From Minisyncoccota bacterium (GTDB lineage: Bacteria; Patescibacteriota; Minisyncoccia; Phycocordibacterales; UBA6065), in the NCBI GenBank assembly GCA_041661645.1, contig JBAZUA010000001.1, forward strand, positions 192,189-256,188: a DNA stretch of 64,000 nucleotides, written 5' to 3'. Shown piece by piece: positions 1 through 64,000 of the stretch. The position numbers were made by a program, and so were the translations under genes. A model generated the notes under the pieces. That model had not been told where the DNA came from. It made no database searches and saw only the letters and a program-made list of their open reading frames with translations. Each line of letters starts with the position of its first letter. Positions within the stretch are counted from its first letter, which is position 1.

Positions 1-201
1 ACCTGCGTACGTCTTCCATTCGACACCATTCTGAGACCCCTCATTTTGAGAGGCCTTACCTATGGACGACTGTTGGTTTTGCGCTACGGGTTCAGCAGAA
101 TACCTATCGCTATAAATGTAGATCCCCTCGCCCACGACCAAGATTGCCAGAATGCCTATTATCAGGAACGGGACAGTGAGACCCCTTGTGAATTGTTTCA
201 T
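1..201 (-). CDS. N-terminal part of a membrane-anchored or secreted hypothetical protein; partial, continues beyond the window start
   Basis: ATG at 201 on the minus strand (MKQFTRGLTVPFLIIGILAILVVGEG...) gives a hydrophobic N-terminal anchor. The reading frame stays open to position 1. A TATAAT box sits 8 nt upstream of the ATG. Confidence 0.35.
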   Translation of the reverse strand, partial: MKQFTRGLTVPFLIIGILAILVVGEGIYIYSDRYSAEPVAQNQQSSIGKASQNEGSQNGVEWKTYAG

Positions 202-235
202 GTTTCTAAATTATATGACGGGACAATAACTCACC

Positions 236-727
236 CTAAAGAGTAATCCCGAGGAGTTTAAGGACAAAGGCCGCGAACGGATCGGCGGTAGGGCCATATA
301 CAATCACCCCGCCGAGAAGGCCCGTCAGAGATATCGAGACGAGGGCCACAAGTGCCATGACTTTCGGGAACCATCCCTCGGCGAGGATCTTTTTGAGAAG
401 GACGATGATTGCCTTGTGATATTTCACCGACAGATAGCTCGAGACCTCCCCCGCCAAGAGCGCGACATAGAGCCATGTGGATATTGCCGCGAATGTCGAA
501 TGCGCCTCCACGAGCTGACTATTAGCTCGCATGAGCTCTTCTGCTGTTTCACCCGTGGTCAGCGCGACAAAGGCCCCCAACACACCAAGGAAAAGCAGAA
601 TGCGCTCCGCCTGCTTCCATGCCACGCCCGGAAACCACTTTTGAAGCGGCAAGACCCTGATGATCGAGTATATGAAAAGCAGCGCTATTGGAAAATGAAC
701 GAAAATCGGATGAAGATTATATGTCAT
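236..727 (-). CDS. Integral membrane protein (DUF2231-like, four predicted TM helices)
   Basis: 163 aa ORF with hydrophobic segments (HPIFVHFPIALLF..., LFLGVLGAFVALTTGE...). It resembles the DUF2231 membrane protein family. No enzymatic motifs. Confidence 0.5.
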   Translation of the reverse strand: MTYNLHPIFVHFPIALLFIYSIIRVLPLQKWFPGVAWKQAERILLFLGVLGAFVALTTGETAEELMRANSQLVEAHSTFAAISTWLYVALLAGEVSSYLSVKYHKAIIVLLKKILAEGWFPKVMALVALVSISLTGLLGGVIVYGPTADPFAAFVLKLLGITL

Positions 728-750
728 CCGATAAGTATAGCAGATGGGAG

Positions 751-1611
751 TTAGCCTTTGTTTCCCGCAGGTCTCACCATCTCGACATAGGGCAGTTTGT
801 CTTTAAAGAACCGCGTTGGTTTATCTGTCTTGACGAACCCGTACTTAGAATAGAAACCGAATGCCTCTTTGTTAAACGAGAAAACATCCAGGTAACTGGG
901 CTTGGTTTCGTCTGACCAGGTCAGGAACTCTTTCATGAGACTTCCTCCAATCCCCTTTCCTTTGGCCTCATCAAGAATGTAAATACCCTCAAGAATGTTG
1001 GACGTGCCACTTTTGGAGCAATGTAGAAAGCCCACGATCTTGCCGTCATCATTTTTCACGACTCGGTACAGGGTTTTGTCGGGATTTTCCAAAGCTTCGA
1101 TGATGGTATTTTTTCTATATTCGGTATCGGTGGCAAGATAGCCCACCATGTCATCAACCGCTTTTTCCGTTAGGCCAGATTCGGGACCGACATAAGATTC
1201 CTTCCACGACCGTACGTGCATGGGGCCTATAGCAAGCTCGTCGCCCACTCGGGGAAACTCTATTGTGAATGTCTGCATCTTAGATTTGGTCACTTCGAGC
1301 TTCATTTTCAAGACATCGACAATTTCTATAAATTCTGTTCGCTTCACATCCCATCCAAAGTGTCCCCTGTCAGTATATTCATGATACTCAGTCCCCAAAG
1401 ATCTGTGAACATGTCTGGGTTCATCTATTGGGATATAAGGATCGTCCGTCGACGCGAACTGGACTATCCATTTCTGATTATCGCGGATCTTGTCCCATTG
1501 CCAGGGCTTATCGTAATAATGACTCTGCTTCTCGGCATCATAGCCAAGATCGGTATAGCAGGCGCCGATTAGAATTGACCCCAAAATCTTATGGCTTTCC
1601 GCATAGCGCAT
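751..1611 (-). CDS. GNAT family N-acetyltransferase fused in frame to the C-terminal part of an RBBP9/YdeN-type alpha/beta serine hydrolase
   Basis: The N-terminal half (GHSSGALAAM...DRGHFGWD) matches the YdeN/RBBP9 hydrolase fold. The C-terminal half (ILDEAKGKGIGGSLMKEFL...FGFYSKYGF) has the GNAT acetyl-CoA binding motif Q/RxxGxG/A. The hydrolase N-terminus lies upstream but is separated by an in-frame TAG (see pseudogene feature). Confidence 0.6.
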   Translation of the reverse strand: MRYAESHKILGSILIGACYTDLGYDAEKQSHYYDKPWQWDKIRDNQKWIVQFASTDDPYIPIDEPRHVHRSLGTEYHEYTDRGHFGWDVKRTEFIEIVDVLKMKLEVTKSKMQTFTIEFPRVGDELAIGPMHVRSWKESYVGPESGLTEKAVDDMVGYLATDTEYRKNTIIEALENPDKTLYRVVKNDDGKIVGFLHCSKSGTSNILEGIYILDEAKGKGIGGSLMKEFLTWSDETKPSYLDVFSFNKEAFGFYSKYGFVKTDKPTRFFKDKLPYVEMVRPAGNKG

Positions 1612-1689
1612 GGCGGCAAGGGCCCCGGAAGAATGACCTATGAGAACAGTCTCCTCGTCAGCGCCAAGCGACTCAATAAAAGGCAGCTA

Positions 1690-1833
1690 GAACTCCATGC
1701 GTGCCAACGCAGGGTCTGGATATTGTCTATTGATTACCTTAATCCCAAGCTTGGATAATTCACGCTCAAGATATGGATAATAAATATCGTTTGGCGTCGC
1801 ACCTCCGTTACCTGGTATGAGTATGACTTTCAT
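1690..1833 (-). pseudogene. 5' fragment of the YdeN/RBBP9-like hydrolase gene, separated from the 751..1611 ORF by an in-frame TAG at 1687-1689
   Basis: ATG at 1833 gives MKVILIPGNGGATPNDIYYPYLERELSKLGIKVINRQYPDPALARMEF, then TAG. The same frame continues LPFIESLGADEETVLIGHSSGA.... This is the contiguous N-terminus of the hydrolase fold. Confidence 0.45.
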
Positions 1834-1882
1834 TTTAAAAACCTTCTTGGTTACTGAATCTTAGTATTTCCACCCCAACACA

Positions 1883-2305
1883 TCAATAATCAAAAGGCGA
1901 GAATCCCGCGTCCACGAAGTTCTGGAGCATGTAGAAGAGCGGCTTGGGCAGTCTGTCCCATGCGCACCATCGCCACTCGTAACATTTATCCGGCTCGGCG
2001 ACCGTCGGGTGGCCCGAGTCGTAGTCTGCGACGACGAACAGGGTCACATAGTGCTTTTCGTAGGGCAGGTTTTTGTCATTCGTGATGGGGCCCATGCGAA
2101 GCCTTTTGATCGTGACCGATGCCTCCTCGAGGGTCTCGCGGTGGGCGCAGTCGAACACGTCTTCCCTGAACTCTAGATGCCCGCCGGGAAGGGACCACAT
2201 GCCGTCGCCATGCTCGCCCTTTCTCTTGCCGATCAGGATCTGCTTGTATTTGACGACGAAGACGGCGACTCCGACTCCGGGACGAAAGGATTTGGGTAAT
2301 TCCAT
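1883..2305 (-). CDS. NUDIX hydrolase
   Basis: NUDIX box GGHLEFREDVFDCAHRETLEEASV (Gx5Ex7REUxEExGU). The start was chosen at the internal ATG (MELPKSF...). The ORF extends to 2374 with an alternative upstream start. Confidence 0.7.
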   Translation of the reverse strand: MELPKSFRPGVGVAVFVVKYKQILIGKRKGEHGDGMWSLPGGHLEFREDVFDCAHRETLEEASVTIKRLRMGPITNDKNLPYEKHYVTLFVVADYDSGHPTVAEPDKCYEWRWCAWDRLPKPLFYMLQNFVDAGFSPFDY

Positions 2306-2377
2306 GGGGGAAGTATAACAAATCTCTCTGTCGGCAGCCTGGAATGATGCCGGAACCCGTTTAGAGGCCCACAAACG

Positions 2378-3013
2378 TCAATCTTGGACAATGAGGCCAA
2401 AAATCGAAGAGAGATAGAGTGCCTGTTCGATGCTGACGGTCAGGCCCTGGATCGAATCCTTGTGTAGGGAAATGTTCTCAATATTCGAACCCTTCAGGCT
2501 TACCCCTGTCAGCTTGGCCTGCGAGAACTGCGAATCTTTCAAATTGCAGTTCTGGAACAAGACATCTTTCAACTCCGCTCCTTGGAAGTCGGATTCTCCC
2601 AAGTCACAGTTTATAAATGCGACACTTTTCATTTTGGCGAACCTCAGAGACAGGCCGTTGCCCTTGGACTCCCTTATAACCACGTCCCTCATATTCGCCC
2701 GGGTAAGATAAAGGCCCTGCAAGCGGGTATTCTCAATTTCCACTCTTTCGAGAAAGATATTGTCGGCTTTCACGCCCGTGAAGTTGCTCTTCTTGATTAT
2801 CGAGTCGGTAATCCTCATCTCTGAAATCGTGGAAGACTGCAGCGAAAGCTTGTCTGCGGCGACTTCGTTGAAATCTAATTCATCAAGCTTCTTGCCTTCC
2901 AAGGACGCCTCACTGAGCGACGCGGATTCGACGCGGATTGCTAGTGATTCGCTATCGATAGTAGCCTCGGTATCTGTGACCGATTTATTCAATACCGGCT
3001 TGCGAATTTCCAT
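2378..3013 (-). CDS. Pentapeptide-repeat protein
   Basis: Tandem A(D/N)LxX-type pentapeptide repeats run through most of the ORF (SLRFAKMKSVAFINCDLGESDFQGAELKDVLFQNCNLKDSQFSQAKLTGVSLKGSNIENISL). The ATG is at 3013 and a TTG at 3022 is also possible. Confidence 0.6.
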   Translation of the reverse strand: MEIRKPVLNKSVTDTEATIDSESLAIRVESASLSEASLEGKKLDELDFNEVAADKLSLQSSTISEMRITDSIIKKSNFTGVKADNIFLERVEIENTRLQGLYLTRANMRDVVIRESKGNGLSLRFAKMKSVAFINCDLGESDFQGAELKDVLFQNCNLKDSQFSQAKLTGVSLKGSNIENISLHKDSIQGLTVSIEQALYLSSIFGLIVQD

Positions 3014-3022
3014 ATTGGTCAA

Positions 3023-3640
3023 TTAATGATTGTATTGCTCAGATTTAAAGACATGGGCTTTGTCCGCGGAAGAATCTTCCGACATGATAAGCAGGTCGCT
3101 GTTTCCAAAATGGAATTGAGTAAGCACCCTCCCCCAGTCTAGATGATAGTATTCAGCGTAAATCATCTTCCCTATATCGCCGTGGGAGACCAGCAAGATA
3201 TTTCCGGATTTATGTTTCGAAAAGATTTTGTCTAACAACACTCGCCCTCGTTTCATGAGATCCGGAAAAGTCTCGGCCCCTTCAGGATCTAGGAAGTAGG
3301 TAATTATCTCGGCTTTGATGATATTTGGCGCGCACAACTTCTCAATATCAGATATATTTTTTCCTGTCATCACGCCAAAATCTCTTTCGATCAAAAGTGG
3401 TTCTACTGTCGGTGTGGGTGAGCTTGTTGATTCTGAGATGATTCTTGCGGTCTCAAAAGCCCTGATAAGGGGGGAACTATAAACTGTGTCGAACACTATT
3501 TCTGCAGCCTTTATTTTGTTTGCCACTTCCTGAGCCTGTTCAAGACCTTTTTGAGTCAGCGCCTCGTCGCGATGGCCGTTAAGGATTCCTTCTACATTAT
3601 CCTTATTTTGTCCGTGCCGTACAAGATAAATTTTGAGCAT
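3023..3640 (-). CDS. Histidine phosphatase family protein (phosphoglycerate mutase-like)
   Basis: N-terminal RHG catalytic motif (YLVRHGQNKDN) and a later SHG motif (LLVSHGDIGK). Confidence 0.7.
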   Translation of the reverse strand: MLKIYLVRHGQNKDNVEGILNGHRDEALTQKGLEQAQEVANKIKAAEIVFDTVYSSPLIRAFETARIISESTSSPTPTVEPLLIERDFGVMTGKNISDIEKLCAPNIIKAEIITYFLDPEGAETFPDLMKRGRVLLDKIFSKHKSGNILLVSHGDIGKMIYAEYYHLDWGRVLTQFHFGNSDLLIMSEDSSADKAHVFKSEQYNH

Positions 3641-3782
3641 AATAGCAATTTAGGATATGGGTATATCATACCATTCCACCGAATGACTTGAGGCCACCTC
3701 AACTTGGTTGCCGTATAGTACGACGCCGGAACCTTCATTGGGCGGTCAGACAATCACGCAAATTGACATTTTCCTATATATA

Positions 3783-4292
3783 ATGCAATGTATTAAGATT
3801 CGTCGACGTTCGACGGATTCAAACAACAAACAGAAAGGAATTGGTTTGAAAAGACTTTATCTACCGCAAGTTCTTTGGCACAAATGGTTCGTCTTGCTGG
3901 CCGGTCTTAGGGTCAAGGGAATCCCCTTTTGGAGACTCGTGGTTCACGACTGGACCAAGTTTCTCCCGGTCGAATACGGGGTATACCGTCGGAAGTGTAC
4001 CGGGGGCAGATATTTTAAAGATGAGTGGGAGAAAGCGAAGTGGCACCACTATCTCTCCAACCCCCACCACTATCAGTATTGGATCAAGGATGGGGTTCCG
4101 GATCCGATGCCGGACGTGTTCGTCAGGGAGATGGTGGCCGATTGGATGGCCGCCGGTCGGAGCTATGAAGGGAGCTGGGAAATTCAGGGCTGGCTGGCTG
4201 AAAATTACAAGAAATTCAACCTACACCCGTCGACGCTGGAAAGACTCAAGGTCATCCTGTCGTCTCAGGGACTCGCCTGGCCAGAAGGCTGA
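3783..4292 (+). CDS. Hypothetical protein (Trp/His-rich; conserved segment WHHYLSNPHHYQYW)
   Basis: ORF with an AT-rich upstream region. I recognise no domain. It lies in a low-GC island. The start was chosen at ATG 3783. Confidence 0.4.
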   Translation: MQCIKIRRRSTDSNNKQKGIGLKRLYLPQVLWHKWFVLLAGLRVKGIPFWRLVVHDWTKFLPVEYGVYRRKCTGGRYFKDEWEKAKWHHYLSNPHHYQYWIKDGVPDPMPDVFVREMVADWMAAGRSYEGSWEIQGWLAENYKKFNLHPSTLERLKVILSSQGLAWPEG

Positions 4293-4321
4293 ATCCTCCG
4301 AATCATAAAAGAAACCTCAAG

Positions 4322-4356
4322 GCCTGTGACATAGCAATATGTTGCAGGCTTTTTTT
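4322..4356 (+). terminator. Intrinsic terminator after the 3783..4292 gene
   Basis: Hairpin gcctg-tgacatagcaatatgttg-caggc followed by ttttttt. Confidence 0.5.
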
Positions 4357-4457
4357 GTTGGTTGGCCTCCTCAGGGTAGAACCGCGCTCGTCTAAACCGC
4401 TTTATGGTGGTTTAGACGTTCTTTATCGTATTAAAACAACCCATCTTGAGCGATGTG

Positions 4458-4994
4458 TTATCTATCCACAGGAAACTCATCCTTGATCTCTGTGGCTATC
4501 TTCATTTCTAAGGCCTCAGTAGCACTGAGTACTTTTCCTTCAACTAGAATATTTCTTGTATCACCTTCTGGCTTTTGAAGTTCCGAGGCTATTATTTCAA
4601 AATATCTTTTGTCTAGCTCTTGTAACAGAGAGGTTGTTTCTTTGTGAACAGAAATCACCTGGGCTTGCTGGGGTCCACTATATGTTGGTTCATGTAATCT
4701 CACTCTACAATCTTTTACTAATGTGCGTTTAGTTCCACTTAAGAAAAGCACAAGTGCCGCAGAATCCACTTGCCCGAACCCTACTGTATTAAGCCTGATT
4801 TTTGATGATTTGATGAAATCATAGAAGCGTATAGCAGAATCAATATCACCACCCGTCGACGATATATAAAGAGTTACTTGGACATTAGGATTTGCGTGAA
4901 ATTGTTTGAATATCTCTATAATGGCAGTTCCGATGGTGCTTTCATTCACAGCGCAAGGTAACATGTACCAATATTTCATGTCTTTTGGAGGCAT
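4458..4994 (-). CDS. ClpP/crotonase-fold serine peptidase-like protein
   Basis: YISSTGGDIDSAIRFYDFIK resembles the ClpP-family segment INSPGG-V-AGLAIYDT. The gene is low-GC relative to the core genome. Confidence 0.45.
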   Translation of the reverse strand: MPPKDMKYWYMLPCAVNESTIGTAIIEIFKQFHANPNVQVTLYISSTGGDIDSAIRFYDFIKSSKIRLNTVGFGQVDSAALVLFLSGTKRTLVKDCRVRLHEPTYSGPQQAQVISVHKETTSLLQELDKRYFEIIASELQKPEGDTRNILVEGKVLSATEALEMKIATEIKDEFPVDR

Positions 4995-5201
4995 AGTTTT
5001 TTGTTGTAGATTAATAATTTAAGGAAGATAAACACACGCTTCTCATAAGCAGAATTATAACAAAAATTAATCAAAAGGTTGATTTTTGTCTGACCCATCA
5101 TTTTGAGAATTCTTGAGTGATATAAACTAAACTCAACTTGGTTGGCCGACCCGAGTTGGAACCATTAGCGGTCAAGACCTGCAATGTCGGTTTGTTACAT
5201 T

Positions 5202-5639
5202 TTATTGTACCAAATCGACGGGACTTGAGCGTTTGGCTCTTAAGTAGTTTTCCATCAGTTCAATGTCTTTATGATCCTTTGGACGATTGTATTCCGTCTT
5301 AAATTTAATCAAATCATCAAGACAAATAAAAGGTATACCGCTAAAGTATTCCGCCTTGCTCAACAATTCTTGGAGAGTTGGATTAAAATTTCTACAATTA
5401 ACATCTGTATATAGTTCGATGTCCCCTTGTTTGAGATATATTTCTCCAGGCTTGTCTGGATATGTGTAATGCATGGTTTTCCATCCTTTATTCTTGCACC
5501 CTTCGAATATTTCTGGGGAGACAACAATATCAATATCATGAATTTCTTTGAGTCCATGCATCGCCATGATTCCACTACCCACCACAACGTACTGGTCCTT
5601 GGTTAGTTTTAGATTTTTGACTTGATTAATTATATCCAT
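5202..5639 (-). CDS. Lnu/LinA-like minimal nucleotidyltransferase (Pol-beta superfamily)
   Basis: GSGIMAMHGLKEIHDIDIVV provides the GS...DxD NTase motif, with an HxDIDI core as in LinA. The C-terminal IPFICLDDLIKFK resembles LinA IPCISKEAQLLFH. It is low-GC. The ORF-track N-terminal extension overlaps the tRNA and was trimmed to MDIINQ. Confidence 0.45.
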   Translation of the reverse strand: MDIINQVKNLKLTKDQYVVVGSGIMAMHGLKEIHDIDIVVSPEIFEGCKNKGWKTMHYTYPDKPGEIYLKQGDIELYTDVNCRNFNPTLQELLSKAEYFSGIPFICLDDLIKFKTEYNRPKDHKDIELMENYLRAKRSSPVDLVQ

Positions 5640-5671
5640 ATATTTTAACGCTTCTCGAGCGATGCTCTTGT

Positions 5672-5746
5672 TGGTTGCCAGGCAGGGATTCGAACCCCGA
5701 TTACACGCCTTCAAAGGGCGGCGTCCGACCATTAGACGACCCGGCA
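5672..5746 (-). tRNA. tRNA-Gln (anticodon UUG), CCA encoded
   Basis: Manually folded cloverleaf. Acceptor TGCCGGG/CCTGGCA, anticodon loop CTTTGAA, T-loop TTCGAAT. A 3' CCA is present. Confidence 0.75.
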
Positions 5747-5769
5747 ATATAGACCGACACCCGCTAAAC

Positions 5770-6801
5770 CTACTTCCCCTCCCCCGCCACGTCAAGAACG
5801 ACGAGCTCGAGGGGAAGCTCCTTTATCGGCGACACGCCCACTTGGTCGAAAGCGCCGAGCAGGGCGCGAAGAAGCTTTGAGTCGACGACTGCATTCTTGT
5901 TTCCAACGACGGCTTTGGCAAAAGATCGATCCTCCTCGCTCGCCTGGCTGCGGGCATCGGACTCCACGTCCATCTTCTCGAGGAGGGCGAGACGGGCAAG
6001 AGACACGACGAGCTCAAGGAAGAGCTTGGGGTCGAATGACCTGCGCTTCACCTCGGCGAGGGCGGCGAAGGCCTTGGGAGCGTCGTGCGAGGCTAAGGCC
6101 AGCACGAAGGCGCGCACGAATTCTGATTTTGGCGCGCCGGTCGCCTCCTCGACATGGGCGCGGGTGATCTTCTTCCCCTCCAGGCCGGCAATGCCGCGTT
6201 CCAATGCGCCATGCGCGTCGCGGAATGATCCCTCGCTCACCAGGGCAAGAAGCTCAGCGGCGGCAGGCTCGATCGAGAAACCTTCCTTCTGTGCCACGTC
6301 CACTATCAAATCCTTCAAGGTATCAAGGGTCGGCCTGCGGAACTCGAACACCTGACAGCGAGAGACGATGGTGTCGGGCAGCTTGTGCGACTCGGTGGTG
6401 GCAAGTATGAAGACGACATGCTTCGGCGGCTCTTCCAAAGTCTTCAAAAGTGCGTTGAAAGCCTCTTTCGTGAGCATGTGAACCTCATCGATGATATAGA
6501 CCTTGTACTTGGACTCGAACGGCAAGGTGGAGACCGCATCGCGAAGGGCACGCACGTCGTCGATGCCGCGATTAGATGCCGCGTCTATCTCGTAGGTGTC
6601 ATTGGCACTCGTGCCGATGGCTCGGGCGAAAATTCGAGCGATGGATGTCTTGCCTATGCCACGGGATCCAGCGAACAGATATGCGTGGGCGATGTTGCCG
6701 CTTTCCGCCACGGCCGAGAGGGCCTTGACCACGCTGCCCTGGCCGATGATCTCGGCAAAGGTCTGGGGTCGATATTTCCGGTACAGCACCTGATGTGTCA
6801 T
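5770..6801 (-). CDS. dnaX: DNA polymerase III subunit gamma/tau (short form)
   Basis: YRPQTFAEIIGQ..., Walker A GSRGIGKTS, and LDTL...IIDEVHML clamp-loader motifs. Confidence 0.85.
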   Translation of the reverse strand: MTHQVLYRKYRPQTFAEIIGQGSVVKALSAVAESGNIAHAYLFAGSRGIGKTSIARIFARAIGTSANDTYEIDAASNRGIDDVRALRDAVSTLPFESKYKVYIIDEVHMLTKEAFNALLKTLEEPPKHVVFILATTESHKLPDTIVSRCQVFEFRRPTLDTLKDLIVDVAQKEGFSIEPAAAELLALVSEGSFRDAHGALERGIAGLEGKKITRAHVEEATGAPKSEFVRAFVLALASHDAPKAFAALAEVKRRSFDPKLFLELVVSLARLALLEKMDVESDARSQASEEDRSFAKAVVGNKNAVVDSKLLRALLGAFDQVGVSPIKELPLELVVLDVAGEGK

Positions 6802-6827
6802 GGAATGAGTATACCAGAAGCCGTGAT

Positions 6828-6853
6828 AAACGCCTCAATCGATTGAGGCGTTT
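6828..6853. repeat. Palindromic hairpin element AAACGCCTCAATCGATTGAGGCGTTT (copy 1 of 3)
   Basis: Perfect 13+13 palindrome. Related copies lie at 14648-14687 and 47648-47675. Confidence 0.6.
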
Positions 6854-6951
6854 CGGGCAAGAAAAAAGGCGACATGCGGAATGCACGTCGCCCGGGCCTG
6901 ATTGAGTCGCCAGCAAGTTATCCACGAGGGTACCGACGACAGACCCCAAAG

Positions 6952-7347
6952 TCAGTGGACGCCCTGCGAGCGAGGTCTCTTCCTGAGGGCCTCCGAAAGC
7001 GTGAGGCCGGGACCGAATTTCCTGCGCCTGGCACGGGCCATGGCAATGGGATCACTCAGCCTGACCGCAACCTTCTTCTGCTTGACCCGATACTGGAGAA
7101 TGTCGCCCTCGCCAACCTTGCGATAGAGGGTGTAGCTCAGCTGCCTCGATATCCTGCTATTCAGGATGTAGTCGATGACCTCCTGGCTATCGACCCGAAA
7201 GACATTCCTCTGCGCTGGCTCACCCGACGAGGGAATGACCGTCTTGCCCTCGCAGGCCTCCACCTTGTCGCCAAGACTGACAAAGGCGTCGTTCGTGAAA
7301 GCGTCGCCCGGCTCGAAATACCACGTGGTATTTGCTTGTTTCGTCAT
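6952..7347 (-). CDS. Hypothetical protein with a basic C-terminus
   Basis: Strong SD AGAGGAGGAAC lies 6 nt upstream of ATG 7347. Intrinsic terminators lie on both sides. No recognisable domain. Confidence 0.45.
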   Translation of the reverse strand: MTKQANTTWYFEPGDAFTNDAFVSLGDKVEACEGKTVIPSSGEPAQRNVFRVDSQEVIDYILNSRISRQLSYTLYRKVGEGDILQYRVKQKKVAVRLSDPIAMARARRRKFGPGLTLSEALRKRPRSQGVH

Positions 7348-7446
7348 ATGGTTGTTCCTCCTCTGTTGATGTGCTTGTTTCTTACCCATTACCCTACTCC
7401 TCTTTGGGGATTTGTAAACGGAGCGAGGTGCATAAAATGAAAACCC

Positions 7447-7480
7447 GCCATTTGAAGTGGCGGGTGGGCTTGAAGCCCTT
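7447..7480. terminator. Bidirectional intrinsic terminator
   Basis: cccgccatttgaagtggcggg hairpin, plus gggcttgaagccc hairpin and T-run on the plus strand. On the minus strand the first hairpin is followed by TTTTCATTTT. Confidence 0.55.
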
Positions 7481-7720
7481 TTGTTATTTTGGCGCCGTCG
7501 GATTAGAATCCGCGGTCGCCGGGGCCGGCGGTGTTGTTGGCGCGGATGGACATCCGGTCGTCGGTGATGACGCAATCCTTCTTGAGGAACGGAGGGCTGT
7601 GCGTTGCTTTCATAGGACGAGCAGGGACGGCTTCATGACCAAGACGTTAAGCGCCAGGGCGCATATCAATCAGCCGTTTTACTCTGCAAATACGATACCC
7701 AATATAATAAATATTGTCAA

Positions 7721-8734
7721 CTACCTCTCCCCTCCCAGAAAACCCTCGACCGTCTTCTCCAGATCTGCCGCGCTCTCGGCCTCCATGAGCTTCACGCGAA
7801 GCTCTTTCGCATGGTCGAAGCCATGCACGTACGCCTTGAAGTGCTTCTTCATGATGGCAAAGCTCTTTATGTCCCCAAGGAGCTTCTCGTAGAGCTTTGA
7901 ATGGTCGACGAGAACACGAAGCTTCTCCTCGAGCGTCGGAACGACGGGCTTGCCGTCCTTTGAATGAAGCTCCGAGAACAGCCACGGGTTGCCGAATATG
8001 GCGCGGCCGAGCATGACGCCATCGGCACCGGATGCCGCGGCCTTGGCCCGCGCGTCCTCCAGGTTCAAGGCATCGCCGTTGCCGATGATGAGGGTCGGGA
8101 CGCCCATCCTGTCGCGGATGCCAACGACCTCTTTGACATGCTCCCAGCGGGCGGGCACGAGGGACATCTCCTTGCGGGTGCGACAGTGCAGGGTGAGCAC
8201 GGCAACGCCCTCGGCCAGTATCTCGGGAATCCAGGTGGCTATCTCGTTCTTGTTGTATCCGATGCGGGTCTTGACCGAGACGGGGATTATCCTTCCTTTT
8301 GCGCCCATCTTTTCCGCGGCAAGTGCTACGCCCTCCTTTGCTGCGCGGATGACCTCCCTCGCGAGCCTCGGGTTCTTCATCATAGCCGCGCCCGCCCCCT
8401 GCTTCTCGATCGAGCGATCGGGACAGCCCATGTTGATGTCGATGCCGTCAAAACCAAGCTCGGCGGCGAGCCTCGAGGCCTCGCGCATCTTGTCGGGATG
8501 CGAGGAGAAGAGCTGTGCCACTATCGGTCGCTCCCCCTCGGTGTATTCGAGGTCGCGCTGAAGGACCTTTCGCCCCGGAGAGCAGAGGCCGTCGGCCGAG
8601 ACGAACTCGGTCCACAGCACGTGTGGCTTGCCGTGCTCGGTTATGACGCGTCGAAAGGCCGCGTCAGTGACGTCGGCCATGGGCGCGAGCACGAAGAACG
8701 GCCGCGGAAGCTTTTTCCAGAATCCCATTTCCAT
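7721..8734 (-). CDS. dus: tRNA-dihydrouridine synthase
   Basis: FVLAPMADVTD..., GFDGIDINMGCP... and the TIM-barrel flavoprotein Dus signature. Confidence 0.85.
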   Translation of the reverse strand: MEMGFWKKLPRPFFVLAPMADVTDAAFRRVITEHGKPHVLWTEFVSADGLCSPGRKVLQRDLEYTEGERPIVAQLFSSHPDKMREASRLAAELGFDGIDINMGCPDRSIEKQGAGAAMMKNPRLAREVIRAAKEGVALAAEKMGAKGRIIPVSVKTRIGYNKNEIATWIPEILAEGVAVLTLHCRTRKEMSLVPARWEHVKEVVGIRDRMGVPTLIIGNGDALNLEDARAKAAASGADGVMLGRAIFGNPWLFSELHSKDGKPVVPTLEEKLRVLVDHSKLYEKLLGDIKSFAIMKKHFKAYVHGFDHAKELRVKLMEAESAADLEKTVEGFLGGER

Positions 8735-8834
8735 GGGAAGAACAGTATCACGGAGCCAGACGCCTATCCTATTGACTTTTTTAAATAAATATGTAGATTT
8801 TGGATTGAACCCACCTGCTCTTCGCTACATAATT

Positions 8835-8948
8835 ATGAAAAATGCATATATCGGAATAATCACACTCGTCTGCGCGGTAGTGCTTACACTGGCCGCTATC
8901 CAAGTGCAACACCGGAATCAGAAAAGGCTTGAATCGGGAGACTTCTGA
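8835..8948 (+). CDS. Small hydrophobic protein (37 aa)
   Basis: ORF MKNAYIGIITLVCAVVLTLAAIQVQHRNQKRLESGDF. A strong plus-strand terminator at 9199-9230 supports plus-strand transcription through this region. Confidence 0.2.
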   Translation: MKNAYIGIITLVCAVVLTLAAIQVQHRNQKRLESGDF

Positions 8949-9198
8949 AATCTCGTCTCGAACGCCGGTAACGGCGTGTCCTACTTCTCGGTCAACCCAT
9001 CGGACTCCACCGGCCCACAGTTCAAAAGACTCAGCTCGTTCCTGACAGCGATACGGTCTTTCTCTAGTGCGACCGGCGCCCAAATCCTGTCAGTCACGCC
9101 AGTTGGCGAATGCGTGATGATAAAAGGAGAACCCGCATACATCGGAGTCGTGGTCACCCACACTCCCCCGCTCATGTAACATTCCCGCCCTGAAACCA

Positions 9199-9230
9199 AA
9201 GACGCGCCCCATCCGGTGCGTCTTTTTTTA
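9199..9230 (+). terminator. Intrinsic terminator (gacgcgcc-ccatcc-ggtgcgtc plus T7)
   Basis: Hairpin followed by tttttttta. Reverse orientation gives a weaker terminator for the convergent 9228..10046 gene. Confidence 0.5.
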
Positions 9231-10046
9231 TTTCTTCAATTTATAGAAAACCTTGTTACCCGCGTCGAGCCTCATGTAGTCGAGCTTCGAGAGGAAATCT
9301 GCCTGGGTCTTGGCGATGGTGGCATCGCCCAAAATGGACGAGATGTTCGCGAGGACGCTCGACAGGTCGTCGCCCGTGTCGATGATGAGGGTTCCGCCGC
9401 CGCCCAGGATGACGGTCATGTATCCCGCCTCACCCATGACGGCCTCGCGGGGATCGACGCCCAGGGTGACGAGCTCGTGCAGGAAGAACTGTATGCCCTT
9501 GAACTCTGCAGGCGTGCCGAAGAGGCTCTTCCCGAGGGGGTCGGAAGTCGTTGAGTCCCTGTAGGCGATCATGGTCGAGTCGTCGGACGGCGAGAAGACG
9601 AAGCCGTTCTCGTCGACCGCGAAGCACTGGGAGGAGTCGCCCTCCTTGCCCGAGCAGAATCGCGCCACTTCCTGTCGCTCCTCGACGGATATGGAAAGCG
9701 CCGTCAGACCGTCCCTGCCCACGTCGACGGACTTGATGATCGGCTCGCCCAAGAGCGCGGAACTGATGGCGTTGTGGGGATAAAGGAAGTCCGCACGCCT
9801 CGAGAACACGTACATATAATTGCCATCGAGGAGGGTGTTTGCGATGCCCGTTATATACGTCTCGGAAAGGCGTTTGTTTCCCGCCACGCTCACCTCACCT
9901 ATAGTCACGAAACCCGCATGGGAGAGAAAGGCGAATCCCGTCACGACGAGGGCCACGGCAAAGAAAATCGAGAGCGATACGAGAAGAAGCCTCTTCCTCT
10001 TCTTGGCTATTATCTTCCTCTGATGGACCCTGACATTGCCGCGCAT
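9228..10046 (-). CDS. FtsQ/DivIB-like cell division protein (single N-terminal TM, POTRA-like region)
   Basis: Basic N-terminus, one TM helix, then an extracytoplasmic domain with beta-rich segments. FtsQ-like length and architecture. Weak sequence signal. Confidence 0.45.
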   Translation of the reverse strand: MRGNVRVHQRKIIAKKRKRLLLVSLSIFFAVALVVTGFAFLSHAGFVTIGEVSVAGNKRLSETYITGIANTLLDGNYMYVFSRRADFLYPHNAISSALLGEPIIKSVDVGRDGLTALSISVEERQEVARFCSGKEGDSSQCFAVDENGFVFSPSDDSTMIAYRDSTTSDPLGKSLFGTPAEFKGIQFFLHELVTLGVDPREAVMGEAGYMTVILGGGGTLIIDTGDDLSSVLANISSILGDATIAKTQADFLSKLDYMRLDAGNKVFYKLKK

Positions 10047-10054
10047 GGGCTCTA

Positions 10055-11317
10055 TTATTTGGTTATGAGATCGCTTCCGAAGTATGGCTTGAGGGCCTCA
10101 GGAACGCGGACGGACCCGTCGGCCTGCTGATTGTTCTCGATGAGGGAGACGAGGATGCGGGGCGTCGGTATGGCGGTGCAGTTCAAAGAGTGCGCATACT
10201 TCATCTTGCCCTCGGCATCGCGATAGCGGGTGTTGAAACGCCTACACTGGAAGTCATGGAAATACGATGCGGACGATATCTCGCGATACTTGCCCTCCTT
10301 GGGAACCCAGAGCTCGATGTCGTACTTCTTGACCTGACCGAGGCCGAGGTCGCCGCCGCAGTTGATGACGGTGTGATACGGAATGCCGAGGGACTCGATG
10401 AACTCCTCGGTGTTGCGATTGAGCTCGTCATGGAGCCTAACTGACGTCTCGTGCGATGCCTCGCAGAGGATGACCTGCTCGAGCTTGTAGAACTCGTGCA
10501 CGCGAATGAGTCCCTTCACGTCCTTTGAATGGCTGCCCGCCTCGCGACGGAAACATGGGGAGAAGCCGAGGTACTTCTTTGGAAGATCCTTGGCGTCGAG
10601 CACCTCCTCGGCATGCATTGCCATGAGGGGAACCTCGGCGGTTCCGGCGAGAACGTCGCCGTCCTGGGTCATGTAGAAGTCCTCGACGTCACCGGGAAGG
10701 TGCGCGGTGCCATAGAGGTTCTGCTTGCGCACGATGACGGGAGGGATGACCGGGGTGAATCCCCTCTTCGAGAAGAAGTCCATGGCATACATCCAGATGG
10801 CGAACGAGAGTCGCGCCCCAGCGCCCGTCAGATAGTATCCGCGGAAGCCATGGGCCTTGGCGCCGCGCTCGAAGTCGACCATGTTGAGGGCCGTCATGAT
10901 CTCGACGTGGTCCTTCGGCTCGAAGGCAAAGGCGGGCTTGTCGCCCCACACCTTCACCTCCCTGTTGTCCGCGTCGGTCGCGCCGTCGGGAACGGACATG
11001 TCGGGGATGTTTGGCACCTGGAGCATGAGGCCCTGCCACTCCTTCATTATCTCCTTGATCGACTCTTCCTCCGCCTGAAGCTCTACCTTGAGCTTCTTCA
11101 TGGACTCGAGCAAGGTCGCCTTCATCGCGGCATCAACCGATGGGAGCTTGGCCGAGACGGCGTTCTGCTCGGCGCGCTTGGCCTCGATGGAGGTGAGAAG
11201 GGTCTTCCTCTTCTCGTCGAGGTCAACGAGTCGGTCTATGTCGATGACGACGTGCTTCTTCTGCGCGCCGGCCTTGACGAGGTCTTTGTTGTCCCTGATG
11301 AATTTGATGTCGAGCAT
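10055..11317 (-). CDS. serS: Seryl-tRNA synthetase
   Basis: N-terminal coiled-coil (MLDIKFIRDN...). Class II motifs FRREAGSHSKDVKGLIRVHEF and GSASYFHDFQCRR. Confidence 0.9.
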   Translation of the reverse strand: MLDIKFIRDNKDLVKAGAQKKHVVIDIDRLVDLDEKRKTLLTSIEAKRAEQNAVSAKLPSVDAAMKATLLESMKKLKVELQAEEESIKEIMKEWQGLMLQVPNIPDMSVPDGATDADNREVKVWGDKPAFAFEPKDHVEIMTALNMVDFERGAKAHGFRGYYLTGAGARLSFAIWMYAMDFFSKRGFTPVIPPVIVRKQNLYGTAHLPGDVEDFYMTQDGDVLAGTAEVPLMAMHAEEVLDAKDLPKKYLGFSPCFRREAGSHSKDVKGLIRVHEFYKLEQVILCEASHETSVRLHDELNRNTEEFIESLGIPYHTVINCGGDLGLGQVKKYDIELWVPKEGKYREISSASYFHDFQCRRFNTRYRDAEGKMKYAHSLNCTAIPTPRILVSLIENNQQADGSVRVPEALKPYFGSDLITK

Positions 11318-11396
11318 GGTGTTATGGGGTATTTGAGGAATATTTCAGGAAACCTTGAGGCTCCCTAAAGCTTCCTGATGATACACTAATTTTCCC

Positions 11397-12287
11397 ATGG
11401 ATTCCATACACGACAACGATTCAGGAACGCGCGAGATAGGCCCGGGAGATTTTCCCGGACTGCTCTCGTCTATGCCAAATCCGCCAGCCTTCCTGAGGAT
11501 TCGGGGCCCTCTGCCTCCCTCGACCGCGACGCACACCTACATAACGGTCATCGGATCGCGCAAATATACGGACTATGGCAAAGAGGCCTGCGAGACGCTG
11601 GTAAAGAGCCTGGCGGGATTGCCGGTGGTGATCGTCTCGGGCCTCGCCCTCGGCATGGATTCGATAGCACACAGGGCAGCCCTTAAATACGGAATGGGGA
11701 CCATCGCCATTCCCGGCTCGGGACTCGACGAGGAGTTCCTCTATCCGGCAAGCCATGTCAATCTGGCCCGCGAGATAGTGGCCGCGGGCGGGGCGCTCAT
11801 CTCTCCGTTTCCCGATGATACGCCCGCGGCCATCTGGACCTTCCCAAAACGGAACGCCATCATGGCAGGAATATCAAAGGCGACGCTCGTCATCGAGGCC
11901 GAGATAAAGTCAGGGACGCTCATCACCTCAAAGCTCGCCACCGACTATAACCGTGACGTATTCGCCGTACCCGGCTCCATATTCTCGAAGCAAAGCGAGG
12001 GGCCGCACATGCTCATACGCCTCGGCGCGACGCCCATCAGGAACGGGGACGACCTGCGCGACGCGCTCGGCTTCCCTCCCGAACGCGCATCAACGCCGAT
12101 ACACGAACGCACCGATCTCTCACCCGAAGAACTGCGCCTCGCCACGATCATCGCCGTCGAACCCGTGTCGCGCGAAGAGCTCTTCTCCCGCTTTGGCGGC
12201 GACATAAGCGACTTCAACGCCCTGATTTCCCTTCTCGAAATAAAAGAAGTGGCGGTAGAAAAAGAAGGGCGGATTATGCCCCTCTAA
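11397..12287 (+). CDS. dprA: DNA-processing protein DprA (Smf)
   Basis: Rossmann-like DprA core VIVSGLALGMDSIAHRAALKYGMGTIAIPGSGLD...VPGSIFS. Confidence 0.85.
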   Translation: MDSIHDNDSGTREIGPGDFPGLLSSMPNPPAFLRIRGPLPPSTATHTYITVIGSRKYTDYGKEACETLVKSLAGLPVVIVSGLALGMDSIAHRAALKYGMGTIAIPGSGLDEEFLYPASHVNLAREIVAAGGALISPFPDDTPAAIWTFPKRNAIMAGISKATLVIEAEIKSGTLITSKLATDYNRDVFAVPGSIFSKQSEGPHMLIRLGATPIRNGDDLRDALGFPPERASTPIHERTDLSPEELRLATIIAVEPVSREELFSRFGGDISDFNALISLLEIKEVAVEKEGRIMPL

Positions 12288-12317
12288 TTTGCCAAACTTT
12301 TTCCTTTCATGTAATAC

Positions 12318-14645
12318 TTGCCACAATATATGTCCAAACTACTCATAGTCGAGTCCCCGGCAAAGGCCAAAACCATCGGAAAATACCTCGGTGACGGCTA
12401 TACCGTAGTCGCATCCATCGGGCACGTCCGCGACCTCCCGAAGTCCAACAAGAAGGCCATCGACATCGACCACGGCTTCAAACCGCACTACGAGGTGTCC
12501 CCCGGAAAGGACTCCGTCCTGTCCGACATATCGCGCCTCGCCAAGAAGTCCGACGAAATACTGCTCGCGACCGACCCCGACCGCGAGGGAGAGGCAATCG
12601 CTTGGCACATCGCCGAGGCGGTGAACTTCGGGAAGAAGCCCGTCCGCCGCGTCGTGTTCCACGAGATCACCAAGGACGCCATCATCGAGGCGCTCACCCA
12701 CCCCCGCGACATAGACCAGAACCTGCGCCAGGCGCAGGAGGCGCGACGCGTGCTCGACAGGCTCGTGGGATACGACCTCTCGGGCGTCATCTGGAAGAAG
12801 GTTCGCTACGGCCTCTCGGCGGGCCGCGTCCAGTCCCCCGCCCTCCGCATCATCATGGAGCGCGAGCGGGAGATTCGTGCCTTCAAACCCGAGACCTATT
12901 GGACCATCTCCGCGGAAACCAAAACTGAGAAGACTTCGGCGAAACCGAGCGAGACGCTCGCCCTCAACTGCTCCATCGAGCCTCGCGAGAAGGCCGAGGT
13001 GGATCGCATACTCAAGACGGGCAAGGCCGAAGAGTGGGAGGTCGTATCGGTTGACGAGACCGAGGCCAAACGCAGCCCGAAGGCCCCCTTCACCACCTCG
13101 ACCCTTCAGCAGGCGGCCTCGACCCGCCTCGGCTATTCCCCATCGCGCACCATGTCCGTCGCCCAGAGACTCTACGAGGCGGGACTCATCAGCTACATGC
13201 GAACCGACTCGACCAACCTCTCGCAGCAGGCCATCGGGCAAATCGCCTCATATATAGAGAAGGAATACGGCAAGGCATCGGTCAACCTCCGCACCTTTAC
13301 CGCAAAATCAAAGAACGCCCAGGAAGCCCACGAGGCAGTCAGGCCAACGACCATATCCAAAAAGAGCGCGGGAGCGAATCCCGAGCAGGTCGCCCTTTAC
13401 GGGCTCATCTGGGCCCGCACCGTCGCGTCGCAGATGGTCGACGCCCGCATACTCCGCACCAAGATAGTGGCGAACACCGTCACCAAGAGCATTCCCGACT
13501 TCCATGCCAACGGCACCAGGCTCGTATCGACGGGCTGGCTCGCCGTGGACCCCGGCGCCCGAGGCGAGGACGTCGAGCTCCCAAAGGTCACCGCCGGAGA
13601 GAAGCTCGAACTCGTATCCCTCGACTCCCTCGAGAAGCAGACCGAGCCGCCTGGCCGATATTCCGAGGCGGGACTCATCAAGGAACTCGAGAAGCGCGGC
13701 ATCGGACGGCCCTCCACCTACGCCTCGATCCTTCGCACCCTCGAGGAGCGCGAGTACGTCACCAAGGAGAACAAGGCCCTCAAGCCGACCGACACGGGCG
13801 ACGTGGTGTCGTCATTCCTCGAGGAGCATTTCGGCCCGTACATAAGCGACACCTTCACCGCCGAGATGGAGGACAAGCTCGACAAGATCGCCGAGGGGCT
13901 GATGGGCTACGAGAAGACCCTCTCCGATTTCTACAAGCCGTTTTCGAAGGACGTGAAGATAAAGGACGCGCTCGACAAGGCCACAACCCTTGGCGATGCC
14001 GATGCAAAGTTCAAATGCCCCACCTGCGGATCATCCATGATTGTGAAGCTCGGGCGGGCCGGCAAGTTCCTATCGTGCTCCCGCTACCCTGACTGCGCCG
14101 GCGCGCTCATGCTCGACGGCACCGAGGTCCCGAAGGACCGCATTGTCGGCACGCATCCGGACACAGGTCTCGACATCACCGTAAAGTCCGGACGCTTCGG
14201 CCCGTACGTGCAGATGGGAGAAACGATCAAGGCCCCTAAAAAGCCCCGCAAGAAGAAGCCTACTAAAAAAGAGCTGGCTAAACTCGCAGCCGACCTTGCA
14301 GCGGGCATTGCCCCAGCCGCCGCCTCGACCAGCGCGGAACCAGAGATCGTCGGTCAGAAGGCAAAGATGGCATCCATTCCAAAGGAGATCGACCCGACCT
14401 CAATCACCCTCGCCCAGGCCGTTCACCTGCTCACCCTTCCCCGACGCCTCGGCACCCATCCCGTGACGGAAAAAGTAATCACCGCGAACATCGGACGCTT
14501 CGGACCCTACATAGTCCATGACGGAGACTTCCGCTCGGTCAAGAAGCCTGACGATGTGTATACCATCAGCCTCGGGCGCGCGCTCGACATGCTCAAGGAG
14601 GAAAAGAAGAAGCGTGGATGGAGGGCGAAGAAGAAAGCGGAATAA
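12318..14645 (+). CDS. topA: DNA topoisomerase I
   Basis: TOPRIM domain LLIVESPAKAKTIGKYL. Active-site region and C-terminal zinc ribbons (CPTCGSSM...CSRYPDC). The true start is probably the internal ATG near 12328. Confidence 0.9.
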   Translation: MPQYMSKLLIVESPAKAKTIGKYLGDGYTVVASIGHVRDLPKSNKKAIDIDHGFKPHYEVSPGKDSVLSDISRLAKKSDEILLATDPDREGEAIAWHIAEAVNFGKKPVRRVVFHEITKDAIIEALTHPRDIDQNLRQAQEARRVLDRLVGYDLSGVIWKKVRYGLSAGRVQSPALRIIMEREREIRAFKPETYWTISAETKTEKTSAKPSETLALNCSIEPREKAEVDRILKTGKAEEWEVVSVDETEAKRSPKAPFTTSTLQQAASTRLGYSPSRTMSVAQRLYEAGLISYMRTDSTNLSQQAIGQIASYIEKEYGKASVNLRTFTAKSKNAQEAHEAVRPTTISKKSAGANPEQVALYGLIWARTVASQMVDARILRTKIVANTVTKSIPDFHANGTRLVSTGWLAVDPGARGEDVELPKVTAGEKLELVSLDSLEKQTEPPGRYSEAGLIKELEKRGIGRPSTYASILRTLEEREYVTKENKALKPTDTGDVVSSFLEEHFGPYISDTFTAEMEDKLDKIAEGLMGYEKTLSDFYKPFSKDVKIKDALDKATTLGDADAKFKCPTCGSSMIVKLGRAGKFLSCSRYPDCAGALMLDGTEVPKDRIVGTHPDTGLDITVKSGRFGPYVQMGETIKAPKKPRKKKPTKKELAKLAADLAAGIAPAAASTSAEPEIVGQKAKMASIPKEIDPTSITLAQAVHLLTLPRRLGTHPVTEKVITANIGRFGPYIVHDGDFRSVKKPDDVYTISLGRALDMLKEEKKKRGWRAKKKAE

Positions 14646-14647
14646 GG

Positions 14648-14687
14648 CCACGAAAAACACCTCAATCGATTGAGGTGTTTTTCGTGG
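14648..14687. terminator. Perfect 20+20 palindrome CCACGAAAAACACCTCAATC|GATTGAGGTGTTTTTCGTGG (copy 2 of the repeated hairpin element); bidirectional terminator after topA
   Basis: Seen directly. Shares its core with the 6828 and 47648 copies. Confidence 0.6.
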
Positions 14688-14724
14688 ACAGATACGGACA
14701 GACATTCAGACGAAATCATACTTA

Positions 14725-14753
14725 TTGACAATAACCATATTTAGGTGTATAAG
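14725..14753 (+). promoter_or_regulatory. Sigma70-type promoter TTGACA-17-TATAAG placed 9 nt before ATG 14763
   Basis: The consensus -35 and -10 with 17-nt spacer end 9 nt before the start codon. There is no room for an SD, so the mRNA is likely leaderless. Confidence 0.55.
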
Positions 14754-14762
14754 CTATGACGA

Positions 14763-15068
14763 ATGCCCTCCTACAAAAAGCCATCTGATTCTAAAATAGT
14801 AGTCCGAGCCCTCCCGAAACCGTTTGCAGACGCGAACGGTTTCCAGGAATGGCTCCGCCAGCAGAAAGCGAACATCGCGCCGCGAAACCGCATTCCGGGA
14901 GCATGGCTCGACCAGCTCCCGAAGCTCGGACACGGCATCATCGTCCGCTGGGCGGACCACAAGCCGCTGCCGGTCCGTCTGGCGGGAGAACGAGTGTGGT
15001 TCAAGCCGTTCAAAAGCGGCCTTCCCCAGGGTCAGATGATAGCGCTTGAAATACCTCGTGCCGCCTGA
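14763..15068 (+). CDS. Small hypothetical protein, paralog 1 of a tandem triplet
   Basis: 101 aa. Shares an ...E.WL..Q... / GxGIIxRxI pattern with the next two ORFs. It has its own promoter and terminator. Confidence 0.5.
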   Translation: MPSYKKPSDSKIVVRALPKPFADANGFQEWLRQQKANIAPRNRIPGAWLDQLPKLGHGIIVRWADHKPLPVRLAGERVWFKPFKSGLPQGQMIALEIPRAA

Positions 15069-15092
15069 TCGGCCCTGGTCAGTGCCAGCATA

Positions 15093-15127
15093 AAGGGCGC
15101 GTTCCAAGGAACGCGCCCTTTCTTCTT
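15093..15127 (+). terminator. Intrinsic terminator (gggcgcgttcc-aagg-aacgcgccc plus tttcttctt)
   Basis: Seen directly. Confidence 0.55.
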
Positions 15128-15156
15128 GACTACGAGCGAGCTTGATGCAATATAGA
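15126..15156 (+). promoter_or_regulatory. Sigma70-type promoter TTGACT-19-TATAGA placed 8 nt before ATG 15165
   Basis: Same TTGACTA...gcaaTAT...ACACAAA architecture as the promoter before paralog 3. Confidence 0.45.
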
Positions 15157-15164
15157 CACAAACC

Positions 15165-15524
15165 ATGAACTTTGTATCCATAAAGACGACACCCATCAAC
15201 CTGCGCGACGTCGGGCGACTCGAGACATGGCTTCGAATGCAGAATCTGGAGGTGGCCCTCGATCAGGACATGCCCGAGGACTGGAAAGGCATCCTCGAGA
15301 TGAAGCACGGCTGCATAGTCAGGCGCATCATCTATGGGGAGCCGACAAAGCGCCAGAAATCAGTCGGATTTGAGCTGGTCCCGGGAGACATCATCCTCGG
15401 AACGATATCTCGGGAGGGCTATGTGCCCCTGATTTCCAATCACGAAATCCTCATACCCGAGGGACAGCTCGTGCTCGTCAAAAAGAGACGTCGAATCCCG
15501 AAGATTAACAAAGCCACCCCATAA
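15165..15524 (+). CDS. Small hypothetical protein, paralog 2 of a tandem triplet
   Basis: 119 aa. Recognisable similarity to paralogs 1 and 3 (LETWLRMQ..., GCIVRRIIYGEP). Confidence 0.5.
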   Translation: MNFVSIKTTPINLRDVGRLETWLRMQNLEVALDQDMPEDWKGILEMKHGCIVRRIIYGEPTKRQKSVGFELVPGDIILGTISREGYVPLISNHEILIPEGQLVLVKKRRRIPKINKATP

Positions 15525-15537
15525 GGGCGGCTTTTTC

Positions 15538-15568
15538 TTGACTAAGAAACTTTTTCGGGCAATATGTG
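15538..15568 (+). promoter_or_regulatory. Sigma70-type promoter TTGACT-19-TATGTG placed 6 nt before ATG 15575
   Basis: The leader is almost identical to the one before paralog 2 (gcaaTATrkrACACAAAy). Confidence 0.45.
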
Positions 15569-15574
15569 ACACAA

Positions 15575-15922
15575 ATGATCATCACACGAACCTTGTCCAT
15601 CATCGTCAAAACGCCGCAGGAACTCGAGAAGTGGCTCGACGAGCAATCCTTCGAGGGCAAACCCCTCAGACTCGCCACCAATCATGATGTCCCCGCAGAC
15701 CAGTATCACGAACTGATATCGAAAGGCAGGGGCATAATCGCCAATTTCATACCGATGAGCCACGGCGGCGGGCCGCGAAATCCGTCCCTGCCGCTCGGCT
15801 TCGAGCCTGTTGCGGGGAAAGCAAGGTTGAGCCTCATCAGCATCGGGACGGCCGTTCCCCTGCTGTTCGAGGTCTGGGGACCGCTCACCGAGGAGCAGGC
15901 GGTTGTCCTCATCGGCACATAG
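15575..15922 (+). CDS. Small hypothetical protein, paralog 3 of a tandem triplet
   Basis: The ORF track starts at GTG 15566, which overlaps the -10 box, so ATG 15575 was chosen. The protein is MIITRTLSIIVKTPQELEKWLDEQ...GRGIIANFIPM. A terminator follows at 15949-15980. Confidence 0.5.
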   Translation: MIITRTLSIIVKTPQELEKWLDEQSFEGKPLRLATNHDVPADQYHELISKGRGIIANFIPMSHGGGPRNPSLPLGFEPVAGKARLSLISIGTAVPLLFEVWGPLTEEQAVVLIGT

Positions 15923-16000
15923 CCCAATCCGGCACTTAGGAAAAAGCAAAGCCGCCCCACATCTGGGACGGCTTTTTTATATGCAACGGGCCTAACGGCT

Positions 16001-17026
16001 CTAGAGGGAAAAATTGTTTATCGAATACAGCCCCTCCTCGTTCTCACCCTCCTTTTTCTCCTCGACGGAACGATCGTCCGCGGGAGCAAGAGGCTCTTCA
16101 ACCGCTGGTTCGCCGGCCGCGACGACGTCAGACGCAACGACCGCGGCGGCAAGTGACGATACCTCGGGCTTCGCCACGGACGCGCCTCCCCTGTTCGTCT
16201 CCATGATGTTCATGATGGCCTTCAGGTCCTCGGGCGAGAAGAAGTCGATGGTGATCTTGCCCCCCTTCAATTTCTGCTCGATGGACACGCGCGTGCCGAA
16301 AGTCTCGGAGAGCTTCTGCTCGATCTCGATGATCTCGGGATCGAATGTCCTCTCCTTCTTGCGGGCCTTCTCGACGGCGATCTTGCGCGCGATCATCTCG
16401 GCCTCGCGGACGGTGAGGCGCTTGAAGATGATCTCCTTGAAGAGGGTTGACTGCTCCTCGGGACGATCGACGAGCATCATGAGCGGTCGGGCGTGGCCCT
16501 CGGATATCTTGCCCTGGGAGAGGGCCTCGAGTATGTCGGCGGGAAGCATCAGAATGCGAATCGAGTTCGAGACGTACTCGCGGGACTTGCCTATCTTTGC
16601 GGCGACTTGGACGTGCTTGAGACCAAACTCGGTGACGAGCTGCTGGAACGAGCGGGCGCGCTCGACGGGATTCAAATCCTCGCGTTGTAAGTTCTCGATG
16701 ATGGCAAGCTCGAGCTTGACCCGGGCGTCGTCGGTGTTGGCGCGGATGATGGCGGGAACCTGCTGGAGGCCGAGGAGCTTGGAGGCGCGGAGGCGTCGCT
16801 CACCGGAGATGAGCTCATACTCGACGGCAAGGCCGCCGTCCTCCTTCTGCTTTTCCGTGCGCGTCACGACGAGCGGCTGGAGCAATCCATACATGCGAAT
16901 CGATTCGGCGAGGGACGCGAGGGCGGCCTGATCAAACTCCCTGCGTGGCTGATAGGGGTTCGGGCTTATCTTGCTCGTCTCTATCCAGAATATGGAGTCG
17001 CCGGAGAACTGTGAGGGTTGTGACAT
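16001..17026 (-). CDS. parB: Chromosome partitioning protein ParB/Spo0J
   Basis: ParB box GERRLRA, HTH region, and an N-terminal ParB/Srx fold (PNPYQPRREFD). Confidence 0.85.
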   Translation of the reverse strand: MSQPSQFSGDSIFWIETSKISPNPYQPRREFDQAALASLAESIRMYGLLQPLVVTRTEKQKEDGGLAVEYELISGERRLRASKLLGLQQVPAIIRANTDDARVKLELAIIENLQREDLNPVERARSFQQLVTEFGLKHVQVAAKIGKSREYVSNSIRILMLPADILEALSQGKISEGHARPLMMLVDRPEEQSTLFKEIIFKRLTVREAEMIARKIAVEKARKKERTFDPEIIEIEQKLSETFGTRVSIEQKLKGGKITIDFFSPEDLKAIMNIMETNRGGASVAKPEVSSLAAAVVASDVVAAGEPAVEEPLAPADDRSVEEKKEGENEEGLYSINNFSL

Positions 17027-17140
17027 GTGTTGGTGGGTTATGCGCTGATTTTATCACACTCCCCGCCCCGCAAAAAATACCGCGCCCCTTAATTGAGAAA
17101 AAGGCAATTCTGGTGTAAGTTGGTGGGGCGCGGAACTCAT

Positions 17141-17224
17141 TGCCGGAGTGGCGGAACTGGTCAGACGCGCACGACTCAAAATCGTGTATCGAAAGGTGTG
17201 TGGGTTCGACTCCCACCTCCGGCA
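17141..17224 (+). tRNA. tRNA-Leu (anticodon CAA), long variable arm, no encoded CCA
   Basis: Acceptor GCCGGAG/CTCCGGC. Anticodon stem-loop CACGA-CTCAAAA-TCGTG. Variable arm TATCGAAAGGTGTGT. T-arm GTGGG-TTCGACT-CCCAC. Confidence 0.75.
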
Positions 17225-17225
17225 C

Positions 17226-17260
17226 AAAAAAGGCCCGTCTTCAGACGGGCCGATAAAAAA
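17226..17260 (-). terminator. Intrinsic terminator for the 17267..17506 gene
   Basis: ggcccgtc-ttca-gacgggcc hairpin followed by a T-run on the minus strand. Confidence 0.5.
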
Positions 17261-17266
17261 GAAACT

Positions 17267-17506
17267 TCACTGAACTCCCGGAGGACCATCGCCCCACTCC
17301 TTGAGCGCCTCAGCGTGAGCCGCCTCGAGCATCCTAATCAAATCAGGCATTCCGTTGACGCGCTTGAGGTCGATGCTTTCTTTAAGTCGCGCCCCGATGG
17401 CACGGACCTCCTCAACCCTTCCAACGCTTTTCTTTGACACCAGGACGAAAAAGGACGCCTTCCTGTGAGCAGGATCGGTTCTCTTGAACTCAACTTGAGA
17501 TAGCAT
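17267..17506 (-). CDS. Small hypothetical protein (79 aa)
   Basis: SD AGGAG lies 9 nt upstream of ATG 17506. A terminator lies downstream. Confidence 0.45.
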   Translation of the reverse strand: MLSQVEFKRTDPAHRKASFFVLVSKKSVGRVEEVRAIGARLKESIDLKRVNGMPDLIRMLEAAHAEALKEWGDGPPGVQ

Positions 17507-17574
17507 ACTAAGGTTCTCCTAAATAGCGGGTTATGGTTGCAAATCCCTTTCAGTCCTGATATTACTGGGTTCTC

Positions 17575-18504
17575 ATGAAAAGGCAAACGCCGAAAACCCT
17601 CCCCAAGATAATCGTCGTCCTCGGCCCCACCGCAACGGGCAAGAGCGACCTTGCCGTCCATCTCGCACTAAAATTCAACGGCGAGATCATTTCCGCCGAC
17701 TCGAGGCAGGTATACAGGGGCATGGACATCGGCTCAGGCAAGATAACCGAGACAGAGACGAAAGGTGTCCCCCATCACCTGCTCGACGTCGCCGACCCGC
17801 GCAAGAGGGTCTATAACGCGGACGAGTTTCGTAAGGATGGCGCCGCGGCTATCACCGACATACTGTCACGCGGGAGGCTCCCCATCATCGCGGGCGGCAC
17901 GGGCTTCTACATCGACGCGCTTGTCTCGGGCGAGGTGTTTCCCGAGGTCGCTCCCGACCAAAAGCTCCGTGACAGGCTCGCAAAGAAATCGGCGACGGCT
18001 CTCATGAAGGAAATCTCAAGGCTGGACCCTCGCCGTGCCAGGGCCCTCGATCCCCTGAACAAGGTCCGAATCATACGCGCCATCGAGATCGCCCGCACAC
18101 TGGGTTCCGTGCCCAAGGTTAAGTCACGAAAGCTCTACGAAACCCTCTACATCGGCCTCAACCTGCCGACGGAACGACTTCGCGAGAGGATACACCTTCG
18201 CCTGATGAAGAGAATGGAGGGAGGCAAGATGGTCCGCGAGATATCGCGCTTGCGCACGAGCGGCATGACCTGGAAGCGCCTCTTCGCGCTCGGCCTCGAA
18301 TACCGATACCTGTCACTCTATCTCCGAAAGAGGCTTTCAAAGGAAGAGATGCTCCTGGAACTCGAGAAAGAGATAGCCCAGTACGCCCGAAGGCAGATGC
18401 AATGGTTCAAGAGGAACGAGAACGTCACATGGCTCTCGCCGGGAGAGAACGCGAAAGCAGCCCAGAAGGCGAGAAAGTTCCTCTCGACCGACAAATCTTT
18501 ATAA
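17575..18504 (+). CDS. miaA: tRNA dimethylallyltransferase
   Basis: P-loop GPTATGKS. The motif segments DSRQVYRGMDIGSGK, LLDV, and ...IIAGGTGFY.... Confidence 0.9.
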   Translation: MKRQTPKTLPKIIVVLGPTATGKSDLAVHLALKFNGEIISADSRQVYRGMDIGSGKITETETKGVPHHLLDVADPRKRVYNADEFRKDGAAAITDILSRGRLPIIAGGTGFYIDALVSGEVFPEVAPDQKLRDRLAKKSATALMKEISRLDPRRARALDPLNKVRIIRAIEIARTLGSVPKVKSRKLYETLYIGLNLPTERLRERIHLRLMKRMEGGKMVREISRLRTSGMTWKRLFALGLEYRYLSLYLRKRLSKEEMLLELEKEIAQYARRQMQWFKRNENVTWLSPGENAKAAQKARKFLSTDKSL

Positions 18505-18565
18505 AGAATTTATCCATTCTTTCCCATTCGTGTGAGAAACTAGTGCAATCTCGACGAAACAGAAG

Positions 18566-19537
18566 ATGGAAGATTTCCGACCACACAAAAAGCCTCGGCC
18601 GTGTTCCTCGGCGCTCCAGGGACATTGGTGCGAACACGCAATCAAGCTCGTCCTTGTGGGTTCAATCATCATGCTCGCCTCGACCGACAGGCTCGTGTGC
18701 TGGAAACTAGCCACCGTGACGGCACTGGGCCTCTGGCTCCTGAGCAAGCATCTCGCTCGCAAAAACAAGGGACGGCAGGAAAAGGCGAAACTCGAGCAGA
18801 TGACCCAGCTTTCCAGGTTCGCGGAGCTCGGACGCATGTCCACGGGTTTGTTCCATGACCTCATCAGCCCGCTTTCCGCAATCAGCCTGACTCTTCAAGA
18901 AATAGAAACGAGCACGCACCCAGACATCGACGGCGTCAGGGAAAGGCTCGAAAGGTCTGTCATGGCAAGCAGGCGCATGGACCGTTTCATAACGTCAATA
19001 CGACAGAGGATACGATCGGACGAATTCAGGGAGGTGTTCCCGGCCAATACCATGATCGACAATACGGTTGGTCTCTTTCAGTACAAGGCCTCTAGGGAGG
19101 GTGTTGAATTGCGCGTCACCGCCAAACAGGACCTGAGCATATTCGGGAACGCCACGAAATTCTGCCAAGTGACGTCAAACCTCATATCGAACGCCATCGA
19201 TGCCTATGCAGGCGTCGAGAAAGACGAGAAAAGGGAAAGATATGTGTCGGTATCGCTCTCGCGGCGCAAAGGTAAAGCCATCATGGTCGTCGAAGACCAA
19301 GGGTCTGGCATAGAGCCAAGCGTGATGCCTCGGATATTTGAGCCATTCTTCACGACCAAGTCCCGAGAGACGGGGACAGGACTGGGACTCTGGATCACCA
19401 AGGAGATAGTCGAGGGCGAGTTCGGCGGGTCCATACGGGTAAAGAGCAGACCTGGATCGGGGACACGATTCGAGGTGATCATACGGAGGGAGAAGCCTGG
19501 AACTCAGACGGACTCCTCGACGAGCACCGTCTTGTGA
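18566..19537 (+). CDS. Sensor histidine kinase (two N-terminal TM helices, HisKA plus HATPase_c)
   Basis: H-box FHDLISPLSAI. N-box NLISNAIDA. G-boxes DQGSGIE and GTGLGLWI. Confidence 0.75.
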   Translation: MEDFRPHKKPRPCSSALQGHWCEHAIKLVLVGSIIMLASTDRLVCWKLATVTALGLWLLSKHLARKNKGRQEKAKLEQMTQLSRFAELGRMSTGLFHDLISPLSAISLTLQEIETSTHPDIDGVRERLERSVMASRRMDRFITSIRQRIRSDEFREVFPANTMIDNTVGLFQYKASREGVELRVTAKQDLSIFGNATKFCQVTSNLISNAIDAYAGVEKDEKRERYVSVSLSRRKGKAIMVVEDQGSGIEPSVMPRIFEPFFTTKSRETGTGLGLWITKEIVEGEFGGSIRVKSRPGSGTRFEVIIRREKPGTQTDSSTSTVL

Positions 19538-19731
19538 GGAGAATGATGCCCGCTCACGATCCGTATAACCCTCTTGGACGGCCCCAGATGGGCCCTCAGC
19601 AGCTTAAGCGCCCTCGCATTCGCAAGGCCTCGCTCGGGCGCGACGGAGACGGCCACGGCATATTCGCCGGCCTTCTTCTCCCTCACCGACTCTTTCTTCG
19701 TCTCCGTCGTGACCGTTATCTTTAGATGCAT
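19504..19731 (-). CDS. DUF167/YggU family protein
   Basis: GEYAVAVSVAPERGLANARALKLLRAHLG...VRIVSGHHSPHKTV matches the YggU (UPF0235) consensus. It overlaps the kinase 3' end convergently by 34 nt. Confidence 0.55.
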   Translation of the reverse strand: MHLKITVTTETKKESVREKKAGEYAVAVSVAPERGLANARALKLLRAHLGPSKRVIRIVSGHHSPHKTVLVEESV

Positions 19732-19735
19732 TGTG

Positions 19736-19806
19736 TGCGAGATGGGAGAATCGAACCCCCGCCCTATGCTTGGGAAGCACATGTTCTACCACTAAACCAA
19801 TCTCGC
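19736..19806 (-). tRNA. tRNA-Gly (anticodon CCC)
   Basis: Acceptor GCGAGAT/ATCTCGC. Anticodon loop TTCCCAA. T-arm GGGGG-TTCGATT-CTCCC. Confidence 0.75.
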
Positions 19807-19828
19807 AATACCCCTCTACGATATCACA

Positions 19829-21004
19829 TTATTTATCGGACTTCCCTTTGCCGCCCCTGCCGGACTCGCCCCTCCTCAAATACCTCTTTCCCTTCAGCTT
19901 TTCCGGCAACAAGCTCTCGGCGGAATACTTCTCATATCCCGCGCCGTAGCCGAGGCCCTTCATCAACTTCGTTGGCGCGTTCCTGATCTTGAGAGGTATC
20001 GGAAGATTGCCTGTGACCTTCACGTCGGCAAGAGCCTCGAAATAGGCCTCGTATGCGGACCTGTCCTTTGCCGCCGACGCGAGATAGGCAACGCCGTGAG
20101 CAAGGTTGATCGCCGCCTCGGGCAGCCCGATGCTCTCCACGGCCGCGAACACCGCATTCGCCACGACGAGCGCCGTCGGTTGGGCGAGTCCGACGTCCTC
20201 TGACGCGAATATGACCATGCGGCGGGCGATGAACTTCGGGTCTTCCCCGCCCTCGATCATGCGCGCCAGATAATACAGGGCCGCGTCGGCATCGCTCGCC
20301 CTCATGCTCTTTATGAAGGCGCTTATGGTGTCGTAATGTTCGTCGCCCTTCTTGTCGAAGCGTATGAAAATTTGTTCGAACGTGCTTTTCAGAGTCTCGA
20401 GAGTCACCGTCCCATACAGACGCTTGGCGTTCTCGAGGGCCGTCAGCGCCATGCGCGCGTCGCCGTTTGCGAGATTGACAAGCCAGTCAAGCGCAGCCTT
20501 CGGCAGCTTTATCTTCGTCCTCTTCACGATCGCCTCGATGTCCTTCGTCTCGAGACTCTTCAGCACGAACACTCGCGAGCGCGAGAGGAGTGCGGGAATG
20601 ACTTCGAAACTCGGGTTCTCGGTCGTGGCGCCGATGAGGGTTAGTCGTCCGCTCTCGACAAAGGGCAAAAGAAAGTCCTGTTGGGCCTTGTTGAAGCGAT
20701 GTATCTCATCGAGGAACAGGAGCTTGGGACGCTGATCGAGCAGATCAGTCTCGGACATGATGCGCTTGATGTCCTCCTTGCCCGCAGAAACGGCAGAAAG
20801 CTCGTACAGGCGCGCATCCAGTGCCTTTGCGTATATTCGGGCCAACGTGGTCTTTCCCACGCCTGGAGGCCCCCAGAGAATGAAGGAAAGCAGGTGCCTG
20901 TCGTCGATTGCCTTGCGCAAAGGTTTTCCGACGCCCACCAAATGCTCCTGGCCGATGAACTCGGCGAGGGACTGCGGTCTGATTTTTGATGCGAGGGGTT
21001 CCAT
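19829..21004 (-). CDS. rarA: Replication-associated recombination protein A (AAA+ ATPase)
   Basis: Walker A GPPGVGKTT. Walker B LFLDEIHRF. The MgsA C-terminal domain is present. Confidence 0.85.
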   Translation of the reverse strand: MEPLASKIRPQSLAEFIGQEHLVGVGKPLRKAIDDRHLLSFILWGPPGVGKTTLARIYAKALDARLYELSAVSAGKEDIKRIMSETDLLDQRPKLLFLDEIHRFNKAQQDFLLPFVESGRLTLIGATTENPSFEVIPALLSRSRVFVLKSLETKDIEAIVKRTKIKLPKAALDWLVNLANGDARMALTALENAKRLYGTVTLETLKSTFEQIFIRFDKKGDEHYDTISAFIKSMRASDADAALYYLARMIEGGEDPKFIARRMVIFASEDVGLAQPTALVVANAVFAAVESIGLPEAAINLAHGVAYLASAAKDRSAYEAYFEALADVKVTGNLPIPLKIRNAPTKLMKGLGYGAGYEKYSAESLLPEKLKGKRYLRRGESGRGGKGKSDK

Positions 21005-21026
21005 GTTTTATGCGCGGGAGCGCGAA

Positions 21027-21515
21027 TTACTTCCCTTCCACCCTCAGGCGATCGAGGCCATGCTTGTCGAACTCCTTGTCATATTTGCTGTAATATTCGC
21101 GGACGCCTTCGGGAAGAAGACCGTCTTCTGTCTCTATCGAGTCGACATCCCCTTCCGAGACATTCTCCAGAAAGTCGCGCTGGCCCAGGCGATCGGAAAG
21201 CTCGAGCCAGAACTGATCCTCGATGTATTCATCAACGATTTCCTCCGTCCCGTCCATGATGTCATCGGCGGGCAGGAGCCTCTTGCCCGCTTCCTGCACC
21301 AAATCTTCCGCATCGGTGCCGATGGCCGACTCGAGGACGATTTTCTCGAGCGCGACAAGGCTTTTGAGGGCGACGCGACTCTCGGTGCCGTCGGCCTCCC
21401 CGGCCCTAGCCCCGTGAACGGTCTCCTGTATGAGAAGCCCTATGTCGAGAACGCCCAGGAGACCCCGGTACTGGTCGACATCGAGCAATATGTTGATGCG
21501 TGAATTGTCGGTCAT
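21027..21515 (-). CDS. Acidic hypothetical protein (162 aa, very D/E-rich)
   Basis: Long ORF with coding-like third-position GC. No domain recognised. Confidence 0.4.
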   Translation of the reverse strand: MTDNSRINILLDVDQYRGLLGVLDIGLLIQETVHGARAGEADGTESRVALKSLVALEKIVLESAIGTDAEDLVQEAGKRLLPADDIMDGTEEIVDEYIEDQFWLELSDRLGQRDFLENVSEGDVDSIETEDGLLPEGVREYYSKYDKEFDKHGLDRLRVEGK

Positions 21516-21592
21516 ATCCAGAAGTATGTCAGGTGCCCGCTCAAAAGCAAGATGCTTGGCATAAGGGGTTTTTGTGCTATGCTTTTGCGAAC

Positions 21593-21664
21593 GGGCCTAT
21601 AGTTTCAATGGTAAAACATCTCACTCCAAACGAGAGGTTCCAGGTTCGAGTCCTGGTGGGCCCG
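21593..21664 (+). tRNA. tRNA-Trp (anticodon CCA)
   Basis: Acceptor GGGCCTA/TGGGCCC. Anticodon loop CTCCAAA as in E. coli tRNA-Trp. T-arm CCAGG-TTCGAGT-CCTGG. Confidence 0.7.
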
Positions 21665-22328
21665 CAAATACGGTCAAATCTAGTTTAAAGCACTCTGCCG
21701 CAACAGCCCTTAGTTCCCGAGAAATTCTTACATCGTGATAACGAAGATTGGCGCATCCCTGATATCCCTCTTTTCTACAGAGGCCGGAATTCTTTTTCTG
21801 AAAAGTCTTTATGAATTGACTCGTCGGCACCCCGGTGACTTTCGACCACAGGGCAAGTTGGGCCGACACGTCATGATATGAATGAAGATGCATTTGAACC
21901 CTAAACTTACCCTCATCGAGAGAAAAGGAGGCACGGAGGGTGTTTACGAAAAGCCTCATGAGTCCAGGGTCAGAATTCATGAAAGACACTCCCGAATAGG
22001 GTGACTTAGTTCCCTCGCAGACATAAAGCATGGCGCAGAGAAAAAGCGAGGAGTCCCGATTAAATCGCACCTTCGAAACCATCTTCCGAGCACGTCTCAG
22101 AGCTTCGTCTTCCTTGCCAAGCCTTCTGTTTCGAAGGGTCTCCTGGGAACGCAATTGTCCAACGACGGATTTTGCCAGCAGTTTCTCCCTCGCTTCCGCC
22201 GAAAGGACCACATTTCTCACCCACGTCGAGACCGAGCTTTTAGACACGCCCAAAGCAGTCACTATCTCATTCAGAGAATAGCCCTGTTTCCTCAGCTCCA
22301 TGGCCCTCATTTTCTGCGCTGCCTTCAT
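21621..22328 (-). CDS. HTH-domain protein with a possible LAGLIDADG-like nuclease C-terminal domain; its 3' end overlaps tRNA-Trp
   Basis: N-terminal HTH (GYSLNEIVTALGVSKSSVSTWVRN). C-terminal LFLCAMLYVCEGTKS...VSFMNSDPGLMRLFVNTL resembles the LAGLIDADG motif plus beta-sheet. Lower GC than its neighbours. Start chosen at the MKAAQK ATG. The longer track ORF overlaps rpmG in another frame. Confidence 0.4.
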   Translation of the reverse strand: MKAAQKMRAMELRKQGYSLNEIVTALGVSKSSVSTWVRNVVLSAEAREKLLAKSVVGQLRSQETLRNRRLGKEDEALRRARKMVSKVRFNRDSSLFLCAMLYVCEGTKSPYSGVSFMNSDPGLMRLFVNTLRASFSLDEGKFRVQMHLHSYHDVSAQLALWSKVTGVPTSQFIKTFQKKNSGLCRKEGYQGCANLRYHDVRISRELRAVAAECFKLDLTVFAGPPGLEPGTSRLE

Positions 22329-22408
22329 GCCACAATCGTAGCAAAAGGGTGATAAAGGAATTATAAAGACCAAAGAAAAAGGCCGCCCTTCGGGCGGCCC
22401 TTTCGCGA

Positions 22409-22564
22409 CTACTTCTTCGCCTCCTTGAAGACGACGCGCTTCCTGAGAAGCTTTGAGTACTTCTTGAGCTCGATCTTGCGCTCCACCTTCTTCTTGTTCT
22501 TTCGGGTGTAGTAGACCTCGCCGGTGGCCTTGTTCTTGAGAATGATGAGTGAGTCCTGTGACAT
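22409..22564 (-). CDS. rpmG: 50S ribosomal protein L33
   Basis: MSQDSLIILKNKATGEVYYTRKNKKKVERKIELKKYSKLLRKRVVFKEAKK matches the bL33 consensus (YxTxKNKK...LELKKY...V..KE.K). Confidence 0.7.
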   Translation of the reverse strand: MSQDSLIILKNKATGEVYYTRKNKKKVERKIELKKYSKLLRKRVVFKEAKK

Positions 22565-22636
22565 AAATTGAATGAAAATGTTGTAGGAGGATAGTATCAC
22601 AGCCTCCATAAAACCGCAATACGCGCCCGTAATCGG

Positions 22637-23788
22637 CTATTTCAGGGCAATGCGCGGTATGAGGGGATTTATGCGGGTGACCACCTCGTAATTGATCGTG
22701 CCGGCCTTTTCGGCCATCTCGTCGGCGGAAATCGTCTCGGAACCCTGAGTGCCGATCAGGACCACCTCGTCGCTCTCTCTCGCGCCGGGCATGTCAGTCA
22801 CGTCAACGATGGCCATATCCATACTCACCCTGCCGATGATGTTTGCCCTTTTGCCCCCAATGAGCACCTGACCCCTGTTGGAGACGCCTCTCGACAGGCC
22901 GTGCCAATAGCCGACGGGGATAACGGCGATGCGGGAGTCTCGCGCGACCTCATATGTCAGGTCATAGCCGACCTTTGACCCGCGAGGCACAAACTTGGTC
23001 TCGGTGACGATGGTTTTCCACGAGAGGGCGGAAACGAGATGTATCGCCTTGGCGTGTCTCCGTATCTCGGGCGACGGCCAAAGACCGTAGAGAGATATAC
23101 CCGCCCTCGACATATCGCAATGAAAATCATCGGAAAAGAGTATGCCTGAACTTGCCGACGCGTGGGTGATGGGCGTGAACCCCTTCTCCCTGAGCCTCTC
23201 GACGGCCGCCTTGAACTTGCCGATCTGCATCCTCGAATATGCCTCGCTCGTGGGGGTCTCCATGGCGGCAAAGTGGGTGTACGCGCCCTCGATCACCGCA
23301 GGAAAGCCTGCCGCGGAGATAGTGCGAACGGCCTGCTGTATCTGGGGCTCGAGCAGGCCCTGCCTGTGGAGGCCCGTGTCGAACTTGATGTGGATGCGGA
23401 GTCTCTTGGAAAGCTTCGTCTTTGCCAAATTCTGAAGCGACTCGAGCGATGATATCGTCAGAGAGACGTTCTTTGCCGCCGCGACTTTATAGAATGCGGG
23501 CAAGGTGTAGCCGAGGACGAGGACGGAGGCCTTGATGCCGGCCTTACGCAGCTCGAGCGCCTCATTCAATTCGTCGACGGCGAGCCAGTTCGCCCCACCC
23601 TTGAGCGCCGCCTTTGCGGCAACAACCATTCCATGTCCGTATGCGTTCGACTTTACCACGGCCATGAGGGCGACCTCGCCCGAGAGGAGCACCTTGAGGG
23701 TGCGGGCGTTTCCCTCGATTGCCCTTGTGTCGATTTCCACCCAGGTTCGATGGGTCGGAACGGGCGTCTTCATGGCCTTCTTTTTCAT
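22637..23788 (-). CDS. alr: Alanine racemase
   Basis: PLP-lysine motif AVVKSNAYGHG. C-terminal beta domain with GRVSMDM. Confidence 0.9.
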   Translation of the reverse strand: MKKKAMKTPVPTHRTWVEIDTRAIEGNARTLKVLLSGEVALMAVVKSNAYGHGMVVAAKAALKGGANWLAVDELNEALELRKAGIKASVLVLGYTLPAFYKVAAAKNVSLTISSLESLQNLAKTKLSKRLRIHIKFDTGLHRQGLLEPQIQQAVRTISAAGFPAVIEGAYTHFAAMETPTSEAYSRMQIGKFKAAVERLREKGFTPITHASASSGILFSDDFHCDMSRAGISLYGLWPSPEIRRHAKAIHLVSALSWKTIVTETKFVPRGSKVGYDLTYEVARDSRIAVIPVGYWHGLSRGVSNRGQVLIGGKRANIIGRVSMDMAIVDVTDMPGARESDEVVLIGTQGSETISADEMAEKAGTINYEVVTRINPLIPRIALK

Positions 23789-23834
23789 AGCGAGAATAGT
23801 AGCATAAAACCGGCCGAAGCCGGTTTTGATGTTG

Positions 23835-23917
23835 TGCGCCGAGAGGGACTCGAACCCCCGATGCCCAGTGGGCCGGAGATTTACAGTCTCCTGGAATAGC
23901 CGCTATCCGATCGGCGC
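23835..23917 (-). tRNA. tRNA-Tyr (anticodon GUA), long variable arm
   Basis: Perfect acceptor stem GCGCCGA/TCGGCGC. Anticodon stem-loop GGAGA-CTGTAAA-TCTCC. T-arm GGGGG-TTCGAGT-CCCTC. Confidence 0.75.
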
Positions 23918-23983
23918 ATGTCGCTGCGTGTAGTAATGTAGCACATTTTTGCCATCGAGCAACATTCAGACACGCAGCCGTCC

Positions 23984-26707
23984 TTATATAATCTTCTCCT
24001 TCTCCGCCTCGACGCTCTCAGCCAAGGTCTGCAAGGGAATGACCTTCCTGCCCTTCTTCACGTCGAAGGTGAATTCGACGGCCGAGCCGGTCGCACCCGC
24101 CTTGACGCCAACCTGTATCGATCCGCCCTTGCCCACGGCCTGCGAGATCATGAATCCCGCGACGGGTGTGAGTATCTTCTCCTGTATGAGTCGCCTGAGC
24201 GGTCGCGCGCCGTACTGCGGGTTGTAGCCTTCCTTCGAGAGGTATTCGAGCACCGCGGGCGCGATGTCGAGCCTGATCTCCTTCTCGGCAAGCCGCTTGA
24301 CCACCTGCTCCACCTGAATGCCGACGATGTTCCTGATAGACTCGGGCGACAGCACGTCAAAGAGTATGATCGAGTCGAGTCGATTGAGGAACTCGGGCCT
24401 GAAATAGTCCTTGAGGCTCTCCATGACCTTCGCCTTCACGTCCTCGTACTTGTTCTTGGTGCCGGTGTCGGACGCAAAGCCGAGCTTCTCCATCTTGTCG
24501 ATGAACTGGGACCCGATGTTCGAGGTGAGGATGATGACAGTGTTCTTGAAGTTTACGACACGGCCCTTGGTGTCGGTCAGGCGGCCGTTGTCGAGCACCT
24601 GCAGGAGTATGTTGAAGACCTCGGGATGGGCCTTCTCGACCTCATCGAAGAGGATGACGGAATAGGGCTTGTGTCGGACCATCTCGGTGAGGGATCCTCC
24701 CTCCTCATAGCCGACATAGCCCGGAGGCGCGCCGATGAGCTTTGAGGTCGAGTGCTTGTCCATAAACTCGGACATGTCGATGCGAATGAGTGACTTCTCG
24801 TCGTTGAACATGAACTCGGCGAGGGCCTTGGTGAGCTCGGTCTTTCCGACGCCCGTCGGTCCGAGGAACAGGAACGAGCCGATAGGCCTGTTCGGGTCCG
24901 CGATGCCGGCACGGGCGCGACGAATGGTATCGGCGATCTTCTTGACCGCCTCGAGCTGTCCGACGACGCGTCGATCAAGCTCGCTTTCCATGCGCATGAG
25001 CTTGCGAGCCTCCTCCTCGAGCATCTTGGATACTGGAATGCCCGTCCATTTGGAAACGACGTCGGCAATGTCCTGCTCGGTGATCTCCTCCTTCAGGATG
25101 CGACGCGAGGTCTGCATCTTCTTGAGCTTCTTTATCTTGACGTCGAGGTCCTTCTCGAGCATCGGTATCTTGCCGTAGCGGATTTCGGCGGCCTTGGCCA
25201 AATCGGCCTTGAGCTCGGCCGCCTCGGCGTCGATACGGAGCCTCTCGAGATCCTTCTTGTGGGACTTTATACCAGTGAGGAGCTCCTTCTCGGTCTTCCA
25301 CTTGAGCTCGACCTCCTGGGTCTGCTCCTTGAGGTCGGCAATCTCCTTCTCGATGGTCTTTATGCGAAGCTTCGGGGTCTTGGGGTCCTTGCTCACCTCG
25401 GCCTCCTTCCTGAGGGACACGAGCTCGATCTCGAGGCGCATGACCTTGCGATGGGTCTCCTCGAGAAGCGGCGGTTTGGATTCAAGAGAGATCTTCAATG
25501 CCGAAGAGGCCTCGTCGATGAGGTCCACCACCTTGTCGGGCAGGAACCTGTCGCTTATGTAACGGGACGAGAGGTTCACGGCCGCGATGATGGCGTCGTC
25601 CGTTATGCGGACGCCGTGATAGAGCTCGTACTTCTCCTTGAGGCCTCGCAGTATGGCGATGGCATCCTCGACGGTAGGCTCGACGACCTGCACGGGCTGA
25701 AAGCGTCGGGTAAGCGCCGGGTCTTTCTCTATATGCTTCTGATACTCCTTGAGGGTGGTCGCGCCGATGGCACGCAGTTCCCCACGAGCCAATGCAGGCT
25801 TGAGCATGTTCGATGCGTCCATCGATCCCTCGGACGCGCCGGCGCCGACGATGGTATGAATCTCGTCTATGAAAAGTATCACCTTTCCGTCCGACCTCTC
25901 GATCTCCTTCATGATGTTCTTGAGGCGCTCCTCGAACTCGCCGCGGTACTTGGTGCCCGCGACCAGAAGGCCGAGGTCGAGCGAGACCAGTTCTTTGTCC
26001 TTGAGGGACTCGGGAACGTCGCCCTGGGCCATGCGCAGGGCGAGGCCCTCGACGATCGCGGTCTTGCCCACTCCCGCCTCTCCAATGAGCATCGGGTTGT
26101 TCTTGGTTCGGCGCGAGAGTATCTGGATGATGCGGTTTATCTCGCTGTCGCGGCCGATGACGGGGTCAAGGCGATTCTCGAGGGCGAGCTTGGTCAGGCT
26201 GCGGGTGTACTTGAGGAGGGCGCGAGGCTTCTTGGCGGGAGAGGGCTCGTTGCTCTTGCTCGTGCGGAGTTCCTCGAGCACGCGAAGCACGCCTGCCTTG
26301 TCTATCTTGAAGCGGGTGAGCAAATCGAGGGCCGGGCTCTGCATCTCGAGGAGGGCGATGAAGAGATGCTCGGTAGAGATGAACTCATCGCCGAGGGACG
26401 CCGCGACCTTAGACGAGTTCTCGAGGGCCTGGGCAAGCTCGGGCGTGAGATATATCTGGTACGACTGGGAGAGCGTCGCCCCCTGTTGGGTGCCCTCGAG
26501 GGACTCCGCGAGAGTGTCGCTGAGAAGAAGGGTGTCGACCTCGAGCTTCTCGAGAATGGCCGAAACCATGCTCTCCTCCTGAATGATGAGGGATGAGAGG
26601 AGGTGAAGGGGGTTGACGTGATTCTGCCCCCGCTCGATGGCGAGCTCGTGGGCCCGCCTGATGGCCTCCTTGGCCTTGGTGGTGAAATGATTAAGGGGTG
26701 GTGTCAT
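23984..26707 (-). CDS. clpB: ATP-dependent chaperone ClpB
   Basis: Clp N domain, two AAA+ modules (GEAGVGKTA and GPTGVGKTE Walker A motifs), and a long middle coiled-coil domain typical of ClpB. 907 aa. Confidence 0.9.
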
Positions 26708-27467
26708 ATTGTTTGATTATATTCGAAGGAATAAAGGCTTTGTCTGAAGGACTGTCATTCTGTATGCCCACGACCTCACCCAGAAGATTAGCAAGAACTG
26801 CCGAAGAATCAAAGTCCTCGCCCAAAGGACTCGTTTTGAGGGTCATACCGTCGCCGGCACCGCGAATCGACGAGACTATTCCCGTGGCGGCGACGGGATC
26901 AGCAACTCCGCCCACGGCCACCACCGCCTGGCCCAGTTTCACCGCACCTGAGTCGGCGAAGGCAACCGCCGAATAGGCTCGGGCGTCCAGGGGGTTGGCG
27001 CTCTGATCCGCCTGGAACAGGGATAGTCCGCGAGCGGCGTCTCGCGACACGAAGACGAGAGAGACGACGTTGCCGCCAGAGAGTTTGGCGACCAGAGGCG
27101 CCTCTCCGAGAACGCCGGAGGAGGTGACGATCCTTCCCGTCGGAGAGACGATGACGCCGAGGCCGACAAAGGCCCCGGGGACGCCCTGGTTTGAGACGAA
27201 TATTCTGACGATCGATCTCGACACCCTCGCAATAGCATCCGTGACAGCCTGATCGTCCTTAACAATGACAGTCTCACGGGCGGCGGAGGTGGCGATGGTG
27301 GGAGACACCTTCTCTATGGTGCGCTCGACGACTCTGCTTATAGTCTGGGTGGCAGTGGGCTGACCCTGATCAGTGAGAGAGACCGTGACGATGCTTGAGG
27401 CAATGGACGAGACAAAGCTGACGAGGAGGGCGAGCAAGACTATCTGTTGTCTGGTGAGATGCTCCAT
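26691..27467 (-). CDS. Membrane-anchored trypsin-like (HtrA/S1C-like) protein, probably non-catalytic
   Basis: N-terminal TM helix, then a chymotrypsin-fold-like region. No GNSGGPL-type serine motif is evident. Overlaps the clpB start by 17 nt. Confidence 0.45.
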   Translation of the reverse strand: MEHLTRQQIVLLALLVSFVSSIASSIVTVSLTDQGQPTATQTISRVVERTIEKVSPTIATSAARETVIVKDDQAVTDAIARVSRSIVRIFVSNQGVPGAFVGLGVIVSPTGRIVTSSGVLGEAPLVAKLSGGNVVSLVFVSRDAARGLSLFQADQSANPLDARAYSAVAFADSGAVKLGQAVVAVGGVADPVAATGIVSSIRGAGDGMTLKTSPLGEDFDSSAVLANLLGEVVGIQNDSPSDKAFIPSNIIKQYDTTP

Positions 27468-27587
27468 AAAATAATCATACTACAAATCACCTCCCCTGGC
27501 ATGCGTTTCAGGAGAACGGGCTCTTGGCTTGCTATCCGAGGCCCTCACTCTCGCACCGCCGTGCTCCGAGAGTCTCCTTCACGCATG

Positions 27588-28772
27588 CTACCGAAGCTCC
27601 TTGAGTGCGGAGATTATTTTATGTATGTCGGAGAGGGTCGCGTCGGGGGCAAGGGAGAATCTGAGGGTGTTTCTCGCCCTCCAGTCAGGACCACCAAGTG
27701 CGGAGACGACATATGACGACTCCTCACCCTTAAGGCAAGAGCTTTTTGTGGAGCAGGCGATGCCCGCATGATCGAGCTTGAGCACGGCGAATTCCGGATC
27801 GGAAAGTCCTGACAATGATAGGTTCACATTGTTCGGAAGCCTTTTTTCGAATGAGCCGTTTAACATGATGTCTGTAAAGGCCTTTCCGAGCGCCGCGACG
27901 AATACGTCTCGGATAGAGGACGCCTGCCTCACCCGCACTTCCCTGCCCTCGTGGGCAATCCTGAGGGCCTCGGTGAATCCAGCCGCGAGCTCTACGCTCT
28001 CGGTGGTCGGCCTCATGCCACGCTCCTGCCCGCCGCCGAGCATCGTCGGCCTGCATGGCGTGCCATGACGCAGGGCAAGAAGCCCAATGCCCTTTGGGCC
28101 CTGCATCTTGTGGGCGTCGAGAGTCAGGGCATCGACGCGAAGCCCCTCGAGATCGCAGGCAAGCCAGAGCGGTGCCTGTGAGGCGTCTGAATGGAATACC
28201 GGAAACAACGCGCCATCCTCACCCACCTTGGCCGCTCGAATCTTCCTGATGCCCGCGCCTATTTTCGAAATAGGCTGAATGGTTCCAATCTCATTGTTGG
28301 CAAGCATGCAGGTCACGAGAACGGTGTTCGGGCGAATGGCTGCTAGCATTTCATCCGCACTGACGATGCCCACCTCATTTGTCCCCACGTAAGTGACAGA
28401 AGCGCCCCTTCGCTCGAGATCACGCAGTGTCTCGAGTATTGACGAGTGTTCGATAGCCGTACTGACGATATGAATGTCGGTCAGCGGCATGCCTTCGGCC
28501 ACACAAGCCTCAACCACTCCACGCACGATCATGTTATTCGCCTCGGTTCCCCCGCTCGTGAAATACATCTCATCCGACTTAGCCGAGAGGATCATGGCAC
28601 ACGCGACGCGAGATGCGCTCAACGCGTTCTTCGCGACGACGCCCTCGGCATGTATCGCCGATGGGTTCGCCCAGAAGGCACGGGCCTTCGACATCGCCTT
28701 GGCGACGCGAGGATGCAGCGGCGTGGTGGCCGCCCAGTCTGCGTATATGCGTCTTTTCCTGAATCCAAACAT
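27588..28772 (-). CDS. Cysteine desulfurase (class V aminotransferase, IscS/NifS-like)
   Basis: PLP-lysine region TLDAHKMQGPKGIGLL. Catalytic Cys loop SSCLKGEES. ADWAATTP N-terminal motif. Confidence 0.85.
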   Translation of the reverse strand: MFGFRKRRIYADWAATTPLHPRVAKAMSKARAFWANPSAIHAEGVVAKNALSASRVACAMILSAKSDEMYFTSGGTEANNMIVRGVVEACVAEGMPLTDIHIVSTAIEHSSILETLRDLERRGASVTYVGTNEVGIVSADEMLAAIRPNTVLVTCMLANNEIGTIQPISKIGAGIRKIRAAKVGEDGALFPVFHSDASQAPLWLACDLEGLRVDALTLDAHKMQGPKGIGLLALRHGTPCRPTMLGGGQERGMRPTTESVELAAGFTEALRIAHEGREVRVRQASSIRDVFVAALGKAFTDIMLNGSFEKRLPNNVNLSLSGLSDPEFAVLKLDHAGIACSTKSSCLKGEESSYVVSALGGPDWRARNTLRFSLAPDATLSDIHKIISALKELR

Positions 28773-28848
28773 TGTCCACTCATACTATGCAAAACAAAGA
28801 AAAACCGCCAGCACTGAGCTGGCGGTTGAATCATGCTTACCAATGGGA

Positions 28849-29382
28849 CTAGTTGACGATACCGCCATCTCGAAGGCTTATCAAATGACGAAGGTCTCCA
28901 TCGCCGATAAACCTGGAGACATCAAGGTAGCCCTCTAGTGAGGTGGCCTCGATGGTGAAGGTCGCGCCGCCGCCCTTTCTCTTGACCACACTGCTCGCGA
29001 AGACAAAGAACATCGTCCTCTCGATGCCGCAGGCGGCACGAAGCCTCTTGAACACCTCCCTCTTATGATCGGTGTCGATCGGGGACACGTCCCTGAAAAC
29101 CGCGACCATGAATTCCCTGGATGCCCCGCAAGGCCTTTTGCCGATCTGGGTAAGATCATAGCGGGACCTCATGATCTTCCTGAGCTTGTGCTCGTCACAT
29201 TTCCACGACAGACCCTTTGGCACATCCGCCAGAATCTTTTTGAAGAGAGTCTTCTTGGCGCGGCCGTCTTCCATCTGGAGAAGCTTGAGAACCTTCTCGT
29301 AAAACCCCAATACTATATTATTCACAATGTGCAATGCGGTGCGTTTTCGCAATACGTGCCCTATTATTAGAACGATTGGCAA
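28849..29382 (-). CDS. Hypothetical protein
   Basis: 177 aa ORF upstream of the desulfurase gene, with an AT-rich 5' region. No domain recognised. Confidence 0.4.
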   Translation of the reverse strand: MPIVLIIGHVLRKRTALHIVNNIVLGFYEKVLKLLQMEDGRAKKTLFKKILADVPKGLSWKCDEHKLRKIMRSRYDLTQIGKRPCGASREFMVAVFRDVSPIDTDHKREVFKRLRAACGIERTMFFVFASSVVKRKGGGATFTIEATSLEGYLDVSRFIGDGDLRHLISLRDGGIVN

Positions 29383-29524
29383 ACGTTCGCAGGGTCAGAG
29401 AGGCCCGACCCGTACACCAACACTCTGCCATTCGACTCATGATTAGTCAAACAGCACCCCATCAAGACCAGATAAAATAAAAATAAACGTTGCCCTTAGG
29501 CCCTCTTTGAGCTAAGATGGGCAA

Positions 29525-29998
29525 ATGACCCTCCCCGTCGAAACACTCGCCCTGATCCTTATCGCCCTCGTCCTCGTAGTCGGTCTCGCCCTCCTGCGCC
29601 TCGAGCTCAAAGTACGAAGGCTGACCCGCGGCGCGGACGGCAAGAGCCTCGAGGCGGCGATCGGCGGGCTCGGACAGGCAATCGTCGACCTCAGGAAGTT
29701 CGAGGAGGAATCAAAGGGCTATTTCAAGAACCTCGAGAAGCGCGTCCGCCGAAGCAACCAGGCCATCGAGACCGTTCGCTTCAACGCCTTCAAGGGAGAC
29801 GGCCTCGGCGGCAACCAGAGCTTCGCCACCGCCATGCTCGACGAGAAGGGCGACGGCGTGGTCATCTCGAGTCTCTATTCCCGCGAGCGGGTGTCGGTGT
29901 TCGCCAAGGGTATCGTGGGATTCAAGCCGCAGATCAATCTCTCGGAGGAAGAGACCCAGGCGGTATCATCTGCCCAGGCAAAGCTCGCCGCCAAGTAG
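29525..29998 (+). CDS. DUF4446 family protein
   Basis: N-terminal TM, then RFNAFKGDGLGGNQSFATAMLDEKGDGVVISSLYSRERVSVFAK, matching the DUF4446 consensus. Confidence 0.55.
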   Translation: MTLPVETLALILIALVLVVGLALLRLELKVRRLTRGADGKSLEAAIGGLGQAIVDLRKFEEESKGYFKNLEKRVRRSNQAIETVRFNAFKGDGLGGNQSFATAMLDEKGDGVVISSLYSRERVSVFAKGIVGFKPQINLSEEETQAVSSAQAKLAAK

Positions 29999-30016
29999 CA
30001 ATTCAATGAAACGCCC

Positions 30017-31525
30017 ATGTCACTACAACTCAACAACCCCAAGCGTCCGCCAGTCGTCTCCGTCATGGGCCACATTGACCATGGCAAATCGACGCTGCTC
30101 GACTACATCCGCAAGTCCAACATCGTAGCCGGAGAGGCCGGAGGCATCACCCAGCGCATCAGCGCCTACGAGGTCGTGCGCGAGACCAAGGAGGGTCCCC
30201 AGAAGATCACGTTCATCGACACCCCCGGACACGAGGCGTTCGCGGGCATGCGCGAGCGCGGTGCCAACACCGCCGATATCGCCATTCTCGTCGTATCGGC
30301 AGAGGACGGCGTCAAGAAGCAAACCATCGAGGCCTACAAGCAGATCGTGGCTGCCAAGGTCCCCTTCATCGTGGCCATCACCAAAATCGACAAGGAGGCG
30401 GCAAACGTCGAGAAGGCAAAGATCTCCCTCGCCGAGAACGAGATATATCTCGAGGGCTACGGCGGAAACATTTCATACGTGCCGGTTTCGGCAAAGACGG
30501 GAGCGGGCATCGACGACCTGCTCGACCTCATACTCCTCACCGCGGAGGTCAGCGACCTCGAGGGCGATTACGAGACCTTGGCCACGGGCGTCGTCATAGA
30601 GGCCCATCGCGACCCCAAGAAAGGCATCTCGGCCACCCTCATCATCAAGAACGGATCATTGCGAACCGGCATGTTCGTCGCCGCAGGCACGGCCTTCTCC
30701 CCCGTCCGCATGCTCGAGGATTTCGCCGGAAAGAAAATCGACGAGGCCGCCTTCTCGAGCCCCATCCGCATCGTGGGCTGGAGCGAGGTTCCCGCCGTCG
30801 GCAGCACCTTCACCTGCTTCATGTCAAAGAAGTCCCTCGAGGCATACCTCGAGCGCCTGGCCGAGGAAAAGGCCCAGCCGGTGTTCGCCGCGCGAAAGAC
30901 GGATGATCCCAACGCCTCAAAGAAGATGCTCCCCATCATCATCAAGGCCGATGTGGCAGGATCGGTCGAGGCAATCGAGCACGAGATAAGGAAGATACAG
31001 AGCGATCGAGTCGCGGTGAAGATCGTCTACGCATCCATCGGCGACATCACCGAGTCAGACATCAAGACCGCGGGAGGCGGCACCGAGACCCTCGTCGTCG
31101 GCTTCAACGTGAAGGCGGATGGTCAGGCCAAGGCCATGATCGAGCGCCTCGGCATCTCGTACGCCACCTTCGACATCATCTACAAGCTCATGGAATGGCT
31201 CGAGGAGAAGATCAAGGCGACCACGCCCAAGGTCAAGAGCGAGGAGATCATCGGCAAGGCAAAAATCCTCAAGTTCTTCAGCGCCACCAAGGACAAGCAG
31301 ATCGTCGGCGGCAAGGTCATCGAGAACGAGATACAGCTCGGCGCCAAGGTGAAGATCGTCCGCCGCGAGACCGTCATCGGCGAGGGCGTCATCCGCGAGC
31401 TCCAGCAGGCCAAGTCAAAGACCAGCACGGTCAAGGACGGCTTCGAGTTCGGCGCCATGATCGACGCCAAGATGGAGCTTGCCGCGGGCGACGTCATCGA
31501 GGCATTTACCATCGTCGAGAAATAA
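30017..31525 (+). CDS. infB: Translation initiation factor IF-2 (short form lacking the N-terminal extension)
   Basis: G1 [10 protein letters not shown]3 DTPGHEAF. G4 TKID. IF-2 C-terminal beta-barrels. Confidence 0.9.
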
Positions 31526-31546
31526 TCGCGCGCAGCCACCACACAC

Positions 31547-31873
31547 ATGTCATCATTCAAACAAGGCAGATTCGAAGAGATACTTCGCGACCTCGCGGCC
31601 CGCTTCCTCTCGCGCGAGTCTAACCGAACGTCACTCATCACCGTCACCAAGATAGAGACCAATGACCAAGCGTCGACTGCCACGATCTTCTTCACCGTGC
31701 TCCCCGAGAGCCAGGAGGCGGCCGCCCTCGACTTCGTGAAGAGGCAACGCGGTAACTTCCGCGAGTTCGTAAAGGATAACGCCCGCCTGATGCGCATTCC
31801 CTTCTTCGACTTCGAGGTGGACCGCGGCGAGAAGAGCCGCCAGAAAATTGACGCGCTCACCAATGGGAACTAA
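31547..31873 (+). CDS. rbfA: Ribosome-binding factor A
   Basis: KH-like RbfA fold. SRESNRTSLITVTKIETNDQASTATIFFTV...FFDFEVD. Confidence 0.8.
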   Translation: MSSFKQGRFEEILRDLAARFLSRESNRTSLITVTKIETNDQASTATIFFTVLPESQEAAALDFVKRQRGNFREFVKDNARLMRIPFFDFEVDRGEKSRQKIDALTNGN

Positions 31874-31908
31874 GATAGTCAGGGGCGCGGCGGGCGCCTA
31901 GTTAGTAC

Positions 31909-31980
31909 GGCCACGTAGAAAAGTGGTAATTCGGAGATCTGCAAAATCTCTATGCGCGAGTTCGATTCTCGCCGTGGCCT
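31909..31980 (+). tRNA. tRNA-Cys (anticodon GCA)
   Basis: Acceptor GGCCACG/CGTGGCC. Anticodon stem-loop GAGAT-CTGCAAA-ATCTC. T-arm GCGAG-TTCGATT-CTCGC. Confidence 0.75.
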
Positions 31981-32004
31981 CAAGGACGTTTCTTCGATAC
32001 AAGG

Positions 32005-32088
32005 TGGGTCAGGTGGGGGTCGAACCCACATCCGCTTTCGCGGACACCATTTTAAGTGGTGCGCGTATACCAGTTCCGCCACTAACCC
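32005..32088 (-). tRNA. tRNA-Leu (anticodon UAA), long variable arm
   Basis: Acceptor GGGTTAG/CTGACCC. D-arm as in Leu tRNAs (TGGCGGAACTGGTATACGC). Anticodon loop CTTAAAA. Variable arm TCCGCGAAAGCGGAT. Confidence 0.7.
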
Positions 32089-32221
32089 GATACCGAGAAG
32101 ATTATCACCTCGCACGCCTTTAGACCAACCTCGGTGGGAGCAAGACTTATATCGCAGATAAAAACTGGAAAAAAAGACAGATATGCGTTAAGATGGCTTT
32201 CGTCCCCAGACAGCGCAATAT

Positions 32222-32294
32222 CCTCCCTTAGCTCAGTTGGTAGAGCTGCTCCCTCTTAAGGAGAAGGTCGTAGGTTCGATTCCTACAGGGAGGA
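32222..32294 (+). tRNA. tRNA-Lys (anticodon CUU)
   Basis: Acceptor CCTCCCT/AGGGAGG. D-arm GCTC-AGTTGGTA-GAGC. Anticodon loop CTCTTAA. T-arm GTAGG-TTCGATT-CCTAC. An intrinsic terminator follows at about 32305-32350. Confidence 0.7.
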
Positions 32295-32389
32295 CAAACG
32301 AACGAAAGGCCGAAATGAGAAAACTCATTCCGGCCTTTCTGATACACAGAAGAGGGTGTCAAAATATTATTTGACAAAATCTTAAAAAA

Positions 32390-32695
32390 ATGGAGTATTC
32401 GAAGAAGAACCATATGCAACTTACATCCTACAGACTCTCTGGTTACGAAGGCTATTTCGTAAAAGGAGACGGGAGCACCCATGTGTGCGACAACTCTTGT
32501 TATCAACTGGAATTCAAGGCAAAAGGTGACGCCTCTGCGATAAGGCGCTCACTGGCCAGGGTCCGAACATTCGCAAGGACCTTCGAAGGGGCCGATTGGT
32601 ATAAGTTCGAGGTCGCCCTCCATCGCAAGGACAGCAAAGACGAGAGTCCGCTGCTCAAAGCCTCGGTAATCAAGAATTTGAAGAGGAAACCCTGA
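32390..32695 (+). CDS. Small hypothetical protein (101 aa)
   Basis: ORF preceded by an AT-rich promoter-like region (TTGACA at 32372) and followed by a terminator (gccggc hairpin plus tttttatt at about 32720-32757). Confidence 0.4.
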   Translation: MEYSKKNHMQLTSYRLSGYEGYFVKGDGSTHVCDNSCYQLEFKAKGDASAIRRSLARVRTFARTFEGADWYKFEVALHRKDSKDESPLLKASVIKNLKRKP

Positions 32696-32761
32696 TCCCG
32701 TCAAAATACGACAACGCCCTCCAAGCCGGCTTTCCAAAAAGAACGCCGGCTTTTTATTGTC

Positions 32762-32790
32762 TTGACCCACCCCTCGATGTCATCTACTAT
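32762..32790 (+). promoter_or_regulatory. Sigma70-type promoter TTGACC-17-TACTAT driving tRNA-Leu(UAG)
   Basis: The -10 box ends 9 nt before the tRNA 5' end. Confidence 0.5.
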
Positions 32791-32799
32791 GTCCCTAAC

Positions 32800-32880
32800 G
32801 CGCGAGTGGTGAAATGGCAGACACACCTGCCTTAGGAGCAGGCGCCGCAAGGCATGGAGGTTCAAGTCCTCTCTCGCGCA
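32800..32880 (+). tRNA. tRNA-Leu (anticodon UAG), long variable arm
   Basis: Acceptor GCGCGAG/CTCGCGC. Anticodon stem-loop CCTGC-CTTAGGA-GCAGG. T-arm GGAGG-TTCAAGT-CCTCT. Confidence 0.7.
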
Positions 32881-32897
32881 CAGCAAGGACGACAAGA

Positions 32898-32926
32898 TTG
32901 ACTTTTTCTATTTTAAATGATATTGT
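32898..32926 (+). promoter_or_regulatory. Sigma70-type promoter TTGACT-17-TATTGT upstream of the response regulator gene
   Basis: Consensus spacing. GGAG lies just before ATG 32934. Confidence 0.45.
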
Positions 32927-32933
32927 TTTGGAG

Positions 32934-33362
32934 ATGAAAAAAGCTCCTTGTCTCAAACCCCTTGTCCTCATCGTCGAGGACACCAGGGACATTGCGATAC
33001 TGTATCGCCACATGCTCAGCGCGCTCGGCATCAACACGGTAGCCAGCGCAGAAACGATAGCGGAGGCAAAAGCCAATGTCGCCAAAATCGACTTTGACAT
33101 AATCCTCTCCGACAACAGCCTGCCTGATGGCAAGGGTCTCGATTTCCTTAACAAGATGGCGCTTCGCCACCCGGGAACCTATCGATGCCTCATAACGACA
33201 GATCTCGATCTGACGGCCGGCGACAAGCTCAGGCACAACTTCAAGGCGAAGCCCCTTAAGTTGAGCGAAATGGAGGGTATAATCGAGGCCGCAAAGAAGC
33301 ATGCCGAGGAACATGCGGCGGCGAGACAGGCCGCAAGGCGGTCCGCAAGAAAGACTCACTGA
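32934..33362 (+). CDS. Single-domain response regulator (CheY-like receiver)
   Basis: LIVEDTRD acidic pocket. Phospho-acceptor region DIILSDNSLPDGKG. Conserved Lys in FKAKPLK. A terminator follows at 33371-33413. Confidence 0.6.
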   Translation: MKKAPCLKPLVLIVEDTRDIAILYRHMLSALGINTVASAETIAEAKANVAKIDFDIILSDNSLPDGKGLDFLNKMALRHPGTYRCLITTDLDLTAGDKLRHNFKAKPLKLSEMEGIIEAAKKHAEEHAAARQAARRSARKTH

Positions 33363-33472
33363 TGGCCTTCGAAGGCCTCGGGTTCAACTTCGTTGAACCC
33401 GAGGCCTTTTTTCTTGCCCCTTCACCAGCCCAAAAACGGCCCGCCAAAGCCCTCTTTTCACAATCCCCCACA

Positions 33473-33501
33473 CTTGACTTTTGACCTATAAAGTGCTATT
33501 A
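33473..33501 (+). promoter_or_regulatory. Consensus sigma70 promoter TTGACT-17-TATTAT followed by an approximately 120-nt structured leader
   Basis: The leader contains a gggg...[gcgc-aggt-gcgc]...cccc nested helix and a GGAGAGG/CCTCCC hairpin. SD GGAG lies 8 nt before ATG 33628. Confidence 0.5.
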
Positions 33502-33627
33502 TATACAGGTAGATGCACGGGGACGCGCAGGTGCGCATAAACCCCTTTGACAGACAAAAACTTTCAAGGAGAGGCCTAATTCCTCCCGAGAAAACTTCAA
33601 CACCAACAATCAGACTGGAGTTAAACT

Positions 33628-34605
33628 ATGAGACTGCTAAAAAGTATTGAGTTATGGATAAACGCGGCGATATGGATCGTCGGGCTTGTCCTCATCGAAC
33701 TGGCCGTGGCGGCCTTTCTGGGAGCCTTCGAGTTCCCCTATCAATCGCTCGTGTCATCGGCCCTCGGGCTCATGGCGTGGGCGTTCATCGTATCATGGAG
33801 CGTGAATAGGACCCTGATATACGTGAACTTTCAGAAAGCGCGTATCGGGATGAACATGTTCAACGGCGAAACAAAAACACTGTTCGCGGGCTGGAACATG
33901 ATCTATGTCTGGGAAGAGCTCCAGGAGCAGGAATTCGACCTGGTGAAGCGCGAGCTGGTCGAGGAGCACGGGACAGAGACATACACGTCACTCGACAGCG
34001 TTGTGCTCTTCGCCAAATGGACCATGGTCATCTCGCCCGATCCGAAAAACCTCAAGGTGTTTGCCGGATTCGACTGGAAGACCATCGTTGCGCAATTCAG
34101 GGCACACACGAACCAGGTCCTGTCTGACGAGTGCGGCAGGCGACTGGCGTCGGACACAACGACGAACAAGGCTGTTCTGAGCGCGATCGTCGCAAAGGCC
34201 TTCGGGGGCGCAAAACAAAGCGACCTGGAACTCAAGTACGGGGTCACGGTAAGCGACCCCGAGCTGGCGGACATCGATCAGGACCCGGCGGTCCTGAAGG
34301 CAAAGCAGATTGGCGTCGACACCGAGGTGTTTGCGAATGCGGTCAAGAACCTCATGCAGATAGCCCGGGACAACAACGACAACAGCCTGACCCTGCAGGA
34401 GGCCAAGAACACGGTGCTGATGATCATGAAGACGCCCGGAGTCGAGTTCAAGCTCTACGACCTCAAGGTCAACGGGCTGGAGCAACTGCAGCACCTCGCC
34501 TGGGGAGGATTGCACGGAGTCGGCGGCGGAGGAAAAGGACAAAACCCGGGCGGCGGCAAAAAGCCCCGCGGCGGACAACAGCAGCAACAACAAGCCAAAC
34601 CCTGA
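33628..34605 (+). CDS. Membrane protein with two N-terminal TM helices and a Gly/Gln-rich C-terminal tail; possibly SPFH/band-7-like
   Basis: TM helices, then GWNMIYVWEE...SLDSVVLFAKWTMVISPD, which weakly resembles SPFH. Low-complexity tail GGLHGVGGGGKGQNPGGGKKPRGGQQQQQQ. Confidence 0.45.
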   Translation: MRLLKSIELWINAAIWIVGLVLIELAVAAFLGAFEFPYQSLVSSALGLMAWAFIVSWSVNRTLIYVNFQKARIGMNMFNGETKTLFAGWNMIYVWEELQEQEFDLVKRELVEEHGTETYTSLDSVVLFAKWTMVISPDPKNLKVFAGFDWKTIVAQFRAHTNQVLSDECGRRLASDTTTNKAVLSAIVAKAFGGAKQSDLELKYGVTVSDPELADIDQDPAVLKAKQIGVDTEVFANAVKNLMQIARDNNDNSLTLQEAKNTVLMIMKTPGVEFKLYDLKVNGLEQLQHLAWGGLHGVGGGGKGQNPGGGKKPRGGQQQQQQAKP

Positions 34606-34619
34606 AAGGAAACTAAATA

Positions 34620-35018
34620 GTGAAAAAACACAACATCGGAAAGTTCGTCATATGGGGCTGCGTCATCGTGGCCCTGATCATGACGCGCTGTGTCTACCAA
34701 GACACCAAGACCAAGAAGGCAATACAGGCACAGGTGACGATCGCCGACCGGCAGAGCGTCATCCCCAGCGACCATCCCGAAGGCGGGGTCTGGAGACAGG
34801 TAGAAGCCGGCACGTGGAGCACATGGGTGCCCACGCTCGGCAAGATGATCAGCATCGCACCGGGATCGGCGGAAGTCGAGTACGAGTGCCTGCTCGCGGA
34901 CGGAAAGATCGTTTCCAAGCAAGGCAAGCCCAACGGCAACCTTGATTGGACCGAACCCGTCGTCAGCGAGCGATTCAAGTCGAACGTAAACCTGCTCTAT
35001 CAGTCGAAAGATCGATAA
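34620..35018 (+). CDS. Membrane-anchored hypothetical protein (GTG start)
   Basis: SD AAAGGAAA upstream. N-terminal TM helix. A terminator-like hairpin plus T-run follows at about 35044-35082. Likely co-transcribed with 33628..34605. Confidence 0.45.
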   Translation: MKKHNIGKFVIWGCVIVALIMTRCVYQDTKTKKAIQAQVTIADRQSVIPSDHPEGGVWRQVEAGTWSTWVPTLGKMISIAPGSAEVEYECLLADGKIVSKQGKPNGNLDWTEPVVSERFKSNVNLLYQSKDR

Positions 35019-35120
35019 GAAGGAAGCGTTCACATAGCAAAGAGCCCCTGCATTCATGCACGGGCTCTTTTTTCTTGCCTATTTTTTACCGGACGACATT
35101 AGCCAATCCAACCCGCTGAA

Positions 35121-35360
35121 CTAGACCCCCAGGGTTCCGGCGATGATCCTTATGATGCCCCACACCGAGATCATGATGAAGAGGCCGATGGTGCTGTAGA
35201 GGATGTGATTCGCCCCATCGGTCCTGGCCGTGCTCTCGCTCGAGTTACGCACATAGCTATACACCCCATAGACGAAATACGCGATGGCTACCGCAAAGAT
35301 AAGCTTGATCGCGGGATCAACCACGAACTCAAAAAAATCCTGGACTATTTGTGCATCCAT
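35121..35360 (-). CDS. TrbC/VirB2-like pilin family paralog P1 (two-helix core only, no signal peptide)
   Basis: 79 aa with two hydrophobic helices separated by a short polar loop (NSSESTARTDGAN). C-terminal helix STIGLFIMISVWGIIRII matches the family motif. Confidence 0.45.
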   Translation of the reverse strand: MDAQIVQDFFEFVVDPAIKLIFAVAIAYFVYGVYSYVRNSSESTARTDGANHILYSTIGLFIMISVWGIIRIIAGTLGV

Positions 35361-35374
35361 AGGGACGAGACTTG

Positions 35375-35743
35375 CTAGATGTTAGGGATCGAAGGAAGCT
35401 GCTTCTGGACGTTGTCCGCCCTGTTCTGGGTATCGAGACCGAAGGTGCTGACGAGGATGTTGACGAGTCCCCAGACCGAGATCATGACGAAGAGGCCGAT
35501 GATTCCGTAAATGATCTTGTCCTTTGCCGCCGCCTTTGCCTCCTCGCTTCCCGACATCACGTACTTTGCGATGCCGTAGATGAAGTACACGACCGCAGCC
35601 GCGATGATGAGGGGAAGAACGGTGTTAAGTATCTTGCTGATGAAACCGAATATGCTGAACACATCCGTTATCTTGGTGGTGCCCTGGGCCGCCGCCATGA
35701 ACGGAAGGGCGAACGATGCTGCGATAATGCCGATTTTTTTCAT
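35375..35743 (-). CDS. TrbC/VirB2-like pilin family paralog P2
   Basis: Signal peptide MKKIGIIAASFALPFMAAAQG. Helix 1 LPLIIAAAVVYFIYGIAKYV. Loop MSGSEEAKAAAKDK. Helix 2 IIYGIIGLFVMISVWGLVNIL. Confidence 0.55.
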   Translation of the reverse strand: MKKIGIIAASFALPFMAAAQGTTKITDVFSIFGFISKILNTVLPLIIAAAVVYFIYGIAKYVMSGSEEAKAAAKDKIIYGIIGLFVMISVWGLVNILVSTFGLDTQNRADNVQKQLPSIPNI

Positions 35744-35850
35744 ACGTTTTTCTAAATTCCTTATAATCTGCTAATGCCGTTATGCCCCTTGATTATACCA
35801 ATAAAACCAGATATGGCATAGGGCATGGGGATAAGATTCCGTACCTGCCC

Positions 35851-36246
35851 CTAGTCTGGTATGAGGGTTGGTATGTCGACCGAGTCAGCATCCTGACTGA
35901 GTCTGAAGGTGTTGTCGAGGATGTTCACGAAACCCCAAATAGACATCATGACGAAGAGGCCTATGACGCCGTAATAGATGGTCTTCTTCCCCTCCTCCCT
36001 CTTCTCCTCGCTCGAGAGCATCTTGAAGGCGCCGATAACCACATAGACGACGGAGAGGGCGACAACGAGATATACGAAGTAGTCAAAGAATCCGATGATG
36101 CAGTTCACAAGATTCTCGGCCCCAAACTCGAGCTGCCCGCAGGCGCTTACGGAACCCGTGTTGGCATTGGCGGCCAGCACGGCAAATGGAGTGGCCATCA
36201 CCGCCAGCAGAGAAAGGACGACCGCGCCCATGAATGCTTTTTTCAT
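35851..36246 (-). CDS. TrbC/VirB2-like pilin family paralog P3 (Cys pair)
   Basis: Signal peptide. C-x12-C (SACGQLEFGAENLVNC). Helix-loop-helix with [38 protein letters not shown]. Nearly identical core to P6. Confidence 0.55.
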   Translation of the reverse strand: MKKAFMGAVVLSLLAVMATPFAVLAANANTGSVSACGQLEFGAENLVNCIIGFFDYFVYLVVALSVVYVVIGAFKMLSSEEKREEGKKTIYYGVIGLFVMMSIWGFVNILDNTFRLSQDADSVDIPTLIPD

Positions 36247-36248
36247 CG

Positions 36249-36728
36249 CTATATTGATGTGGTTACGAACTTGTTAATGACGGTCCTGACGACCTCGGTT
36301 ATGACATTCGCCCCGATGAGGAGAATCGCGCCGACGATCGTGTACTTGAACGTCTTCTTGGCATCCTCCAAAGCATCGGGCTTCCCCTGCGCTATGACAA
36401 ACTTGAATCCCGATATGATGAGGAAGAGTGCGATGACCGCATAGCTCAGGCTGTAGACGAAGTTGATGACGAGGTAGAAAAAGTCGGGAATGGTCTTCAC
36501 CTTGTCGCCGAGGGGATTCTCGAGCTTGACTGATGCCGAGGTGTCCTTCAGCGGAACCTTGGCCGGTGTCACTGGTGTCCCGCTGGTCTGGAGGGGCGTG
36601 CCCGTGGTCTGCAGGGGTGCCGAAGTCGTCTGAACGGGCGTTCCTGTGGTTTGGGTGTCAGCAGCCAGGGCGAGAACCGGCACGGCGACCGAGACAAGAA
36701 GGGCGAAGGCGATGATGTGATGCTTCAT
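36249..36728 (-). CDS. TrbC/VirB2-like pilin family paralog P4 with a Thr/Pro-rich repeat linker
   Basis: Signal peptide. Repeats TTGTPVQTTSAPLQTTGTPLQTSGTPVTP. Then helix-loop (KPDALEDAKK)-helix. Confidence 0.5.
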   Translation of the reverse strand: MKHHIIAFALLVSVAVPVLALAADTQTTGTPVQTTSAPLQTTGTPLQTSGTPVTPAKVPLKDTSASVKLENPLGDKVKTIPDFFYLVINFVYSLSYAVIALFLIISGFKFVIAQGKPDALEDAKKTFKYTIVGAILLIGANVITEVVRTVINKFVTTSI

Positions 36729-36733
36729 GTGAA

Positions 36734-37237
36734 TTATTTCTTAAAATAGCTATTCCAGATGCCCTGCTGATCGGTCTTTATCTGGCCGGCCAGAAGGTTG
36801 TCGAGCACCGTGTACACCAATATGAATGATATGAGAATCCATATCAGGCCGATGGCGACGTACCTGAACATGTGCTTCGCCTTCTCGAGCTTGGCTGGAT
36901 TGCCGTTCGACATGAGGTATAGAAACGCCGTGTACATGATGATGGCGAGCACGACGGGAATCGAGAGGTAGAGCAGGAACTTGATGATCCTGTTGGCCAT
37001 CTCGATGAGGGCGTTGAAGTCGCAGTCCCTGCCCGAGATCACATTGCCATCAGCATCCTTCTGGGCCACGCCCGTGCACGGTACAATCTGGAAATCAGCC
37101 TGTTTCGGATCGGCCGAGCCGCCCACCGCAGTCGCTGTCTCGGCAAAAGCGACGATCGGCACGGTGGTCGAGAGGGCCGATCCCGCCAGGACGAGGATAA
37201 AGAGGGACGCGAGGAAGGCTTTGTTTACATGTTTCAT
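36734..37237 (-). CDS. TrbC/VirB2-like pilin family paralog P5 (Cys pair)
   Basis: Signal peptide. CTGVAQKDADGNVISGRDC. Helix-loop (NGNPAKLEKAKH)-helix. Stop overlaps the start of the upstream gene (ATGA). Confidence 0.5.
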   Translation of the reverse strand: MKHVNKAFLASLFILVLAGSALSTTVPIVAFAETATAVGGSADPKQADFQIVPCTGVAQKDADGNVISGRDCDFNALIEMANRIIKFLLYLSIPVVLAIIMYTAFLYLMSNGNPAKLEKAKHMFRYVAIGLIWILISFILVYTVLDNLLAGQIKTDQQGIWNSYFKK

Positions 37238-38520
37238 ATATTGGTTCTAAGAAGATTGTCTATTTCCGTGCTGGCGTCGCGGACGGCGTTGCTGGTTCGA
37301 GACCTGCCCGAAGTGACGCTCTCTATGAGCTTGGTAAAGGCGGCCGACGTGCCGCTCTCACTTGGATCAAGCCAGGCATGCGATATGAGGGCACTGTCAT
37401 AGAAGACTGACTTGTAGGCATTGCCCTGTGGCACGGCGATGAGGCTTCGGCGCACGGGCGGATAGCCGCTCGCGCCGACCCATTCGGTCTGAAGGGAATC
37501 TCCGGTGAGGGTCACCGCGGCGGTATAGGCGGCAAGGAGGTTCGGCGAGGACTTGAGCAGGGTCACGGCCTGCATGTTGCCAAAGGTCACCTTCCTGCCG
37601 GGAATCTGCGGTACGGGAGCGACGTCAAAGTTGAGGTTCGGGTTGGCCGCCCGGATGTCGGCGAGCTCGCTTGCAAAGCCGAAATAGACGGCGAGCCGAC
37701 CTGACAGGAACATTGCCCTATCGGAAGGAAGGGACCTATTCCAGGAATACGCCGGCTTAACCGGATTCGAGAACTCGGTGAAGAAATTGACCGCCTGCTC
37801 GCCAGGGACCAGACCATTGCCCTGATCAGAAAACACGCTGCGCAGAGATGCGTACTGGTCGCGGGAGACAATGGCGGTGCCTGCCTGAAGGGAGAGGAGG
37901 GAGATCATGTCCTTGGCATGCGTCACGTTGCTCGTGGCTCCGAAGGCGATAAGGGCCTGGCTTATGTTGCCTGACGCGTCCTTCTGGATTATCTTCGGCG
38001 CGAGCGAATAGAAGTCAGTCCACGACGATGGGGGCATGGGCACGTTGGCATTCGAAAATATGTTCCTGTTCCAGTACATGACGATTGGGTCAATGGAAAA
38101 CGGCAGGCCTATGATGCCGTCCGGCACGAGGTAAAGCTCCCCCTCCTCTATAAATGAGTCCTTGAAGGCCCTCTCCGAATAGGAGGTAAAGGGTATAGTG
38201 TAGAACTTGTCCTGCTGGCTCACGATGAGGTTCTGGGGCAAGAGAATCATGTCGGGACCCTTGCCGCGGGCGAGGGCCGCCACGAGATCAGCCTCAAAGG
38301 TGTCAGGGCTCTTTGCCACATAGCTTATGTTCATGGTGTCACGGTTCGCAAGGGCCGCCTTGGATAGAAAATTCGTGAATGTCTCGTTATCGATAGTCCC
38401 CCACATGGTCACCTGGACGGCACTATTCGAATTGCTGCTTTTCTGAACGGAAAAGAGAACCGCTGCGATAAGGGCCGCCATAACGAGAACTCCGGTCAGG
38501 ATGAGTTGGAAGCGAGTCAT
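37234..38520 (-). CDS. Extracellular solute-binding protein (SBP family 1-like), membrane anchored; no cognate permease or ATPase in the window
   Basis: N-terminal TM/signal. VQVTMWGTIDNE...GPDMILLPQNL... is typical of sugar-type SBPs. Translationally coupled with the flanking genes (4-nt and 1-nt overlaps). Confidence 0.55.
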   Translation of the reverse strand: MTRFQLILTGVLVMAALIAAVLFSVQKSSNSNSAVQVTMWGTIDNETFTNFLSKAALANRDTMNISYVAKSPDTFEADLVAALARGKGPDMILLPQNLIVSQQDKFYTIPFTSYSERAFKDSFIEEGELYLVPDGIIGLPFSIDPIVMYWNRNIFSNANVPMPPSSWTDFYSLAPKIIQKDASGNISQALIAFGATSNVTHAKDMISLLSLQAGTAIVSRDQYASLRSVFSDQGNGLVPGEQAVNFFTEFSNPVKPAYSWNRSLPSDRAMFLSGRLAVYFGFASELADIRAANPNLNFDVAPVPQIPGRKVTFGNMQAVTLLKSSPNLLAAYTAAVTLTGDSLQTEWVGASGYPPVRRSLIAVPQGNAYKSVFYDSALISHAWLDPSESGTSAAFTKLIESVTSGRSRTSNAVRDASTEIDNLLRTNI

Positions 38521-39047
38521 TATTGTTTTCGGGAAATTATACCATAATGCTGGGCGCCGGCGCTTATCTCCCTCTCAAAGACCAGGCCTGCCTCGGTCAA
38601 AAGCTTGATGGCGGCATCCTTGTACACGACATGCTCGGGATGCGGCCCCATATGGGAAAACGACGCGGACCAATCGATGAGCAGCACGCGACCCTTGTGC
38701 TTGAGGATGCGCTTTGCTTCCGAGAGAAAGGATTTCTTGTCCTCAATCATGAAAAGCACGTTCGAGACGATCACGACATCACAGGAACCCTCGCGGATCT
38801 TGGTGCCGCCGAGTCGTTCGAGGTCTCCCACGATGACGTCTATGTTGCGAACATGGAATCTCTGGGCCTCTTTCTTGAGCCGCTCGAGCATGTCCCTCTG
38901 GACGTCGACGGCATATACCTTGCCCATGGGGGCGACGGCCTTGGCTGCCTCAAGGGAATAGAATCCCGATCCTGAGCCGAGGTCGGCGACGATCATGCCG
39001 TCGGAGATGCCGAGCTGCTGTATATTGTGGCCAGGGTCGCTGAACAT
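38520..39047 (-). CDS. Class I SAM-dependent methyltransferase
   Basis: Motif I VADLGSGSGFYS. Motif II DVVIVSNVLFMIED. Motif III KGRVLLIDW. Confidence 0.7.
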   Translation of the reverse strand: MFSDPGHNIQQLGISDGMIVADLGSGSGFYSLEAAKAVAPMGKVYAVDVQRDMLERLKKEAQRFHVRNIDVIVGDLERLGGTKIREGSCDVVIVSNVLFMIEDKKSFLSEAKRILKHKGRVLLIDWSASFSHMGPHPEHVVYKDAAIKLLTEAGLVFEREISAGAQHYGIISRKQ

Positions 39048-39114
39048 GCGTCTAGTATAGCAAATAAAAAGAGCCCAGGTTGTGCCTGGGCTCCTTGATA
39101 CCTAACAGCGGTCA

Positions 39115-39954
39115 TTATTGCTTCATGACCGCGACCACGATGGGCTGATCCTTGCAGTAGAACTGCACCCACTGAACCCGGTCGCTCGTGAACGGCAAGA
39201 CGATCTTGCCATCACGTATAACCGCGGCCAGGTCGGTCGTCTGACCGCCCCAATCGCTCCAGGAACCACGGTCTTGACTGAACTTGACCTTGATCCGAAG
39301 ACCTGGTGTCGCCGAGACCGCGACGCCAGCCATGAGCTGCTCTGTCGAGACCTCACAGGATTTCTTGCCAGCCGCGAACGGATGGCTGACAAACTTGCTC
39401 AGGTCAACAGCGTCTGTCTGAGGACTCGCGTCCCAGGTGCTCACCATGACCAAGGCAGGTTGGGCTGGCATGCGGGTTGGAGCGATCATCACGGATTTAG
39501 ACAGGGCGTCGAAATCCTTGCGAAGCTTTGCAACCTCGGCCTTGAGGGCATCGCCCTCTGCCTTCGCCTTGTCTAACTCGACCTTAAGGGCCGCGTTCTC
39601 CTTGTCCTTGTCGATGATTGCCTTCGCCAGGTTGGCGACGACCTCATTCTGAACCGACAGCGTCTCCTTCTGGGCTGCCTTTGCAGGCTCCACCTTGGAG
39701 ACGGCCGACGACGGCTTGTCCGGAACGATCACGATCGGAAGCGGCGCCGAAACGGGCTTGGCCTCCGACTTGGCCGCCGCCACCTTGGCACGAGCGGCCT
39801 GAACCTCCTTCACAATGGGACTCACCGCAGAAGAGACATACATGACCAGGACAGTGAGGATGACACCGAGGCTCACCCAGACGATCCGCGACTTCACCTT
39901 CGCCCGCGCCATAAGGCGTTGGGCTTCATTTTCCTTACCTTCGTTGTTTTCCAT
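39115..39954 (-). CDS. Membrane-anchored coiled-coil protein (Ala/Lys-rich)
   Basis: One TM helix, then a long A/K/E-rich predicted coiled-coil (KVELDKAKAEGDALKAEVAKLRKDFD), and a C-terminal globular region. Confidence 0.45.
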   Translation of the reverse strand: MENNEGKENEAQRLMARAKVKSRIVWVSLGVILTVLVMYVSSAVSPIVKEVQAARAKVAAAKSEAKPVSAPLPIVIVPDKPSSAVSKVEPAKAAQKETLSVQNEVVANLAKAIIDKDKENAALKVELDKAKAEGDALKAEVAKLRKDFDALSKSVMIAPTRMPAQPALVMVSTWDASPQTDAVDLSKFVSHPFAAGKKSCEVSTEQLMAGVAVSATPGLRIKVKFSQDRGSWSDWGGQTTDLAAVIRDGKIVLPFTSDRVQWVQFYCKDQPIVVAVMKQ

Positions 39955-40081
39955 AGGATAAATCCCCTTTCAATGAACAGTCGGGCACAGTTTTAGCGCC
40001 CGTAGTTGTTGAGAACTGTTCTTCCTAATTGTATCACAATACTGTTGAAAGTCAATAGCGATAGACTCCCAAGAAACGGCC

Positions 40082-40711
40082 CTAGAACGTCCTCTCGAGG
40101 GGTGTCGGGGTCATCGGTGCGTCGCCTGAAAGCTGGAAGGTGCCCTCAAGGATATTGACGAATCCCCATATGGACATCATGACGAAGAGGCCGACGATGC
40201 CGTAGATGATGGCGTTCTTCCCCTCCTCCCTCTTCTCCTCGCTCGACAGCATCTTGAACGCCCCAAGGATCGTGTAGATCACGGTGAGGGACACGATGAG
40301 ATATATGAAATAATTAATGTACACGATGATGCAGTCGACGACGCCCACAAACCCGCCGTCGGTGAGGCTGTCGCAGGCTGTACTACCGCCCCTACCGCCG
40401 CCCGAGCCGAGTGAGAAAGTCGAGTTGTCCATCTTCGAGTTCGAGAAATCGTTGGTGGGTATGATTGCCTGCCCGACAGGCTCCGGGGCGGTGCTGGTGA
40501 AAACAGTCCCGCCCTCCGCCGTACCAGCCGTATCCACAGGAATGAACTGCGCGGATGTGGCCGCTGGCACCGAAAGAATGACGAGAAGCGATGAGACGAG
40601 GGCGAAGCGTGATATTGAAGTCATAGTGGTTTCATTATAGCAAAGAAAAAGCGGGACATCTGCCCCGCTTTCCCACATATGTGAATTTATCCGAAACTTA
40701 GAGACAAACAA
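40082..40711 (-). CDS. TrbC/VirB2-like pilin family paralog P6 (Cys pair, Gly-rich linker)
   Basis: Signal peptide. [64 protein letters not shown]. The start overlaps the gyrA 3' end by 14 nt. Confidence 0.55.
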
Positions 40712-43166
40712 CGCTCGCGAGCGAATCCCCCTCCCTCAGCTTCATGACGCGCACGCCCTGGGTCTGTCGCCCGAGGGTCGGTATCTCGTCGAGCTCGACG
40801 CGGACGACCTGGGACTTCTTGGACATGGCCACGAGCTCGCTGTCCTCCTCGGTGATAACCTTGGCCGAGATGACGACGCCCGTCTTGTCGGTAACCTTCA
40901 TGGTGAGTATTCCCGATCCGCCGCGATTCTGGGTCTTGTACTCAGATGCCTCGGTGGTCTTGCCGTAACCGTTCTTTGATATGACCATGACACGGGCGTT
41001 CTTTGCGTCCTTTCTGACGGGATCGGCGTTGATGACGCTGTCTCCCTTGCCCAAGTCAATGCCGCGTACGCCCATGGCCGACCTGCCCATCTCGCGCACG
41101 TCGCTTTCCTTGAATCTAATCGACTGCCCGTCAGCGGTGAAGACGAAGGTGTCGTCGCCCTTTGACACGAAGGTGACGGACACCAGCGAGTCGCCCTTGT
41201 CGAGAGTGATGGCGATGAGGCCGCTGCGACGCACGTCATGGAAGCCCTCGGCCTTGACCTTCTTTGCGGTGCCGAGCTTGGTGACCATCATGAGGGATAG
41301 TTCGGCAGACTGCTTTGACTCCTTCGGCATCGGAAGAATGGAGGTGACCTTCTCGTCATCGGCGAGCGAGAGGAAGTTGACGAGGGCCTTACCCTTGGTG
41401 GCGCGCTTGCCTTCCGGAAGCTCGTACATCTTTATCTGATACGCCTTTCCCTTGTCCGTGAAGAACAGGATGTCGGCATGGGTGTTGGTGGTGACGAGCT
41501 TGGTGACGAAGTCCTCCTCCTTGGTGTCGAGGTCTACCACGCCAACGCCGCCGCGGCGCTGCTTCTTGTATTCGTCCGGCGCGGTTCGCTTGACGTATCC
41601 GCCCTGGGTAAGCACGAGGACGCTCTCCACGTCAGGTATGAGATCTTCCTCGTTGATGACCTTCGCGCCGTGCTTGATGACCTTGGTGCGTCGCTCGTTG
41701 CCGTACTTGGCCTTGATCTCGATGAGCTCGGACTTTATGACGCCAAGGATCTTCTTTGGGCTGGCGAGAAGGGCCTTGAGCTCCTCGATGAGTGCCTGAA
41801 CGGCCTTGAGCTCATCCTCGATCTTCTTGCGCTCGAGTCCGGCGAGCTTCTGCAGTCGCATGTCGAGGATGGCCTGGGCCTGGAGTGCCGAGAACTTGAA
41901 CTTCTTCATGAGGCCGTCCTTGGCTTCTTCTACGTCCTTTGACGCCCTGATGAGCTTGATGATCTCGTCTATGTGATCGAGGGCCTTCTTGAGGCCGAGC
42001 AGGATGTGCTCGCGGGCCTCGGCGATGCGCAGGTCGTATATCGTGCGGCGCTTGACCACCTCGACGCGATGCTCGATGAAATGCTCGAGGATGGATTTGA
42101 GGGAGAGGGTCTCCGGTCGGCCCTTGACGAGGGCGACGACGTTCATGTGGAAGGTGTCCTCGAGCTGGGTGTGCTTGTACAAAAAGTTGAGTATCTTCTG
42201 GGGATGTGCTCCTGACTTGAGATCGATCACCACGCGAATGTCCTTGGCGGACTCGTCGCGAAGGCCCTTGATGCCCTCGATGCGCTTCTCGCGGACATGG
42301 TCGGCGATGGCCATGATGAGGTCTGCCTTCACGACGCGATACGGGATGGAAGAGATGATGATCTGGAAAATCCCGGCCTTGTTCTCGACGATCTCGGCAT
42401 CGCCACGGGTGAGGATGCCTCCCTTTCCGGTTGCGTAGGCATGCTGAATGTCCTTCTCGCTGTAAATGGTGCCTCCCGTCGGGAAGTCGGGACCCTTCAC
42501 GTATTTCAAGAGATCCTCGGTCGTCGCATCTCCGTCATCCATGAGGTGCACGGTCGCGTCGAGAACCTCGCCCAGGTTATGAGGAGGGATGTTCGTTGCC
42601 ATTCCAACGGCGATGCCGAGAGTACCGTTCAACAGAAGGTTCGGCACGGCAGTCGGGAGAACCGATGGCTCCTTGCGGGTGTTGTCGTAGTTCGGTCGGA
42701 AGTCCACAGTCTCCTTCTCGAGGTCGCGCAGGAGTTCGCCCGCGATGCGAGACATCTTTGCCTCGGTATACCTATATGCGGCGGCTCCGTCTCCGTCAAT
42801 CGATCCGAAGTTTCCCTGTCCGATGACGAGCGGATAGCGCATCGAGAAATCCTGGGCCATCTTGACCATGGCCTCGTACACGGACGCGTCGCCGTGGGGG
42901 TGATACTTACCGAGCACGTCTCCGACGATGGTCGCCGACTTCTTGGTCTTTGCGGACGCGGTGAGGCCGATGTCATGCATGGCATAGAGGATGCGTCGAT
43001 GCACAGGCTTGAGTCCATCACGCACGTCGGGCAGCGCTCGGGCGGTGATGACGGACATGGCATAGTCGAGATACGACTCGCGCATTTCAGTGACGATGTT
43101 TCGCGCCACGACGCCCTTTACTTCGAATGGCAGTTTTGGCTCGGGTGGGGTGTTTTTAGGGCTCAT
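40698..43166 (-). CDS. gyrA: DNA gyrase subunit A
   Basis: [21 protein letters not shown]. Active-site Tyr region ([10 protein letters not shown]...). C-terminal beta-pinwheel repeats. Confidence 0.9.
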
Positions 43167-43216
43167 GCGTTGTTTTTAGTGCGTAAAGTATAGCATTTCT
43201 GGCATTTGGCCAGTAC

Positions 43217-43245
43217 TTGACTATATATGTATTATAGTGTATTAT
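43217..43245 (+). promoter_or_regulatory. Sigma70 promoter TTGACT-17-TATTAT placed 8 nt before ATG 43254
   Basis: Seen directly. No SD is possible, so the mRNA is likely leaderless. Confidence 0.5.
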
Positions 43246-43253
43246 ATAAAAGT

Positions 43254-43544
43254 ATGAAAAAACTGCTCTTCGTTAGTCTTATCCTCCTCGCATGCCTCGC
43301 TTCGGCCGGCACCGCTCACGCAGACACGACTATAGGCCTGGTGAACGGCACAGGCAAATCCACCTTGCAGATCAAAGCGTTCGCTTCAGACAGCTATCCA
43401 GATGAAGCCGTCAATAAGGCGAACACCTGGCTGGACGGTCTCAACAAGACCACCATTATTGTTTCAGTGACACCCACGGCGGTGGGAACTTCGTCCCACA
43501 AGCAACATGTTATCACGATCGTCTATTACAGATCAGAGCCGTAG
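43254..43544 (+). CDS. Small secreted protein (signal peptide, 96 aa)
   Basis: MKKLLFVSLILLACLASAGTAHA signal peptide. AT-rich. A terminator follows at about 43566-43607. Confidence 0.5.
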   Translation: MKKLLFVSLILLACLASAGTAHADTTIGLVNGTGKSTLQIKAFASDSYPDEAVNKANTWLDGLNKTTIIVSVTPTAVGTSSHKQHVITIVYYRSEP

Positions 43545-43610
43545 TCGGAGAAAAAATAAGGCCCCCAAGACCTACACAAGCCCCGCTTCACCGCGCGGGC
43601 TTTTTTGTAC

Positions 43611-44006
43611 TTAATTTATATCAGCGGGATAAGGACCATCGACGGGAGCGGCCACATCATCAGATGGCACGGTATCAATAGGGGCGACATAATCCGTCGT
43701 CGTGGCCTGTGAAGTCGTGGAAACCTTGACACCGTCATCCTTCGGAAAGAACTGATCCCAGGAACCCCCTATCTTCGAGCCAATGTCCTTCAGATTATTG
43801 TTCTGGGGCGTATTGATTTCGAAGGAGAGGCCCCCGTTCTCGAGCCTGAAGACGAGCGCAACTACCCAAAAGAGGGCGATAACGAGAGTGGCTGTAGCGG
43901 ATGCGCCGAATATGAAGCGAAGCTTCTCCGCGTCTGACTTATTCCTCAGCTTTTCTATGTGTTTGAACATTGCCTCTGTCGCGGGACGATTGCCCGCATG
44001 TCTCAT
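43611..44006 (-). CDS. Hypothetical membrane protein (one TM)
   Basis: 131 aa ORF with TM segment FIFGASATATLVIALFWVVALVF. The stop overlaps the start of the upstream gene. Confidence 0.4.
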   Translation of the reverse strand: MRHAGNRPATEAMFKHIEKLRNKSDAEKLRFIFGASATATLVIALFWVVALVFRLENGGLSFEINTPQNNNLKDIGSKIGGSWDQFFPKDDGVKVSTTSQATTTDYVAPIDTVPSDDVAAPVDGPYPADIN

Positions 44007-44635
44007 TACGCCTGCGCCTCGAGAACGACCACGTCCGCGTCCTTGCCATCGAGATCCTTCCTCTTGAGGGTCAATTTGTCCTGCGGCTTCTGGGCCTCCT
44101 CGCCCGCCTCCTTGAGAAAGGCCTTTATTGCCGCGGGGTCATCGCCAACAGGGATGATCAGCCTTGGCTCGAGCTTGACCGCGAGCTTGTAGGCGTCGCT
44201 TGGCGAGAGAGTGTCCCCCGCCGTTCCGACAGGGACGAAGAGCACGTCGATCTGCTCGATCTCCTCGTTCGCCTCGCCCGGGATGTCCTTGGTCGAGAGA
44301 GCCCCGAGGAAGCAGAGGTTCATGTTCTCGAGCTGCACCGTGTATATGGTGTTGATGAGGGGCTTGCCGCCGTGATTGGTCTCGGAGGAGAAGCCCTTGA
44401 TGAAGACATCCTTTATCTCGTATTCGCCAGGGCCGGTCACAGCGAAGGCCTCCTTTCCGCCGAATGACACCTGATCGACACCGTTAAGGTCGGCGTGATT
44501 GGCCGAGACGAGGGCAATGTCCGCGCCGAAGCGGCTCGACTTGAGCTTCGAGTCCTTTGATATCGGATTGACGGCAAGGGTGATGTCGCCAAACTGAACC
44601 TTGAAAAAATGACCGCCTTGATATGTGATTACCAT
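44006..44635 (-). CDS. MBL-fold metallo-hydrolase
   Basis: Conserved segments ITYQGGHFFKV, ALVSANHADLNG and VLFVPVGTAGDTLS match the metallo-beta-lactamase fold. The start was chosen at the internal ATG (MVITYQ). Confidence 0.55.
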   Translation of the reverse strand: MVITYQGGHFFKVQFGDITLAVNPISKDSKLKSSRFGADIALVSANHADLNGVDQVSFGGKEAFAVTGPGEYEIKDVFIKGFSSETNHGGKPLINTIYTVQLENMNLCFLGALSTKDIPGEANEEIEQIDVLFVPVGTAGDTLSPSDAYKLAVKLEPRLIIPVGDDPAAIKAFLKEAGEEAQKPQDKLTLKRKDLDGKDADVVVLEAQA

Positions 44636-44689
44636 GCGGGAAGTATAGAGCATTTCCGATTTTGTATCCAGATTGACAAGGGTTTTCCG

Positions 44690-45060
44690 AGTAGTAGCAT
44701 ACGGACCAAGGCCTAAGCTCCTTGGAAACAAAGAAAACTCGAATTCCTGGGCGTGAGCGCCCTCGAACAGGCCAAACCCGTCGTGCGGGCACGACGGGGG
44801 TTGCAGGACCTCAGCACAGGCCCATCTAGCGAACGGGTCCAGGGGCACCTAAGTAGCCTTTGTCCCAGCGCGAACGGGACAGGGGCGAATCCGGCAGACA
44901 ACCCCGCCACAAGTGTCCAACCGCACGCGTCGCAACGCGTGTACGAAGTGGCGACGGCGCTGCCAAGCCTAAATCCGACGAGCTTTTGCTGCATAGCCGC
45001 ACTCCTGCAGGGTGTGGCTATTTTGTTTGAGACATCCTCGTCACTTGCCAAACGAGCACG
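44690..45060. ncRNA. Candidate structured non-coding RNA (unassigned)
   Basis: An approximately 370-nt GC-rich non-coding stretch between divergent genes. It is packed with perfect hairpins: CCAAGG-ccuaagcu-CCUUGG, CCCGUCGU-gcgggc-ACGACGGG, ACGCG-ucgcaa-CGCGU, GUCCC-agcgcgaac-GGGAC. The ORFs in it are implausible. Confidence 0.3.
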
Positions 45061-45130
45061 CCTACTGCCTATGTCTATTTTTTATTTTCTCTTTATAGGT
45101 TTTCACTCCATCCCATAGCAAAATAAGCTC

Positions 45131-45547
45131 ATGCAGAGGAAGAACTCACCATCAAAACCATACGGCCAGCTCGCCACGAAAAGCGACGTGAGGGAAATTG
45201 TCACGGAAGTCATCGACAACTTTGCCATCATGATGAAACGCAGCTTCGACGACATCAACGATAGAATGGTGACAAAGGAAGAGTTCAACGAATTCAAGGC
45301 TGAAATGCATGAGTTCAAGGATGAGATGCATGAGTTCAAAACGAATATGCTTGAATTCAAAGACGGCACAGAACCAGCCCTATACAGCCTTCAAACGGAT
45401 ATGCTCGACGTCAAATCAAGACTAACAAAGGTAGAGACCGGACTGACGAACGTCGAAAACGGCGTCACATCCCTCACGGCGGCCGTGCGCAGCAACTGGC
45501 GTGATCACGAAGGTCGCATTACCAGACTCGAGGAGCGAGTCACCTGA
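45131..45547 (+). CDS. Coiled-coil repeat protein, paralog A
   Basis: N-terminal ATKSDVREIVTEV. Central EFKAEMHEFKDEMHEFKTNMLEFK repeats. C-terminal VRSNWRDHEGRITRLEERVT. Paralogous to 52296..52775. Confidence 0.5.
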   Translation: MQRKNSPSKPYGQLATKSDVREIVTEVIDNFAIMMKRSFDDINDRMVTKEEFNEFKAEMHEFKDEMHEFKTNMLEFKDGTEPALYSLQTDMLDVKSRLTKVETGLTNVENGVTSLTAAVRSNWRDHEGRITRLEERVT

Positions 45548-45667
45548 TTGAATGGGTCTATCGTGTAAAACCCTTTGCGGACATGGGTGATTTCCATATT
45601 TTGCACCCAGATTGACAGACCCCCTCATAAGAGTAGTCTTGTGAACAGGAAACCCAATGCTCATCAA

Positions 45668-46306
45668 ATGAATACCGTAACAGAATCAAACGAACTACAG
45701 GAAGTCAAATTCCTTAAACTGCAAATGACCAGACAGGCCGAACGGGCCAACAGCATGGTGGGGGAAATAAAAGACCTCTACCAAAAGCTGAGAACCGAGG
45801 AATGCCTAGAGGTCGAGATTACGGAAAAATACAACAAATCCGTGACGGCCCTCGTCATCGACGAAGCCGAACGCAGGGGCGTATCATTCTGCAGCCTCTG
45901 CGAAGAAGAAAGGCCGGCCTCGTCCATGGTCTGCGTGCTCTTCACGGGATCAAAGATCATAAGGATGGGAGACCACGGGACAGAGACAGAATATCTGAGG
46001 GACTTCTCCACGCCTCATCTGCTCTGCCCGACCTGCCTCGACACACACACCAAGAAAAGCGGCTGGATAGGACCATTCAACTCCATCGCCCAGGGTTCCG
46101 AGACGTTTTATCTCTGGCATACGGACAAGCGTTCGGACGGGCTTTACGCCCACGTCCTCGGATACAACAAGCTCGTGCCCGTAAAACCACCACAGGCGAT
46201 CCCGCCCGACAAGATAAACGAAAAGGCCTCGCAGTGGGGCCTTCCGACAACCATCGGGTTTCCCCACAGGAGACTTAATGAGCCCACGGAACGTGGCTGG
46301 GACTGA
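45668..46306 (+). CDS. Hypothetical protein with two CxxC pairs (possible zinc ribbon)
   Basis: CSLCEEE...CPTCLD. Start chosen at MNTVTESNEL. AT-richer than the core. A terminator follows at 46328-46365. Confidence 0.4.
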   Translation: MNTVTESNELQEVKFLKLQMTRQAERANSMVGEIKDLYQKLRTEECLEVEITEKYNKSVTALVIDEAERRGVSFCSLCEEERPASSMVCVLFTGSKIIRMGDHGTETEYLRDFSTPHLLCPTCLDTHTKKSGWIGPFNSIAQGSETFYLWHTDKRSDGLYAHVLGYNKLVPVKPPQAIPPDKINEKASQWGLPTTIGFPHRRLNEPTERGWD

Positions 46307-46327
46307 GCCCATCCCTCGGACAAGCAC

Positions 46328-46365
46328 ATGCGGGCCGGCGACCAAAGGTCGCCGGCCCTTTTACT
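46328..46365 (+). terminator. Intrinsic terminator (ggccggcgacc-aaa-ggtcgccggcc plus cttttacttt)
   Basis: Seen directly. Confidence 0.55.
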
Positions 46366-46521
46366 TTCACAAAAAGGACTTTACCGCGAGGCCCTTTCAT
46401 GCTAACCTCTTCCCTACCTGACTTTTCGTCAGTTTTTATTTTTCACCGGCTTCGGTAACCCTTTCTCAGGACCACTTGCAACGAGCATCGAGAGGAAGCA
46501 CCGAAACGGACCTTTAATATC

Positions 46522-47613
46522 ATGGCAGAAGAAATCAAGAAGGCGGAGCCGACCACGCTCATGGGCAAATTGCTCAATGACACGGCCACCCCACCAAATG
46601 TCGGCGACCTCATCGAGGGAACCGTCATCGCTATCGACAAGAAGGGCGTCTTCATAGACCTCCCCCCATTCGGTACCGGCATCATCTACGGACGCGAGTA
46701 CATCGTCGCCCGAGACGTCATCAAGAAGATCAACGTCGGCGACAAGGTCGCTGCGAAGATCGTCGATGCGTCAAACAAAGACGGCTATATCGAGCTTTCC
46801 CTCAAGGAGGCCCGACAGGCCCTCATCTGGACCGAGGCCGAGCTCGCCATCGTCGAGAAGAAGATCCTCGAGCTCCCTATCAAGGAGGCAAACAAGGGCG
46901 GACTCATCATCGAGTGGCAGGGCATCCAGGGATTCCTTCCCGCCTCCCAGCTCAAGCCCGAGCATTACCCACGCGTTCAGGACGGTGACAAGGATCGCAT
47001 CCTCGAGGAGCTCAAGAAGCTCGTCGGCACCAAGCTCGCCGTATCGATCATCGGCGCATTCCCCAAGGAAGGCAAGCTCATCTTCTCCGAGAAGAACTCT
47101 GAGCAGAAGGACAAGACCGAGCAGGTCGCCAAGTTCAAGGTCGGCGACGACGTTGAGGGAAAGGTCACCGGCATGGTTGACTTCGGAGTCTTCGTCAAGA
47201 TCGACGAGGGTCTCGAGGGTCTCGTTCACATCTCAGAGATTGACTGGGCACTCGTCGAGGATCCAAAGACCCGCTTCAAGGTAGGCGACAAGGTCAAGGT
47301 CCGCGTCATCGAGATCAAGGACGGCAAGGTCTCCCTCTCCATCAAGGCCCTCAAGCCAAACCCATGGGTAGAGGCGGGCAAGAAGTACAAGAAGGAGCAG
47401 ATCGTGAAGGGCGTCGTCATCAAGTTCAATCGACACGGCGCGCTCGCCTCGATCGAGGAAGGCATCGCGGGCCTCGTCCACGTTTCCGAATTCGGAACCG
47501 AGGAGAAGCTCCGACAGAACCTCGAGCTCGGCAAGACCTACAGCTTCAAGATCACCCTCTTCGATGCTGGCAGCCAGAAGATGACCCTTGCCTTCGCGGG
47601 AGAGAAGAAGTAA
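46522..47613 (+). CDS. rpsA: 30S ribosomal protein S1 (four S1 domains)
   Basis: Repeated S1/OB motifs (GDLIEGTVIAIDKKGVFIDL, GDDVEGKVTGMVDFGVFVKI, GDKVKVRVIEIKDGKVSLSI). Confidence 0.85.
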   Translation: MAEEIKKAEPTTLMGKLLNDTATPPNVGDLIEGTVIAIDKKGVFIDLPPFGTGIIYGREYIVARDVIKKINVGDKVAAKIVDASNKDGYIELSLKEARQALIWTEAELAIVEKKILELPIKEANKGGLIIEWQGIQGFLPASQLKPEHYPRVQDGDKDRILEELKKLVGTKLAVSIIGAFPKEGKLIFSEKNSEQKDKTEQVAKFKVGDDVEGKVTGMVDFGVFVKIDEGLEGLVHISEIDWALVEDPKTRFKVGDKVKVRVIEIKDGKVSLSIKALKPNPWVEAGKKYKKEQIVKGVVIKFNRHGALASIEEGIAGLVHVSEFGTEEKLRQNLELGKTYSFKITLFDAGSQKMTLAFAGEKK

Positions 47614-47647
47614 TCAGGACTCAATAGAACGGCTCACGTAAGCCACA

Positions 47648-47680
47648 TAAAACACCTCAACCCATTGAGGTGTTTTACTT
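47648..47680 (+). terminator. Terminator hairpin AAAACACCTCAA-CCCA-TTGAGGTGTTTT plus acttt (copy 3 of the repeated element)
   Basis: Seen directly, after rpsA. Confidence 0.55.
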
Positions 47681-47699
47681 TGGCCCGGACAGGTTGACT

Positions 47700-48177
47700 A
47701 GAGACCTAGAAAAGGTACCATTTTGAATGGACGCAGATGCTCGAAATCCCGACACATCGCCAAGTGATCATGCCCGAAGGATGATTGCGAAGGAGCAAGA
47801 GGCGACTAAGGTTGCACGGTTTGGTTGACCACACCAGGGTCCCCACCCGGCCGATGTCCCTCTAAGATGGAGGGGCAGAATGTCTTGATCTGAGGGGCTC
47901 GTTGTGACCTCACATGAAATAGGTACACGGCCAGCTTGGTATCAAGCGATTCGGAGGATCCGTCCGGCGAAGAGCACGAGGAAAAGCACTCAGAGGGTGG
48001 GAACAGCGTCGATTGACATCCGCTGTTCCCACCCTAGCCCTTTCCACCCAACATCATTTTGCTATACTTATGGCCTGCGACAAGCCTGAGGACAGACACT
48101 CAACCAAACTCGCAGCAGGCAGGCGACGCCTTCGGTCGCCTGCCCACCACTTTAGTTCTTTCTGACTCTCAAGAGAA
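47700..48177. ncRNA. Candidate structured non-coding region (unassigned), ending at a bidirectional terminator
   Basis: About 480 nt with no convincing ORF. Strong hairpins: GGGAACAGCG-ucgauugacauc-CGCUGUUCCC, and GGCAGGCGAC-gccuucg-GUCGCCUGCC with a UUCG loop. A CCCUC-uaagaug-GAGGG hairpin is also present. Confidence 0.25.
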
Positions 48178-48212
48178 AAGCGCCCCATCGAATGGGGCGC
48201 TTTTGATGTCAG
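48178..48212. terminator. Bidirectional intrinsic terminator (gcgcccc-atcgaat-ggggcgc flanked by A- and T-runs)
   Basis: Seen directly. Confidence 0.55.
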
Positions 48213-48225
48213 GAAGCTGAGACAG

Positions 48226-48459
48226 TCACCTCCCGCCAAAGCCTTCGGAGAACAGCGCGCTGATATCGATCAGGACAAGGGTGCACAGAACGCCGAAGGC
48301 GATGATCAGAAAGAAGAGGACAATGAGACATCTGCCGAGAACGTGTCGCCAGAGCTTTTCCTTGTCGCACAGGTGCCTTCCCCAGCCGATAAACCAGGTG
48401 ATGACGGCCGCCACGATAAGGGAGACCAGGACCGGATAGATGATTTCTATGATTCTCAC
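48226..48459 (-). CDS. Small membrane protein (two TM, 77 aa)
   Basis: Hydrophobic ORF ending just before the terminator. Confidence 0.35.
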   Translation of the reverse strand: MRIIEIIYPVLVSLIVAAVITWFIGWGRHLCDKEKLWRHVLGRCLIVLFFLIIAFGVLCTLVLIDISALFSEGFGGR

Positions 48460-48551
48460 GAGTAAGCTTTCGTTGATAGGTTAAGAACGCCACCGTAAAG
48501 CCTACGCCTCCCGCGGATGAAGTCAATCGCCCTTGTCGCCAGAGGGACGAC

Positions 48552-49205
48552 CTACTTGTTGAACTCCGCGTTGTACTCGCTCATCGCTCGCTCGGGAGAG
48601 TCTGAAACCGCGAGCTCGAGGCAATCAACCACCTTCTTTATGACCTTCTTAAGATCGTCCGCCTCCTTCGGCTTAAAGTCTGCGACGATGAAGTTCTCGA
48701 CTATGGAATCGTGATCGAGCTTCTTTGGCTGGCCATTCGCCTTTGGCGGGACGATACCAATCCTGATGCGGAAGAAGGCCTGGGTGCCCACCGCCTTGAT
48801 GACGGACTGAACGCCCTTGTGCCCGCCCGCGCTCTTGTCCCAGGACATCTTGGCCTTACCCAGGGGTATGTCGAGGTCGTCATGAACGACGATGAGTTCC
48901 GGAAAGGCCTTTATGGACTTGCCTGTCGAATCCTTCATCTTCTTTGGGCCCTTCACCAGCTTTGCCGCCGAGAGGCCTGACTTATTCATGAAGGTCTCGG
49001 GAAGCACGAGGGTCGCCTTCCCCTTCTCCACCTTGCCAATCGATATGAGCGACTGGGACTTCTTGTCAGCCTTGAAGTCGTCAAACTTCATCTTCTGGGC
49101 GAATTTCATCACAGCCTCGCGTCCCGCATTGTGCCGCGTACCCTCGTATTCCGCCCCCGGGTTTCCTAGTCCAATGATTATCATAATGATGACAGTATAA
49201 GACAT
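48552..49205 (-). CDS. pth: Peptidyl-tRNA hydrolase
   Basis: IIGLGNPGAEYEGTRHNAGREAV matches the N-terminal motif xGLGNPGxxYxxTRHNxG. Start ATG 49205 or 49184. Confidence 0.8.
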   Translation of the reverse strand: MSYTVIIMIIIGLGNPGAEYEGTRHNAGREAVMKFAQKMKFDDFKADKKSQSLISIGKVEKGKATLVLPETFMNKSGLSAAKLVKGPKKMKDSTGKSIKAFPELIVVHDDLDIPLGKAKMSWDKSAGGHKGVQSVIKAVGTQAFFRIRIGIVPPKANGQPKKLDHDSIVENFIVADFKPKEADDLKKVIKKVVDCLELAVSDSPERAMSEYNAEFNK

Positions 49206-49341
49206 TCGATGTTCTGGCACAAAGGCTCCCGACGGAGACTCTCGGAGCACGACGGTGCGAGGGTGAGAGTGAGGGCTTTAGCTTCCAAGCGAAAAGCCCG
49301 GCCTCCAGAGGGAGCCTTTGTGCCAGAACATACGAATGCCC
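49200..49341. repeat. Imperfect inverted repeat (arms 49201-49230 and 49310-49341, 28 bp with one bulge) flanking a 76-nt spacer
   Basis: The reverse complement of arm 1 is gggagcctttgtgccagaacatcgaatgtc. Arm 2 is gggagcctttgtgccagaacatacgaatgcc. The spacer folds on its own (GGGCUUU...AAAGCCC). Arm 1 contains the pth start codon. Confidence 0.6.
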
Positions 49342-49397
49342 ATTGTGTCAACACTATGATTCGGGCTACACTTCACACACCAATAATCAAGCACCAA

Positions 49398-50003
49398 ATG
49401 GACACATCAAACGATGCGGGCAAAGAAAAGAAGGAGACCCTCTTAAAGGAGGTCCTCAAATACGCCCTCTTCGCCCTGATCATCGTCCTACCCGTGCGCA
49501 CGTGGATAGCCCAGCCATTCGTCGTGAACGGCGGATCCATGGACGATACCTTCAAGGACGGGCAATACCTCATCGTCGACGAGATATCCTACCGCTTCAA
49601 GTCCCCCGAACGAGGCGACGTGCTTATCTTCAGGTACCCCGAGGACACCTCAAAATACTTCATAAAGAGACTTATCGGCCTCCCCGGAGAAACGGTCATC
49701 GTCAAGAACGACTCGGTAACCATAGAAAACGCCGAGTACCCTGCGGGCATCGCGTTAAACGAGCCCTACACGGGATCAAGAACGCTCGGCAACACGAGCG
49801 TGACACTCGGCACGGACGAATACTTCGTCATGGGAGACAACAGGATAGTCAGCCTCGACTCGCGGGCCTGGGGAGCGCTGCCGAAAAGCGACATCATCGG
49901 GCGGCCTGTGCTCAGGCTTCTCCCCTTCGGCAAGATGGGGACGTTTCCGGGGGCAGTGGCGAGTTCGAGCATGATAGGAGGGACAACAGCACCAGCACAG
50001 TAA
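49398..50003 (+). CDS. lepB: Signal peptidase I
   Basis: Catalytic Ser box GGSMDDTF. KRLIGLPGETV. GDNRIVSLDSRAWG (Lys box region). Confidence 0.8.
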   Translation: MDTSNDAGKEKKETLLKEVLKYALFALIIVLPVRTWIAQPFVVNGGSMDDTFKDGQYLIVDEISYRFKSPERGDVLIFRYPEDTSKYFIKRLIGLPGETVIVKNDSVTIENAEYPAGIALNEPYTGSRTLGNTSVTLGTDEYFVMGDNRIVSLDSRAWGALPKSDIIGRPVLRLLPFGKMGTFPGAVASSSMIGGTTAPAQ

Positions 50004-50019
50004 TCAACCATAGAAACAC

Positions 50020-51273
50020 ATGACTGACGCACACATCAAAAAGAATGGGTCGCAAAAGGCAAAAAAACTCGAGCATCCAGCATACGTCTCGTACGAACAC
50101 CTTGACTCCGCAAGCGAGGTTGGCCTCTTCTATGGCTTTACCCCGCTCGCACTGCCCCACATGACAAACCATGATAGCACCGAGGCGAAGGCCATATCCG
50201 AAGGCGATGTCATCATCGACCATGACAATCACGAGGAGGGCGCCACCATCAGGCTCGAGGAGAAGATCGCCCTGCTTCACCTCTATGAGCGGGAGAAGAT
50301 GGCAAGCCTCTCGCAGCCAATCATGCTCTCCTACAAGAAACCGTTCGTGGGCGACAGGCGCAAGGCGAACCCAAAGGAATCGCATCACGGCCTCGAAATC
50401 ATCGGTTCCTCGAAATCCATCGCCGAGGCGATACTGCTCCAGGCATCGCTCGCCATTCTCTCCGACGCCGGCGAGACTGATCTGCACGTCGAGATAAACT
50501 CGATCGGCGACAAGGAATCCCTCAGCCGCTTCACCCGAGAGCTCACCGCATACTATCGCAAGCACATGAGCGAGCTCTCCGCCGACTGCAAGCAGCATTT
50601 CAAGAAGAACGTCTTCAGCATGCTCGCCTGCGACGACGACACCTGCAAGAAGCTATCCATCGAGTGCCCGAAGTCGATCAACTTCCTCTCCGAAAAGTCA
50701 CGCGTGCACTTCAAGGAGGTGCTCGAGTACCTCGAGGCCCTCGACGTCCCCTACATCATAAACAATGGCTTGGTGGCCAACCGAGACTATTGCGGCGAGA
50801 CCATATTCGAGATACGCGGGTCCGACCCCAAGGGCCATCCCAAGGCCATAGGCATTCGCTATGACACCCTGGCCAAGCGCCTCGGGCACAAGAAGGAAAT
50901 TCCGGCCGTGGGAGTGACCATCGCCGTGAGCAAGAAGGCCATCAAGAGCGACGCTGTCAAGACAAGCACCGTCCGGGATATTCTGAATCCACAGATCGTC
51001 TTCATGCAGCTCGGCTTCGAGGCAAAGCTCAAGAGCCTCCGCCTCATCGAGGCGCTCCGCCAGGCGAGGATCCCCGTCATGCAATCGCTCGCCAAGGACA
51101 AGATGGCCGGACAGGTTGGCATGGCCGAAAAGACCCAGGCTCCCATCGTCGTCATCATGGGCAAGAAGGAGGCCATGGAGGACAGCGTCATCGTCCGCGA
51201 GACGTCGACCAGGTCACAAGACACGGTCAGGCTCGGGGACGTGGTGGCAAGGCTGAGGAAATACAAAGTGTAG
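50020..51273 (+). CDS. Histidyl-tRNA synthetase-like protein (HisS/HisZ family) with a degenerate motif 2
   Basis: HisRS motif 3 GIRYDTLAKRLG. Class II anticodon-binding domain (PIVVIMGKKEAMEDSVIVRETST). The motif 2 region reads YKKPFVGDRRKANPKESHHGLEIIG instead of FRYERPQ.GRYREF.Q.G.E.IG. Confidence 0.6.
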   Translation: MTDAHIKKNGSQKAKKLEHPAYVSYEHLDSASEVGLFYGFTPLALPHMTNHDSTEAKAISEGDVIIDHDNHEEGATIRLEEKIALLHLYEREKMASLSQPIMLSYKKPFVGDRRKANPKESHHGLEIIGSSKSIAEAILLQASLAILSDAGETDLHVEINSIGDKESLSRFTRELTAYYRKHMSELSADCKQHFKKNVFSMLACDDDTCKKLSIECPKSINFLSEKSRVHFKEVLEYLEALDVPYIINNGLVANRDYCGETIFEIRGSDPKGHPKAIGIRYDTLAKRLGHKKEIPAVGVTIAVSKKAIKSDAVKTSTVRDILNPQIVFMQLGFEAKLKSLRLIEALRQARIPVMQSLAKDKMAGQVGMAEKTQAPIVVIMGKKEAMEDSVIVRETSTRSQDTVRLGDVVARLRKYKV

Positions 51274-51290
51274 GCAGAGGATACGAACAA

Positions 51291-51326
51291 AAAACCGCCC
51301 CGGGGCGGTTTTTTGTTCTATGACAG
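51291..51326. terminator. Bidirectional intrinsic terminator (ccgcccc-gggg-cgg flanked by A6 and T6)
   Basis: Seen directly. Confidence 0.55.
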
Positions 51327-51337
51327 GGACCGCTTCC

Positions 51338-51463
51338 CTACCTCCTCATGAGCGCGTTCGCCAGGGCATTAAGGAGCGTGATGAACGTGCTGAAGAAACC
51401 GGACACGAGGGCAATCCTGACCGGCCTATCCTGGTGCCACCTCTTGTGATGATGCGTGCTCAT
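51338..51463 (-). CDS. Possible 41-aa small protein
   Basis: ATG at 51463 preceded by TATATACAT. MSTHHHKRWHQDRPVRIALVSGFFSTFITLLNALANALMRR. Ends at the bidirectional terminator. Confidence 0.25.
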   Translation of the reverse strand: MSTHHHKRWHQDRPVRIALVSGFFSTFITLLNALANALMRR

Positions 51464-51578
51464 ATGTATATATCAAAAATGATACCCTCTATTGTACCCT
51501 CGAACGGCCAGACAATCAAAGGCCCCAAAAACAAAAAATGGCCGACGCTTACGCGACGGCCATTTGAAATCTACGAGG

Positions 51579-52178
51579 CTACGATGAACGGGCCAGAACA
51601 AGCCAGGTCATCCCCGCGAGCAGGGCGGCAGTGACCCCAAGAGTCCACCAGGCGCCCTTGTCCCGCAGATAGTCCCGATCGGACGAATCCACGGCGACAA
51701 GTCCCCACTTGATGAGGAGACCCATCACCATATGGGTTCCAAACACCATGTGAAGCATCAGCGCGGCCGACACTGGCACAATGAACGATGCCAAGATGCC
51801 GTGAGGCAGACGGAAATACAGGAGCCCGATCGCGGCAAGCGACGGAATCATGTATCCCAGATGGATCCACCCCGCGAGCGTCTGATGCCCGCCTGACGTA
51901 TGGGAGCTCGGGGTCGGATCCTTTGCCCACATCCAGGCCATGCCGCAGCTGACGATAGCCGAGACAGTCAGGGCGACCGACCACTCGTTCACGGACCATG
52001 CGCCCCCGAACCTCTGGGCGACAAGCCCAAGCAAGGGAGAGACGATGAGAAAGTCACCCCACATGCCGCCATGCTTGAGGAAATTCCTCGCGAAACCCCT
52101 CCGTGCCGCCGCCCAGTATTGCGACAGAACGATGGACATGCTGACCAGACAGACGATAATTCCGATGTAACGGTTCAC
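51579..52178 (-). CDS. Integral membrane protein (about 6 TM), hypothetical
   Basis: Multiple hydrophobic helices. His/Trp-rich loops. Confidence 0.45.
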   Translation of the reverse strand: MNRYIGIIVCLVSMSIVLSQYWAAARRGFARNFLKHGGMWGDFLIVSPLLGLVAQRFGGAWSVNEWSVALTVSAIVSCGMAWMWAKDPTPSSHTSGGHQTLAGWIHLGYMIPSLAAIGLLYFRLPHGILASFIVPVSAALMLHMVFGTHMVMGLLIKWGLVAVDSSDRDYLRDKGAWWTLGVTAALLAGMTWLVLARSS

Positions 52179-52295
52179 GATGGAACCTCCTTTTGTTGAG
52201 TTGGGTGAATCAAAGAGCTGATTCTATTCTATAGATTATACTCTTATTTTTAGCAAAAGTCAACCGTCTCGTCCCTCCCTCTTTATTTTTACTTT

Positions 52296-52775
52296 ATGAG
52301 CTTTTCGAGGCACCCGTTTTATACTGTCCGCATGTCGAGAGACAATCTCATCCCCAACGACCAGTTTGCGACGAAAAACGATGTTGAGATCATCGTAACG
52401 AAAGTCGTTGCCGCGGCACTGGATGAGGCCGTCCCACGGATAATCCAAACGGTATGCCGAATCGTCGACGAAAAGATAGACTCAAAGATAGACGCTTTCG
52501 CCATCATGGTCGGACGCGGGTTCGCCGACACGCAGGCCCAGATAAACGATATCCGGCAAGGCGTGACTGATGTTAAAAGCAGTTTGGGCAAAGTCGAATC
52601 GAGACTCAGCAAGGTGGAATCAAAGCTCGACGGCGTAGAATCAAGGTTGGGTGAAGTTGAATCAAGACTCGGTTATGTAGAAAACGAGGTGGGCTCACTC
52701 AAAGCCATTGTCAGGAGCAACTGGCAGAATCACGAAATCCGCATCGTCAAACTCGAGGAAAGGCTGGTATCTTGA
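52296..52775 (+). CDS. Coiled-coil repeat protein, paralog B
   Basis: ATKNDVEIIVTKV N-terminal motif. KVESRLSKVESKLDGVESRLGEVESRLGYVENEV 11-residue repeats. C-terminal VRSNWQNHEIRIVKLEERLVS. The start could be ATG 52332, which has a TATACT box 6 nt upstream. Confidence 0.5.
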   Translation: MSFSRHPFYTVRMSRDNLIPNDQFATKNDVEIIVTKVVAAALDEAVPRIIQTVCRIVDEKIDSKIDAFAIMVGRGFADTQAQINDIRQGVTDVKSSLGKVESRLSKVESKLDGVESRLGEVESRLGYVENEVGSLKAIVRSNWQNHEIRIVKLEERLVS

Positions 52776-52808
52776 GTTTTTTAGGCCCCTATGATACTCT
52801 GTCCGTCT

Positions 52809-53057
52809 ATGGCAACAAATGTAGAAGTAACCAAAAACGGCAGCGAGAACCCCCTTAGCCTCTTGAGGCGCTTCACCAAGCGCGTTCAGGGATCAGGCAT
52901 CCTTCCCCGCGTTCGCGGAGACAGGTACCACACCCGAACCCTTTCCTCGTACAAAAGGAAGATGAAGACCCTCGCAGGCATCACGAGACGAGAGGACCTC
53001 GCGGAGCAGATCAAGCTCGGAAAGATCGCCCCTCAGGAGCCTCGACGCGGACGATAA
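52809..53057 (+). CDS. rpsU: 30S ribosomal protein S21
   Basis: VEVTKNGSENPLSLLRRFTKRVQGSGILPRVR...YKRKMKTL fits the bS21 pattern (V.V..NE...ALRRFK....G.L.E.R....Y.KP...RKR). Confidence 0.55.
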   Translation: MATNVEVTKNGSENPLSLLRRFTKRVQGSGILPRVRGDRYHTRTLSSYKRKMKTLAGITRREDLAEQIKLGKIAPQEPRRGR

Positions 53058-53061
53058 CCCT

Positions 53062-53445
53062 ATGACGAGGGAATTCTCTCTCTCGAACAAGACAAAAGGC
53101 AAGCTTCCCCGCTTGCCTTTTGCTCGTATGAAGGACGCGGTGCTCGGGGCCGACTATGACCTCTCGCTCGTCTTCGTCGGCGATGCCGCCGCGAGAAGGC
53201 TCAACATGGAACACCGTGGCGCCGATTACGTCCCAAACGTGCTCGCCTTCGAGCTCGACGACAAGAGCGGCGAGATCTTCATCAACCCCATCGAGGCCAA
53301 GAGGCAGGCACCCGACTTTGGCAGAACCCATTTCAATTTCATCGCATTTCTATACGTCCACGCACTGTGCCATTTGAAAGGAATGGAACACGGTAGTAGA
53401 ATGGAGAGAACAGAGGCTGATTTCCGAAAGAAATTCGGAATCTAG
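53062..53445 (+). CDS. ybeY: rRNA maturation RNase YbeY
   Basis: Zinc-binding motif HALCHLKGMEHG (HxxxHxxGxxH). Confidence 0.8.
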   Translation: MTREFSLSNKTKGKLPRLPFARMKDAVLGADYDLSLVFVGDAAARRLNMEHRGADYVPNVLAFELDDKSGEIFINPIEAKRQAPDFGRTHFNFIAFLYVHALCHLKGMEHGSRMERTEADFRKKFGI

Positions 53446-53472
53446 CGCCTCGGTTTCCTCACACTACTTTTC

Positions 53473-54627
53473 ATGCGCACAAAAATAGCAGCCGGCATAG
53501 ACATCGGCACCCATGAGGTCAAGATAATCCTGACAGAGACTCGTCCCGAGGGTGAGCGAGCCACGCCAAAGATCGTCGGCGCCGCATCGGCCGAGTCAAA
53601 GGGAATCCGCCACGGATATATCGTCAATCCGGGAGAGGCGGCCGAGAGCGTCATTCAGGCGGTTGCCGCCGTGGAGAAGGCCTCGGGCATAAAGGTGAAG
53701 AAAGCCGTCATATCCATAAGCGGCATCAGCCTCTCGAGCATGGTGGGGACGGGGTCCGTGTCCATATCCCGCGGCGACTCGGAAGTGACCGAGATGGACA
53801 TCGACAAGGCCTCGGCGGTTGCGGAAAAGAACATCCCAGCCTCCGCCCTCCTGAACAGGCGCATCGTCCACACCGTCCCCCTCTCATACAAGATAGACGG
53901 CAAGCCTGTCTTCGGAAGGCCGCGCGGCATGAAGGGAAACAAGCTCGAGGTTCGAGCGCTCTTCGTCACCTGCCTCTCGCAGCATCTCGACGACCTCGTC
54001 GAGACCATAACCGAGGCGGGCATAGAGGTCATAGACATCGTCGCCTCCCCCGTCGCCGCCGCCCTCGTCGCCCTTTCGAAGAATCAGAAGGTAGCGGGCT
54101 GTGTCCTCGCCAATATCGGCGCCGAAACCCTTTCCATAGTGGTATATGAAAACAACCTGCCCATCTCACTCGAGGTGTTCCCCCTCGGCTCGACCGACAT
54201 CACGAACGATATCGCCCTCGGACTGAAGATACCGATAGAAGAAGCCGAATCGCTCAAGCGTGGCGGCACCCCCGCCCACGTTCAGTTCTCGAAAAAGAAA
54301 TTGGACGAGATAGTCAGTGCGCGACTCTATGACATGTTCGACCTCATCGAGGCCCACCTGAAAAAAATAGACAAGAATGGGCTTTTGCCCGCCGGCATCA
54401 TACTGATCGGCGGCGGAGCGGGAATTCCGCTCATAGACGAGCTCGCCAAGGACTCTCTCAGGATTCCTGCGCGCATCATCAGCCACAAGGAGGCGCCCTA
54501 TTCCGTGGCTTACGGCCTTTCGATGCTCGCCTTGAACGGCGACGAGACGGGAGCGACTGGGACGGCCCCAAAAAATAGCCCTATTGTCGAAAACAGCCTC
54601 AAGTGGCTCAAACAGTTTCTACCATAA
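53473..54627 (+). CDS. ftsA: Cell division protein FtsA
   Basis: Actin-fold phosphate 1 GIDIGTHEVKI and phosphate 2 LANIGAETLSIVV. C-terminal membrane-targeting helix. Confidence 0.85.
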   Translation: MRTKIAAGIDIGTHEVKIILTETRPEGERATPKIVGAASAESKGIRHGYIVNPGEAAESVIQAVAAVEKASGIKVKKAVISISGISLSSMVGTGSVSISRGDSEVTEMDIDKASAVAEKNIPASALLNRRIVHTVPLSYKIDGKPVFGRPRGMKGNKLEVRALFVTCLSQHLDDLVETITEAGIEVIDIVASPVAAALVALSKNQKVAGCVLANIGAETLSIVVYENNLPISLEVFPLGSTDITNDIALGLKIPIEEAESLKRGGTPAHVQFSKKKLDEIVSARLYDMFDLIEAHLKKIDKNGLLPAGIILIGGGAGIPLIDELAKDSLRIPARIISHKEAPYSVAYGLSMLALNGDETGATGTAPKNSPIVENSLKWLKQFLP

Positions 54628-54701
54628 AAACGTGTTGTCATTTCAGGGGCTTTTGGTATTATGTACCCACTTTAACAAGCAGGCCTTATCCGTAAACCAC
54701 C

Positions 54702-55898
54702 ATGCCACACATCATTCCTGAAGTAGAGACATTCGCCCGAATAAAGGTTGTAGGCGCAGGCGGTTCCGGAAAGAACACGCTTAACCACATGATCAACTCC
54801 AAGGTAAAGGGAGTCGACTTCATCGCGGTCAACACCGACGCGCAGGACCTCCATCACTCTCTCGCAAAGAAGAAGATACACGTCGGCAAGAATCTCACCA
54901 AGGGACTCGGCACCGGAATGAACCCTGATCTCGGACGACGAGCCGTCGAGGAGACAAAGGAAGAGCTTCAGGAGGCTCTCAAGGGCGCGGACATGGTGTT
55001 CGTCGCCGGAGGAATGGGCGGAGGCACCGGATCGGGCGCCGCGCCAGTCATCGCCAAGACCGCCAAGGAACTCGGCGCCCTCACCGTCGCCGTCGTCACC
55101 AAGCCCTTCTTCTTCGAGGGCATACAGCGCATGCGACTCGCCGACCAGGCACTCGAAAGCCTTCGCAAGGAGGTTGATGCGATCATCGTCATCCCTAACG
55201 ACAGGCTCCTCGCCAACATCGACCGCAACACCACCGCAAAGGCGGCCTTCGCCATGTGCGACGAGGTGCTCAAACAGGCCGTAGAGGGAATCTCAGACCT
55301 CATCACGACCCCCGGCATCATAAACATCGACTTCGCCGACATCAGGTCAATCATGGAAAACACCGGCACCGCCCTCATGGGCATCGGAACAGGATCTGGC
55401 GAGAAGCGATCGGAGGACGCCGCCAAGATGGCGATTAGCTCCCCTCTCCTCGACGTATCAATCGCCGGCGCCAAGGGCGTACTCTTCTCCATCGCAGGAG
55501 GCGACGACCTCACCATGTTCGAGATACAGGATGCAGCCAAGGTCATCACCGAGTCCATCGACCCTAACGCAAAGGTCATATTCGGAACTGTCCGCGACGA
55601 GAAGCTCAAGAAGGGCGAGGTTAAGGTGACCGTCATCGCCTCCGGCTTCGGCGACGCCCCGGCCGTGGCACCCGTCGTGCGCAGCAAGTCCCTCTTCTCG
55701 TCTTCCGTTCCCCTCGAGCACAAGGACGAGCCGAAGGGAAAGATCCACAATACCGTCACACCTCCGCCAGCTCCAGCCAAGGAAGAGAGGGCCGAACCAA
55801 AGACGGTCATCGAGGACAAAAAGGCGGCCATTCCTACCATCGAGTCAGAGGATGACGATTGGGGTGCGGTGCCGGCGTTTCTCAGACGAAAAAAATAG
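54702..55898 (+). CDS. ftsZ: Cell division protein FtsZ
   Basis: Tubulin signature GGGTGSGAAP. NTDAQDL. T7 loop. A bidirectional terminator follows at 55905-55940. Confidence 0.9.
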   Translation: MPHIIPEVETFARIKVVGAGGSGKNTLNHMINSKVKGVDFIAVNTDAQDLHHSLAKKKIHVGKNLTKGLGTGMNPDLGRRAVEETKEELQEALKGADMVFVAGGMGGGTGSGAAPVIAKTAKELGALTVAVVTKPFFFEGIQRMRLADQALESLRKEVDAIIVIPNDRLLANIDRNTTAKAAFAMCDEVLKQAVEGISDLITTPGIINIDFADIRSIMENTGTALMGIGTGSGEKRSEDAAKMAISSPLLDVSIAGAKGVLFSIAGGDDLTMFEIQDAAKVITESIDPNAKVIFGTVRDEKLKKGEVKVTVIASGFGDAPAVAPVVRSKSLFSSSVPLEHKDEPKGKIHNTVTPPPAPAKEERAEPKTVIEDKKAAIPTIESEDDDWGAVPAFLRRKK

Positions 55899-56000
55899 TT
55901 TGCATAAAAAAGGTGCCGTAAGGCACCTTTTGTTTTGGAAAGAAAAAGCCCCCGCGCGATGACTCGTGTCGGGGGCTTCGTATCATCAAAAGGACTGAAA

Positions 56001-56627
56001 TCACTGCTTTCGGGCAGCCGCCAGGCCGATATCGTCACTCACATAATTACCACGCCAGGCGTTGATGCGGAAACCTTCGGCACCAAAACGTCCGACAAGG
56101 ACGCGAAATCCCTGCGAATCTAGATCGGCGCAACGAACACAGACACTCTCGAAAAGACGCTCTCCCGATTTAAGGAAGTGGCCGATCGCGGAATAAACCA
56201 CAATCCGAGCACTCGGCGTGTCCTCGTCCTTCGAGAGAACTGCCGACTGCTCTTCCCACTTCTTCGACATCGAGCCGGCGACAGGAAGCTTTCTGAACAG
56301 CCACCAGCCAACCTCGCCCCTGTCATTGACGAACGGCTCTGCATCATACCAGTCGCGTGGATAAAACAGGGTTTGATCGGGCAGATTGGCATACAACCTC
56401 TTGATATCAATGATGGACATCGGAAATACCGCAACAAGAAGGTGTGTGTCCTTGCACTCCATCAGGGTCTCTTCCGAAAACGGAACCTTGGAAAGGAATT
56501 CAAACTGCTCCTCCGTGGGAACCACAAAGAAGTGACTGACCGCCTCATCCATCCCAAAGAAGTTCTTGCCCATGATTTCACGGGCGCGAGCCTCGGTAAC
56601 TGGTCCTGATTTTGCTTTAGTAATCAT
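56001..56627 (-). CDS. Hypothetical protein (208 aa)
   Basis: Well-formed ORF between the ftsZ terminator and trxB. No domain recognised. Confidence 0.45.
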   Translation of the reverse strand: MITKAKSGPVTEARAREIMGKNFFGMDEAVSHFFVVPTEEQFEFLSKVPFSEETLMECKDTHLLVAVFPMSIIDIKRLYANLPDQTLFYPRDWYDAEPFVNDRGEVGWWLFRKLPVAGSMSKKWEEQSAVLSKDEDTPSARIVVYSAIGHFLKSGERLFESVCVRCADLDSQGFRVLVGRFGAEGFRINAWRGNYVSDDIGLAAARKQ

Positions 56628-56820
56628 ACTTGAGTTGAGTTAGCGTGAGAAAGTATGCGAAGACGACGTGTTTTCGTATCTTTTCTCCAATAACCCAACA
56701 TCTCTCAAAGAGCCAGCTTCCTCTGGTTTATACACTCCAGAACACATAAAGTCAATAATTACACAGCTCTGCAGAAATCCCCCACCCTGCTATAATTACC
56801 TGACTAACTTTTCCATCAAC

Positions 56821-57741
56821 ATGTACGACCTAGCAATCATCGGCGGCGGGCCAGCGGGAGTGGCGGCGGGGGTATACGCCTCGAGGAAGCGTATCAAGAC
56901 CATCTTCATCACCAAAGACTGGAACAGCCAATCCACGGTATCGGAAGGCATCGAGAACTGGATAGGCACAGTGAAGATTTCCGGCGCGGACTTCGCAAAG
57001 AACATGGAAGCACACCTTCGCGCATACGCATCTGACGTCGTCGACATCAAGACAGGAGTCCTGTGCCAGAAGGTCACAAAAACCGACCAAGGATTCGAGG
57101 TAGCGACCGATGGCGGCACGTACTCGGCAAAGACCGTCCTCATCGCCACCGGCAGCCACAGGCGCAAGCTCGAGGTCCCCGGTGGCGACACGTACGAGCA
57201 CAAGGGCATCACCTACTGCGCCTCGTGCGACGGGCCGATGTTCACGGACCGGGACGTGGTGGTCATCGGCGGCGGAAACGCCGCGTTCGAGAGCGCTTCC
57301 CAGCTCCTCGCCTACTGCAAGTCAGTCACCCTCCTCAACCGCAGCGACGAGTTCAAGGCCGACCCCATCACCGTCAAGAAGGTCCTCTCAAACCCAAAGG
57401 TGCGCGCGATAAAGGGCGCGATACCGACCGAGGTAAAGGGGGACAAATTCGCCAAGTCAATCTCATACAGGGACAAGGCCACCGGCGAGATCACCGAGCT
57501 CCCCACCACGGGAATATTCGTCGAGATCGGATCGATACCGACGACGGAGTTCGCGAAGGACGTCGTGACCGTCGACCCCTACGGTCGCATCGTCGTGGAC
57601 CCTCGCACCCAGGCGGCATCGACCGCCGGAGTCTGGGCCGCAGGGGACTGCACCGACGGAATCTATCACCAGAACAACATCGCGGCGGGAGACGCCGTGA
57701 AGGCGCTCGAGGACATCTACATATATCTGAACGCGAAATAA
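56821..57741 (+). CDS. trxB: Thioredoxin-disulfide reductase
   Basis: FAD motif DLAIIGGGPAG. Redox-active CASC. NADPH motif VVVIGGGNAAFE. TATAAT at 56791-56796 upstream. Confidence 0.85.
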   Translation: MYDLAIIGGGPAGVAAGVYASRKRIKTIFITKDWNSQSTVSEGIENWIGTVKISGADFAKNMEAHLRAYASDVVDIKTGVLCQKVTKTDQGFEVATDGGTYSAKTVLIATGSHRRKLEVPGGDTYEHKGITYCASCDGPMFTDRDVVVIGGGNAAFESASQLLAYCKSVTLLNRSDEFKADPITVKKVLSNPKVRAIKGAIPTEVKGDKFAKSISYRDKATGEITELPTTGIFVEIGSIPTTEFAKDVVTVDPYGRIVVDPRTQAASTAGVWAAGDCTDGIYHQNNIAAGDAVKALEDIYIYLNAK

Positions 57742-57759
57742 ACGACTTAGAGAATCAGG

Positions 57760-57978
57760 CTAACGATATAATTGGGAATGGGTGCCGGTGTCCATGAAAA
57801 TCACAGCGACATCACAATCCTCAAATATCGCCCTATAATCTCCCGTTATATTAGTACTCCTGCAATTCCTAAGCGCTCCGCCCAACGAGTGATTGTTCAG
57901 AATGGGGTATGTTTTCCGGAAGCTTCTTGAAAGCCTTCTCAAAGCGTTTCTTGTAGCGAATAACCATGAGCCATAAAA
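57760..57978 (-). pseudogene. YafQ/RelE-family toxin remnant, N-terminally truncated, in frame immediately after the antitoxin stop
   Basis: NNHSLGGALRNCRSTNITGDYRAIFEDCDVAVIFMDTGTHSQLY aligns with the C-terminal two thirds of YafQ (GSWKGYRDAHVEPDWILIYKL...FERTGTHAALF). There is no ATG. The first in-frame start is TTG at 57942, and the frame is open back to the antitoxin TAA. Confidence 0.45.
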
Positions 57979-58257
57979 TTAAAGGCCCTTGAGATAGGCT
58001 ATCGCATCTTTTGCGTTTTCAAAGACCGGTGAGAGGCCCTTCCCTTTCTTGGTTTCCCCTATATCCCGAATGAGTGACCTTCGAGTCCTTGGATTCAAAT
58101 CATCCTTTCGAGAAAGCCTGACATCGAGATCGCCTTCGACGAACGCCCTGGTGGCGAGCTTTAGAATGGACGCAAAAGGGACGCCCTCGTTACGAGCCTT
58201 CTTCATGGCCTTCTCCTTAAGCTTGCTGTCTATGTTAAAAACTACCTGTGTATTCAT
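57979..58257 (-). CDS. RelB/DinJ family antitoxin (ribbon-helix-helix)
   Basis: MNTQVVFNIDSKLKEKAMKKARNEGVPFASILKLATRAFVEGDL resembles the DinJ N-terminal RHH. AT-rich locus. Confidence 0.5.
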   Translation of the reverse strand: MNTQVVFNIDSKLKEKAMKKARNEGVPFASILKLATRAFVEGDLDVRLSRKDDLNPRTRRSLIRDIGETKKGKGLSPVFENAKDAIAYLKGL

Positions 58258-58312
58258 ATATATATCTTAGCTATATATAAGCTATATGTCAACCACCATG
58301 CGGGCACTGGGG

Positions 58313-58993
58313 TTAATCCCTCTGATCGCTGACTATCTTCCCATCATCGAGGCGCACCACGCGCTTGGCCATCTTGGCGTACTCCTCCTCGTGCGTGACC
58401 ATGATGATAGTCTGCCCCTGCTCGTATATCTCCCTGAAGAGGGCCATGACGGTGCGGGATGATTCGTTGTCGAGGTTTGCGGTCGGCTCGTCGGCAAAGA
58501 GCACGCGGGGCTTGTGTGCGAGGGCGCGGGCCACGGACACGCGCTGTTGCTCGCCTCCCGAGAGCTGGCTTGGCAGGTTTCCGACTCGATTGCCGAGGCC
58601 GACGCGAACAAGAGACTCGGTCGCCTCCCGATACGCCTCGGCCTTGGACTTGCCCTGCATCATGAGCGGCAGCGCCACGTTCTCGACGGCGGTGAGGTCG
58701 GGCAGGAGCGCATAGTCCTGGAAGACATAGCCGAGCTGATTGAGGCGAAAGACGGTCTTCTGCTCGGCGGTCATGTTGTGCGTGTCCTTGCCGAAGACGA
58801 ATATCTCGCCCGACGTCGGCTCGTCGAGGAGCGAGAGCTGGTAGAGGAAGGTCGACTTGCCAGCGCCCGATCGCCCGACAATGGCGATGAACTCCCTCTC
58901 GTCCACCGAGAAGTCGATGCCCTTCAGCACATGGGTCTGCTTGTCCCCGTCCGTGAAGGTCTTCCTGAGATTTTTTACTTCGATGAGTTTCAT
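58313..58993 (-). CDS. ABC transporter ATP-binding protein (MacB/LolD/FtsE-like)
   Basis: Walker A GRSGAGKST. Signature LSGGEQQRVSVARA. Walker B VLFADEPT. Start at MKLIEVKNL. Confidence 0.85.
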   Translation of the reverse strand: MKLIEVKNLRKTFTDGDKQTHVLKGIDFSVDEREFIAIVGRSGAGKSTFLYQLSLLDEPTSGEIFVFGKDTHNMTAEQKTVFRLNQLGYVFQDYALLPDLTAVENVALPLMMQGKSKAEAYREATESLVRVGLGNRVGNLPSQLSGGEQQRVSVARALAHKPRVLFADEPTANLDNESSRTVMALFREIYEQGQTIIMVTHEEEYAKMAKRVVRLDDGKIVSDQRD

Positions 58994-59015
58994 AAGATGT
59001 GTTTGTTTAGGCGGC

Positions 59016-60263
59016 CTAATTCCTCCCCAGGATGGAATCAAGGGTGTTCTTTCGGACGATCATGCGGGCCGGTATATATCCCGCGACCAGAGTGGTGATG
59101 ACCAAGAGCAGTATCCTGAACATGGTCTCCCCGAAAGGCGCCACCAGGATGCCGTCGGAGAACGGGAAGTCGATTGGGTTGGCGGCGATGTACGGCTGGA
59201 GGAGGCCGAAGAGGACGGCAAGGCCTATCGACGAGCCGAGGACCGCATAGAAGATGGACTGGAAGACGTATGAGGTCTCGATTGCGGTGCCGCTGATGCC
59301 GATGCCCTTCATGATGCCGATGAACTTGCGGCGGGTGATGGCATTGATGAAGATGACGATGAATATTGTGATCGATGCGACCGCGAGGCCAATCGAACTG
59401 ATCATGTTGCCGAGCAGGGCAAAGGTCGCCTTGATGTCCTGGAGGAACTTTGGCTGGGCGTCCTCGAAGGTCTGCACGCGGGCATATTCGGCGACACCCG
59501 ACCTGATGAGGCCGTCGCGCACGGCGATCGGATCGCTTCCGGGCCTGAGCTTCATGGAAATCTCGTCCACGTTGTAGTCGTCACGCCCGATGAGCCCGCG
59601 AAGCTGGCTGTCAACGAAGAACACGCGGAAGCCAAGCTCGTCCACCTTGGACTTGATGATGCCCTTTATGGTCATCTCGCGGGTGATGCCGCCCACCTTG
59701 ATACGGACCTTGTCGCCGATATTGATGTCAGAGAGCGTGGTGAAGCCAGGGGACTCGATCGGAAGGTATTTCTTGAGGAGGTTCGCGCCGATGAGAATCT
59801 GATCATAGTCATCCGACTTGAGGTACTCGCCCTCGACGATGAACTTGGACAGGTGGGTGACGCCGTCCTCGGCCGCAGGGTCGATGCCGACAAAGCTCGA
59901 TGCGGCGCTCTCGATGTCCTCGGTCTTTGCCGCCTCCTTGTAATGCGCCTGGATACTGCCGCCCTCGATATAGCGGGCCGTGTATGCGGCGGCCTCGGGC
60001 AATGCCGACACGATAGAGAGGATCTTTGGGGTCTGCTCGATGTAGTCCTTCTTGGGGAGCTTCGAGAGTATGACGTCGCTCGTGTAGTAGACACGGTTAG
60101 CATCGACGGACCCCTGAATGAGGCCAACAAGCACGCCGGACACCACCACGAGGTTGAGGAAGGTCAGCACCATGACGAAGACGATGAGGCTCGTCGTCCA
60201 GACGCTCGCCCTGCGGATCTGGCGCAGGGCCAGGAAGAATCCTATGCGTATGAATTGCGGCAT
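59016..60263 (-). CDS. ABC transporter permease, FtsX/MacB family (four TM with a large periplasmic domain)
   Basis: N-terminal TM, large extracytoplasmic domain, and C-terminal FtsX-like three-TM bundle. Confidence 0.8.
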   Translation of the reverse strand: MPQFIRIGFFLALRQIRRASVWTTSLIVFVMVLTFLNLVVVSGVLVGLIQGSVDANRVYYTSDVILSKLPKKDYIEQTPKILSIVSALPEAAAYTARYIEGGSIQAHYKEAAKTEDIESAASSFVGIDPAAEDGVTHLSKFIVEGEYLKSDDYDQILIGANLLKKYLPIESPGFTTLSDINIGDKVRIKVGGITREMTIKGIIKSKVDELGFRVFFVDSQLRGLIGRDDYNVDEISMKLRPGSDPIAVRDGLIRSGVAEYARVQTFEDAQPKFLQDIKATFALLGNMISSIGLAVASITIFIVIFINAITRRKFIGIMKGIGISGTAIETSYVFQSIFYAVLGSSIGLAVLFGLLQPYIAANPIDFPFSDGILVAPFGETMFRILLLVITTLVAGYIPARMIVRKNTLDSILGRN

Positions 60264-60269
60264 GATTGA

Positions 60270-61703
60270 TTATTTTGCGACCGTCGGATTGAGGAGCACG
60301 GAATCCCCTTCCACGAGTCCCGAAAGCACCTCGACATTGCCCTCAGAGTCAGACATACCGAGACCAATGACCTTCTGGACGCTGTCATCGGAGGTCTTGA
60401 GAAAGACGCTATTCGACCCATCCTTCGAGACTACGGAGCGAAGCGGGATGACGAGCGCGCCCGCCTTGCGGAAGGTCTCGATCGTCACATTGGCGGTCAT
60501 GCCCGACCTCACCCTCTCGTCAGCCGCATCGAAGGCGAGCTCGACCTTGTAGTTTGAGACGCCGTCACGGATGGTCTCGGCCGGATCGACGCGGAACATC
60601 TTTGCCGGAAAAAAGACTGATGAGCCATAGGCATCAAGGGTGGCGGTTGCCGCATTCCCCACCGACACTCCGGCGATGAGAATCTCGGGAACATAGGCGT
60701 CAATGCGGTAGCCCCTGCTTATGACGGAGACGAGCGCCTGATTGGGCGACACGGCCTGCCCGACCTTGGCGTCCTGAACCGAGACCACCCCCGATATCGG
60801 CGACACGATTGTGGTGCGAGACAGGTTCGCCTGAAGGCTCTGAACCATGGCAAGCGCGGCGCTCACCTTTGCCTGCTGTACGGGCACGTCTGACAGCGCC
60901 TGATTCAGGCTGTCCTCGGCCGATATGAGATTCGACAGAGAGGAGTTGACGTTCTGGCGGGCCAGGGCGACATCGGCCTTGTATTTGTCGATGCTTGCCT
61001 GGGACAATGACCCGTCTGCCCGGAATATGTTCACGGCCCGAGATACGTTGTTGAGGAAGGAGGATATAGTGGCGAGATATTTTCGAGCGGTCTCGGCGTC
61101 GGGACGATGCGCCCTCCAGGAGTCGAACGTCTCCTTGACGATGAGCCTCTGATAGTTGATGGTCGCCTCGAGATCGTCCGTGTCGTTGAAGGCGTTCACT
61201 ATCTCGGGATTGACCGTGTCGGGATTGGTGAAGAACTGGTCGGTCTTGTTGCGAATCGCGTCGTCGGCATTGCTATAGGCGCCGTCGATGGCCTGGGCGA
61301 GGGTGGCCTGGGCGGCCGCCGTCTTTGAGTCGAGCTGGGCGGATCCACCGAGTCGGACCAGCTCTGCCTGGGCCGAGGCGAGGTCAGCCTTTGCCTTGAG
61401 CACGTCGGCGTTGAGGGCGGCCGAATCGAGGGTCACGAGCACGTCGCCCGCGCTCACCGAATCCCCCACCCTCTTATAGACGCCCGCGACCGTGCCTCCG
61501 ATCTCGAATCCGAGGCTCGCGCTGTCCGTGGCCACGACCTTGCCGCTTATCTTCACCGTCTTGATGAGGTCATGCCTGGCGACGACGACTGTCTCGCCCG
61601 CCCCCTTCGAGCCTGAACTGAAGGTCGCGAACGCGAGAGCGAGGATGGCTATTCCGGTCGCTGAAAGGATAATCGTCTTGTGCTTCCTGATGAATGTGAA
61701 CAT
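60270..61703 (-). CDS. HlyD/MacA-family periplasmic adaptor (membrane fusion protein)
   Basis: N-terminal TM, biotinyl/lipoyl-like half motifs (ISGKVVATDSASLGFEIGGTV...GDVLVTLD), long coiled-coil hairpin, and beta-barrel. Confidence 0.75.
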   Translation of the reverse strand: MFTFIRKHKTIILSATGIAILALAFATFSSGSKGAGETVVVARHDLIKTVKISGKVVATDSASLGFEIGGTVAGVYKRVGDSVSAGDVLVTLDSAALNADVLKAKADLASAQAELVRLGGSAQLDSKTAAAQATLAQAIDGAYSNADDAIRNKTDQFFTNPDTVNPEIVNAFNDTDDLEATINYQRLIVKETFDSWRAHRPDAETARKYLATISSFLNNVSRAVNIFRADGSLSQASIDKYKADVALARQNVNSSLSNLISAEDSLNQALSDVPVQQAKVSAALAMVQSLQANLSRTTIVSPISGVVSVQDAKVGQAVSPNQALVSVISRGYRIDAYVPEILIAGVSVGNAATATLDAYGSSVFFPAKMFRVDPAETIRDGVSNYKVELAFDAADERVRSGMTANVTIETFRKAGALVIPLRSVVSKDGSNSVFLKTSDDSVQKVIGLGMSDSEGNVEVLSGLVEGDSVLLNPTVAK

Positions 61704-61749
61704 GCGTGTTATTATTTATATCCCCCTATCTTACTACAAAAAAGCGTTG

Positions 61750-61821
61750 TGACCCTACAGAGAATCGAACTCTGATTACAGCCTTGAAAAGGCCGTGTCC
61801 TAACCGTTAGACGATAGGGCC
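61750..61821 (-). tRNA. tRNA-Glu (anticodon UUC)
   Basis: Acceptor GGCCCTA/TAGGGTC. D-arm GTCT-AACGGTTA-GGAC. Anticodon loop TTTTCAA. T-arm CAGAG-TTCGATT-CTCTG. Confidence 0.75.
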
Positions 61822-61898
61822 ATTGCGGCCAAATATAGCAATATTTTGTAAAAATCGCAAAAATGTGAGAGTATGTGGAGCGCATCGGTTGCGGTCAC

Positions 61899-61985
61899 GG
61901 AGAGGTGGCAGAGTGGTCGAATGCACCAGTTTCGAAAACTGGCAGGCTCGAAAGGGTCTCGGGAGTTCGAATCTCCCCCTCTCCG
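61899..61985 (+). tRNA. tRNA-Ser (anticodon CGA), long variable arm
   Basis: Acceptor GGAGAGG/CCTCTCC. Anticodon stem-loop CCAGT-TTCGAAA-ACTGG. Variable arm. T-arm GGGAG-TTCGAAT-CTCCC. Confidence 0.75.
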
Positions 61986-62076
61986 CAGTCAGACTTTTTT
62001 ATCGGCAGACCCTGAGGCCTATGGATTTAGACAAAAGAAAACCGCCCGACGAGAGCCAGGAGGCTTTCGTGGACGG

Positions 62077-62565
62077 TCAAACCGTCGAAACTGCAAGAAC
62101 GAGATATTGTTCGGTCATATCTCTGTCCCAGATGAAGCTCTGAGCATCATTTTGCAAACCAATTCCAGGGACGTCGCTCTCGTCGCCGTCGTAGCCGAAG
62201 ATGGGGCCTCGACGGGCCGCGAGCGGCTGCTCCTTGCGAAACATCTCAACTTCGAAACGATTCGCGGGGCGGAGACCCATTTTTCCGAGCTTCTCTATCA
62301 TCTCTTCGGGCCGATGCATCATCTTGCCAAATTTGATGAGGTGGGCTTCGCCACCCTCGATGCCTTTCAACTCGAGACGAGTCAAGAGACCTCGTTCGAT
62401 GCCGACCACCGCATGGTGGTTGCCTTTGACATGGGCCGCAGGATCAAAGATAGCCGGAAAAATTCCTACCTCCAAGATGTCCTGAAACCTTTCGGGTGTC
62501 ATCTTATGCTGCTCGAGGAGTTGGAGGAAGTTTGCTAGCTGACCAGACGTAATCGTAGTTTTCAT
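62077..62565 (-). CDS. Hypothetical protein (162 aa)
   Basis: ORF in an AT-richer block downstream of the tRNA pair. No domain recognised. It lacks the peptide deformylase motifs I first considered. Confidence 0.4.
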   Translation of the reverse strand: MKTTITSGQLANFLQLLEQHKMTPERFQDILEVGIFPAIFDPAAHVKGNHHAVVGIERGLLTRLELKGIEGGEAHLIKFGKMMHRPEEMIEKLGKMGLRPANRFEVEMFRKEQPLAARRGPIFGYDGDESDVPGIGLQNDAQSFIWDRDMTEQYLVLAVSTV

Positions 62566-62859
62566 GACGAATCTTTTCGTTTCAGAAGCTATCCCCTATG
62601 AGAGGTAGCATGGGATTGTGCTTGGTCAACCGTTGTGGTTTACCATAGCCCTGAAACTCCTGTGAGAGGCTCGGGGCTATGGTAAACGAGTTTTAATGTA
62701 CTGATTTAACTTTATATATTATAACTCTTTTATATGTATATTGTCAAGTAATGCGTCTGTGACCCGTAGACCTTATTTAGAGCCATGAAATGGTGCTAAA
62801 ATATGCTTACAAGGTCTCATTGGGAAAGTTCGAATCCCTGAGACACCGCCAACAACAAA

Positions 62860-62892
62860 AAGGCGCCGTACGAACGGCGCCTTTTTCTTACA
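62860..62892. terminator. Bidirectional intrinsic terminator (ggcgccg-tacgaa-cggcgcc flanked by A5 and T5)
   Basis: Seen directly. Confidence 0.55.
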
Positions 62893-62908
62893 CTTTCTTC
62901 CCCACCCT

Positions 62909-63286
62909 TTATGCCGACACCACCCCACCCTTCCCCATCTTCTGATACCCCACGTACGAAACGACCAGTATCACCATCGCGATGATCGGGAAATACGCCA
63001 CACCAAAACCGTCGACGACCGCGATGCTGACAAAGGCCGCGATGAAATCGATGGCGAAGCCGGCATACGCCCATTCCTTGACCCTCTTTGGGACGAACGG
63101 GAGAATCAGCGCCAATGCGCCGAGAACCTTGAAGACGGTGAGCATGTTGCCGAAATACAGAGGATAGCCCAGGTGAGTGAAGCCGTCCTTTGACATCTGT
63201 GACTGCGAGGTGAGCGCGGGCATGACGCCCTCGAGCAGGAATATAAGCGAAGTCGCGATCCAAAACGATATTTTTGCTTTTTTCAT
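62909..63286 (-). CDS. DoxX family membrane protein
   Basis: Four-TM DoxX-like pattern (FWIATSLIFLLEGV..., GALALILPFVP...). Confidence 0.6.
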   Translation of the reverse strand: MKKAKISFWIATSLIFLLEGVMPALTSQSQMSKDGFTHLGYPLYFGNMLTVFKVLGALALILPFVPKRVKEWAYAGFAIDFIAAFVSIAVVDGFGVAYFPIIAMVILVVSYVGYQKMGKGGVVSA

Positions 63287-63348
63287 GGTGACTCTATTTT
63301 AACATTATTCATGCGGCGCGCTATACTGGAAAGACATAAACCATTCAT

Positions 63349-63678
63349 ATGATTAAAGAGCAACTCAAGGGCTTCGTGGATTTCATCAGGACGCAGGGCG
63401 TGGCCGGATTCGCCATCGGATTCATACTCGGCAAGGCGATATCGGACCTCGTCGCCTCGCTCGTGAGCGACATCATCAATCCGACCATCGGGCTCTTCCT
63501 CGGCAGATTCAACAGCCTCTCGGCCCTGAGTCTGAACGTGCACGGATCGATCATCGCCTATGGGAAGTTCATATCCCTCCTCATCAACTTCGTCATCGTG
63601 GCGGCCGTCGTCTATTTCGGCATCAAGAAGCTGAGCGAGCTCCTCGACAAGCCAAAGGGCGCGCCGGAGGCGAAATAG
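63349..63678 (+). CDS. mscL: Large-conductance mechanosensitive channel
   Basis: MIKEQLKGFVDFIRTQGVAGFAIGFILGKAISDLVASLVSDIINP matches the MscL TM1 consensus. 109 aa. Confidence 0.85.
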   Translation: MIKEQLKGFVDFIRTQGVAGFAIGFILGKAISDLVASLVSDIINPTIGLFLGRFNSLSALSLNVHGSIIAYGKFISLLINFVIVAAVVYFGIKKLSELLDKPKGAPEAK

Positions 63679-63762
63679 GCCGGATACTTTCCTTTATTTT
63701 TTGTTTAAGATTTCTTGGCGGTTCTTTGAATGCCCGTCGTGTATCATGCCCCCATGAAATCA

Positions 63763-64000
63763 CGGTGGGCGCACGTAAAGGAGGAGGTCATTTCCCTCAG
63801 ACAAGAGGGCGCCTCGATGAACGAGATCGAGGCGAGGTTTGGCGTGCCGAAATCGACACAGAATAGCTGGTTCTGGAAAATCGAATTACCCGAAGAGGCT
63901 CGCGCGATTCTCAGGCAGAAGAAAAAAGGACACCTGATCGAGGCTCGCAAAAAAGCAGTTGAATGGCACAACACGGAAAAGGCAAAGAGACTTGAGGCGG
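63763..64000 (+). CDS. HTH-domain protein, paralog of 21621..22328; partial, continues beyond the window end
   Basis: MKSRWAHVKEEVISLRQEGASMNEIEARFGVPKSTQNSWFWKIELPEEARAILRQKKKGHLIEARKK. The HTH and the following helix align with the 22328 gene N-terminus. The frame is open to position 64000. Confidence 0.4.

Follow-up and report, generated by a model that had tools for sequence, protein, structure and literature searches.

Does the low-GC block that adjoins a tRNA-Gln gene in this contig represent one acquired island, or did its genes arrive separately? The question was raised by a sequence-only reading of the 64,000-nt stretch of DNA analysed here (hereafter the window), in which three genes next to the tRNA were taken for a single island. 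Based on composition, comparison with related genomes and the junctions between the genes, we suggest that the 3' side of tRNA-Gln is an insertion hotspot in a Paceibacterota lineage, and that at least three separate insertions are stacked in the flagged segment. The probability of this reading is put at about 55%.

The anchor of the array is tRNA-Gln(UUG), located at 5672-5746 on the minus strand, which was called by ARAGORN, scores 53.5 bits with the Rfam tRNA model and agrees with the gene at which the block had been said to end. Its 3' end, at 5672, points toward the variable block, and the nearest gene of the block, encoding a nucleotidyltransferase (NTase), starts directly next to it, at 5639. 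On the other side lies the conserved core gene dnaX (5770-6801, minus strand), and the gene order FtsQ-like, dus, dnaX, tRNA-Gln is common to all relatives examined. When all tRNA 3' ends in the 64-kb window were compared, CCA was found to be encoded by one of the 11 tRNA genes, tRNA-Gln (…GGCA-A-CCA). The tRNA-Gln of the related genome L095 (relatives and other contigs are denoted by such numbers) is 96% identical to it, and an exact 37-nt tRNA-Gln pattern had no match in JGI metagenome contigs.

An AT-rich segment had been placed at 3660-5660 between two core flanks, dnaX and a histidine phosphatase gene. Such a segment exists, but it is narrower: only about 4300-5671 is strongly AT-rich (GC 0.38 versus 0.56 in the rest of the window), and it contains two genes, those of the NTase and a ClpP-fold protein. 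The GC content is 0.377 in 5149-5671 and 0.379 in 4369-5148, compared with 0.564 in 5672-64000. Codon usage gives the same picture for two of the three genes, with a GC3 of 0.36 for the NTase gene and 0.32 for the ClpP-like gene versus a mean of 0.70 (sd 0.11) for the 62 ORFs to the right of the tRNA. The strongly host-unlike composition is found in 4369-5671 and does not extend to the third gene, which encodes a DUF5662 protein and is host-like (GC 0.535, GC3 0.66). As for the flanks, dnaX is indeed conserved, but the histidine phosphatase gene (3023-3640, minus strand) is AT-rich too (GC 0.43, GC3 0.46) and belongs to the variable region. To its left lie genes for a pentapeptide-repeat protein (2378-3022), a NUDIX protein (1883-2374), a hydrolase-GNAT fusion (751-1611) and a DUF2231 protein (236-727), all on the minus strand and, like the phosphatase, assigned by Pfam. 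None of these genes is found downstream of tRNA-Gln in relatives, and 1-3640 (minus strand, GC 0.48) is an older or other section of the variable region. The whole of 1-5671 is under the window-average GC (0.44-0.52), and the variable block passes the left window edge; measured from the tRNA, it spans 7.8 kb or more, up to the adenine glycosylase gene in L001, an independent Logan assembly of the same genome.

Could the block be an assembly artefact, in which low-GC DNA of another organism was joined into the metagenome-assembled contig at a tRNA-like repeat? The inserts do resemble DNA of co-occurring lower-GC CPR bacteria, and the contig comes from a metagenome assembly. However, L001 reproduces window positions 1-7468 with one mismatch in 7468 nt, the inserts are internal, with host-like sequence on both sides, and their junctions bear a lineage-specific module, which makes such an artefact extremely improbable.

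Then, what follows tRNA-Gln in related genomes? In four of them, whose dnaX genes are about 87-90% identical, DNA homology goes no further than the tRNA-Gln 3' end, and the break falls there both between the window and L095 and between L105 and L107. The content after tRNA-Gln differs among the window, L095, L105 and L107. None of the three genes occurs after the same tRNA-Gln in L095, L105 or L107 (dnaX 87-89%), which carry other content or none, as the sequence-only reading had proposed to check. For example, L107 has nothing inserted, and a conserved HMA/DsbD2 gene begins 7 nt past its tRNA; L105 has its own insert of about 1 kb adjoining the tRNA, with a GC content of 0.37; and synteny with L095 returns only at the adenine glycosylase gene (L001:9574-10146). 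It should be noted that about 10 kb was examined per relative, so that absence from their whole genomes is supported indirectly, by protein searches, and that the GTDB representative genomes are too distant for a synteny test (dnaX at most 57% identical). Neither a same-species empty site nor a circular form was seen.

The best non-self homologues of the ClpP-like protein and the NTase are 71% and 63% identical, respectively, whereas dnaX of sister genomes in the same database is 87-92% identical; the exact NTase protein is absent from the contig index searched. Homologues of the two proteins were found only on lower-GC contigs (35-49%), the longer of which have CPR-like gene content, and the two tRNA-proximal units probably come from lower-GC donor genomes, other CPR bacteria. 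The view of the block as horizontally acquired cargo at a tRNA hotspot is supported by the atypical composition of two of its three genes, its absence in relatives and the att-type repeats of the tRNA 3' end, for which a search had also been proposed and which are described next. The findings that the sequence-only reading had named as refuting it, a composition like that of the flanks and conservation of the three genes at this position, were thus not obtained.

Three decayed copies of the tRNA-Gln 3' end, near 3705, 4359 and 5139, split the genes into single-gene units. The pattern GGTTC.{8,24}C[AC]ACCA has four matches in the 64-kb window, at 5696, 5163, 4383 and 3733, all on the tRNA strand, and AACCAASWWGAG occurs three times versus 0.03 expected. 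Each pseudo-3' end is part of a module of about 95 nt, which also bounds the different low-GC insert in the sister genome L105. The three modules of the window, all on the minus strand, were delimited by the pattern match together with module homology. Module C (5138-5231) runs from CGCTCAAG, just inside the 3' end of the NTase gene, to the pseudo tRNA-Gln 3' end GGTTCCAACTCGGGTCGGCCAACCAA, and module B (4358-4452) from CGCTCAAG, 5 nt past the ClpP-like stop codon, to GGTTCTACCCTGAGGAGGCCAACCAA. Module A with its hairpin occupies 3687-3772, where the pseudo-3' end GGTTCCGGCGTCGTACTATACGGCAACCAA is followed by GTTGAG-GTGGC-CTCAAG, and ends 46 nt upstream of the start codon of the histidine phosphatase gene.

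Hairpins were also read directly 3' of the resident tRNA and of module C, again on the minus strand. The former, hairpin T (5654-5670), has the sense strand CAAGAG-CATCG-CTCGAG followed by AAGCG, with the NTase start codon 14 nt further on, and is homologous to the tRNA-Gln flank of L105 and to junctions A and C. The latter, hairpin C (5112-5137), reads GTTGAG-14 nt-CTCAAG and is alike at 29 of 36 positions to the tRNA-Gln flank of L105 by hand count. The block had been credited with terminators of its own, and terminator-like hairpins are present at 4319-4352 and 4389-4418; the former, on the plus strand 3' of the DUF5662 gene, is followed by a T-run and abuts module B.

The homology of the modules, which concerns five junctions in two genomes, was assessed by shuffling. 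None of 1000 shuffles reached the observed score for modules B versus C (z = 6.9), modules A versus C (z = 5.4), the distal end of the L105 insert versus module B (z = 6.0) or the L105 tRNA flank versus module C (z = 7.8), and module A versus the L105 tRNA flank gave z = 4.3. The three same-strand copies are degenerate: their likeness to one another and to the L105 junctions lies at z of 4 to 8, while each pseudo-3' end alone matches the resident tRNA end weakly (z about 3, 9-18 of 1000 shuffles). The signal emerged only in motif-level and module-to-module tests. Junctions A, B and C did not stand out when the tRNA and its flank were aligned generically with the entire window, and other tRNAs and chance sites scored equal or higher. 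Across the L105 locus as a whole, the best-scoring window was the distal module, but chance windows in other loci equalled its score of 19.5. The hairpin module was also looked for in IMG/VR, with 23 matches, all chance-like in unrelated sequence and none adjoining a tRNA-like end.

In relatives that do not have the module (L095, L094, L107 and L097-L101), there is neither an encoded CCA nor a hairpin. Pseudo-3' ends are also found downstream of tRNA-Gln in L095 and L101. For the CCA-bearing copies, a retro-element or primer-binding-site origin was weighed and then discounted, since CCA is encoded by some tRNA-Gln genes of Paceibacterota (L002, L006).

Might the region instead be an ordinary, vertically inherited and fast-evolving one, in which the tRNA-like pieces and hairpins serve as processing or termination signals in a dnaX-tRNA-NTase-ClpP transcript? 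The NTase and ClpP-like genes are co-directional with dnaX and the tRNA, and a module follows each stop codon, with a hairpin ahead of each next gene. Against this, an alignment folding of modules B and C reached only -8 kcal/mol over about 150 nt and so revealed no convincing shared structure, and in a Rfam scan of 3000-6200 (E up to 10) the real tRNA-Gln was the sole match, the pseudo-3' ends having no tRNA score. In addition, the genes are absent after tRNA-Gln in relatives, their GC3 is strongly atypical and homology breaks at the tRNA end. We consider RNA signals of this kind very unlikely; structured RNA or attC-like sites, as roles for the modules, were likewise dropped in view of the weak consensus fold.

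What do the units carry? The cargo of the tRNA-proximal one is a minimal NTase of 145 aa (5202-5639, minus strand, GC 0.363). Its longest ORF, 5202-5795, crosses the tRNA, just as the sequence-only reading had remarked of the original call, and the true start at 5639 was taken from the alignment of homologues. The residues G21-S-G23, D35, D37 and E75 are conserved among 13 aligned homologues, and the AlphaFold2 model (pLDDT 92) has as its best Foldseek matches TM1012, ANT(2'')-Ia and MenT1, although these matches are weak (E of at least 1e-3, 13-19% identity). With the GSG motif, DxD and third carboxylate in place and NTases at the top of the fold search of the predicted structure, the protein belongs to the Pol-beta nucleotidyltransferase superfamily, as had been recognised from its motif. 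The three structures (PDB 2ewr, 5cfs and 8an5, respectively) are of similar size, 145-195 aa, and resemble it in the NTase core, the helical C-terminal part and the GS and DxD motifs of catalysis; they differ in having so little identity to it, and in the lack, on the part of the NTase, of any NCBIfam or PADLOC match and of an antitoxin neighbour. In Pfam, DUF6036 is matched at E = 1.3e-4, under the curated cutoff.

A Lnu/LinA-like identity had been suggested for the NTase. The NCBIfam library holds models of the Lnu and ANT resistance families. No NCBIfam family was matched at E up to 0.01, a PDB sequence search, also with the family profile, returned chance matches only, and LinB ranked 41st in the fold search with a probability of 0.14, so that this suggestion is not sustained. 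The ANT families gave no NCBIfam or Pfam match, and the fold likeness to ANT(2'')-Ia is weak (TMq 0.54, E 4e-3, 13-15% identity). The only link to the MenT/AbiEii toxins is the fold likeness to MenT1 (TMq 0.61); for MenT/AbiEii (DUF1814) there was no Pfam or PADLOC match, and no antitoxin-like neighbour here or beside homologues. Similarly, no HEPN partner lies beside the NTase gene, which sits between the tRNA and the ClpP-like gene, nor beside its homologues in L082, L083 and L093, and the proposed toxin-antitoxin (MNT) role is not supported. The NTase had no match in GenBank phages, and a scan of IMG/VR with its family gave a single match, of 25% identity. In one homologue, a fusion to an inorganic pyrophosphatase suggests real nucleotidyl transfer.

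The next unit carries a ClpP-fold serine peptidase-like protein of 173 aa (4458-4979, minus strand, GC 0.387). A 41-aa ORF (4976-5101) lies just ahead of the gene and shares the letters ATGA with its start. The peptidase-like protein was found as first described, with the cited segment YISSTGGDIDSAIRFYDF. It passes the Pfam CLP_protease domain cutoff (7.5e-18; 65.5 bits versus 20.2), the family profile finds ClpP2 in PDB at 5.6e-21, and the fold is shared over nearly the full length with ClpP (MEROPS S14) and the ClpP-related phage head-maturation proteases, including the SxGGD oxyanion motif. Ser73 and His96, invariant among 26 aligned family members, fall on the Ser and His of the ClpP2 active site. 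However, the Asp of the triad is replaced by a conserved Gly, about 24 N-terminal residues are missing, corresponding to the axial loops used in docking AAA+ partners (the family profile begins at E. coli ClpP residue 29), and all NCBIfam ClpP equivalog cutoffs are missed by far (35-62 bits versus 228-361). Unlike the phage proteases, it is a singleton in non-phage contexts, and a scan of IMG/VR with its family gave no match.

The His/Trp-rich hypothetical ORF of the sequence-only reading is also present, with the real coordinates 3846-4292; it starts with TTG and encodes a DUF5662 protein of 148 aa on the plus strand, opposite to the other genes. The residues H12, H34-D35, K38, H68, H74-H75, E95 and D99 are invariant, the H…HD…D set of metal ligands is present, and the predicted structure has an HD-superfamily fold. 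Compared with HD phosphohydrolases such as the HD-GYP domains and PgpH, the protein is small and has no GYP motif; the Foldseek matches are below significance, and at the sequence level none of the solved HD proteins in PDB is matched. The status of this unit as a separate insertion is the weakest of the stack, because it is inverted and host-like in GC.

Are these genes nevertheless one acquired three-gene island, devoted jointly or singly to antibiotic modification by a Lnu/ANT-type NTase, to defence or to a toxin-antitoxin function? The NTase has kept the GSG, DxD and E residues of catalysis, its nearest folds include those of ANT(2'')-Ia and the MenT1 toxin (TMq 0.54-0.61), and the pyrophosphatase fusion would fit as well. 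Yet the fold matches are weak, no resistance model was hit, since no NCBIfam family was, and PADLOC gave no match for any of the three proteins. The NTase and ClpP-like homologues are found singly and in unrelated contexts; they do not co-occur, none has an antitoxin or HEPN partner, and no evidence of joint function was found among the three genes. Moreover, att-like junctions lie between the genes, their composition is unlike and one of them is on the other strand. This reading is highly improbable, and for an antibiotic-modification or defence function no evidence was found. In annotation, the NTase is not to be labelled a lincosamide or aminoglycoside resistance gene, the 'ClpP' is to be read as a truncated Ser-His variant, and the DUF5662 protein is describable as an HD-fold protein. 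Elsewhere, the flanks of the NTase and ClpP-like homologues are free of the module. The ClpP-like homologues have no tRNA beside them, and none was found in L082 and L093 either; the NTase homologue of L083 has a tRNA-Trp about 450 nt upstream.

How could such a stack of separate insertions have formed? An incoming element would bring a site mimicking the tRNA-Gln 3' end (T-loop, acceptor strand, A73 and CCA) and recombine there with the tRNA-Gln end, and the copy carried by the element would rebuild the tRNA 3' end; we propose that tRNA-Gln alone encodes CCA because the element's own copy re-forms this end. Older insertions would be shifted away from the tRNA, and every former junction (C, B, A) would retain a decaying pseudo-3' end. 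The two tRNA-proximal units, of 523 and 780 nt, have one gene each, 38% GC and the orientation of the tRNA, and they are built alike, from a short hairpin, an ORF and the 3' module. Because they have no recombinase, they may have been moved in trans, like cis-mobilisable elements. The cargo would be unrelated accessory enzymes, namely a stand-alone minimal NTase, an N-terminally truncated ClpP-fold Ser-His peptidase and a small HD-fold phosphohydrolase, the last in an older unit or in one from a GC-similar donor. By Pfam, no integrase or recombinase was found among the window genes left of the tRNA, the five extra ORFs of L001, or the variable-region ORFs of L095 and L105.

Alternatively, the block may consist of remnants of a few larger elements, prophages or integrative elements with integrases, from which streamlining deleted everything except one gene per element between old att sites, so that the units were never mobile singly. 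The same att-type repeats and composition are compatible with this, all three proteins have weak PHROG relatives, and degenerate elements with scattered partial tRNAs are documented in another streamlined genome (bioRxiv 10.1101/2020.12.28.424599). L101 offers a deletion-like case, with a 177-nt gene-free segment between the tRNA and a 17-nt repeat. However, both proximal units retain both ends and have room for one ORF only; the NTase ORF shares its final 30 nt with module C, module B begins 5 nt past the ClpP-like gene, and two such precise successive deletions are less parsimonious. L105 adds a third unit with a homologous 3' module and different cargo, again without an integrase, and close relatives of the NTase or ClpP-like family are absent from IMG/VR and GenBank phages. 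We regard such remnants as rather unlikely.

With serial insertion of separate units as the preferred reading, the locus is a familiar tRNA-anchored island in an unusual small-cassette form, without an integrase gene. Tandem accretion at tRNA genes has been described (PMC4891358, PMC3146451), and in Prochlorococcus tycheposons, successive integrations at island tRNAs leave partial tRNAs (bioRxiv 10.1101/2020.12.28.424599). Like the islands at the Klebsiella asparagine tDNA, at Dehalococcoides ssrA and of the tycheposon type, the locus has insertion at the tRNA 3' end, direct repeats of this end at old junctions with the newer units nearest the tRNA, atypical composition, and content that differs in each related genome. 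In contrast, its units measure 0.5-0.8 kb with one gene instead of several to tens of kb, its repeats are about 60-75% alike instead of near-exact, and no integrase or fragment thereof was detected by Pfam among the variable-region ORFs examined. A full-text literature search found no paper on tRNA-linked islands in CPR/Patescibacteria.

The CIMEs of Streptococcus thermophilus (ICESt1/3) are att-flanked, have no recombination module and are moved in trans by the integrase of a related element. The units here share with them the att-like bounds, the lack of an own recombinase and the stacking beside the integration site; the difference is that a partner element with an integrase was not found and that the mobility here is presumed. 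Integron cassettes also offer parallels: single, mostly co-oriented ORFs, each followed by a recombination-type module of about 95 nt, are stacked at a single fixed site, with the most recent closest to the anchor, and positioned for expression by read-through from the anchor. Unlike in integrons, there is no intI (dnaX and dus flank the anchor), the modules do not have the long imperfect palindrome of attC, and the anchor is a tRNA 3' end that the module mimics.

The mobile elements and gene-flow routes of CPR/Patescibacteria are poorly described, and this locus identifies tRNA-Gln as a definite site of repeated insertion in one Paceibacterota lineage and supplies a searchable junction module. 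Very small integrase-free units from lower-GC donors, probably other CPR bacteria, would make up a variable gene pool. Could some Paceibacterota go further and possess an integron-like but unrelated gene-capture platform, with the tRNA-Gln 3' end as its fixed site? Promoterless single-gene cassettes would then each end in the module mimicking the T-arm, acceptor end and CCA, and a recombinase encoded elsewhere would insert and shuffle them. If so, this would be a new gene-capture system, giving ultra-small genomes a compact means of sampling accessory genes; otherwise, the locus would be an ordinary decayed tRNA island. We think such a platform unlikely. One candidate for the recombinase would be a tRNA-adjacent HTH protein family, represented at 21621-22619 in the window and classifiable only as far as transposase-type HTH. 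Members of this family are also located between dnaX and tRNA-Gln in L095 and L096.

The window belongs to a Candidatus Paceibacterota (CPR) MAG. Its tRNA-Gln(UUG) gene, identified by ARAGORN and Rfam on the minus strand at 5672-5746, is the anchor of a real accessory region. Its 3' end is directed leftward into the segment that the sequence-only reading had flagged as a single low-GC island of three genes (3660-5760), and dnaX (5770-6801, minus), whose closest named relative belongs to Candidatus Taylorbacteria, lies directly to its right. Leftward from the tRNA, the first gene encodes a nucleotidyltransferase (NTase) of 145 aa (5202-5639, minus), the second a ClpP-fold protein of 173 aa (4458-4979, minus) and the third a DUF5662 protein of 148 aa (3846-4292, plus), followed by a run of minus-strand genes for histidine phosphatase, a pentapeptide-repeat protein, NUDIX, a hydrolase-GNAT fusion and DUF2231. 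The longest NTase ORF does read through tRNA-Gln, as had been pointed out, and the alignment of homologues sets the true start at MDIINQ. A 41-aa AT-rich ORF (4976-5101, minus) begins just after the hairpin of junction C (see below), and its stop overlaps the start codon of the ClpP-like gene (ATGA). It is also predicted by the gene caller on L001, an independent Logan assembly of the same genome, which matches window 1-7468 with one mismatch and continues 4.2 kb further left. Since no Pfam match was found for this ORF, it may be a spurious call or a leader peptide. Within the variable region, a 48-aa ORF (1687-1833, minus) and the N-terminal ~130 residues of the GNAT protein (751-1611, minus), a part that Pfam does not recognise, read like two parts of an alpha/beta-hydrolase gene fused to a GNAT domain, which could reflect a frameshift or a split gene.

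To the right of tRNA-Gln the GC content of the window is 0.564, and the mean GC3 is 0.70 (sd 0.11) over the 62 ORFs called there. The deep AT-rich trough comprises only the two tRNA-proximal units, with GC of 0.377 for 5149-5671 and 0.379 for 4369-5148, and the NTase and ClpP-like genes have the lowest GC3 values in the window (0.36 and 0.32, respectively). The DUF5662 gene resembles the host in composition (GC 0.535, GC3 0.66), while the histidine phosphatase gene, which had been taken as a GC-rich core flank, itself has a GC of 0.43 and a GC3 of 0.46; the mean GC of window 1-3714 is 0.48. Therefore, the AT-rich island at the tRNA was a real observation but a misplaced one: the low-GC block exists, but its strongly atypical part spans only ~1.4 kb, and the variable region far exceeds 3660-5760. 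Other 1-kb stretches with GC below 0.50 occur at 32001-33000, where four tRNA genes are grouped (31909-32881), at 45001-46000 and at 62001-63000, and could be further small insertions.

The NTase carries the Pol-beta signature residues (GSG, D35xD37 and E75), and its structure model is confident (pLDDT 92). Its nearest solved folds, TM1012, ANT(2'')-Ia and the MenT1 toxin, are all weak matches (TMq 0.54-0.65, E >=1e-3, 13-19% identity). Searches of NCBIfam and PADLOC returned no match, so that no Lnu, ANT, AbiEii or MNT model was matched, and Pfam gave DUF6036 alone, below threshold. With LinB only at rank 41 in the fold search, the earlier Lnu/LinA-like assignment is not upheld. No antitoxin or HEPN partner was found. 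In one homologue, P0012 (247 aa), the NTase domain is joined to an inorganic pyrophosphatase domain (PF00719), in keeping with PPi-releasing nucleotidyl transfer. The description that best fits the window's protein is a stand-alone minimal NTase. The ClpP-like family aligns to ClpP along nearly its full length and conserves the oxyanion motif, Ser and His; the triad Asp is replaced by a conserved Gly, the N-terminal axial-loop segment is absent, and the protein scores far below the ClpP equivalog cutoffs. The DUF5662 family is large (2059 clusters, E<=0.001), with the invariant-residue pattern H…HD…H…HH…E…D. In the contexts inspected, NTase and ClpP-like homologues are never adjacent to each other or to a DUF5662 gene. 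No functional link among the three genes was found; their origins differ and one is opposite in orientation.

The order of dnaX followed by tRNA-Gln is kept in all seven Paceibacterota-like loci checked among GTDB representative genomes, which are too distant for a synteny test (dnaX at most 57% identical). A protein search revealed sister lineages with dnaX 87-92% identical, from which six loci were retrieved (L094, L095, L096, L105, L106 and L107; the contigs of L094 and L096 are short). L095, L105 and L107 all have the gene order FtsQ-like gene, dus, dnaX, tRNA-Gln. Between the window and L095, tRNA-Gln is 96% identical and the DNA match stops at most 2 nt from the tRNA 3' end; between L105 and L107 it stops within a few nt of the same end. 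Past this point the content differs in each genome compared. In L107 a conserved HMA/DsbD2 gene lies 7 nt past tRNA-Gln; L105 has a ~1 kb low-GC (0.37) insert with two small ORFs and then CsoR-DUF305-CopA; and L095 has different small genes over ~6 kb (tRNA_bind, APH-family kinase, DUF6624, LMWPc) and then an adenine glycosylase, 76% identical to its counterpart at L001:9574-10146. In these relatives, no window gene from the left of tRNA-Gln was found downstream of their own tRNA-Gln.

Apart from self matches, the closest homologues are 71% identical for the ClpP-like protein and 63% for the NTase, and the contigs that carry them have 35-49% GC. On these contigs both genes are singletons in unrelated contexts; the longer contigs have a CPR-like gene content. 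No orthologue of either protein at 85-90% identity was found, though the protein database searched also contains the sister genomes, and therefore the two genes were acquired. Their horizontal acquisition is well supported, and the donors were most likely lower-GC CPR. The accessory region at the tRNA and the acquisition of these two genes survive from the sequence-only reading, while its boundaries, its three-gene framing and its Lnu/LinA assignment have to be corrected. On the lower-GC contig L093 (610-1677), the 63%-identical NTase homologue directly follows a His_Phos_1 gene, whose product is only 32% identical to the histidine phosphatase of the window; this pairing may be coincidental.

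The most informative result came from the search for att-type repeats of the tRNA 3' end, a check that had been suggested earlier. The pattern GGTTC.{8,24}C[AC]ACCA, which describes the T-loop, acceptor 3' strand, A73 and CCA, has four matches in the 64-kb window, all on the tRNA-Gln strand: tRNA-Gln itself (5696) and three degenerate copies, C (5163), B (4383) and A (3733), one per intergenic gap. AACCAASWWGAG, in which the tRNA end runs into the beginning of a short hairpin, is found three times where 0.03 occurrences are expected. Among the 11 tRNAs of the window only tRNA-Gln has an encoded CCA; in the other ten, the discriminator base is followed by C and then by A or T. In the set made up of the relatives that a dnaX C-terminal query retrieved (L094-L101) and of the sister loci L105-L107, an encoded CCA together with the same hairpin after the tRNA is seen only in L105 and L106, the carriers of the low-GC insert; neither feature is present in L094, L095, L107 and L097-L101. 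L002 and L006, GTDB representatives at a greater distance, also encode CCA. In L003, a 90%-identical second copy of the tRNA-Gln 5' part (11045-11073) is found in the gap that separates dnaX from the tRNA, ~100 nt upstream of the latter.

Over ~95 nt, the modules at B and C share homology, which extends from CGCTCAAG, where the ORF ends or just beyond, to GGCCAACCAA. Their alignment score is 25, whereas shuffled sequences average 9.6 (sd 1.9), and none of 2000 shuffles reaches it. Shuffle tests gave z=5.4 for A against C and z=7.8 for the L105 tRNA flank against C. The L105 insert, tested at its distal end, gave z=6.0 with B and z=4.2 with C, and this distal site is the top-scoring window across the whole L105 locus. 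Single copies show only modest likeness to the resident tRNA-Gln end (z about 3), and the case for junctions is built on all of them as a family, with their positions and strand, not on one copy. The modules were also considered as structured RNA, which found no support. L095 and L101, two other Paceibacterota, each have a displaced tRNA-Gln 3' end on the downstream side of the tRNA (L095:14387-14410 and L101:10731-10747), and the two sites are homologous (z=8.4). The displaced end in L095 does not reproduce the tRNA of L095 itself but is identical to the tRNA-Gln end of L100 and L101, both low-GC relatives, and in L101 an exact 17-nt repeat lies 177 nt past tRNA-Gln with no gene between.

The array is most simply read as a series of site-specific insertions at the 3' end of tRNA-Gln. 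Every new element would bring a mimic of the tRNA end with an encoded CCA, which would restore the tRNA-Gln 3' end and displace the older junction outward. Serial insertion at tRNA islands has been described for other bacteria (PMC4891358, PMC3146451), and the same process in streamlined Prochlorococcus (bioRxiv 10.1101/2020.12.28.424599). However, compared with known tRNA islands, the units here are unusual in size and make-up: the tRNA-proximal one (523 nt) consists of a hairpin, the NTase ORF and a module overlapping the final 30 nt of the ORF, and the next (780 nt) of a hairpin, the 41-aa ORF, the ClpP-like ORF and a module. No recombinase domain was found by Pfam in the variable-region ORFs examined. 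The units could be deletion remnants of larger elements inserted at tRNA-Gln, which we consider less likely, because two consecutive units keep both ends intact and a third, in L105, combines a homologous module with different cargo. For the same reasons, we favour putative single-gene units without integrase that would be moved in trans. A tRNA-anchored island is a well-known kind of feature; the architecture proposed here, small cassettes with a conserved module that mimics the tRNA and is shared by a sister genome, is a variant of it, known from few junctions, that merits targeted follow-up.

Elsewhere in the window, an ORF at 21621-22619 (minus, with a low GC3 of 0.47) overlaps tRNA-Trp (21593-21665), and only an N-terminal HTH of transposase type (IS3/IS630-like) is recognised in it. 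A 30%-identical homologue sits between dnaX and tRNA-Gln in L095 (10498-11247) and L096, and in each case the ORF abuts or overlaps a tRNA gene. This HTH protein may be part of a mobile element or a trans-acting factor for tRNA-linked insertions.

Follow-up and report, generated by a model that had tools for sequence, protein, structure and literature searches.

An uncultured Paceibacterota (CPR) bacterium carries, between its topA and parB, three small paralogous genes, O1, O2 and O3, which we read as genuine single-gene cassettes of a narrow Paceibacterota family. The encoded proteins would be binding domains, and one of the two subtypes of the family (type A) would form an exchanged set of alleles. 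We give this reading as a whole a probability of about one half. The DNA analysed is a stretch of 64,000 nucleotides, referred to below as the window.

O1 (14763–15068, + strand, 101 aa) is the type A gene and constitutes the hypervariable cassette; its NCBI entry is MFA6158238.1, a hypothetical protein. O2 (15165–15524, + strand, 119 aa, MFA6158239.1) is the conserved copy of type B. O3 (15575–15922, + strand, MFA6158240.1) comprises 115 aa from its ATG, or 118 aa from an alternative GTG start at 15566. The trio is flanked upstream by topA (12318/12330–14645, + strand) and downstream by parB (16001–17026, − strand), with a tRNA gene and miaA as further neighbours. An earlier note on this DNA had described three head-to-tail paralogous ORFs between topA and parB, and homology, coordinates and the common + strand confirm this arrangement. 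The tRNA gene (17142–17224) was the only real Rfam match in the intergenic parts scanned, with no other RNA family found there. No origin-like switch of the GC skew is seen near the trio, and no toxin, toxin domain, defence or phage gene adjoins it.

In all three ORFs the annotated + frame outscores the other five in codon usage and shows the GC1/2/3 pattern of a gene; GC3 of O3 is 0.76, a coding-like value. Differences between orthologs are concentrated at codon position 3 (dominantly so in type B), and comparison of O2 with its orthologs gave dN/dS values of 0.13–0.24. Judged by these sequence measures, O1, O2 and O3 are real genes and type B is under purifying selection. Two antisense ORFs (14754–15308 and 15542–15949, − strand) were rejected, as they cross terminators and promoters and have worse codon scores. 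They arise as a by-product of the GC3-rich sense frame.

All three genes are preceded by a TTGAC(A/T) −35 box, as the earlier note had stated. The O1 promoter (14725–14753, + strand) consists of TTGACA, a 17-nt spacer and TATAAG, which ends 9 nt before the ATG. The promoters of O2 (15126–15156, + strand) and O3 (15538–15568, + strand) both combine TTGACT with a 16-nt spacer and CAATAT. The −35 boxes at 14725, 15126 and 15538 lie 38, 39 and 37 nt, respectively, 5' of the start codons. The −10 boxes named before, TATAAG, TATAGA (O2) and TATGTG (O3), are all present, but the last two require 19-nt spacers and are retained only as alternatives, since the orthologous loci favour CAATAT. With CAATAT the predicted leader is about 0–6 nt long. 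A generic promoter scanner called none of the three promoters because its −10 rule is strict. The pattern is shared by the relatives: TTGAC[AT] is found about 37–43 nt before the start codon in 15/15 family genes from 8 genomes, every A-type ortholog carries it at the same distance as O1, and the O2 ortholog at locus L001 has a nearly identical promoter (TTGACTACG..GCTTGGTGCAATATG). The similarity of the O2 and O3 leaders had been ascribed to duplication of the regulatory regions along with the genes. As a sole cause this falls short: the orthologs in related genomes also keep the −35, −10 and pre-ATG elements, and much of the likeness is therefore due to functional constraint.

For all three genes the −10 candidates end 6–11 nt ahead of the ATG, and neither GGAG, GAGG nor AGGA precedes the starts, which bears out the claim that there is no room for a Shine-Dalgarno (SD) motif. 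The layout is not, as the earlier wording had implied, special to the trio. Among the window's 54 long ORFs, 1 is preceded by an SD-like motif (random positions, 14%) and 25 have a −10-like hexamer 5–13 nt before the ATG (random, 10.5%). SD-less starts with little or no predicted leader are thus the default in this genome rather than a property of the locus. The pattern, in the three genes (with predicted transcription starts) as in the window, is that of the GeneMarkS-2 'group C', in which a −10 box stands about 6–10 nt 5' of the start codon and an SD is lacking (PMC6028130). Group C was described for Actinobacteria and Deinococcus-Thermus (PMC6028130), whereas the organism here is a CPR bacterium; the shared features are a Pribnow-like box about 6–13 nt before the ATG and the missing SD. 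The literature searched held no description of leaderless translation or of TSS-level data in CPR. What does distinguish the trio is a complete consensus −35, absent from most other genes of the window: TTGAC[AT] occurs 35–43 nt before an ORF start at only 9 sites.

A GC-rich hairpin with an immediate T-run, the hallmark of an intrinsic terminator, follows each of the three genes, in agreement with the earlier note. The O1 terminator (15092–15128, + strand, −24.3 kcal/mol) has a GC-rich stem of 13 bp; after it comes TTTCTTCTT, bordering directly on the next −35 box. The O2 terminator (15510–15543, + strand, −13.0 kcal/mol) reaches back into the final codons of the gene, and its TTTTT merges with the −35 box of O3; the scanner called it on the − strand. 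The T-run of a hairpin thus passes directly into the following −35 (GGCTTTTTCTTGACT). The O3 terminator (15948–15980, + strand, −15.9 kcal/mol), also called by the scanner, ends in TTTTTT and faces the 3' end of parB. A fourth hairpin, directly after the topA stop codon (14647–14687, + strand), is a perfect palindrome and a candidate bidirectional terminator (−29.1 kcal/mol, z=−8.9). Its stem recurs at 6829 and 47651 in the window, and the hairpin is also found after topA in L001, L006, L007 and L008. As its T-run lies inside the stem, with no free trailing T-run, read-through from topA is possible. For each of the four hairpins, 0/200 shuffled sequences were as stable. Taken together, a cassette appears to consist of a sigma-70-type promoter (TTGACW, 16–17 nt, −10), a leader of ~0–6 nt without SD, the ORF and a hairpin abutting the next −35. 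This promoter-ORF-terminator unit is kept in seven related genomes, and each gene looks like the independent transcription unit that had been proposed (predicted).

Pairwise alignment supports the paralogy for O1 and O2 (BLASTP, E=1e-6) and for O2 and O3 (E=2e-6). The direct match of O1 and O3 is not significant (E=0.73), and this link is closed through profile comparisons only: the A profile matches O3 with 90% and E=1.4e-6, the B profile matches O3 with 97.4% and E=9e-12, and A-type against B-type gave 97.3% and E=2.7e-11. An all-against-all matrix divides the family into A (O1-like) and B (O2-like) and revealed no additional copies in the window or the recovered loci. O3 is 23–35% identical to every B-type protein, and neither protein nor locus searches found a closer relative. 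It is, as far as these comparisons indicate, an extra, strongly diverged B-type copy seen in this strain only. Identity among O1, O2 and O3 reaches about 31% at most, the A and B subtypes are kept as a pair joined here by a strain-specific B copy, and A is hypervariable where B is under purifying selection; the idea of dosage control of one function is therefore not supported. The sequence motifs quoted in the earlier note stand in part. LExWL..Q, whose W and L are invariant across the family, is real, as is G(H/C/R)G(I/C)I(V/A), but the 'acidic stretch' reduces to a DQDMPEDW-like segment. Only W, L, P, A, F and G occur as invariant residues in the family, with no invariant polar or catalytic residue among them. 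The pI ranges from 4.8 to 10.8, so net charge is not conserved. Inspection by eye found no signal peptide or membrane segment in the ~100–120-aa proteins.

The suspicion that the family is uncharacterised proved right. Scans of O1, O2 and O3 against Pfam, NCBIfam, PHROGs and PADLOC gave no significant match, Pfam gave none for all 15 family members at E<=10, and the family profile met three chance-level matches only among the PDB sequences, none of them a C-type-lectin-like domain (CTLD). The only hits, both of O3, were Tox-PL-2 (E=0.07) and NUFIP1 (E=0.39), well below the cut-offs. Literature searches returned no description of the family. Word-indexed protein searches recovered the query itself, P0002 and P0004 only. 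When 1.84 billion representative proteins were searched exhaustively with HMMER, 12 matched at E<=0.001, nine of them proteins of 98–115 aa. The other three (P0009–P0011) are large repeat or TPR proteins and were rejected as artefacts, because their score is the sum of many weak repeats. Pattern scans of GTDB genomes, JGI metagenome contigs (including O3 alone) and IMG/VR viral contigs found no new relatives, the sole match being the genome that already holds P0012, and a tblastn search of 50,697 phage records with O2 was likewise negative.

Every recovered locus, in seven related Paceibacterota/Parcubacteria genomes and in the window, shows the order serS-dprA-topA-[family]-parB, so the association with topA and parB extends to 7/7 of the related genomes recovered. 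O2 has orthologs in the 7 other loci. The A+B pair is present in 6/8 genomes, B occurs without A in L009 and L010, and the order of A and B is inverted in L008. Copy number varies from 1 to 3 per genome, and unrelated genes are inserted in the topA-parB gap of L005 and L009. From these searches the family appears confined to a narrow group of Paceibacterota, with A and B usually paired between topA and parB.

The two subtypes differ strongly in variability. Amino-acid identity of A is 20–39% in all 15 genome pairs, compared with 32–87% for B. Between L005 and L007, DNA identity is 85–90% at the topA end, 27–60% in the A cassette and 80–98% in B. A step of this kind is also seen when the window is compared with L001 (A cassette about 35–50%, flanks about 80%). 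Variation spans the entire cassette including promoter and terminator, and even between genomes with close flanks the divergence of the cassette is saturated. Within one and the same genome pair, third codon positions differ at 61/94 sites in A and at 31/109 in B. The excess divergence of A thus includes synonymous sites, which argues for allele replacement rather than only for faster protein evolution. The A ORFs are nevertheless intact in six genomes, with family core residues and consensus promoters kept. The window sequence recurs at 100% identity in three other samples (four in all), which speaks against ongoing hypermutation. Based on these observations, we propose that the A cassettes may form an old set of polymorphic alleles that are swapped through recombination between the conserved flanks. 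Exchange patterns of this kind are usual for antagonistic or recognition proteins in immunity, defence, symbiont-host or phage contact.

Alternatively, the genes could be weakly constrained, lineage-specific 'filler' orphans without a specific role, the variability of A being neutral drift. Hypothetical small proteins are abundant in CPR genomes, and the very narrow distribution, the varying copy number and a codon adaptation of 0.52 (0.53–0.74 in housekeeping genes) would agree with such an origin. We consider it unlikely in view of the clear purifying selection on B, the confident compact fold predicted from only 12 sequences (see below) and the retention of intact A genes despite saturated divergence. 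Furthermore, the dS of B of about 0.5 for L005/L007 predicts about 63% DNA identity, so the values found for A point to divergence beyond neutral drift since these two split. Weak constraint on a young orphan gene could be a partial cause of the A hypervariability.

The AlphaFold (AF2) model of O2, computed from 12 sequences, reached a pLDDT of 88.5 and is a compact α/β domain; an input of 5 sequences gave an unusable model (pLDDT 54). The predicted elements are E4–8, H16–25, E28–30, H38–45, E50–58, H62–66, E72–82, E85–88 and E102–107. CTLD structures top all three independent fold searches; the similarity is not significant, and it is the only structural resemblance found. In a CTLD the N- and C-terminal strands pair and thereby close the domain, and two helices flank the sheet. 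The predicted order of strand, helix, short strand, helix, β-sheet and putatively closing C-terminal strand is compatible with the canonical one. Compact CTLDs (Link module, intimin/invasin C-terminal domain, and variable proteins of diversity-generating retroelements (DGRs) such as Mtd, TvpA and AvpA) are of similar size, about 100–120 aa. No match to CTLD sequence profiles (Pfam Lectin_C, FGE-sulfatase and related) was found for the 15 members, nor one of the family profile to PDB CTLD sequences. The CLec fold tolerates massive variation (PMC5006420); the trio proteins, on the reading preferred here, would like CTLDs be binding scaffolds that tolerate extreme sequence variation.

The restricted set of invariant residues and the wide range of pI values favour non-enzymatic binding or recognition domains, whose α/β fold would be remotely like a minimal CTLD. 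With low confidence, we suggest non-enzymatic binding modules in which A acts as a swappable specificity cassette. A more far-reaching version, which we regard as improbable, would make the trio a CPR recognition system that diversifies without a DGR: a CTLD-like family with a conserved B, a swappable hypervariable A and, in this strain, a third diverged copy, exchange between lineages taking place by recombination across the conserved topA and B-promoter flanks. The natural-transformation machinery might then mediate the swap, dprA being located immediately upstream of topA, and the proteins would recognise a partner that itself evolves fast, for instance a phage or host factor.

Equally improbable in our estimate are accessory factors of chromosome topology or segregation, either binding or modulating TopA or ParB or acting as small nucleoid proteins. 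Such a role would explain the constant placement between topA and parB, strictly conserved in 8/8 genomes, and many B-type proteins carry short basic C-terminal tails (e.g. KKRRRIPKINK, KEKRR). However, the block serS-dprA-topA-parB-miaA is syntenic throughout the narrow group, so adjacency to topA and parB carries little information. TopA and ParB are 72–91% identical where the family proteins are 20–60% identical, and for partners so conserved a fast-changing protein is not expected. The lack of a conserved net charge, the separate promoter and terminator of each gene in place of an operon with topA or parB, and the unrelated genes in the same gap of L005 and L009 also argue against it.

The recurrence of the A+B pair, both proteins being about 100 aa long, could mean that the two form a toxin-antitoxin-like or immunity-type module in which A is the labile and variable partner. 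Immunity proteins are often hypervariable, and several A C-termini (-AA, -LAA or -VA) resemble ssrA-type degradation tags. This module has a small chance of being correct. Partners of type II toxin-antitoxin systems are unrelated and co-transcribed from one autoregulated promoter, but A and B are homologous to each other and have separate promoters and terminators. B also stands alone in L009 and L010, and the order is inverted in L008. No toxin-antitoxin (including type II), immunity or defence model in Pfam, NCBIfam, PHROGs or PADLOC was matched, and no toxin domain is adjacent.

Diversification of C-type-lectin-fold variable proteins by a DGR, as common in CPR bacteria, is highly improbable and, as far as the window is concerned, largely refuted, although CTLDs lead the fold searches, A is hypervariable and the CLec fold is the usual DGR target (PMC5006420). 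The window showed no 3' variable repeat, template repeat or nearby reverse transcriptase: no direct repeat of at least 30 nt links 14700–15990 to the rest of the 64 kb, hence no template/variable repeat pair is present there, and with topA and parB as immediate neighbours no reverse-transcriptase gene is adjacent. Moreover, variation covers the whole A cassette instead of adenine-templated sites in a C-terminal variable region, and the copies of the strain in four samples are identical.

Under the preferred reading of exchanged single-gene cassettes, the trio can be compared with hypervariable small-gene cassettes between conserved flanks, such as the orphan immunity-gene arrays of polymorphic toxin systems. 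Common features are small tandem paralogs, varying copy number, a sharp divergence step at the borders and conserved flanks. The trio differs in having neither an adjacent toxin gene nor a known immunity or defence match, and the likeness is one of evolutionary pattern only. Elsewhere in the window this compact genome has a further group of small paralogs in tandem, an array of T4SS-pilin genes (35121–36728 and 40082–40711, − strand). Their products carry signal peptides and membrane segments, match the known Pfam family PF18895, and bear no sequence relation to the trio.

If the modest reading is right, the trio adds one more uncharacterised, group-specific small-protein family to the many already present in CPR genomes, with a confident predicted fold. 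The A cassette is a hypervariable island with sharp borders amid highly conserved housekeeping genes, and offers a tractable handle on recombination and on a putative antagonistic or recognition interaction in not-yet-cultured organisms. In addition, the window provides clean in-silico evidence for a Paceibacterota genome nearly without Shine-Dalgarno motifs and with −10 boxes right beside the start codons. This pattern has consequences for how genes and their starts are annotated in CPR MAGs; the family member P0012 is visibly mis-started.

The three small genes O1, O2 and O3 lie on the + strand between topA, which ends at position 14645 on the same strand, and parB (16001–17026, − strand). 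O1 (14763–15068) encodes 101 residues, O2 (15165–15524) 119 residues and O3 (15575–15922) 115 residues from its ATG, or 118 if a GTG at 15566 is used. In a public contig of identical sequence, Pfam identifies the genes nearby as those for TopA, ParB, MiaA and a histidine kinase. NCBI lists O1–O3 (MFA6158238–40) as hypothetical proteins from a MAG of Candidatus Paceibacterota. Judged from their sequences, all three are real genes. In each case the annotated frame scored best of all six for codon usage, and the GC contents of the three codon positions are gene-like (0.59/0.43/0.76 for O3 versus 0.59/0.39/0.80 for reference genes). Orthologs of the O2-like type (type B) differ mostly at third codon positions, with dN/dS values of 0.13–0.24. 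Longer antisense ORFs returned by an ORF finder run across promoters and terminators; they were rejected as by-products of the GC3-rich sense frame.

BLASTP connected O1 with O2 (E = 1e-6) and O2 with O3 (E = 2e-6) and gave no direct support for O1 versus O3 (E = 0.73). The homology of all three is secure because of profile-profile comparisons with orthologs added: the O1-like type (type A) matched type B over the full length (97.3%, E = 2.7e-11), the B profile matched O3 (97.4%, E = 9e-12) and the A profile matched O3 (90%, E = 1.4e-6). The paralogy described in an earlier note on this DNA is thus borne out. The shared motifs it listed are genuine as well; the tryptophan and leucine of LExWL are invariant across the family. 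That note recognised no known family; at the sequence level the family is indeed new, and it is uncharacterised.

Among 5.8 billion proteins, word-indexed searches returned only the three proteins themselves and two relatives, P0002 and P0004; A-type relatives appeared in a third search. When 1.84 billion cluster representatives were searched exhaustively by HMMER with a family profile, 12 hits reached E ≤ 0.001: nine proteins of 98–115 residues and three long repeat proteins, the latter discarded as artefacts. The order serS-dprA-topA-[family]-parB was found in every retrieved locus (L001 and L005–L010, all on Paceibacterota/Parcubacteria contigs). Phage records, viral contigs and the rest of the 64-kb window yielded no members. 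We conclude with high confidence that this is an orphan family confined to one group and organised as autonomous cassettes of promoter, ORF and terminator.

An all-against-all comparison divided the family into two types. Type A proteins have about 100 residues and are missing a stretch of some 24; type B proteins have about 110. The copies are arranged A then B in L001, L005, L006 and L007, and B then A in L008; L009 and L010 contain B only, and the window contains A, B and O3. O3 is of type B, yet it is only 23–35% identical to every B protein, and no search revealed a closer relative. We regard B as the conserved member, A as the hypervariable member and O3 as a strain-specific diverged copy, again with high confidence. 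In L005 the slot matching O3 is occupied by a 170-residue prepilin-like gene on the opposite strand (5563–6142). Beside it, directly 3' of the B terminator, stands an orphan TTGACA that may be left over from the promoter of a third cassette. In L009, whose only family gene is of type B, part of the parB 3' end is duplicated ahead of that gene (6878–7048). The publicly annotated start codon of the B gene (P0012, ATG at 7047) is probably incorrect: with an ATG at 7017 instead, the protein regains the N-terminus typical of the family (MISLLSLPRD...) and the promoter sits at its normal distance.

Of all features of the locus, the hypervariable A cassette stands out as the most interesting. Between the window and L005, identity is 91% for TopA, 89% for ParB and 95% for SerS, compared to 60% for B and 34% for A. 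Over all 15 genome pairs A stays flat at 20–39%, while B ranges from 32 to 87%. The earlier proposal of dosage control of one function does not fit copies that are at most 31% identical and under different evolutionary regimes. A sliding-window comparison of L005 with L007 gave 85–90% DNA identity at the end of topA, a fall to 27–60% throughout the A cassette, promoter and terminator included, and a return to 80–98% across B. The window and L001 showed the same stepwise profile. Third codon positions of L005 and L007 differ at 61 of 94 sites in A, whose synonymous sites are therefore saturated, and at 31 of 109 in the adjacent B, where dS is about 0.5. By this comparison, the divergence of A exceeds what neutral drift since the split of these two genomes is expected to produce. 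This points to replacement of the cassette by divergent alleles, which could have come about by recombination between the conserved flanks or reflect ancient polymorphism, possibly with diversifying selection in addition. Ongoing hypermutation of A is ruled out by contigs from three other samples (L002, ERZ27249449; L003, SRR18595301; L004, SRR6484324), which are 100% identical to the window over 2.2–8.3 kb (12079–20391, 14658–17192 and 14770–17032, respectively). The same strain thus recurs across datasets.

Each of the three ATGs is preceded by TTGACA or TTGACT, as the earlier note had stated; the distance is 37–39 nt. Its −10 boxes are present too, but two of them would need 19-nt spacers. 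An upstream alignment of 15 family genes from eight genomes, using the corrected L009 start, instead revealed a conserved C-A-n-n-A-T hexamer (CAATAT, CATAAT, CAGTAT and similar) 16 nt past the −35 element and about 9–13 nt before the ATG. Standard sigma-70 geometry on this hexamer places the predicted transcription start 0–6 nt before the ATG, so the genes would be leaderless or nearly so; either way a Shine-Dalgarno sequence would have no space. The leaderless reading is upheld in this respect, but not as a peculiarity of the topA-parB locus. Of the 54 non-overlapping ORFs in the window with 150 residues or more, only one has GGAG, GAGG or AGGA at −18 to −5 (14% of random positions), and 25 have a −10-like hexamer ending 5–13 nt before the ATG (10.5% at random). 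This matches 'group C' of GeneMarkS-2, whose leaderless genes have a Pribnow box some 10 nt from their start (PMC6028130). For the most part, the genome appears to use mRNAs whose leader is very short or absent. What distinguishes the trio is the full consensus −35: TTGAC[AT] with an ORF start 35–43 nt downstream occurs at nine sites in the window, three of which belong to O1–O3. The original observation was real and accurately described, and much of the architecture is the organism's default.

A predicted terminator was likewise found for each gene. Hairpins after topA, O1, O2 and O3 have energies of −29.1, −24.3, −13.0 and −15.9 kcal/mol (0 of 200 shuffles as stable), and their T-runs lead straight into the next −35 (GGCTTTTTCTTGACT). 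Orthologous loci show the same fusion of terminator and promoter, and comparative conservation backs the predicted signals. Three copies of the palindromic hairpin AAC(A/G)CCTCAA(T/C)C(G/C)ATTGAGG(T/C)GTT are present in the window (6829–6852, 14656–14679 and 47651–47674), and its stem is also kept 3' of topA in L001, L006, L007 and L008; the hairpin may represent either a short repeat element or a terminator module put to use repeatedly. An out-of-frame ATG lies 7–8 nt 5' of the A-type start in three genomes (window 14756–14765, L001 516–526, L005 4830–4840). The L001 version, ATGAACCCATGA, forms a mini-ORF of three codons, and its stop codon overlaps the main ATG. The out-of-frame ATG is probably incidental, since it is not kept in L006–L008.

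An AlphaFold2 model of O2 from a 12-sequence alignment reached a pLDDT of 88.5 and a pTM of 0.78, with four of five models at 85 or higher. It runs strand, helix, short strand, helix, long strand, short helix, β-hairpin and C-terminal strand. The residues that never vary in the family (W, L, P, A, F, G) are of a hydrophobic or structural kind; polar residues form no conserved constellation, no N-terminal hydrophobic segment is visible, and the pI spans 4.8 to 10.8. A soluble, non-enzymatic binding domain is the most economical reading. Tentatively, with a probability of roughly 0.3, we propose that the family members act as modules for recognition or binding in an interaction that is antagonistic or specific to a partner, and that A is the element that sets specificity and can be exchanged. 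An accessory role with TopA or ParB is weakened by mismatched evolutionary rates, and the shared synteny carries little information. A toxin-antitoxin-like or immunity pair is weakened because the partners are homologous and form separate transcription units, and because some genomes carry B alone. Neutral filler genes fit poorly with a B under purifying selection, with A ORFs that stay intact and with a confidently predicted fold. Targets of a diversity-generating retroelement are essentially excluded within the window, where no template-like repeat was found.

Of the six A-type proteins, three terminate in -RAA, -IAA or -LAA (window 15057–15065, L001 818–826, L008 2648–2656) and a fourth, in L007, in -LVA. 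These termini resemble ssrA-like ClpXP degradation tags, and A proteins could be short-lived. A second array of four or five small paralogs, with signal peptides, lies on the − strand at 35121–36728 and 40082–40711. It matches Pfam T4SS_pilin (PF18895, E = 1e-9 to 1e-12) and contains repeats of about 200 nt at 75–79% identity.

Follow-up and report, generated by a model that had tools for sequence, protein, structure and literature searches.

A tRNA-adjacent family of HTH and LAGLIDADG-like proteins, possibly free-standing homing endonucleases, in Patescibacteria, actinomycetes, and archaea

In a stretch of 64,000 nucleotides from a Minisyncoccota bacterium, analysed here at its full length and called the window, a 235-aa open reading frame converges on a tRNA-Trp gene and ends inside it. 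The question raised by this locus is whether the two genes are neighbors by chance or whether the protein belongs to a family tied to tRNA genes. The original prediction, made from the sequence letters, had described an N-terminal helix-turn-helix (HTH) and a C-terminal region resembling the LAGLIDADG motif, and had proposed a selfish homing or mobile gene family. The order of elements at the locus is rpmG (encoding L33), a hairpin, and the 235-aa gene convergent to tRNA-Trp (Table 1). Since the terminator-like hairpin follows rpmG, the 235-aa gene would form a separate transcription unit with a promoter region of its own. The promoter-like site of tRNA-Trp is a pattern match only, which ends 10 nt 5′ of the tRNA. 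Rfam detected no RNA element beyond the tRNA at the locus, the tRNA contained no intron, and no att-like duplication of the tRNA 3′ end or other repeats bracketing the 235-aa gene were found. Neither the window protein nor the 51-aa L33 was on record when looked up by exact sequence, and two annotation pipelines had left the 235-aa gene uncalled on DNA identical to the window.

Table 1. Positions of the features at the tRNA-Trp locus and of the second family member in the window
Feature	Position	Strand	Basis
HTH / possible coiled-coil / LAGLIDADG-like protein gene, 235 aa, ATG start, Trp-associated member	21621..22328	-	ORF list
N-terminal helix-turn-helix, aa 3-39, transposase/homeodomain-like type	22212..22322	-	Pfam HTH_23, E = 6e-7
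One long helix, aa 44-85, between HTH and C-terminal domain	22074..22199	-	DSSP on model, pLDDT ~98
LAGLIDADG-like domain, aa 91-215	21684..22058	-	
Motif CAMLYVCEGTK, aa 98-108, proposed divergent LAGLIDADG helix	22005..22037	-	Conservation in 81 sequences
Read-through tail, aa 222-235, and TGA stop	21621..21665	-	Complement of tRNA-Trp 3′ half
tRNA-Trp(CCA), partner tRNA gene	21593..21665	+	ARAGORN; Rfam RF00005, 56 bits
Promoter-like site of tRNA-Trp: TTGGCA, 16-nt spacer, TATGCT, with TG	21556..21583	+	Consensus scan
Intrinsic-terminator-like hairpin after rpmG (L33), directly upstream of the 235-aa gene	22376..22404	-	Inverted repeat
Val-associated paralog, 234 aa in full, first 82 codons inside the window	63754..64000	+	Profile and homology

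The predicted open reading frame is present, and the TGA stop codon (21621-21623) lies immediately 5′ of the tRNA-Trp anticodon. The tRNA 3′ half, read on the complementary strand, therefore supplies codons 222-235 (AGPPGLEPGTSRLE) as well as the stop, a total overlap of 45 nt, in agreement with the claim that about the last 14 codons are encoded in this way. This tail was disordered in the AlphaFold model (pLDDT 46-59) and is common only to relatives with the same convergent tRNA, while a typical family member stops at about 218 aa, that is, without it. The 14-codon overlap is an incidental, disordered read-through and no functional feature per se. The gene had further been called AT-richer than its neighbors. 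This was true in direction, with a GC content of 0.50 versus a window mean of 0.554 (sd 0.045), but the deviation is weak, as 12% of same-sized windows had equally low GC.

The AlphaFold model of the window protein, built on an 81-sequence alignment (pLDDT 93.7), consisted of the HTH (residues 3-36), a 42-residue helix (44-85), an alpha/beta domain (91-215), and the disordered tail (222-235). Judged from the model, the long helix may be a dimerization coiled coil. In addition to Pfam HTH_23, the N-terminal HTH matched the Sleeping Beauty PAI subdomain and the NCBIfam IS3 N-terminal region (aa 5-87, E = 2e-5, 24 bits vs. a cutoff of 160) and showed a weak likeness to the N-termini of IS630 transposases, and resolvase HTH_7 was among the N-terminal matches of the family members. 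The alpha-beta-beta-alpha-beta-beta-alpha core fold of LAGLIDADG enzymes was present in the C-terminal domain, with an additional helix separating strands 3 and 4. The structural-match scores were 7.1 for E-DreI, 7.0 for I-DmoI, 6.9 and 6.8 for two WhiA structures, 6.7 for I-Tsp061I, and 6.3 for the Tli intein endonuclease, so that WhiA, a noncatalytic regulator, scored on par with the nucleases. Foldseek against the PDB gave no LAGLIDADG match; the OmpA-like and IspF folds that it returned were rejected as weak (TM < 0.41).

Searches of the C-terminal domain against Pfam, NCBIfam, PDB sequences (single and profile), PADLOC, and PHROGs yielded only HTH matches. Among the anti-phage defence proteins of PADLOC and in PHROGs, no match beyond the HTH was significant, and the HTH-region matches were weak. 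The Pfam scan, in which PF00961, PF03161, PF14528, and PF14527 were considered as the curated LAGLIDADG models, assigned no LAGLIDADG family to the window protein at E ≤ 10, placed none among the 25 most-matched families of all 81 members at E ≤ 5, and matched none to the archaeal short forms. PF14527 and PF02650 (WhiA) likewise had no match in family members. The canonical LAGLIDADG_3 protein of contig L127, used as the positive control, was detected at E = 6.5e-11.

The two segments named in the original prediction, LFLCAMLYVCEGTKS and VSFMNSDPGLMRLF, are both present in the window protein and constitute the most conserved part of the family. Residues E105, G106, F116, and N118 were invariant in the 81 aligned sequences, C98, Y102, C104, and K108 were conserved in at least 90% of them, and E105-G106-x-K108 was invariant or nearly so across Patescibacteria, Actinomycetota, and archaea. 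The family motif, (I/L)CAxLY(W/V)CEGxK, is located at the C-terminal end of helix 91-105, the first helix of the domain. It was aligned by hhalign with the second LAGLIDADG motif of I-DmoI, whose sequence was entered by hand (LYVAEGDK; E117-G118-x-K120; P = 0.016), and E105-G106 was aligned with D-G of motif 1 in a LAGLIDADG_3 family built from a neighbor gene of a related contig (P = 0.006). Both alignments stayed in register with the downstream F-x-N-S-D-P-x-L strand and helix, and nothing was found by hhalign against I-CreI. We propose that the motif is a divergent LAGLIDADG helix that ends in a putatively catalytic E105-G106 with Lys108. The retained acidic residue makes the family distinct from WhiA. 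Outside the motif, many polar residues are invariant as well, which is atypical of homing endonucleases. The LAGLIDADG likeness that had been predicted is thus upheld by the motifs, the structural matches, and the alignment register; nuclease activity, dimerization, the tRNA gene as the target, and homing are inferred.

A total of 248 homologs of the window protein were collected, and the window gene scored 296 bits with the family profile. The profile search against 1.84 billion cluster representatives retrieved 1,219 clusters at E ≤ 1e-30 and 4,656 when the threshold was relaxed to 1e-10, which puts the family size at no fewer than 1,200 clusters for an identity level of 50%. Thousands of proteins share the C-terminal domain, a module that is conserved and folds with confidence in the model. 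The members are deposited as "hypothetical", "HTH domain-containing", or "transposase-like", the last name coming from several JGI calls. Patescibacteria members have about 218 aa, actinomycete members about 285 aa, including one or two additional HTH repeats, and Nitrososphaerota members are domain-only forms of about 130 aa. LAGLIDADG enzymes are known to have evolved from homodimers to monomers, and the fused double-length members that exist in this family parallel that step.

Since the C-terminal tails of homologs resembled translated tRNA, the family loci were scanned for tRNA genes. The survey used a degenerate motif pattern and one genome per species, and ARAGORN was run on 120 loci. 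A tRNA started within 250 nt of the domain end, that is, at the gene 3′ end, in 102 of the 113 copies with sufficient downstream sequence, whereas about 1.5% would be expected from how densely other tRNAs occur in these loci as background. The copies without such a tRNA were mainly upstream genes in tandem pairs and three archaeal genes that encode the domain alone. Settling beside tRNA genes, as had been suggested for the window gene, is consequently a property of the whole family, and the insertion contexts of the other copies revealed partners specific to each clade.

The identity of the partner tRNA followed the protein clade, with Trp, Val, and Gln clades in the tree. All members of the main Patescibacteria clade, which includes Paceibacteria, Saccharibacteria, Uhrbacteria, Peribacteria, CPR2, and Microgenomates, were found with tRNA-Trp(CCA). 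A second clade, containing the paralog at the window end and the second copy of L059, pairs with tRNA-Val(GAC), and a third type adjoins tRNA-Tyr (L060, L133). Single cases were next to tRNA-Ala (Nanoarchaeota) and tRNA-Ser. The actinomycete members, from Micromonospora, Actinoplanes, Actinomadura, Streptosporangiaceae, Trebonia, and Nocardiopsis, were all associated with tRNA-Gln(UUG).

The usual geometry in Patescibacteria is tandem with zero spacer, and the stop codon of the open reading frame is commonly formed by U8-A9-G10 of the tRNA. The overlap was 10 nt in eight loci and 0-15 nt in most, and the copies often lay within tRNA arrays such as tThr-tTyr-tThr-[gene]-tTrp. The convergent geometry of the window is a lineage-specific variant common to its closest relatives. 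Owing to the acceptor stem, the two ends of a tRNA gene would read alike inwards, so that tandem and convergent copies would meet a similar junction at their 3′ ends, which could explain why the gene 3′ end faces the tRNA in both geometries. As a separate observation, a canonical LAGLIDADG_3 gene was located beside tRNA-Leu in L127, the only such case in the fetched loci, where this arrangement was not found as a general pattern.

A second gene with the same HTH had been predicted to start at position 63763 and to run off the window. It is a true paralog, with 31% identity to the 235-aa protein across 207 aa (E = 5e-24), but its start lies at 63754, and position 63763 is its fourth codon. The full protein of 234 aa, extending past position 64000, was obtained from contigs L001 and L002, which are identical to the window. 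The TAG stop codon of the paralog corresponds to positions 8-10 of a tRNA on the same strand, the visible 5′ part of which reads as tRNA-Val(GAC), and the protein clustered in the tree with the tRNA-Val-adjacent copy of L059. A paralog tail made of tRNA complement was considered and rejected, because the DNA shows the 5′ end of a same-strand tRNA. The six-frame profile search of the 64-kb window found no copies beyond these two genes.

Three relatives hold the gene in the same synteny, namely Alr, L33, the gene, tRNA-Trp, and RarA. In comparison with one of them (L130), the protein was 65% identical, while L33 and RarA were 94% and Alr was 83% identical. The dN/dS ratio of about 0.12, at saturated dS, indicated purifying selection on the gene. 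Judged from these sequence comparisons, the gene is old, functional, and fast-evolving in the lineage of the window. Synteny and purifying selection amount to long vertical persistence, which is unusual for a purely selfish homing gene. The original prediction had named orthologs at conserved syntenic positions, core-like composition, and clear homology of the C-terminal domain to a non-nuclease family as evidence that would speak against it. Half of this objection applies, since orthologs at the same syntenic position were found in close relatives and the gene is under purifying selection.

The predicted mobility was examined by scanning metagenomes with the 5′ 49 nt of the window tRNA-Trp, which yielded 17 contigs with a tRNA-Trp 89-100% identical. 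The family gene was absent from 10 of these contigs, seven of which had enough sequence on both sides to exclude a copy; in the other three (L135, L138, and L144), one flank of the tRNA measured just 27-171 nt, and a copy may be located past the end of the contig. The empty site of L134 and L142 consisted of rpmG, 87 nt, and tRNA-Trp. Other small genes occupied the slot in L136 and L138, and the slot in L143 and L145 held an ORF which, from reading its sequence, we take to be acetyltransferase-like. Where the gene was present, it lay upstream in tandem (L131, L146), downstream and convergent (the window, L139, L140), or divergent on the other side of the tRNA (L136). An identical 73-nt tRNA-Trp occurred with the gene in L131 and L146 and without it in L133, L135, L141, and L147. 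Gene-linked and gene-free alleles can thus be identical, and immunity through a change of the target sequence was not seen there.

Copy number and decay pointed in the same direction. Two copies beside different tRNAs were present in the window genome and in L059, tandem pairs were found in L025, L062, L087, and L121, and L098 carried a gene fragment beside an intact copy. Split, truncated, or frameshifted copies were found in L005, L006, L013, L021, L049, L059, L086, and L091. Further split copies in "MFD" isolate MAGs were discounted as suspected long-read assemblies, in which frameshift errors are common. As many of the split copies stem from MAGs with such names, which point to a single survey, the decay count carries less weight. 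Patchy presence and absence at a defined site, together with decayed copies, is the form of mobility that characterizes homing endonucleases, and it was observed in this family.

In actinomycetes, the gene lies upstream in tandem or downstream and convergent to tRNA-Gln(UUG), within a conserved block of TetR, fatty-acid desaturase, tRNA-Gln(UUG), glmU, prs, L25, and pth. The first two proteins, glmU, and prs were checked against Pfam, and L25 and pth were read by eye. The adjacent tRNA-Gln(UUG) genes fell into four unrelated sequence types, three of them at one Micromonospora locus. In collinear relatives with flanks and gene 81-84% identical, about 300 bp containing the tRNA was swapped for a different tRNA-Gln on the opposite strand. 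Between L007 and L009, the flanks were 84% and 89% identical, whereas the gene-plus-tRNA unit of about 1 kb aligned only in part, at 70%, with an unalignable tRNA, and homology returned 13-41 nt past the tRNA. In the tree of the glmU flank, the tRNA types were intermixed, with T3 in at least three places. The Micromonospora gene and its tRNA-Gln thus form a divergent cassette that was replaced between conserved flanks. The gene was more diverged than its flanks in 13 of 13 Micromonospora pairs (66-78% vs. 80-91% identical), and none of these pairs carried the signature of recent horizontal transfer, a gene more similar than its flanks. Long persistence and the lack of a transfer sign fit a selfish element with recurrent homing and a domesticated DNA-binding protein equally well.

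The explanation that we favor, with a confidence slightly above even, is a lineage of free-standing homing endonucleases that targets tRNA loci, since it best joins the fold and its invariant carboxylate to the clade-specific pairing with tRNAs of unrelated identity, and likewise to the empty sites, the replaced cassettes, and a gene position that varies in side and strand. A single divergent LAGLIDADG domain, fused to an HTH and a long helix, would act as a homodimer. The protein would recognize and cut DNA at or beside the cognate tRNA gene in genomes or alleles free of the insertion, and repair from the gene-bearing copy would install the gene against the tRNA, often with the linked tRNA allele. 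Conserved essential tRNA genes would provide stable and safe targets. Each lineage of the family is bound to one tRNA gene. The predicted selfish character of the family agrees with the empty sites, the alternative positions, the multiple, tandem, and decayed copies, and the replaced Micromonospora cassettes.

The main rival, which we consider unlikely though serious, is a domesticated, noncatalytic DNA-binding protein derived from a LAGLIDADG enzyme, similar to WhiA, that would control transcription of the adjacent tRNA gene or operon, or service the tRNA locus in another way, and would be kept beside its target by co-regulation. However, the acidic residue at the catalytic position was invariant in 81 of 81 members, while WhiA lost its own, and a regulator would not account well for a gene that is missing from relatives with an identical tRNA, lies on either side and either strand of it, pairs with tRNAs of different identity, and occurs as tandem duplicates and decayed copies. 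Nor would a regulator have to abut the tRNA with its 3′ end whichever way the gene points, and the tRNA allele is replaced along with the gene.

This replacement of alleles also bears on another reading, to which we give a rather low probability, namely that the genes are cleave-and-rescue cassettes. The nuclease would destroy the resident essential tRNA gene and bring a divergent, cleavage-resistant copy, and the host allele would be replaced. Such cassettes would explain the three unrelated tRNA-Gln(UUG) genes at one Micromonospora locus, the strand flips between close relatives, and a divergent block that consists of exactly the gene and the tRNA.

A further candidate is a transposase- or recombinase-like element, or its DNA-binding subunit, with tRNA genes as integration sites, as for integrases and some IS elements. 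Its basis is the first 87 residues, which are similar to the N-termini of IS3 and IS630 transposases, to Sleeping Beauty PAI, and to resolvase HTH_7, in line with the JGI names. Nevertheless, we regard this as very improbable: the sole other domain is LAGLIDADG-like, and neither the DDE domain that follows the HTH in IS3 and IS630 elements nor a serine- or tyrosine-recombinase domain was found. Terminal inverted repeats, target duplications, and a duplicated tRNA 3′ fragment flanking the gene were absent as well, and the inserted unit is the ORF alone, between rpmG and tRNA. The weakest reading, an ordinary HTH regulator beside a tRNA by chance with a late stop producing the overlap as a gene-calling artefact, has the dense tRNA content of the window (11 in 64 kb), the disordered tail outside the family core, the weak GC deviation, and the skipped gene calls in its favor, but chance cannot produce a neighboring tRNA in 102 of 113 independent copies from different phyla and the conserved, confidently folded C-terminal domain occurs in thousands of proteins, so that this reading, hardly credible to us overall, is refuted for the family-level adjacency and survives solely for the 45-nt overlap being incidental.

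For the favored homing endonuclease lineage, several known systems offer points of comparison. The single-motif and archaeal-type LAGLIDADG homing endonucleases (I-DmoI, I-Tsp061I, I-CreI, and I-CeuI) gave the best structural matches. The family shares with them a helix end with an acidic residue, Gly, and then a Lys (E-G-x-K, as in I-DmoI E117-G118-D119-K120), a downstream strand and helix of the pattern hydrophobic-x-F-x-N-S-D-x-x-L, and a domain of about 125 residues, the single-domain forms of which imply a homodimer. Unlike these enzymes, the family is unmatched by Pfam LAGLIDADG models and has an extra helix as well as the N-terminal HTH and the 42-residue helix. Its genes stand free in cellular chromosomes, whereas those enzymes are encoded in introns or inteins, and they adjoin the outside edge of tRNA genes instead of an insertion site inside a gene. 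In WhiA (DUF199), a single chain combines two degenerate LAGLIDADG domains with a C-terminal HTH, the catalytic acidic residues are gone, and the gene is universally conserved and single-copy in Gram-positive bacteria. In the family studied here, by contrast, the domain is single, the HTH is N-terminal, the Glu is invariant, and the genes are patchily distributed and occur in multiple copies; two degenerate domains with a C-terminal HTH were not found in it.

Free-standing homing endonucleases among phage tRNA genes are represented by T4 SegB and T5 F-Tfl, GIY-YIG or HNH proteins of phage genomes. Their expected mode is to cut the tRNA region of a competitor genome, after which the nuclease gene would be co-converted with the flanking tRNA markers, a mode matched by the behavior of the Micromonospora gene-plus-tRNA cassette. 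The family differs from them in its LAGLIDADG-like fold, its location in bacterial and archaeal chromosomes, the strict pairing of one gene with one tRNA, and the conserved geometry from 3′ end to tRNA. Bacterial tRNA group I introns, including those of Patescibacteria, encode HNH, PD-(D/E)XK, or PF03161 LAGLIDADG enzymes, and these nucleases sit inside the introns in the anticodon loop (PMC13011429). These enzymes are of homing type, as our family is proposed to be, and both groups are associated with tRNA genes and present in Patescibacteria, but the partner tRNAs of our family are intron-free and the gene lies outside the tRNA. The survey of these introns (PMC13011429) contains no description of a tRNA-adjacent HTH/LAGLIDADG-like family, and none was found in our literature search.

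If the homing reading is true, these proteins would be a widespread class of chromosomal free-standing homing endonucleases missed by annotation, one that has specialized on tRNA genes in Patescibacteria, Actinomycetota, and DPANN archaea alike. They would be a cause of change at tRNA loci, moving even essential tRNA alleles from one species to another, as well as a new set of compact natural sequence-specific nucleases with an accessory HTH. Because cultured strains of Micromonospora, Actinomadura, and Actinoplanes carry the gene, the model is testable at the bench. As a matter of annotation, the family also explains ORFs reported as "overlapping" tRNA genes in the small genomes of Patescibacteria.

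The slot between rpmG and tRNA-Trp, in which the window's family gene lies, is a variable hotspot among relatives. It was found to contain an acetyltransferase-like ORF (a label given by reading the sequence by eye), an unrelated 171-aa ORF, a 128-aa ORF, or nothing, and the strand of tRNA-Trp relative to rpmG was not constant across relatives. The coordinates of these slots and of the other features are collected in the table.

Coordinates of the slots, tRNA genes and ORFs in the window and in fetched loci of relatives
Feature	Locus	Position	Strand	Remark
rpmG/tRNA-Trp slot	L143	1207-1813		
rpmG/tRNA-Trp slot	L145	3614-4220		
rpmG/tRNA-Trp slot	L136	5414-6030		
rpmG/tRNA-Trp slot	L138	106-603		
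LAGLIDADG_3 gene, canonical, two-motif	L127	6952-7662	-	Pfam E = 6.5e-11
tRNA-Leu(CAA)	L127	7706-7789		
tRNA-Leu(CAA)	window	17142-17225		
tRNA-Tyr	window	23834-23917		no Tyr-type family copy
Three successive small ORFs (101, 119, 118 aa)	window	14763-15922	+	upstream of parB

The loci L123 and L124 were 100% identical to window positions 21000-23000. In both, the 894-nt interval between the gene of L33 (the rpmG product) and the gene of a 162-aa protein was left without a call by JGI and ENA, and therefore the family is under-called at tRNA overlaps. Contig ends also fell at these junctions, with L125 and L126 ending at window position 21663, and L001 and L002 ending within the tRNA that follows the paralog. 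The breakpoint in each of these four independent short-read contigs is precisely at a tRNA adjoining a family gene, which could reflect strain heterogeneity at the junctions or could simply reflect tRNA repeats in the assembly graph.

Among the eleven tRNA genes in the 64-kb window, only tRNA-Trp is abutted by a family gene, and the partner tRNA of the paralog lies just past the window end. A family copy of the Tyr type, absent from the window's tRNA-Tyr, is present in the relative L133. In actinomycetes, the D-arm of the type 1 tRNA-Gln(UUG) adjoining the family gene resembled that of tRNA-Glu, and types 2-4 resembled classical bacterial tRNA-Gln. Some type 2 genes (L081, L103, and L068) had the anticodon loop CCUUGGA, which places a C at position 33, a position occupied near-universally by U in tRNAs.

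The family architecture varied. Three Nitrososphaerota loci (L011, L034, and L107) encoded the family domain alone, about 130 aa without the HTH, with the motifs YWCEGSK and FVNSDP retained and no adjoining tRNA, save for tRNA-Gly upstream in L107. The representative proteins P0121-P0128 were 424-576 aa long. Some were double-length chains, each with two complete HTH-plus-domain units, which may be true fusions or tandem genes read through, and others carried N-terminal HTH repeats, up to three. The C-terminal end of P0121 was translated tRNA complement.

The canonical LAGLIDADG_3 gene of L127 lies 35-44 nt downstream of tRNA-Leu(CAA), with ParB and MiaA on either side. The matching tRNA-Leu(CAA)/MiaA slot of the window (17226-17574) is empty over 350 nt, and no gene of this type was found in the remaining fetched loci. 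Its family had 1,364 matches, predominantly from Patescibacteria. The three small ORFs are apparently mutual paralogs, with a common pattern of the approximate form ...W(L)...Q...(P)..W...(K/H)G.I(V/A)....
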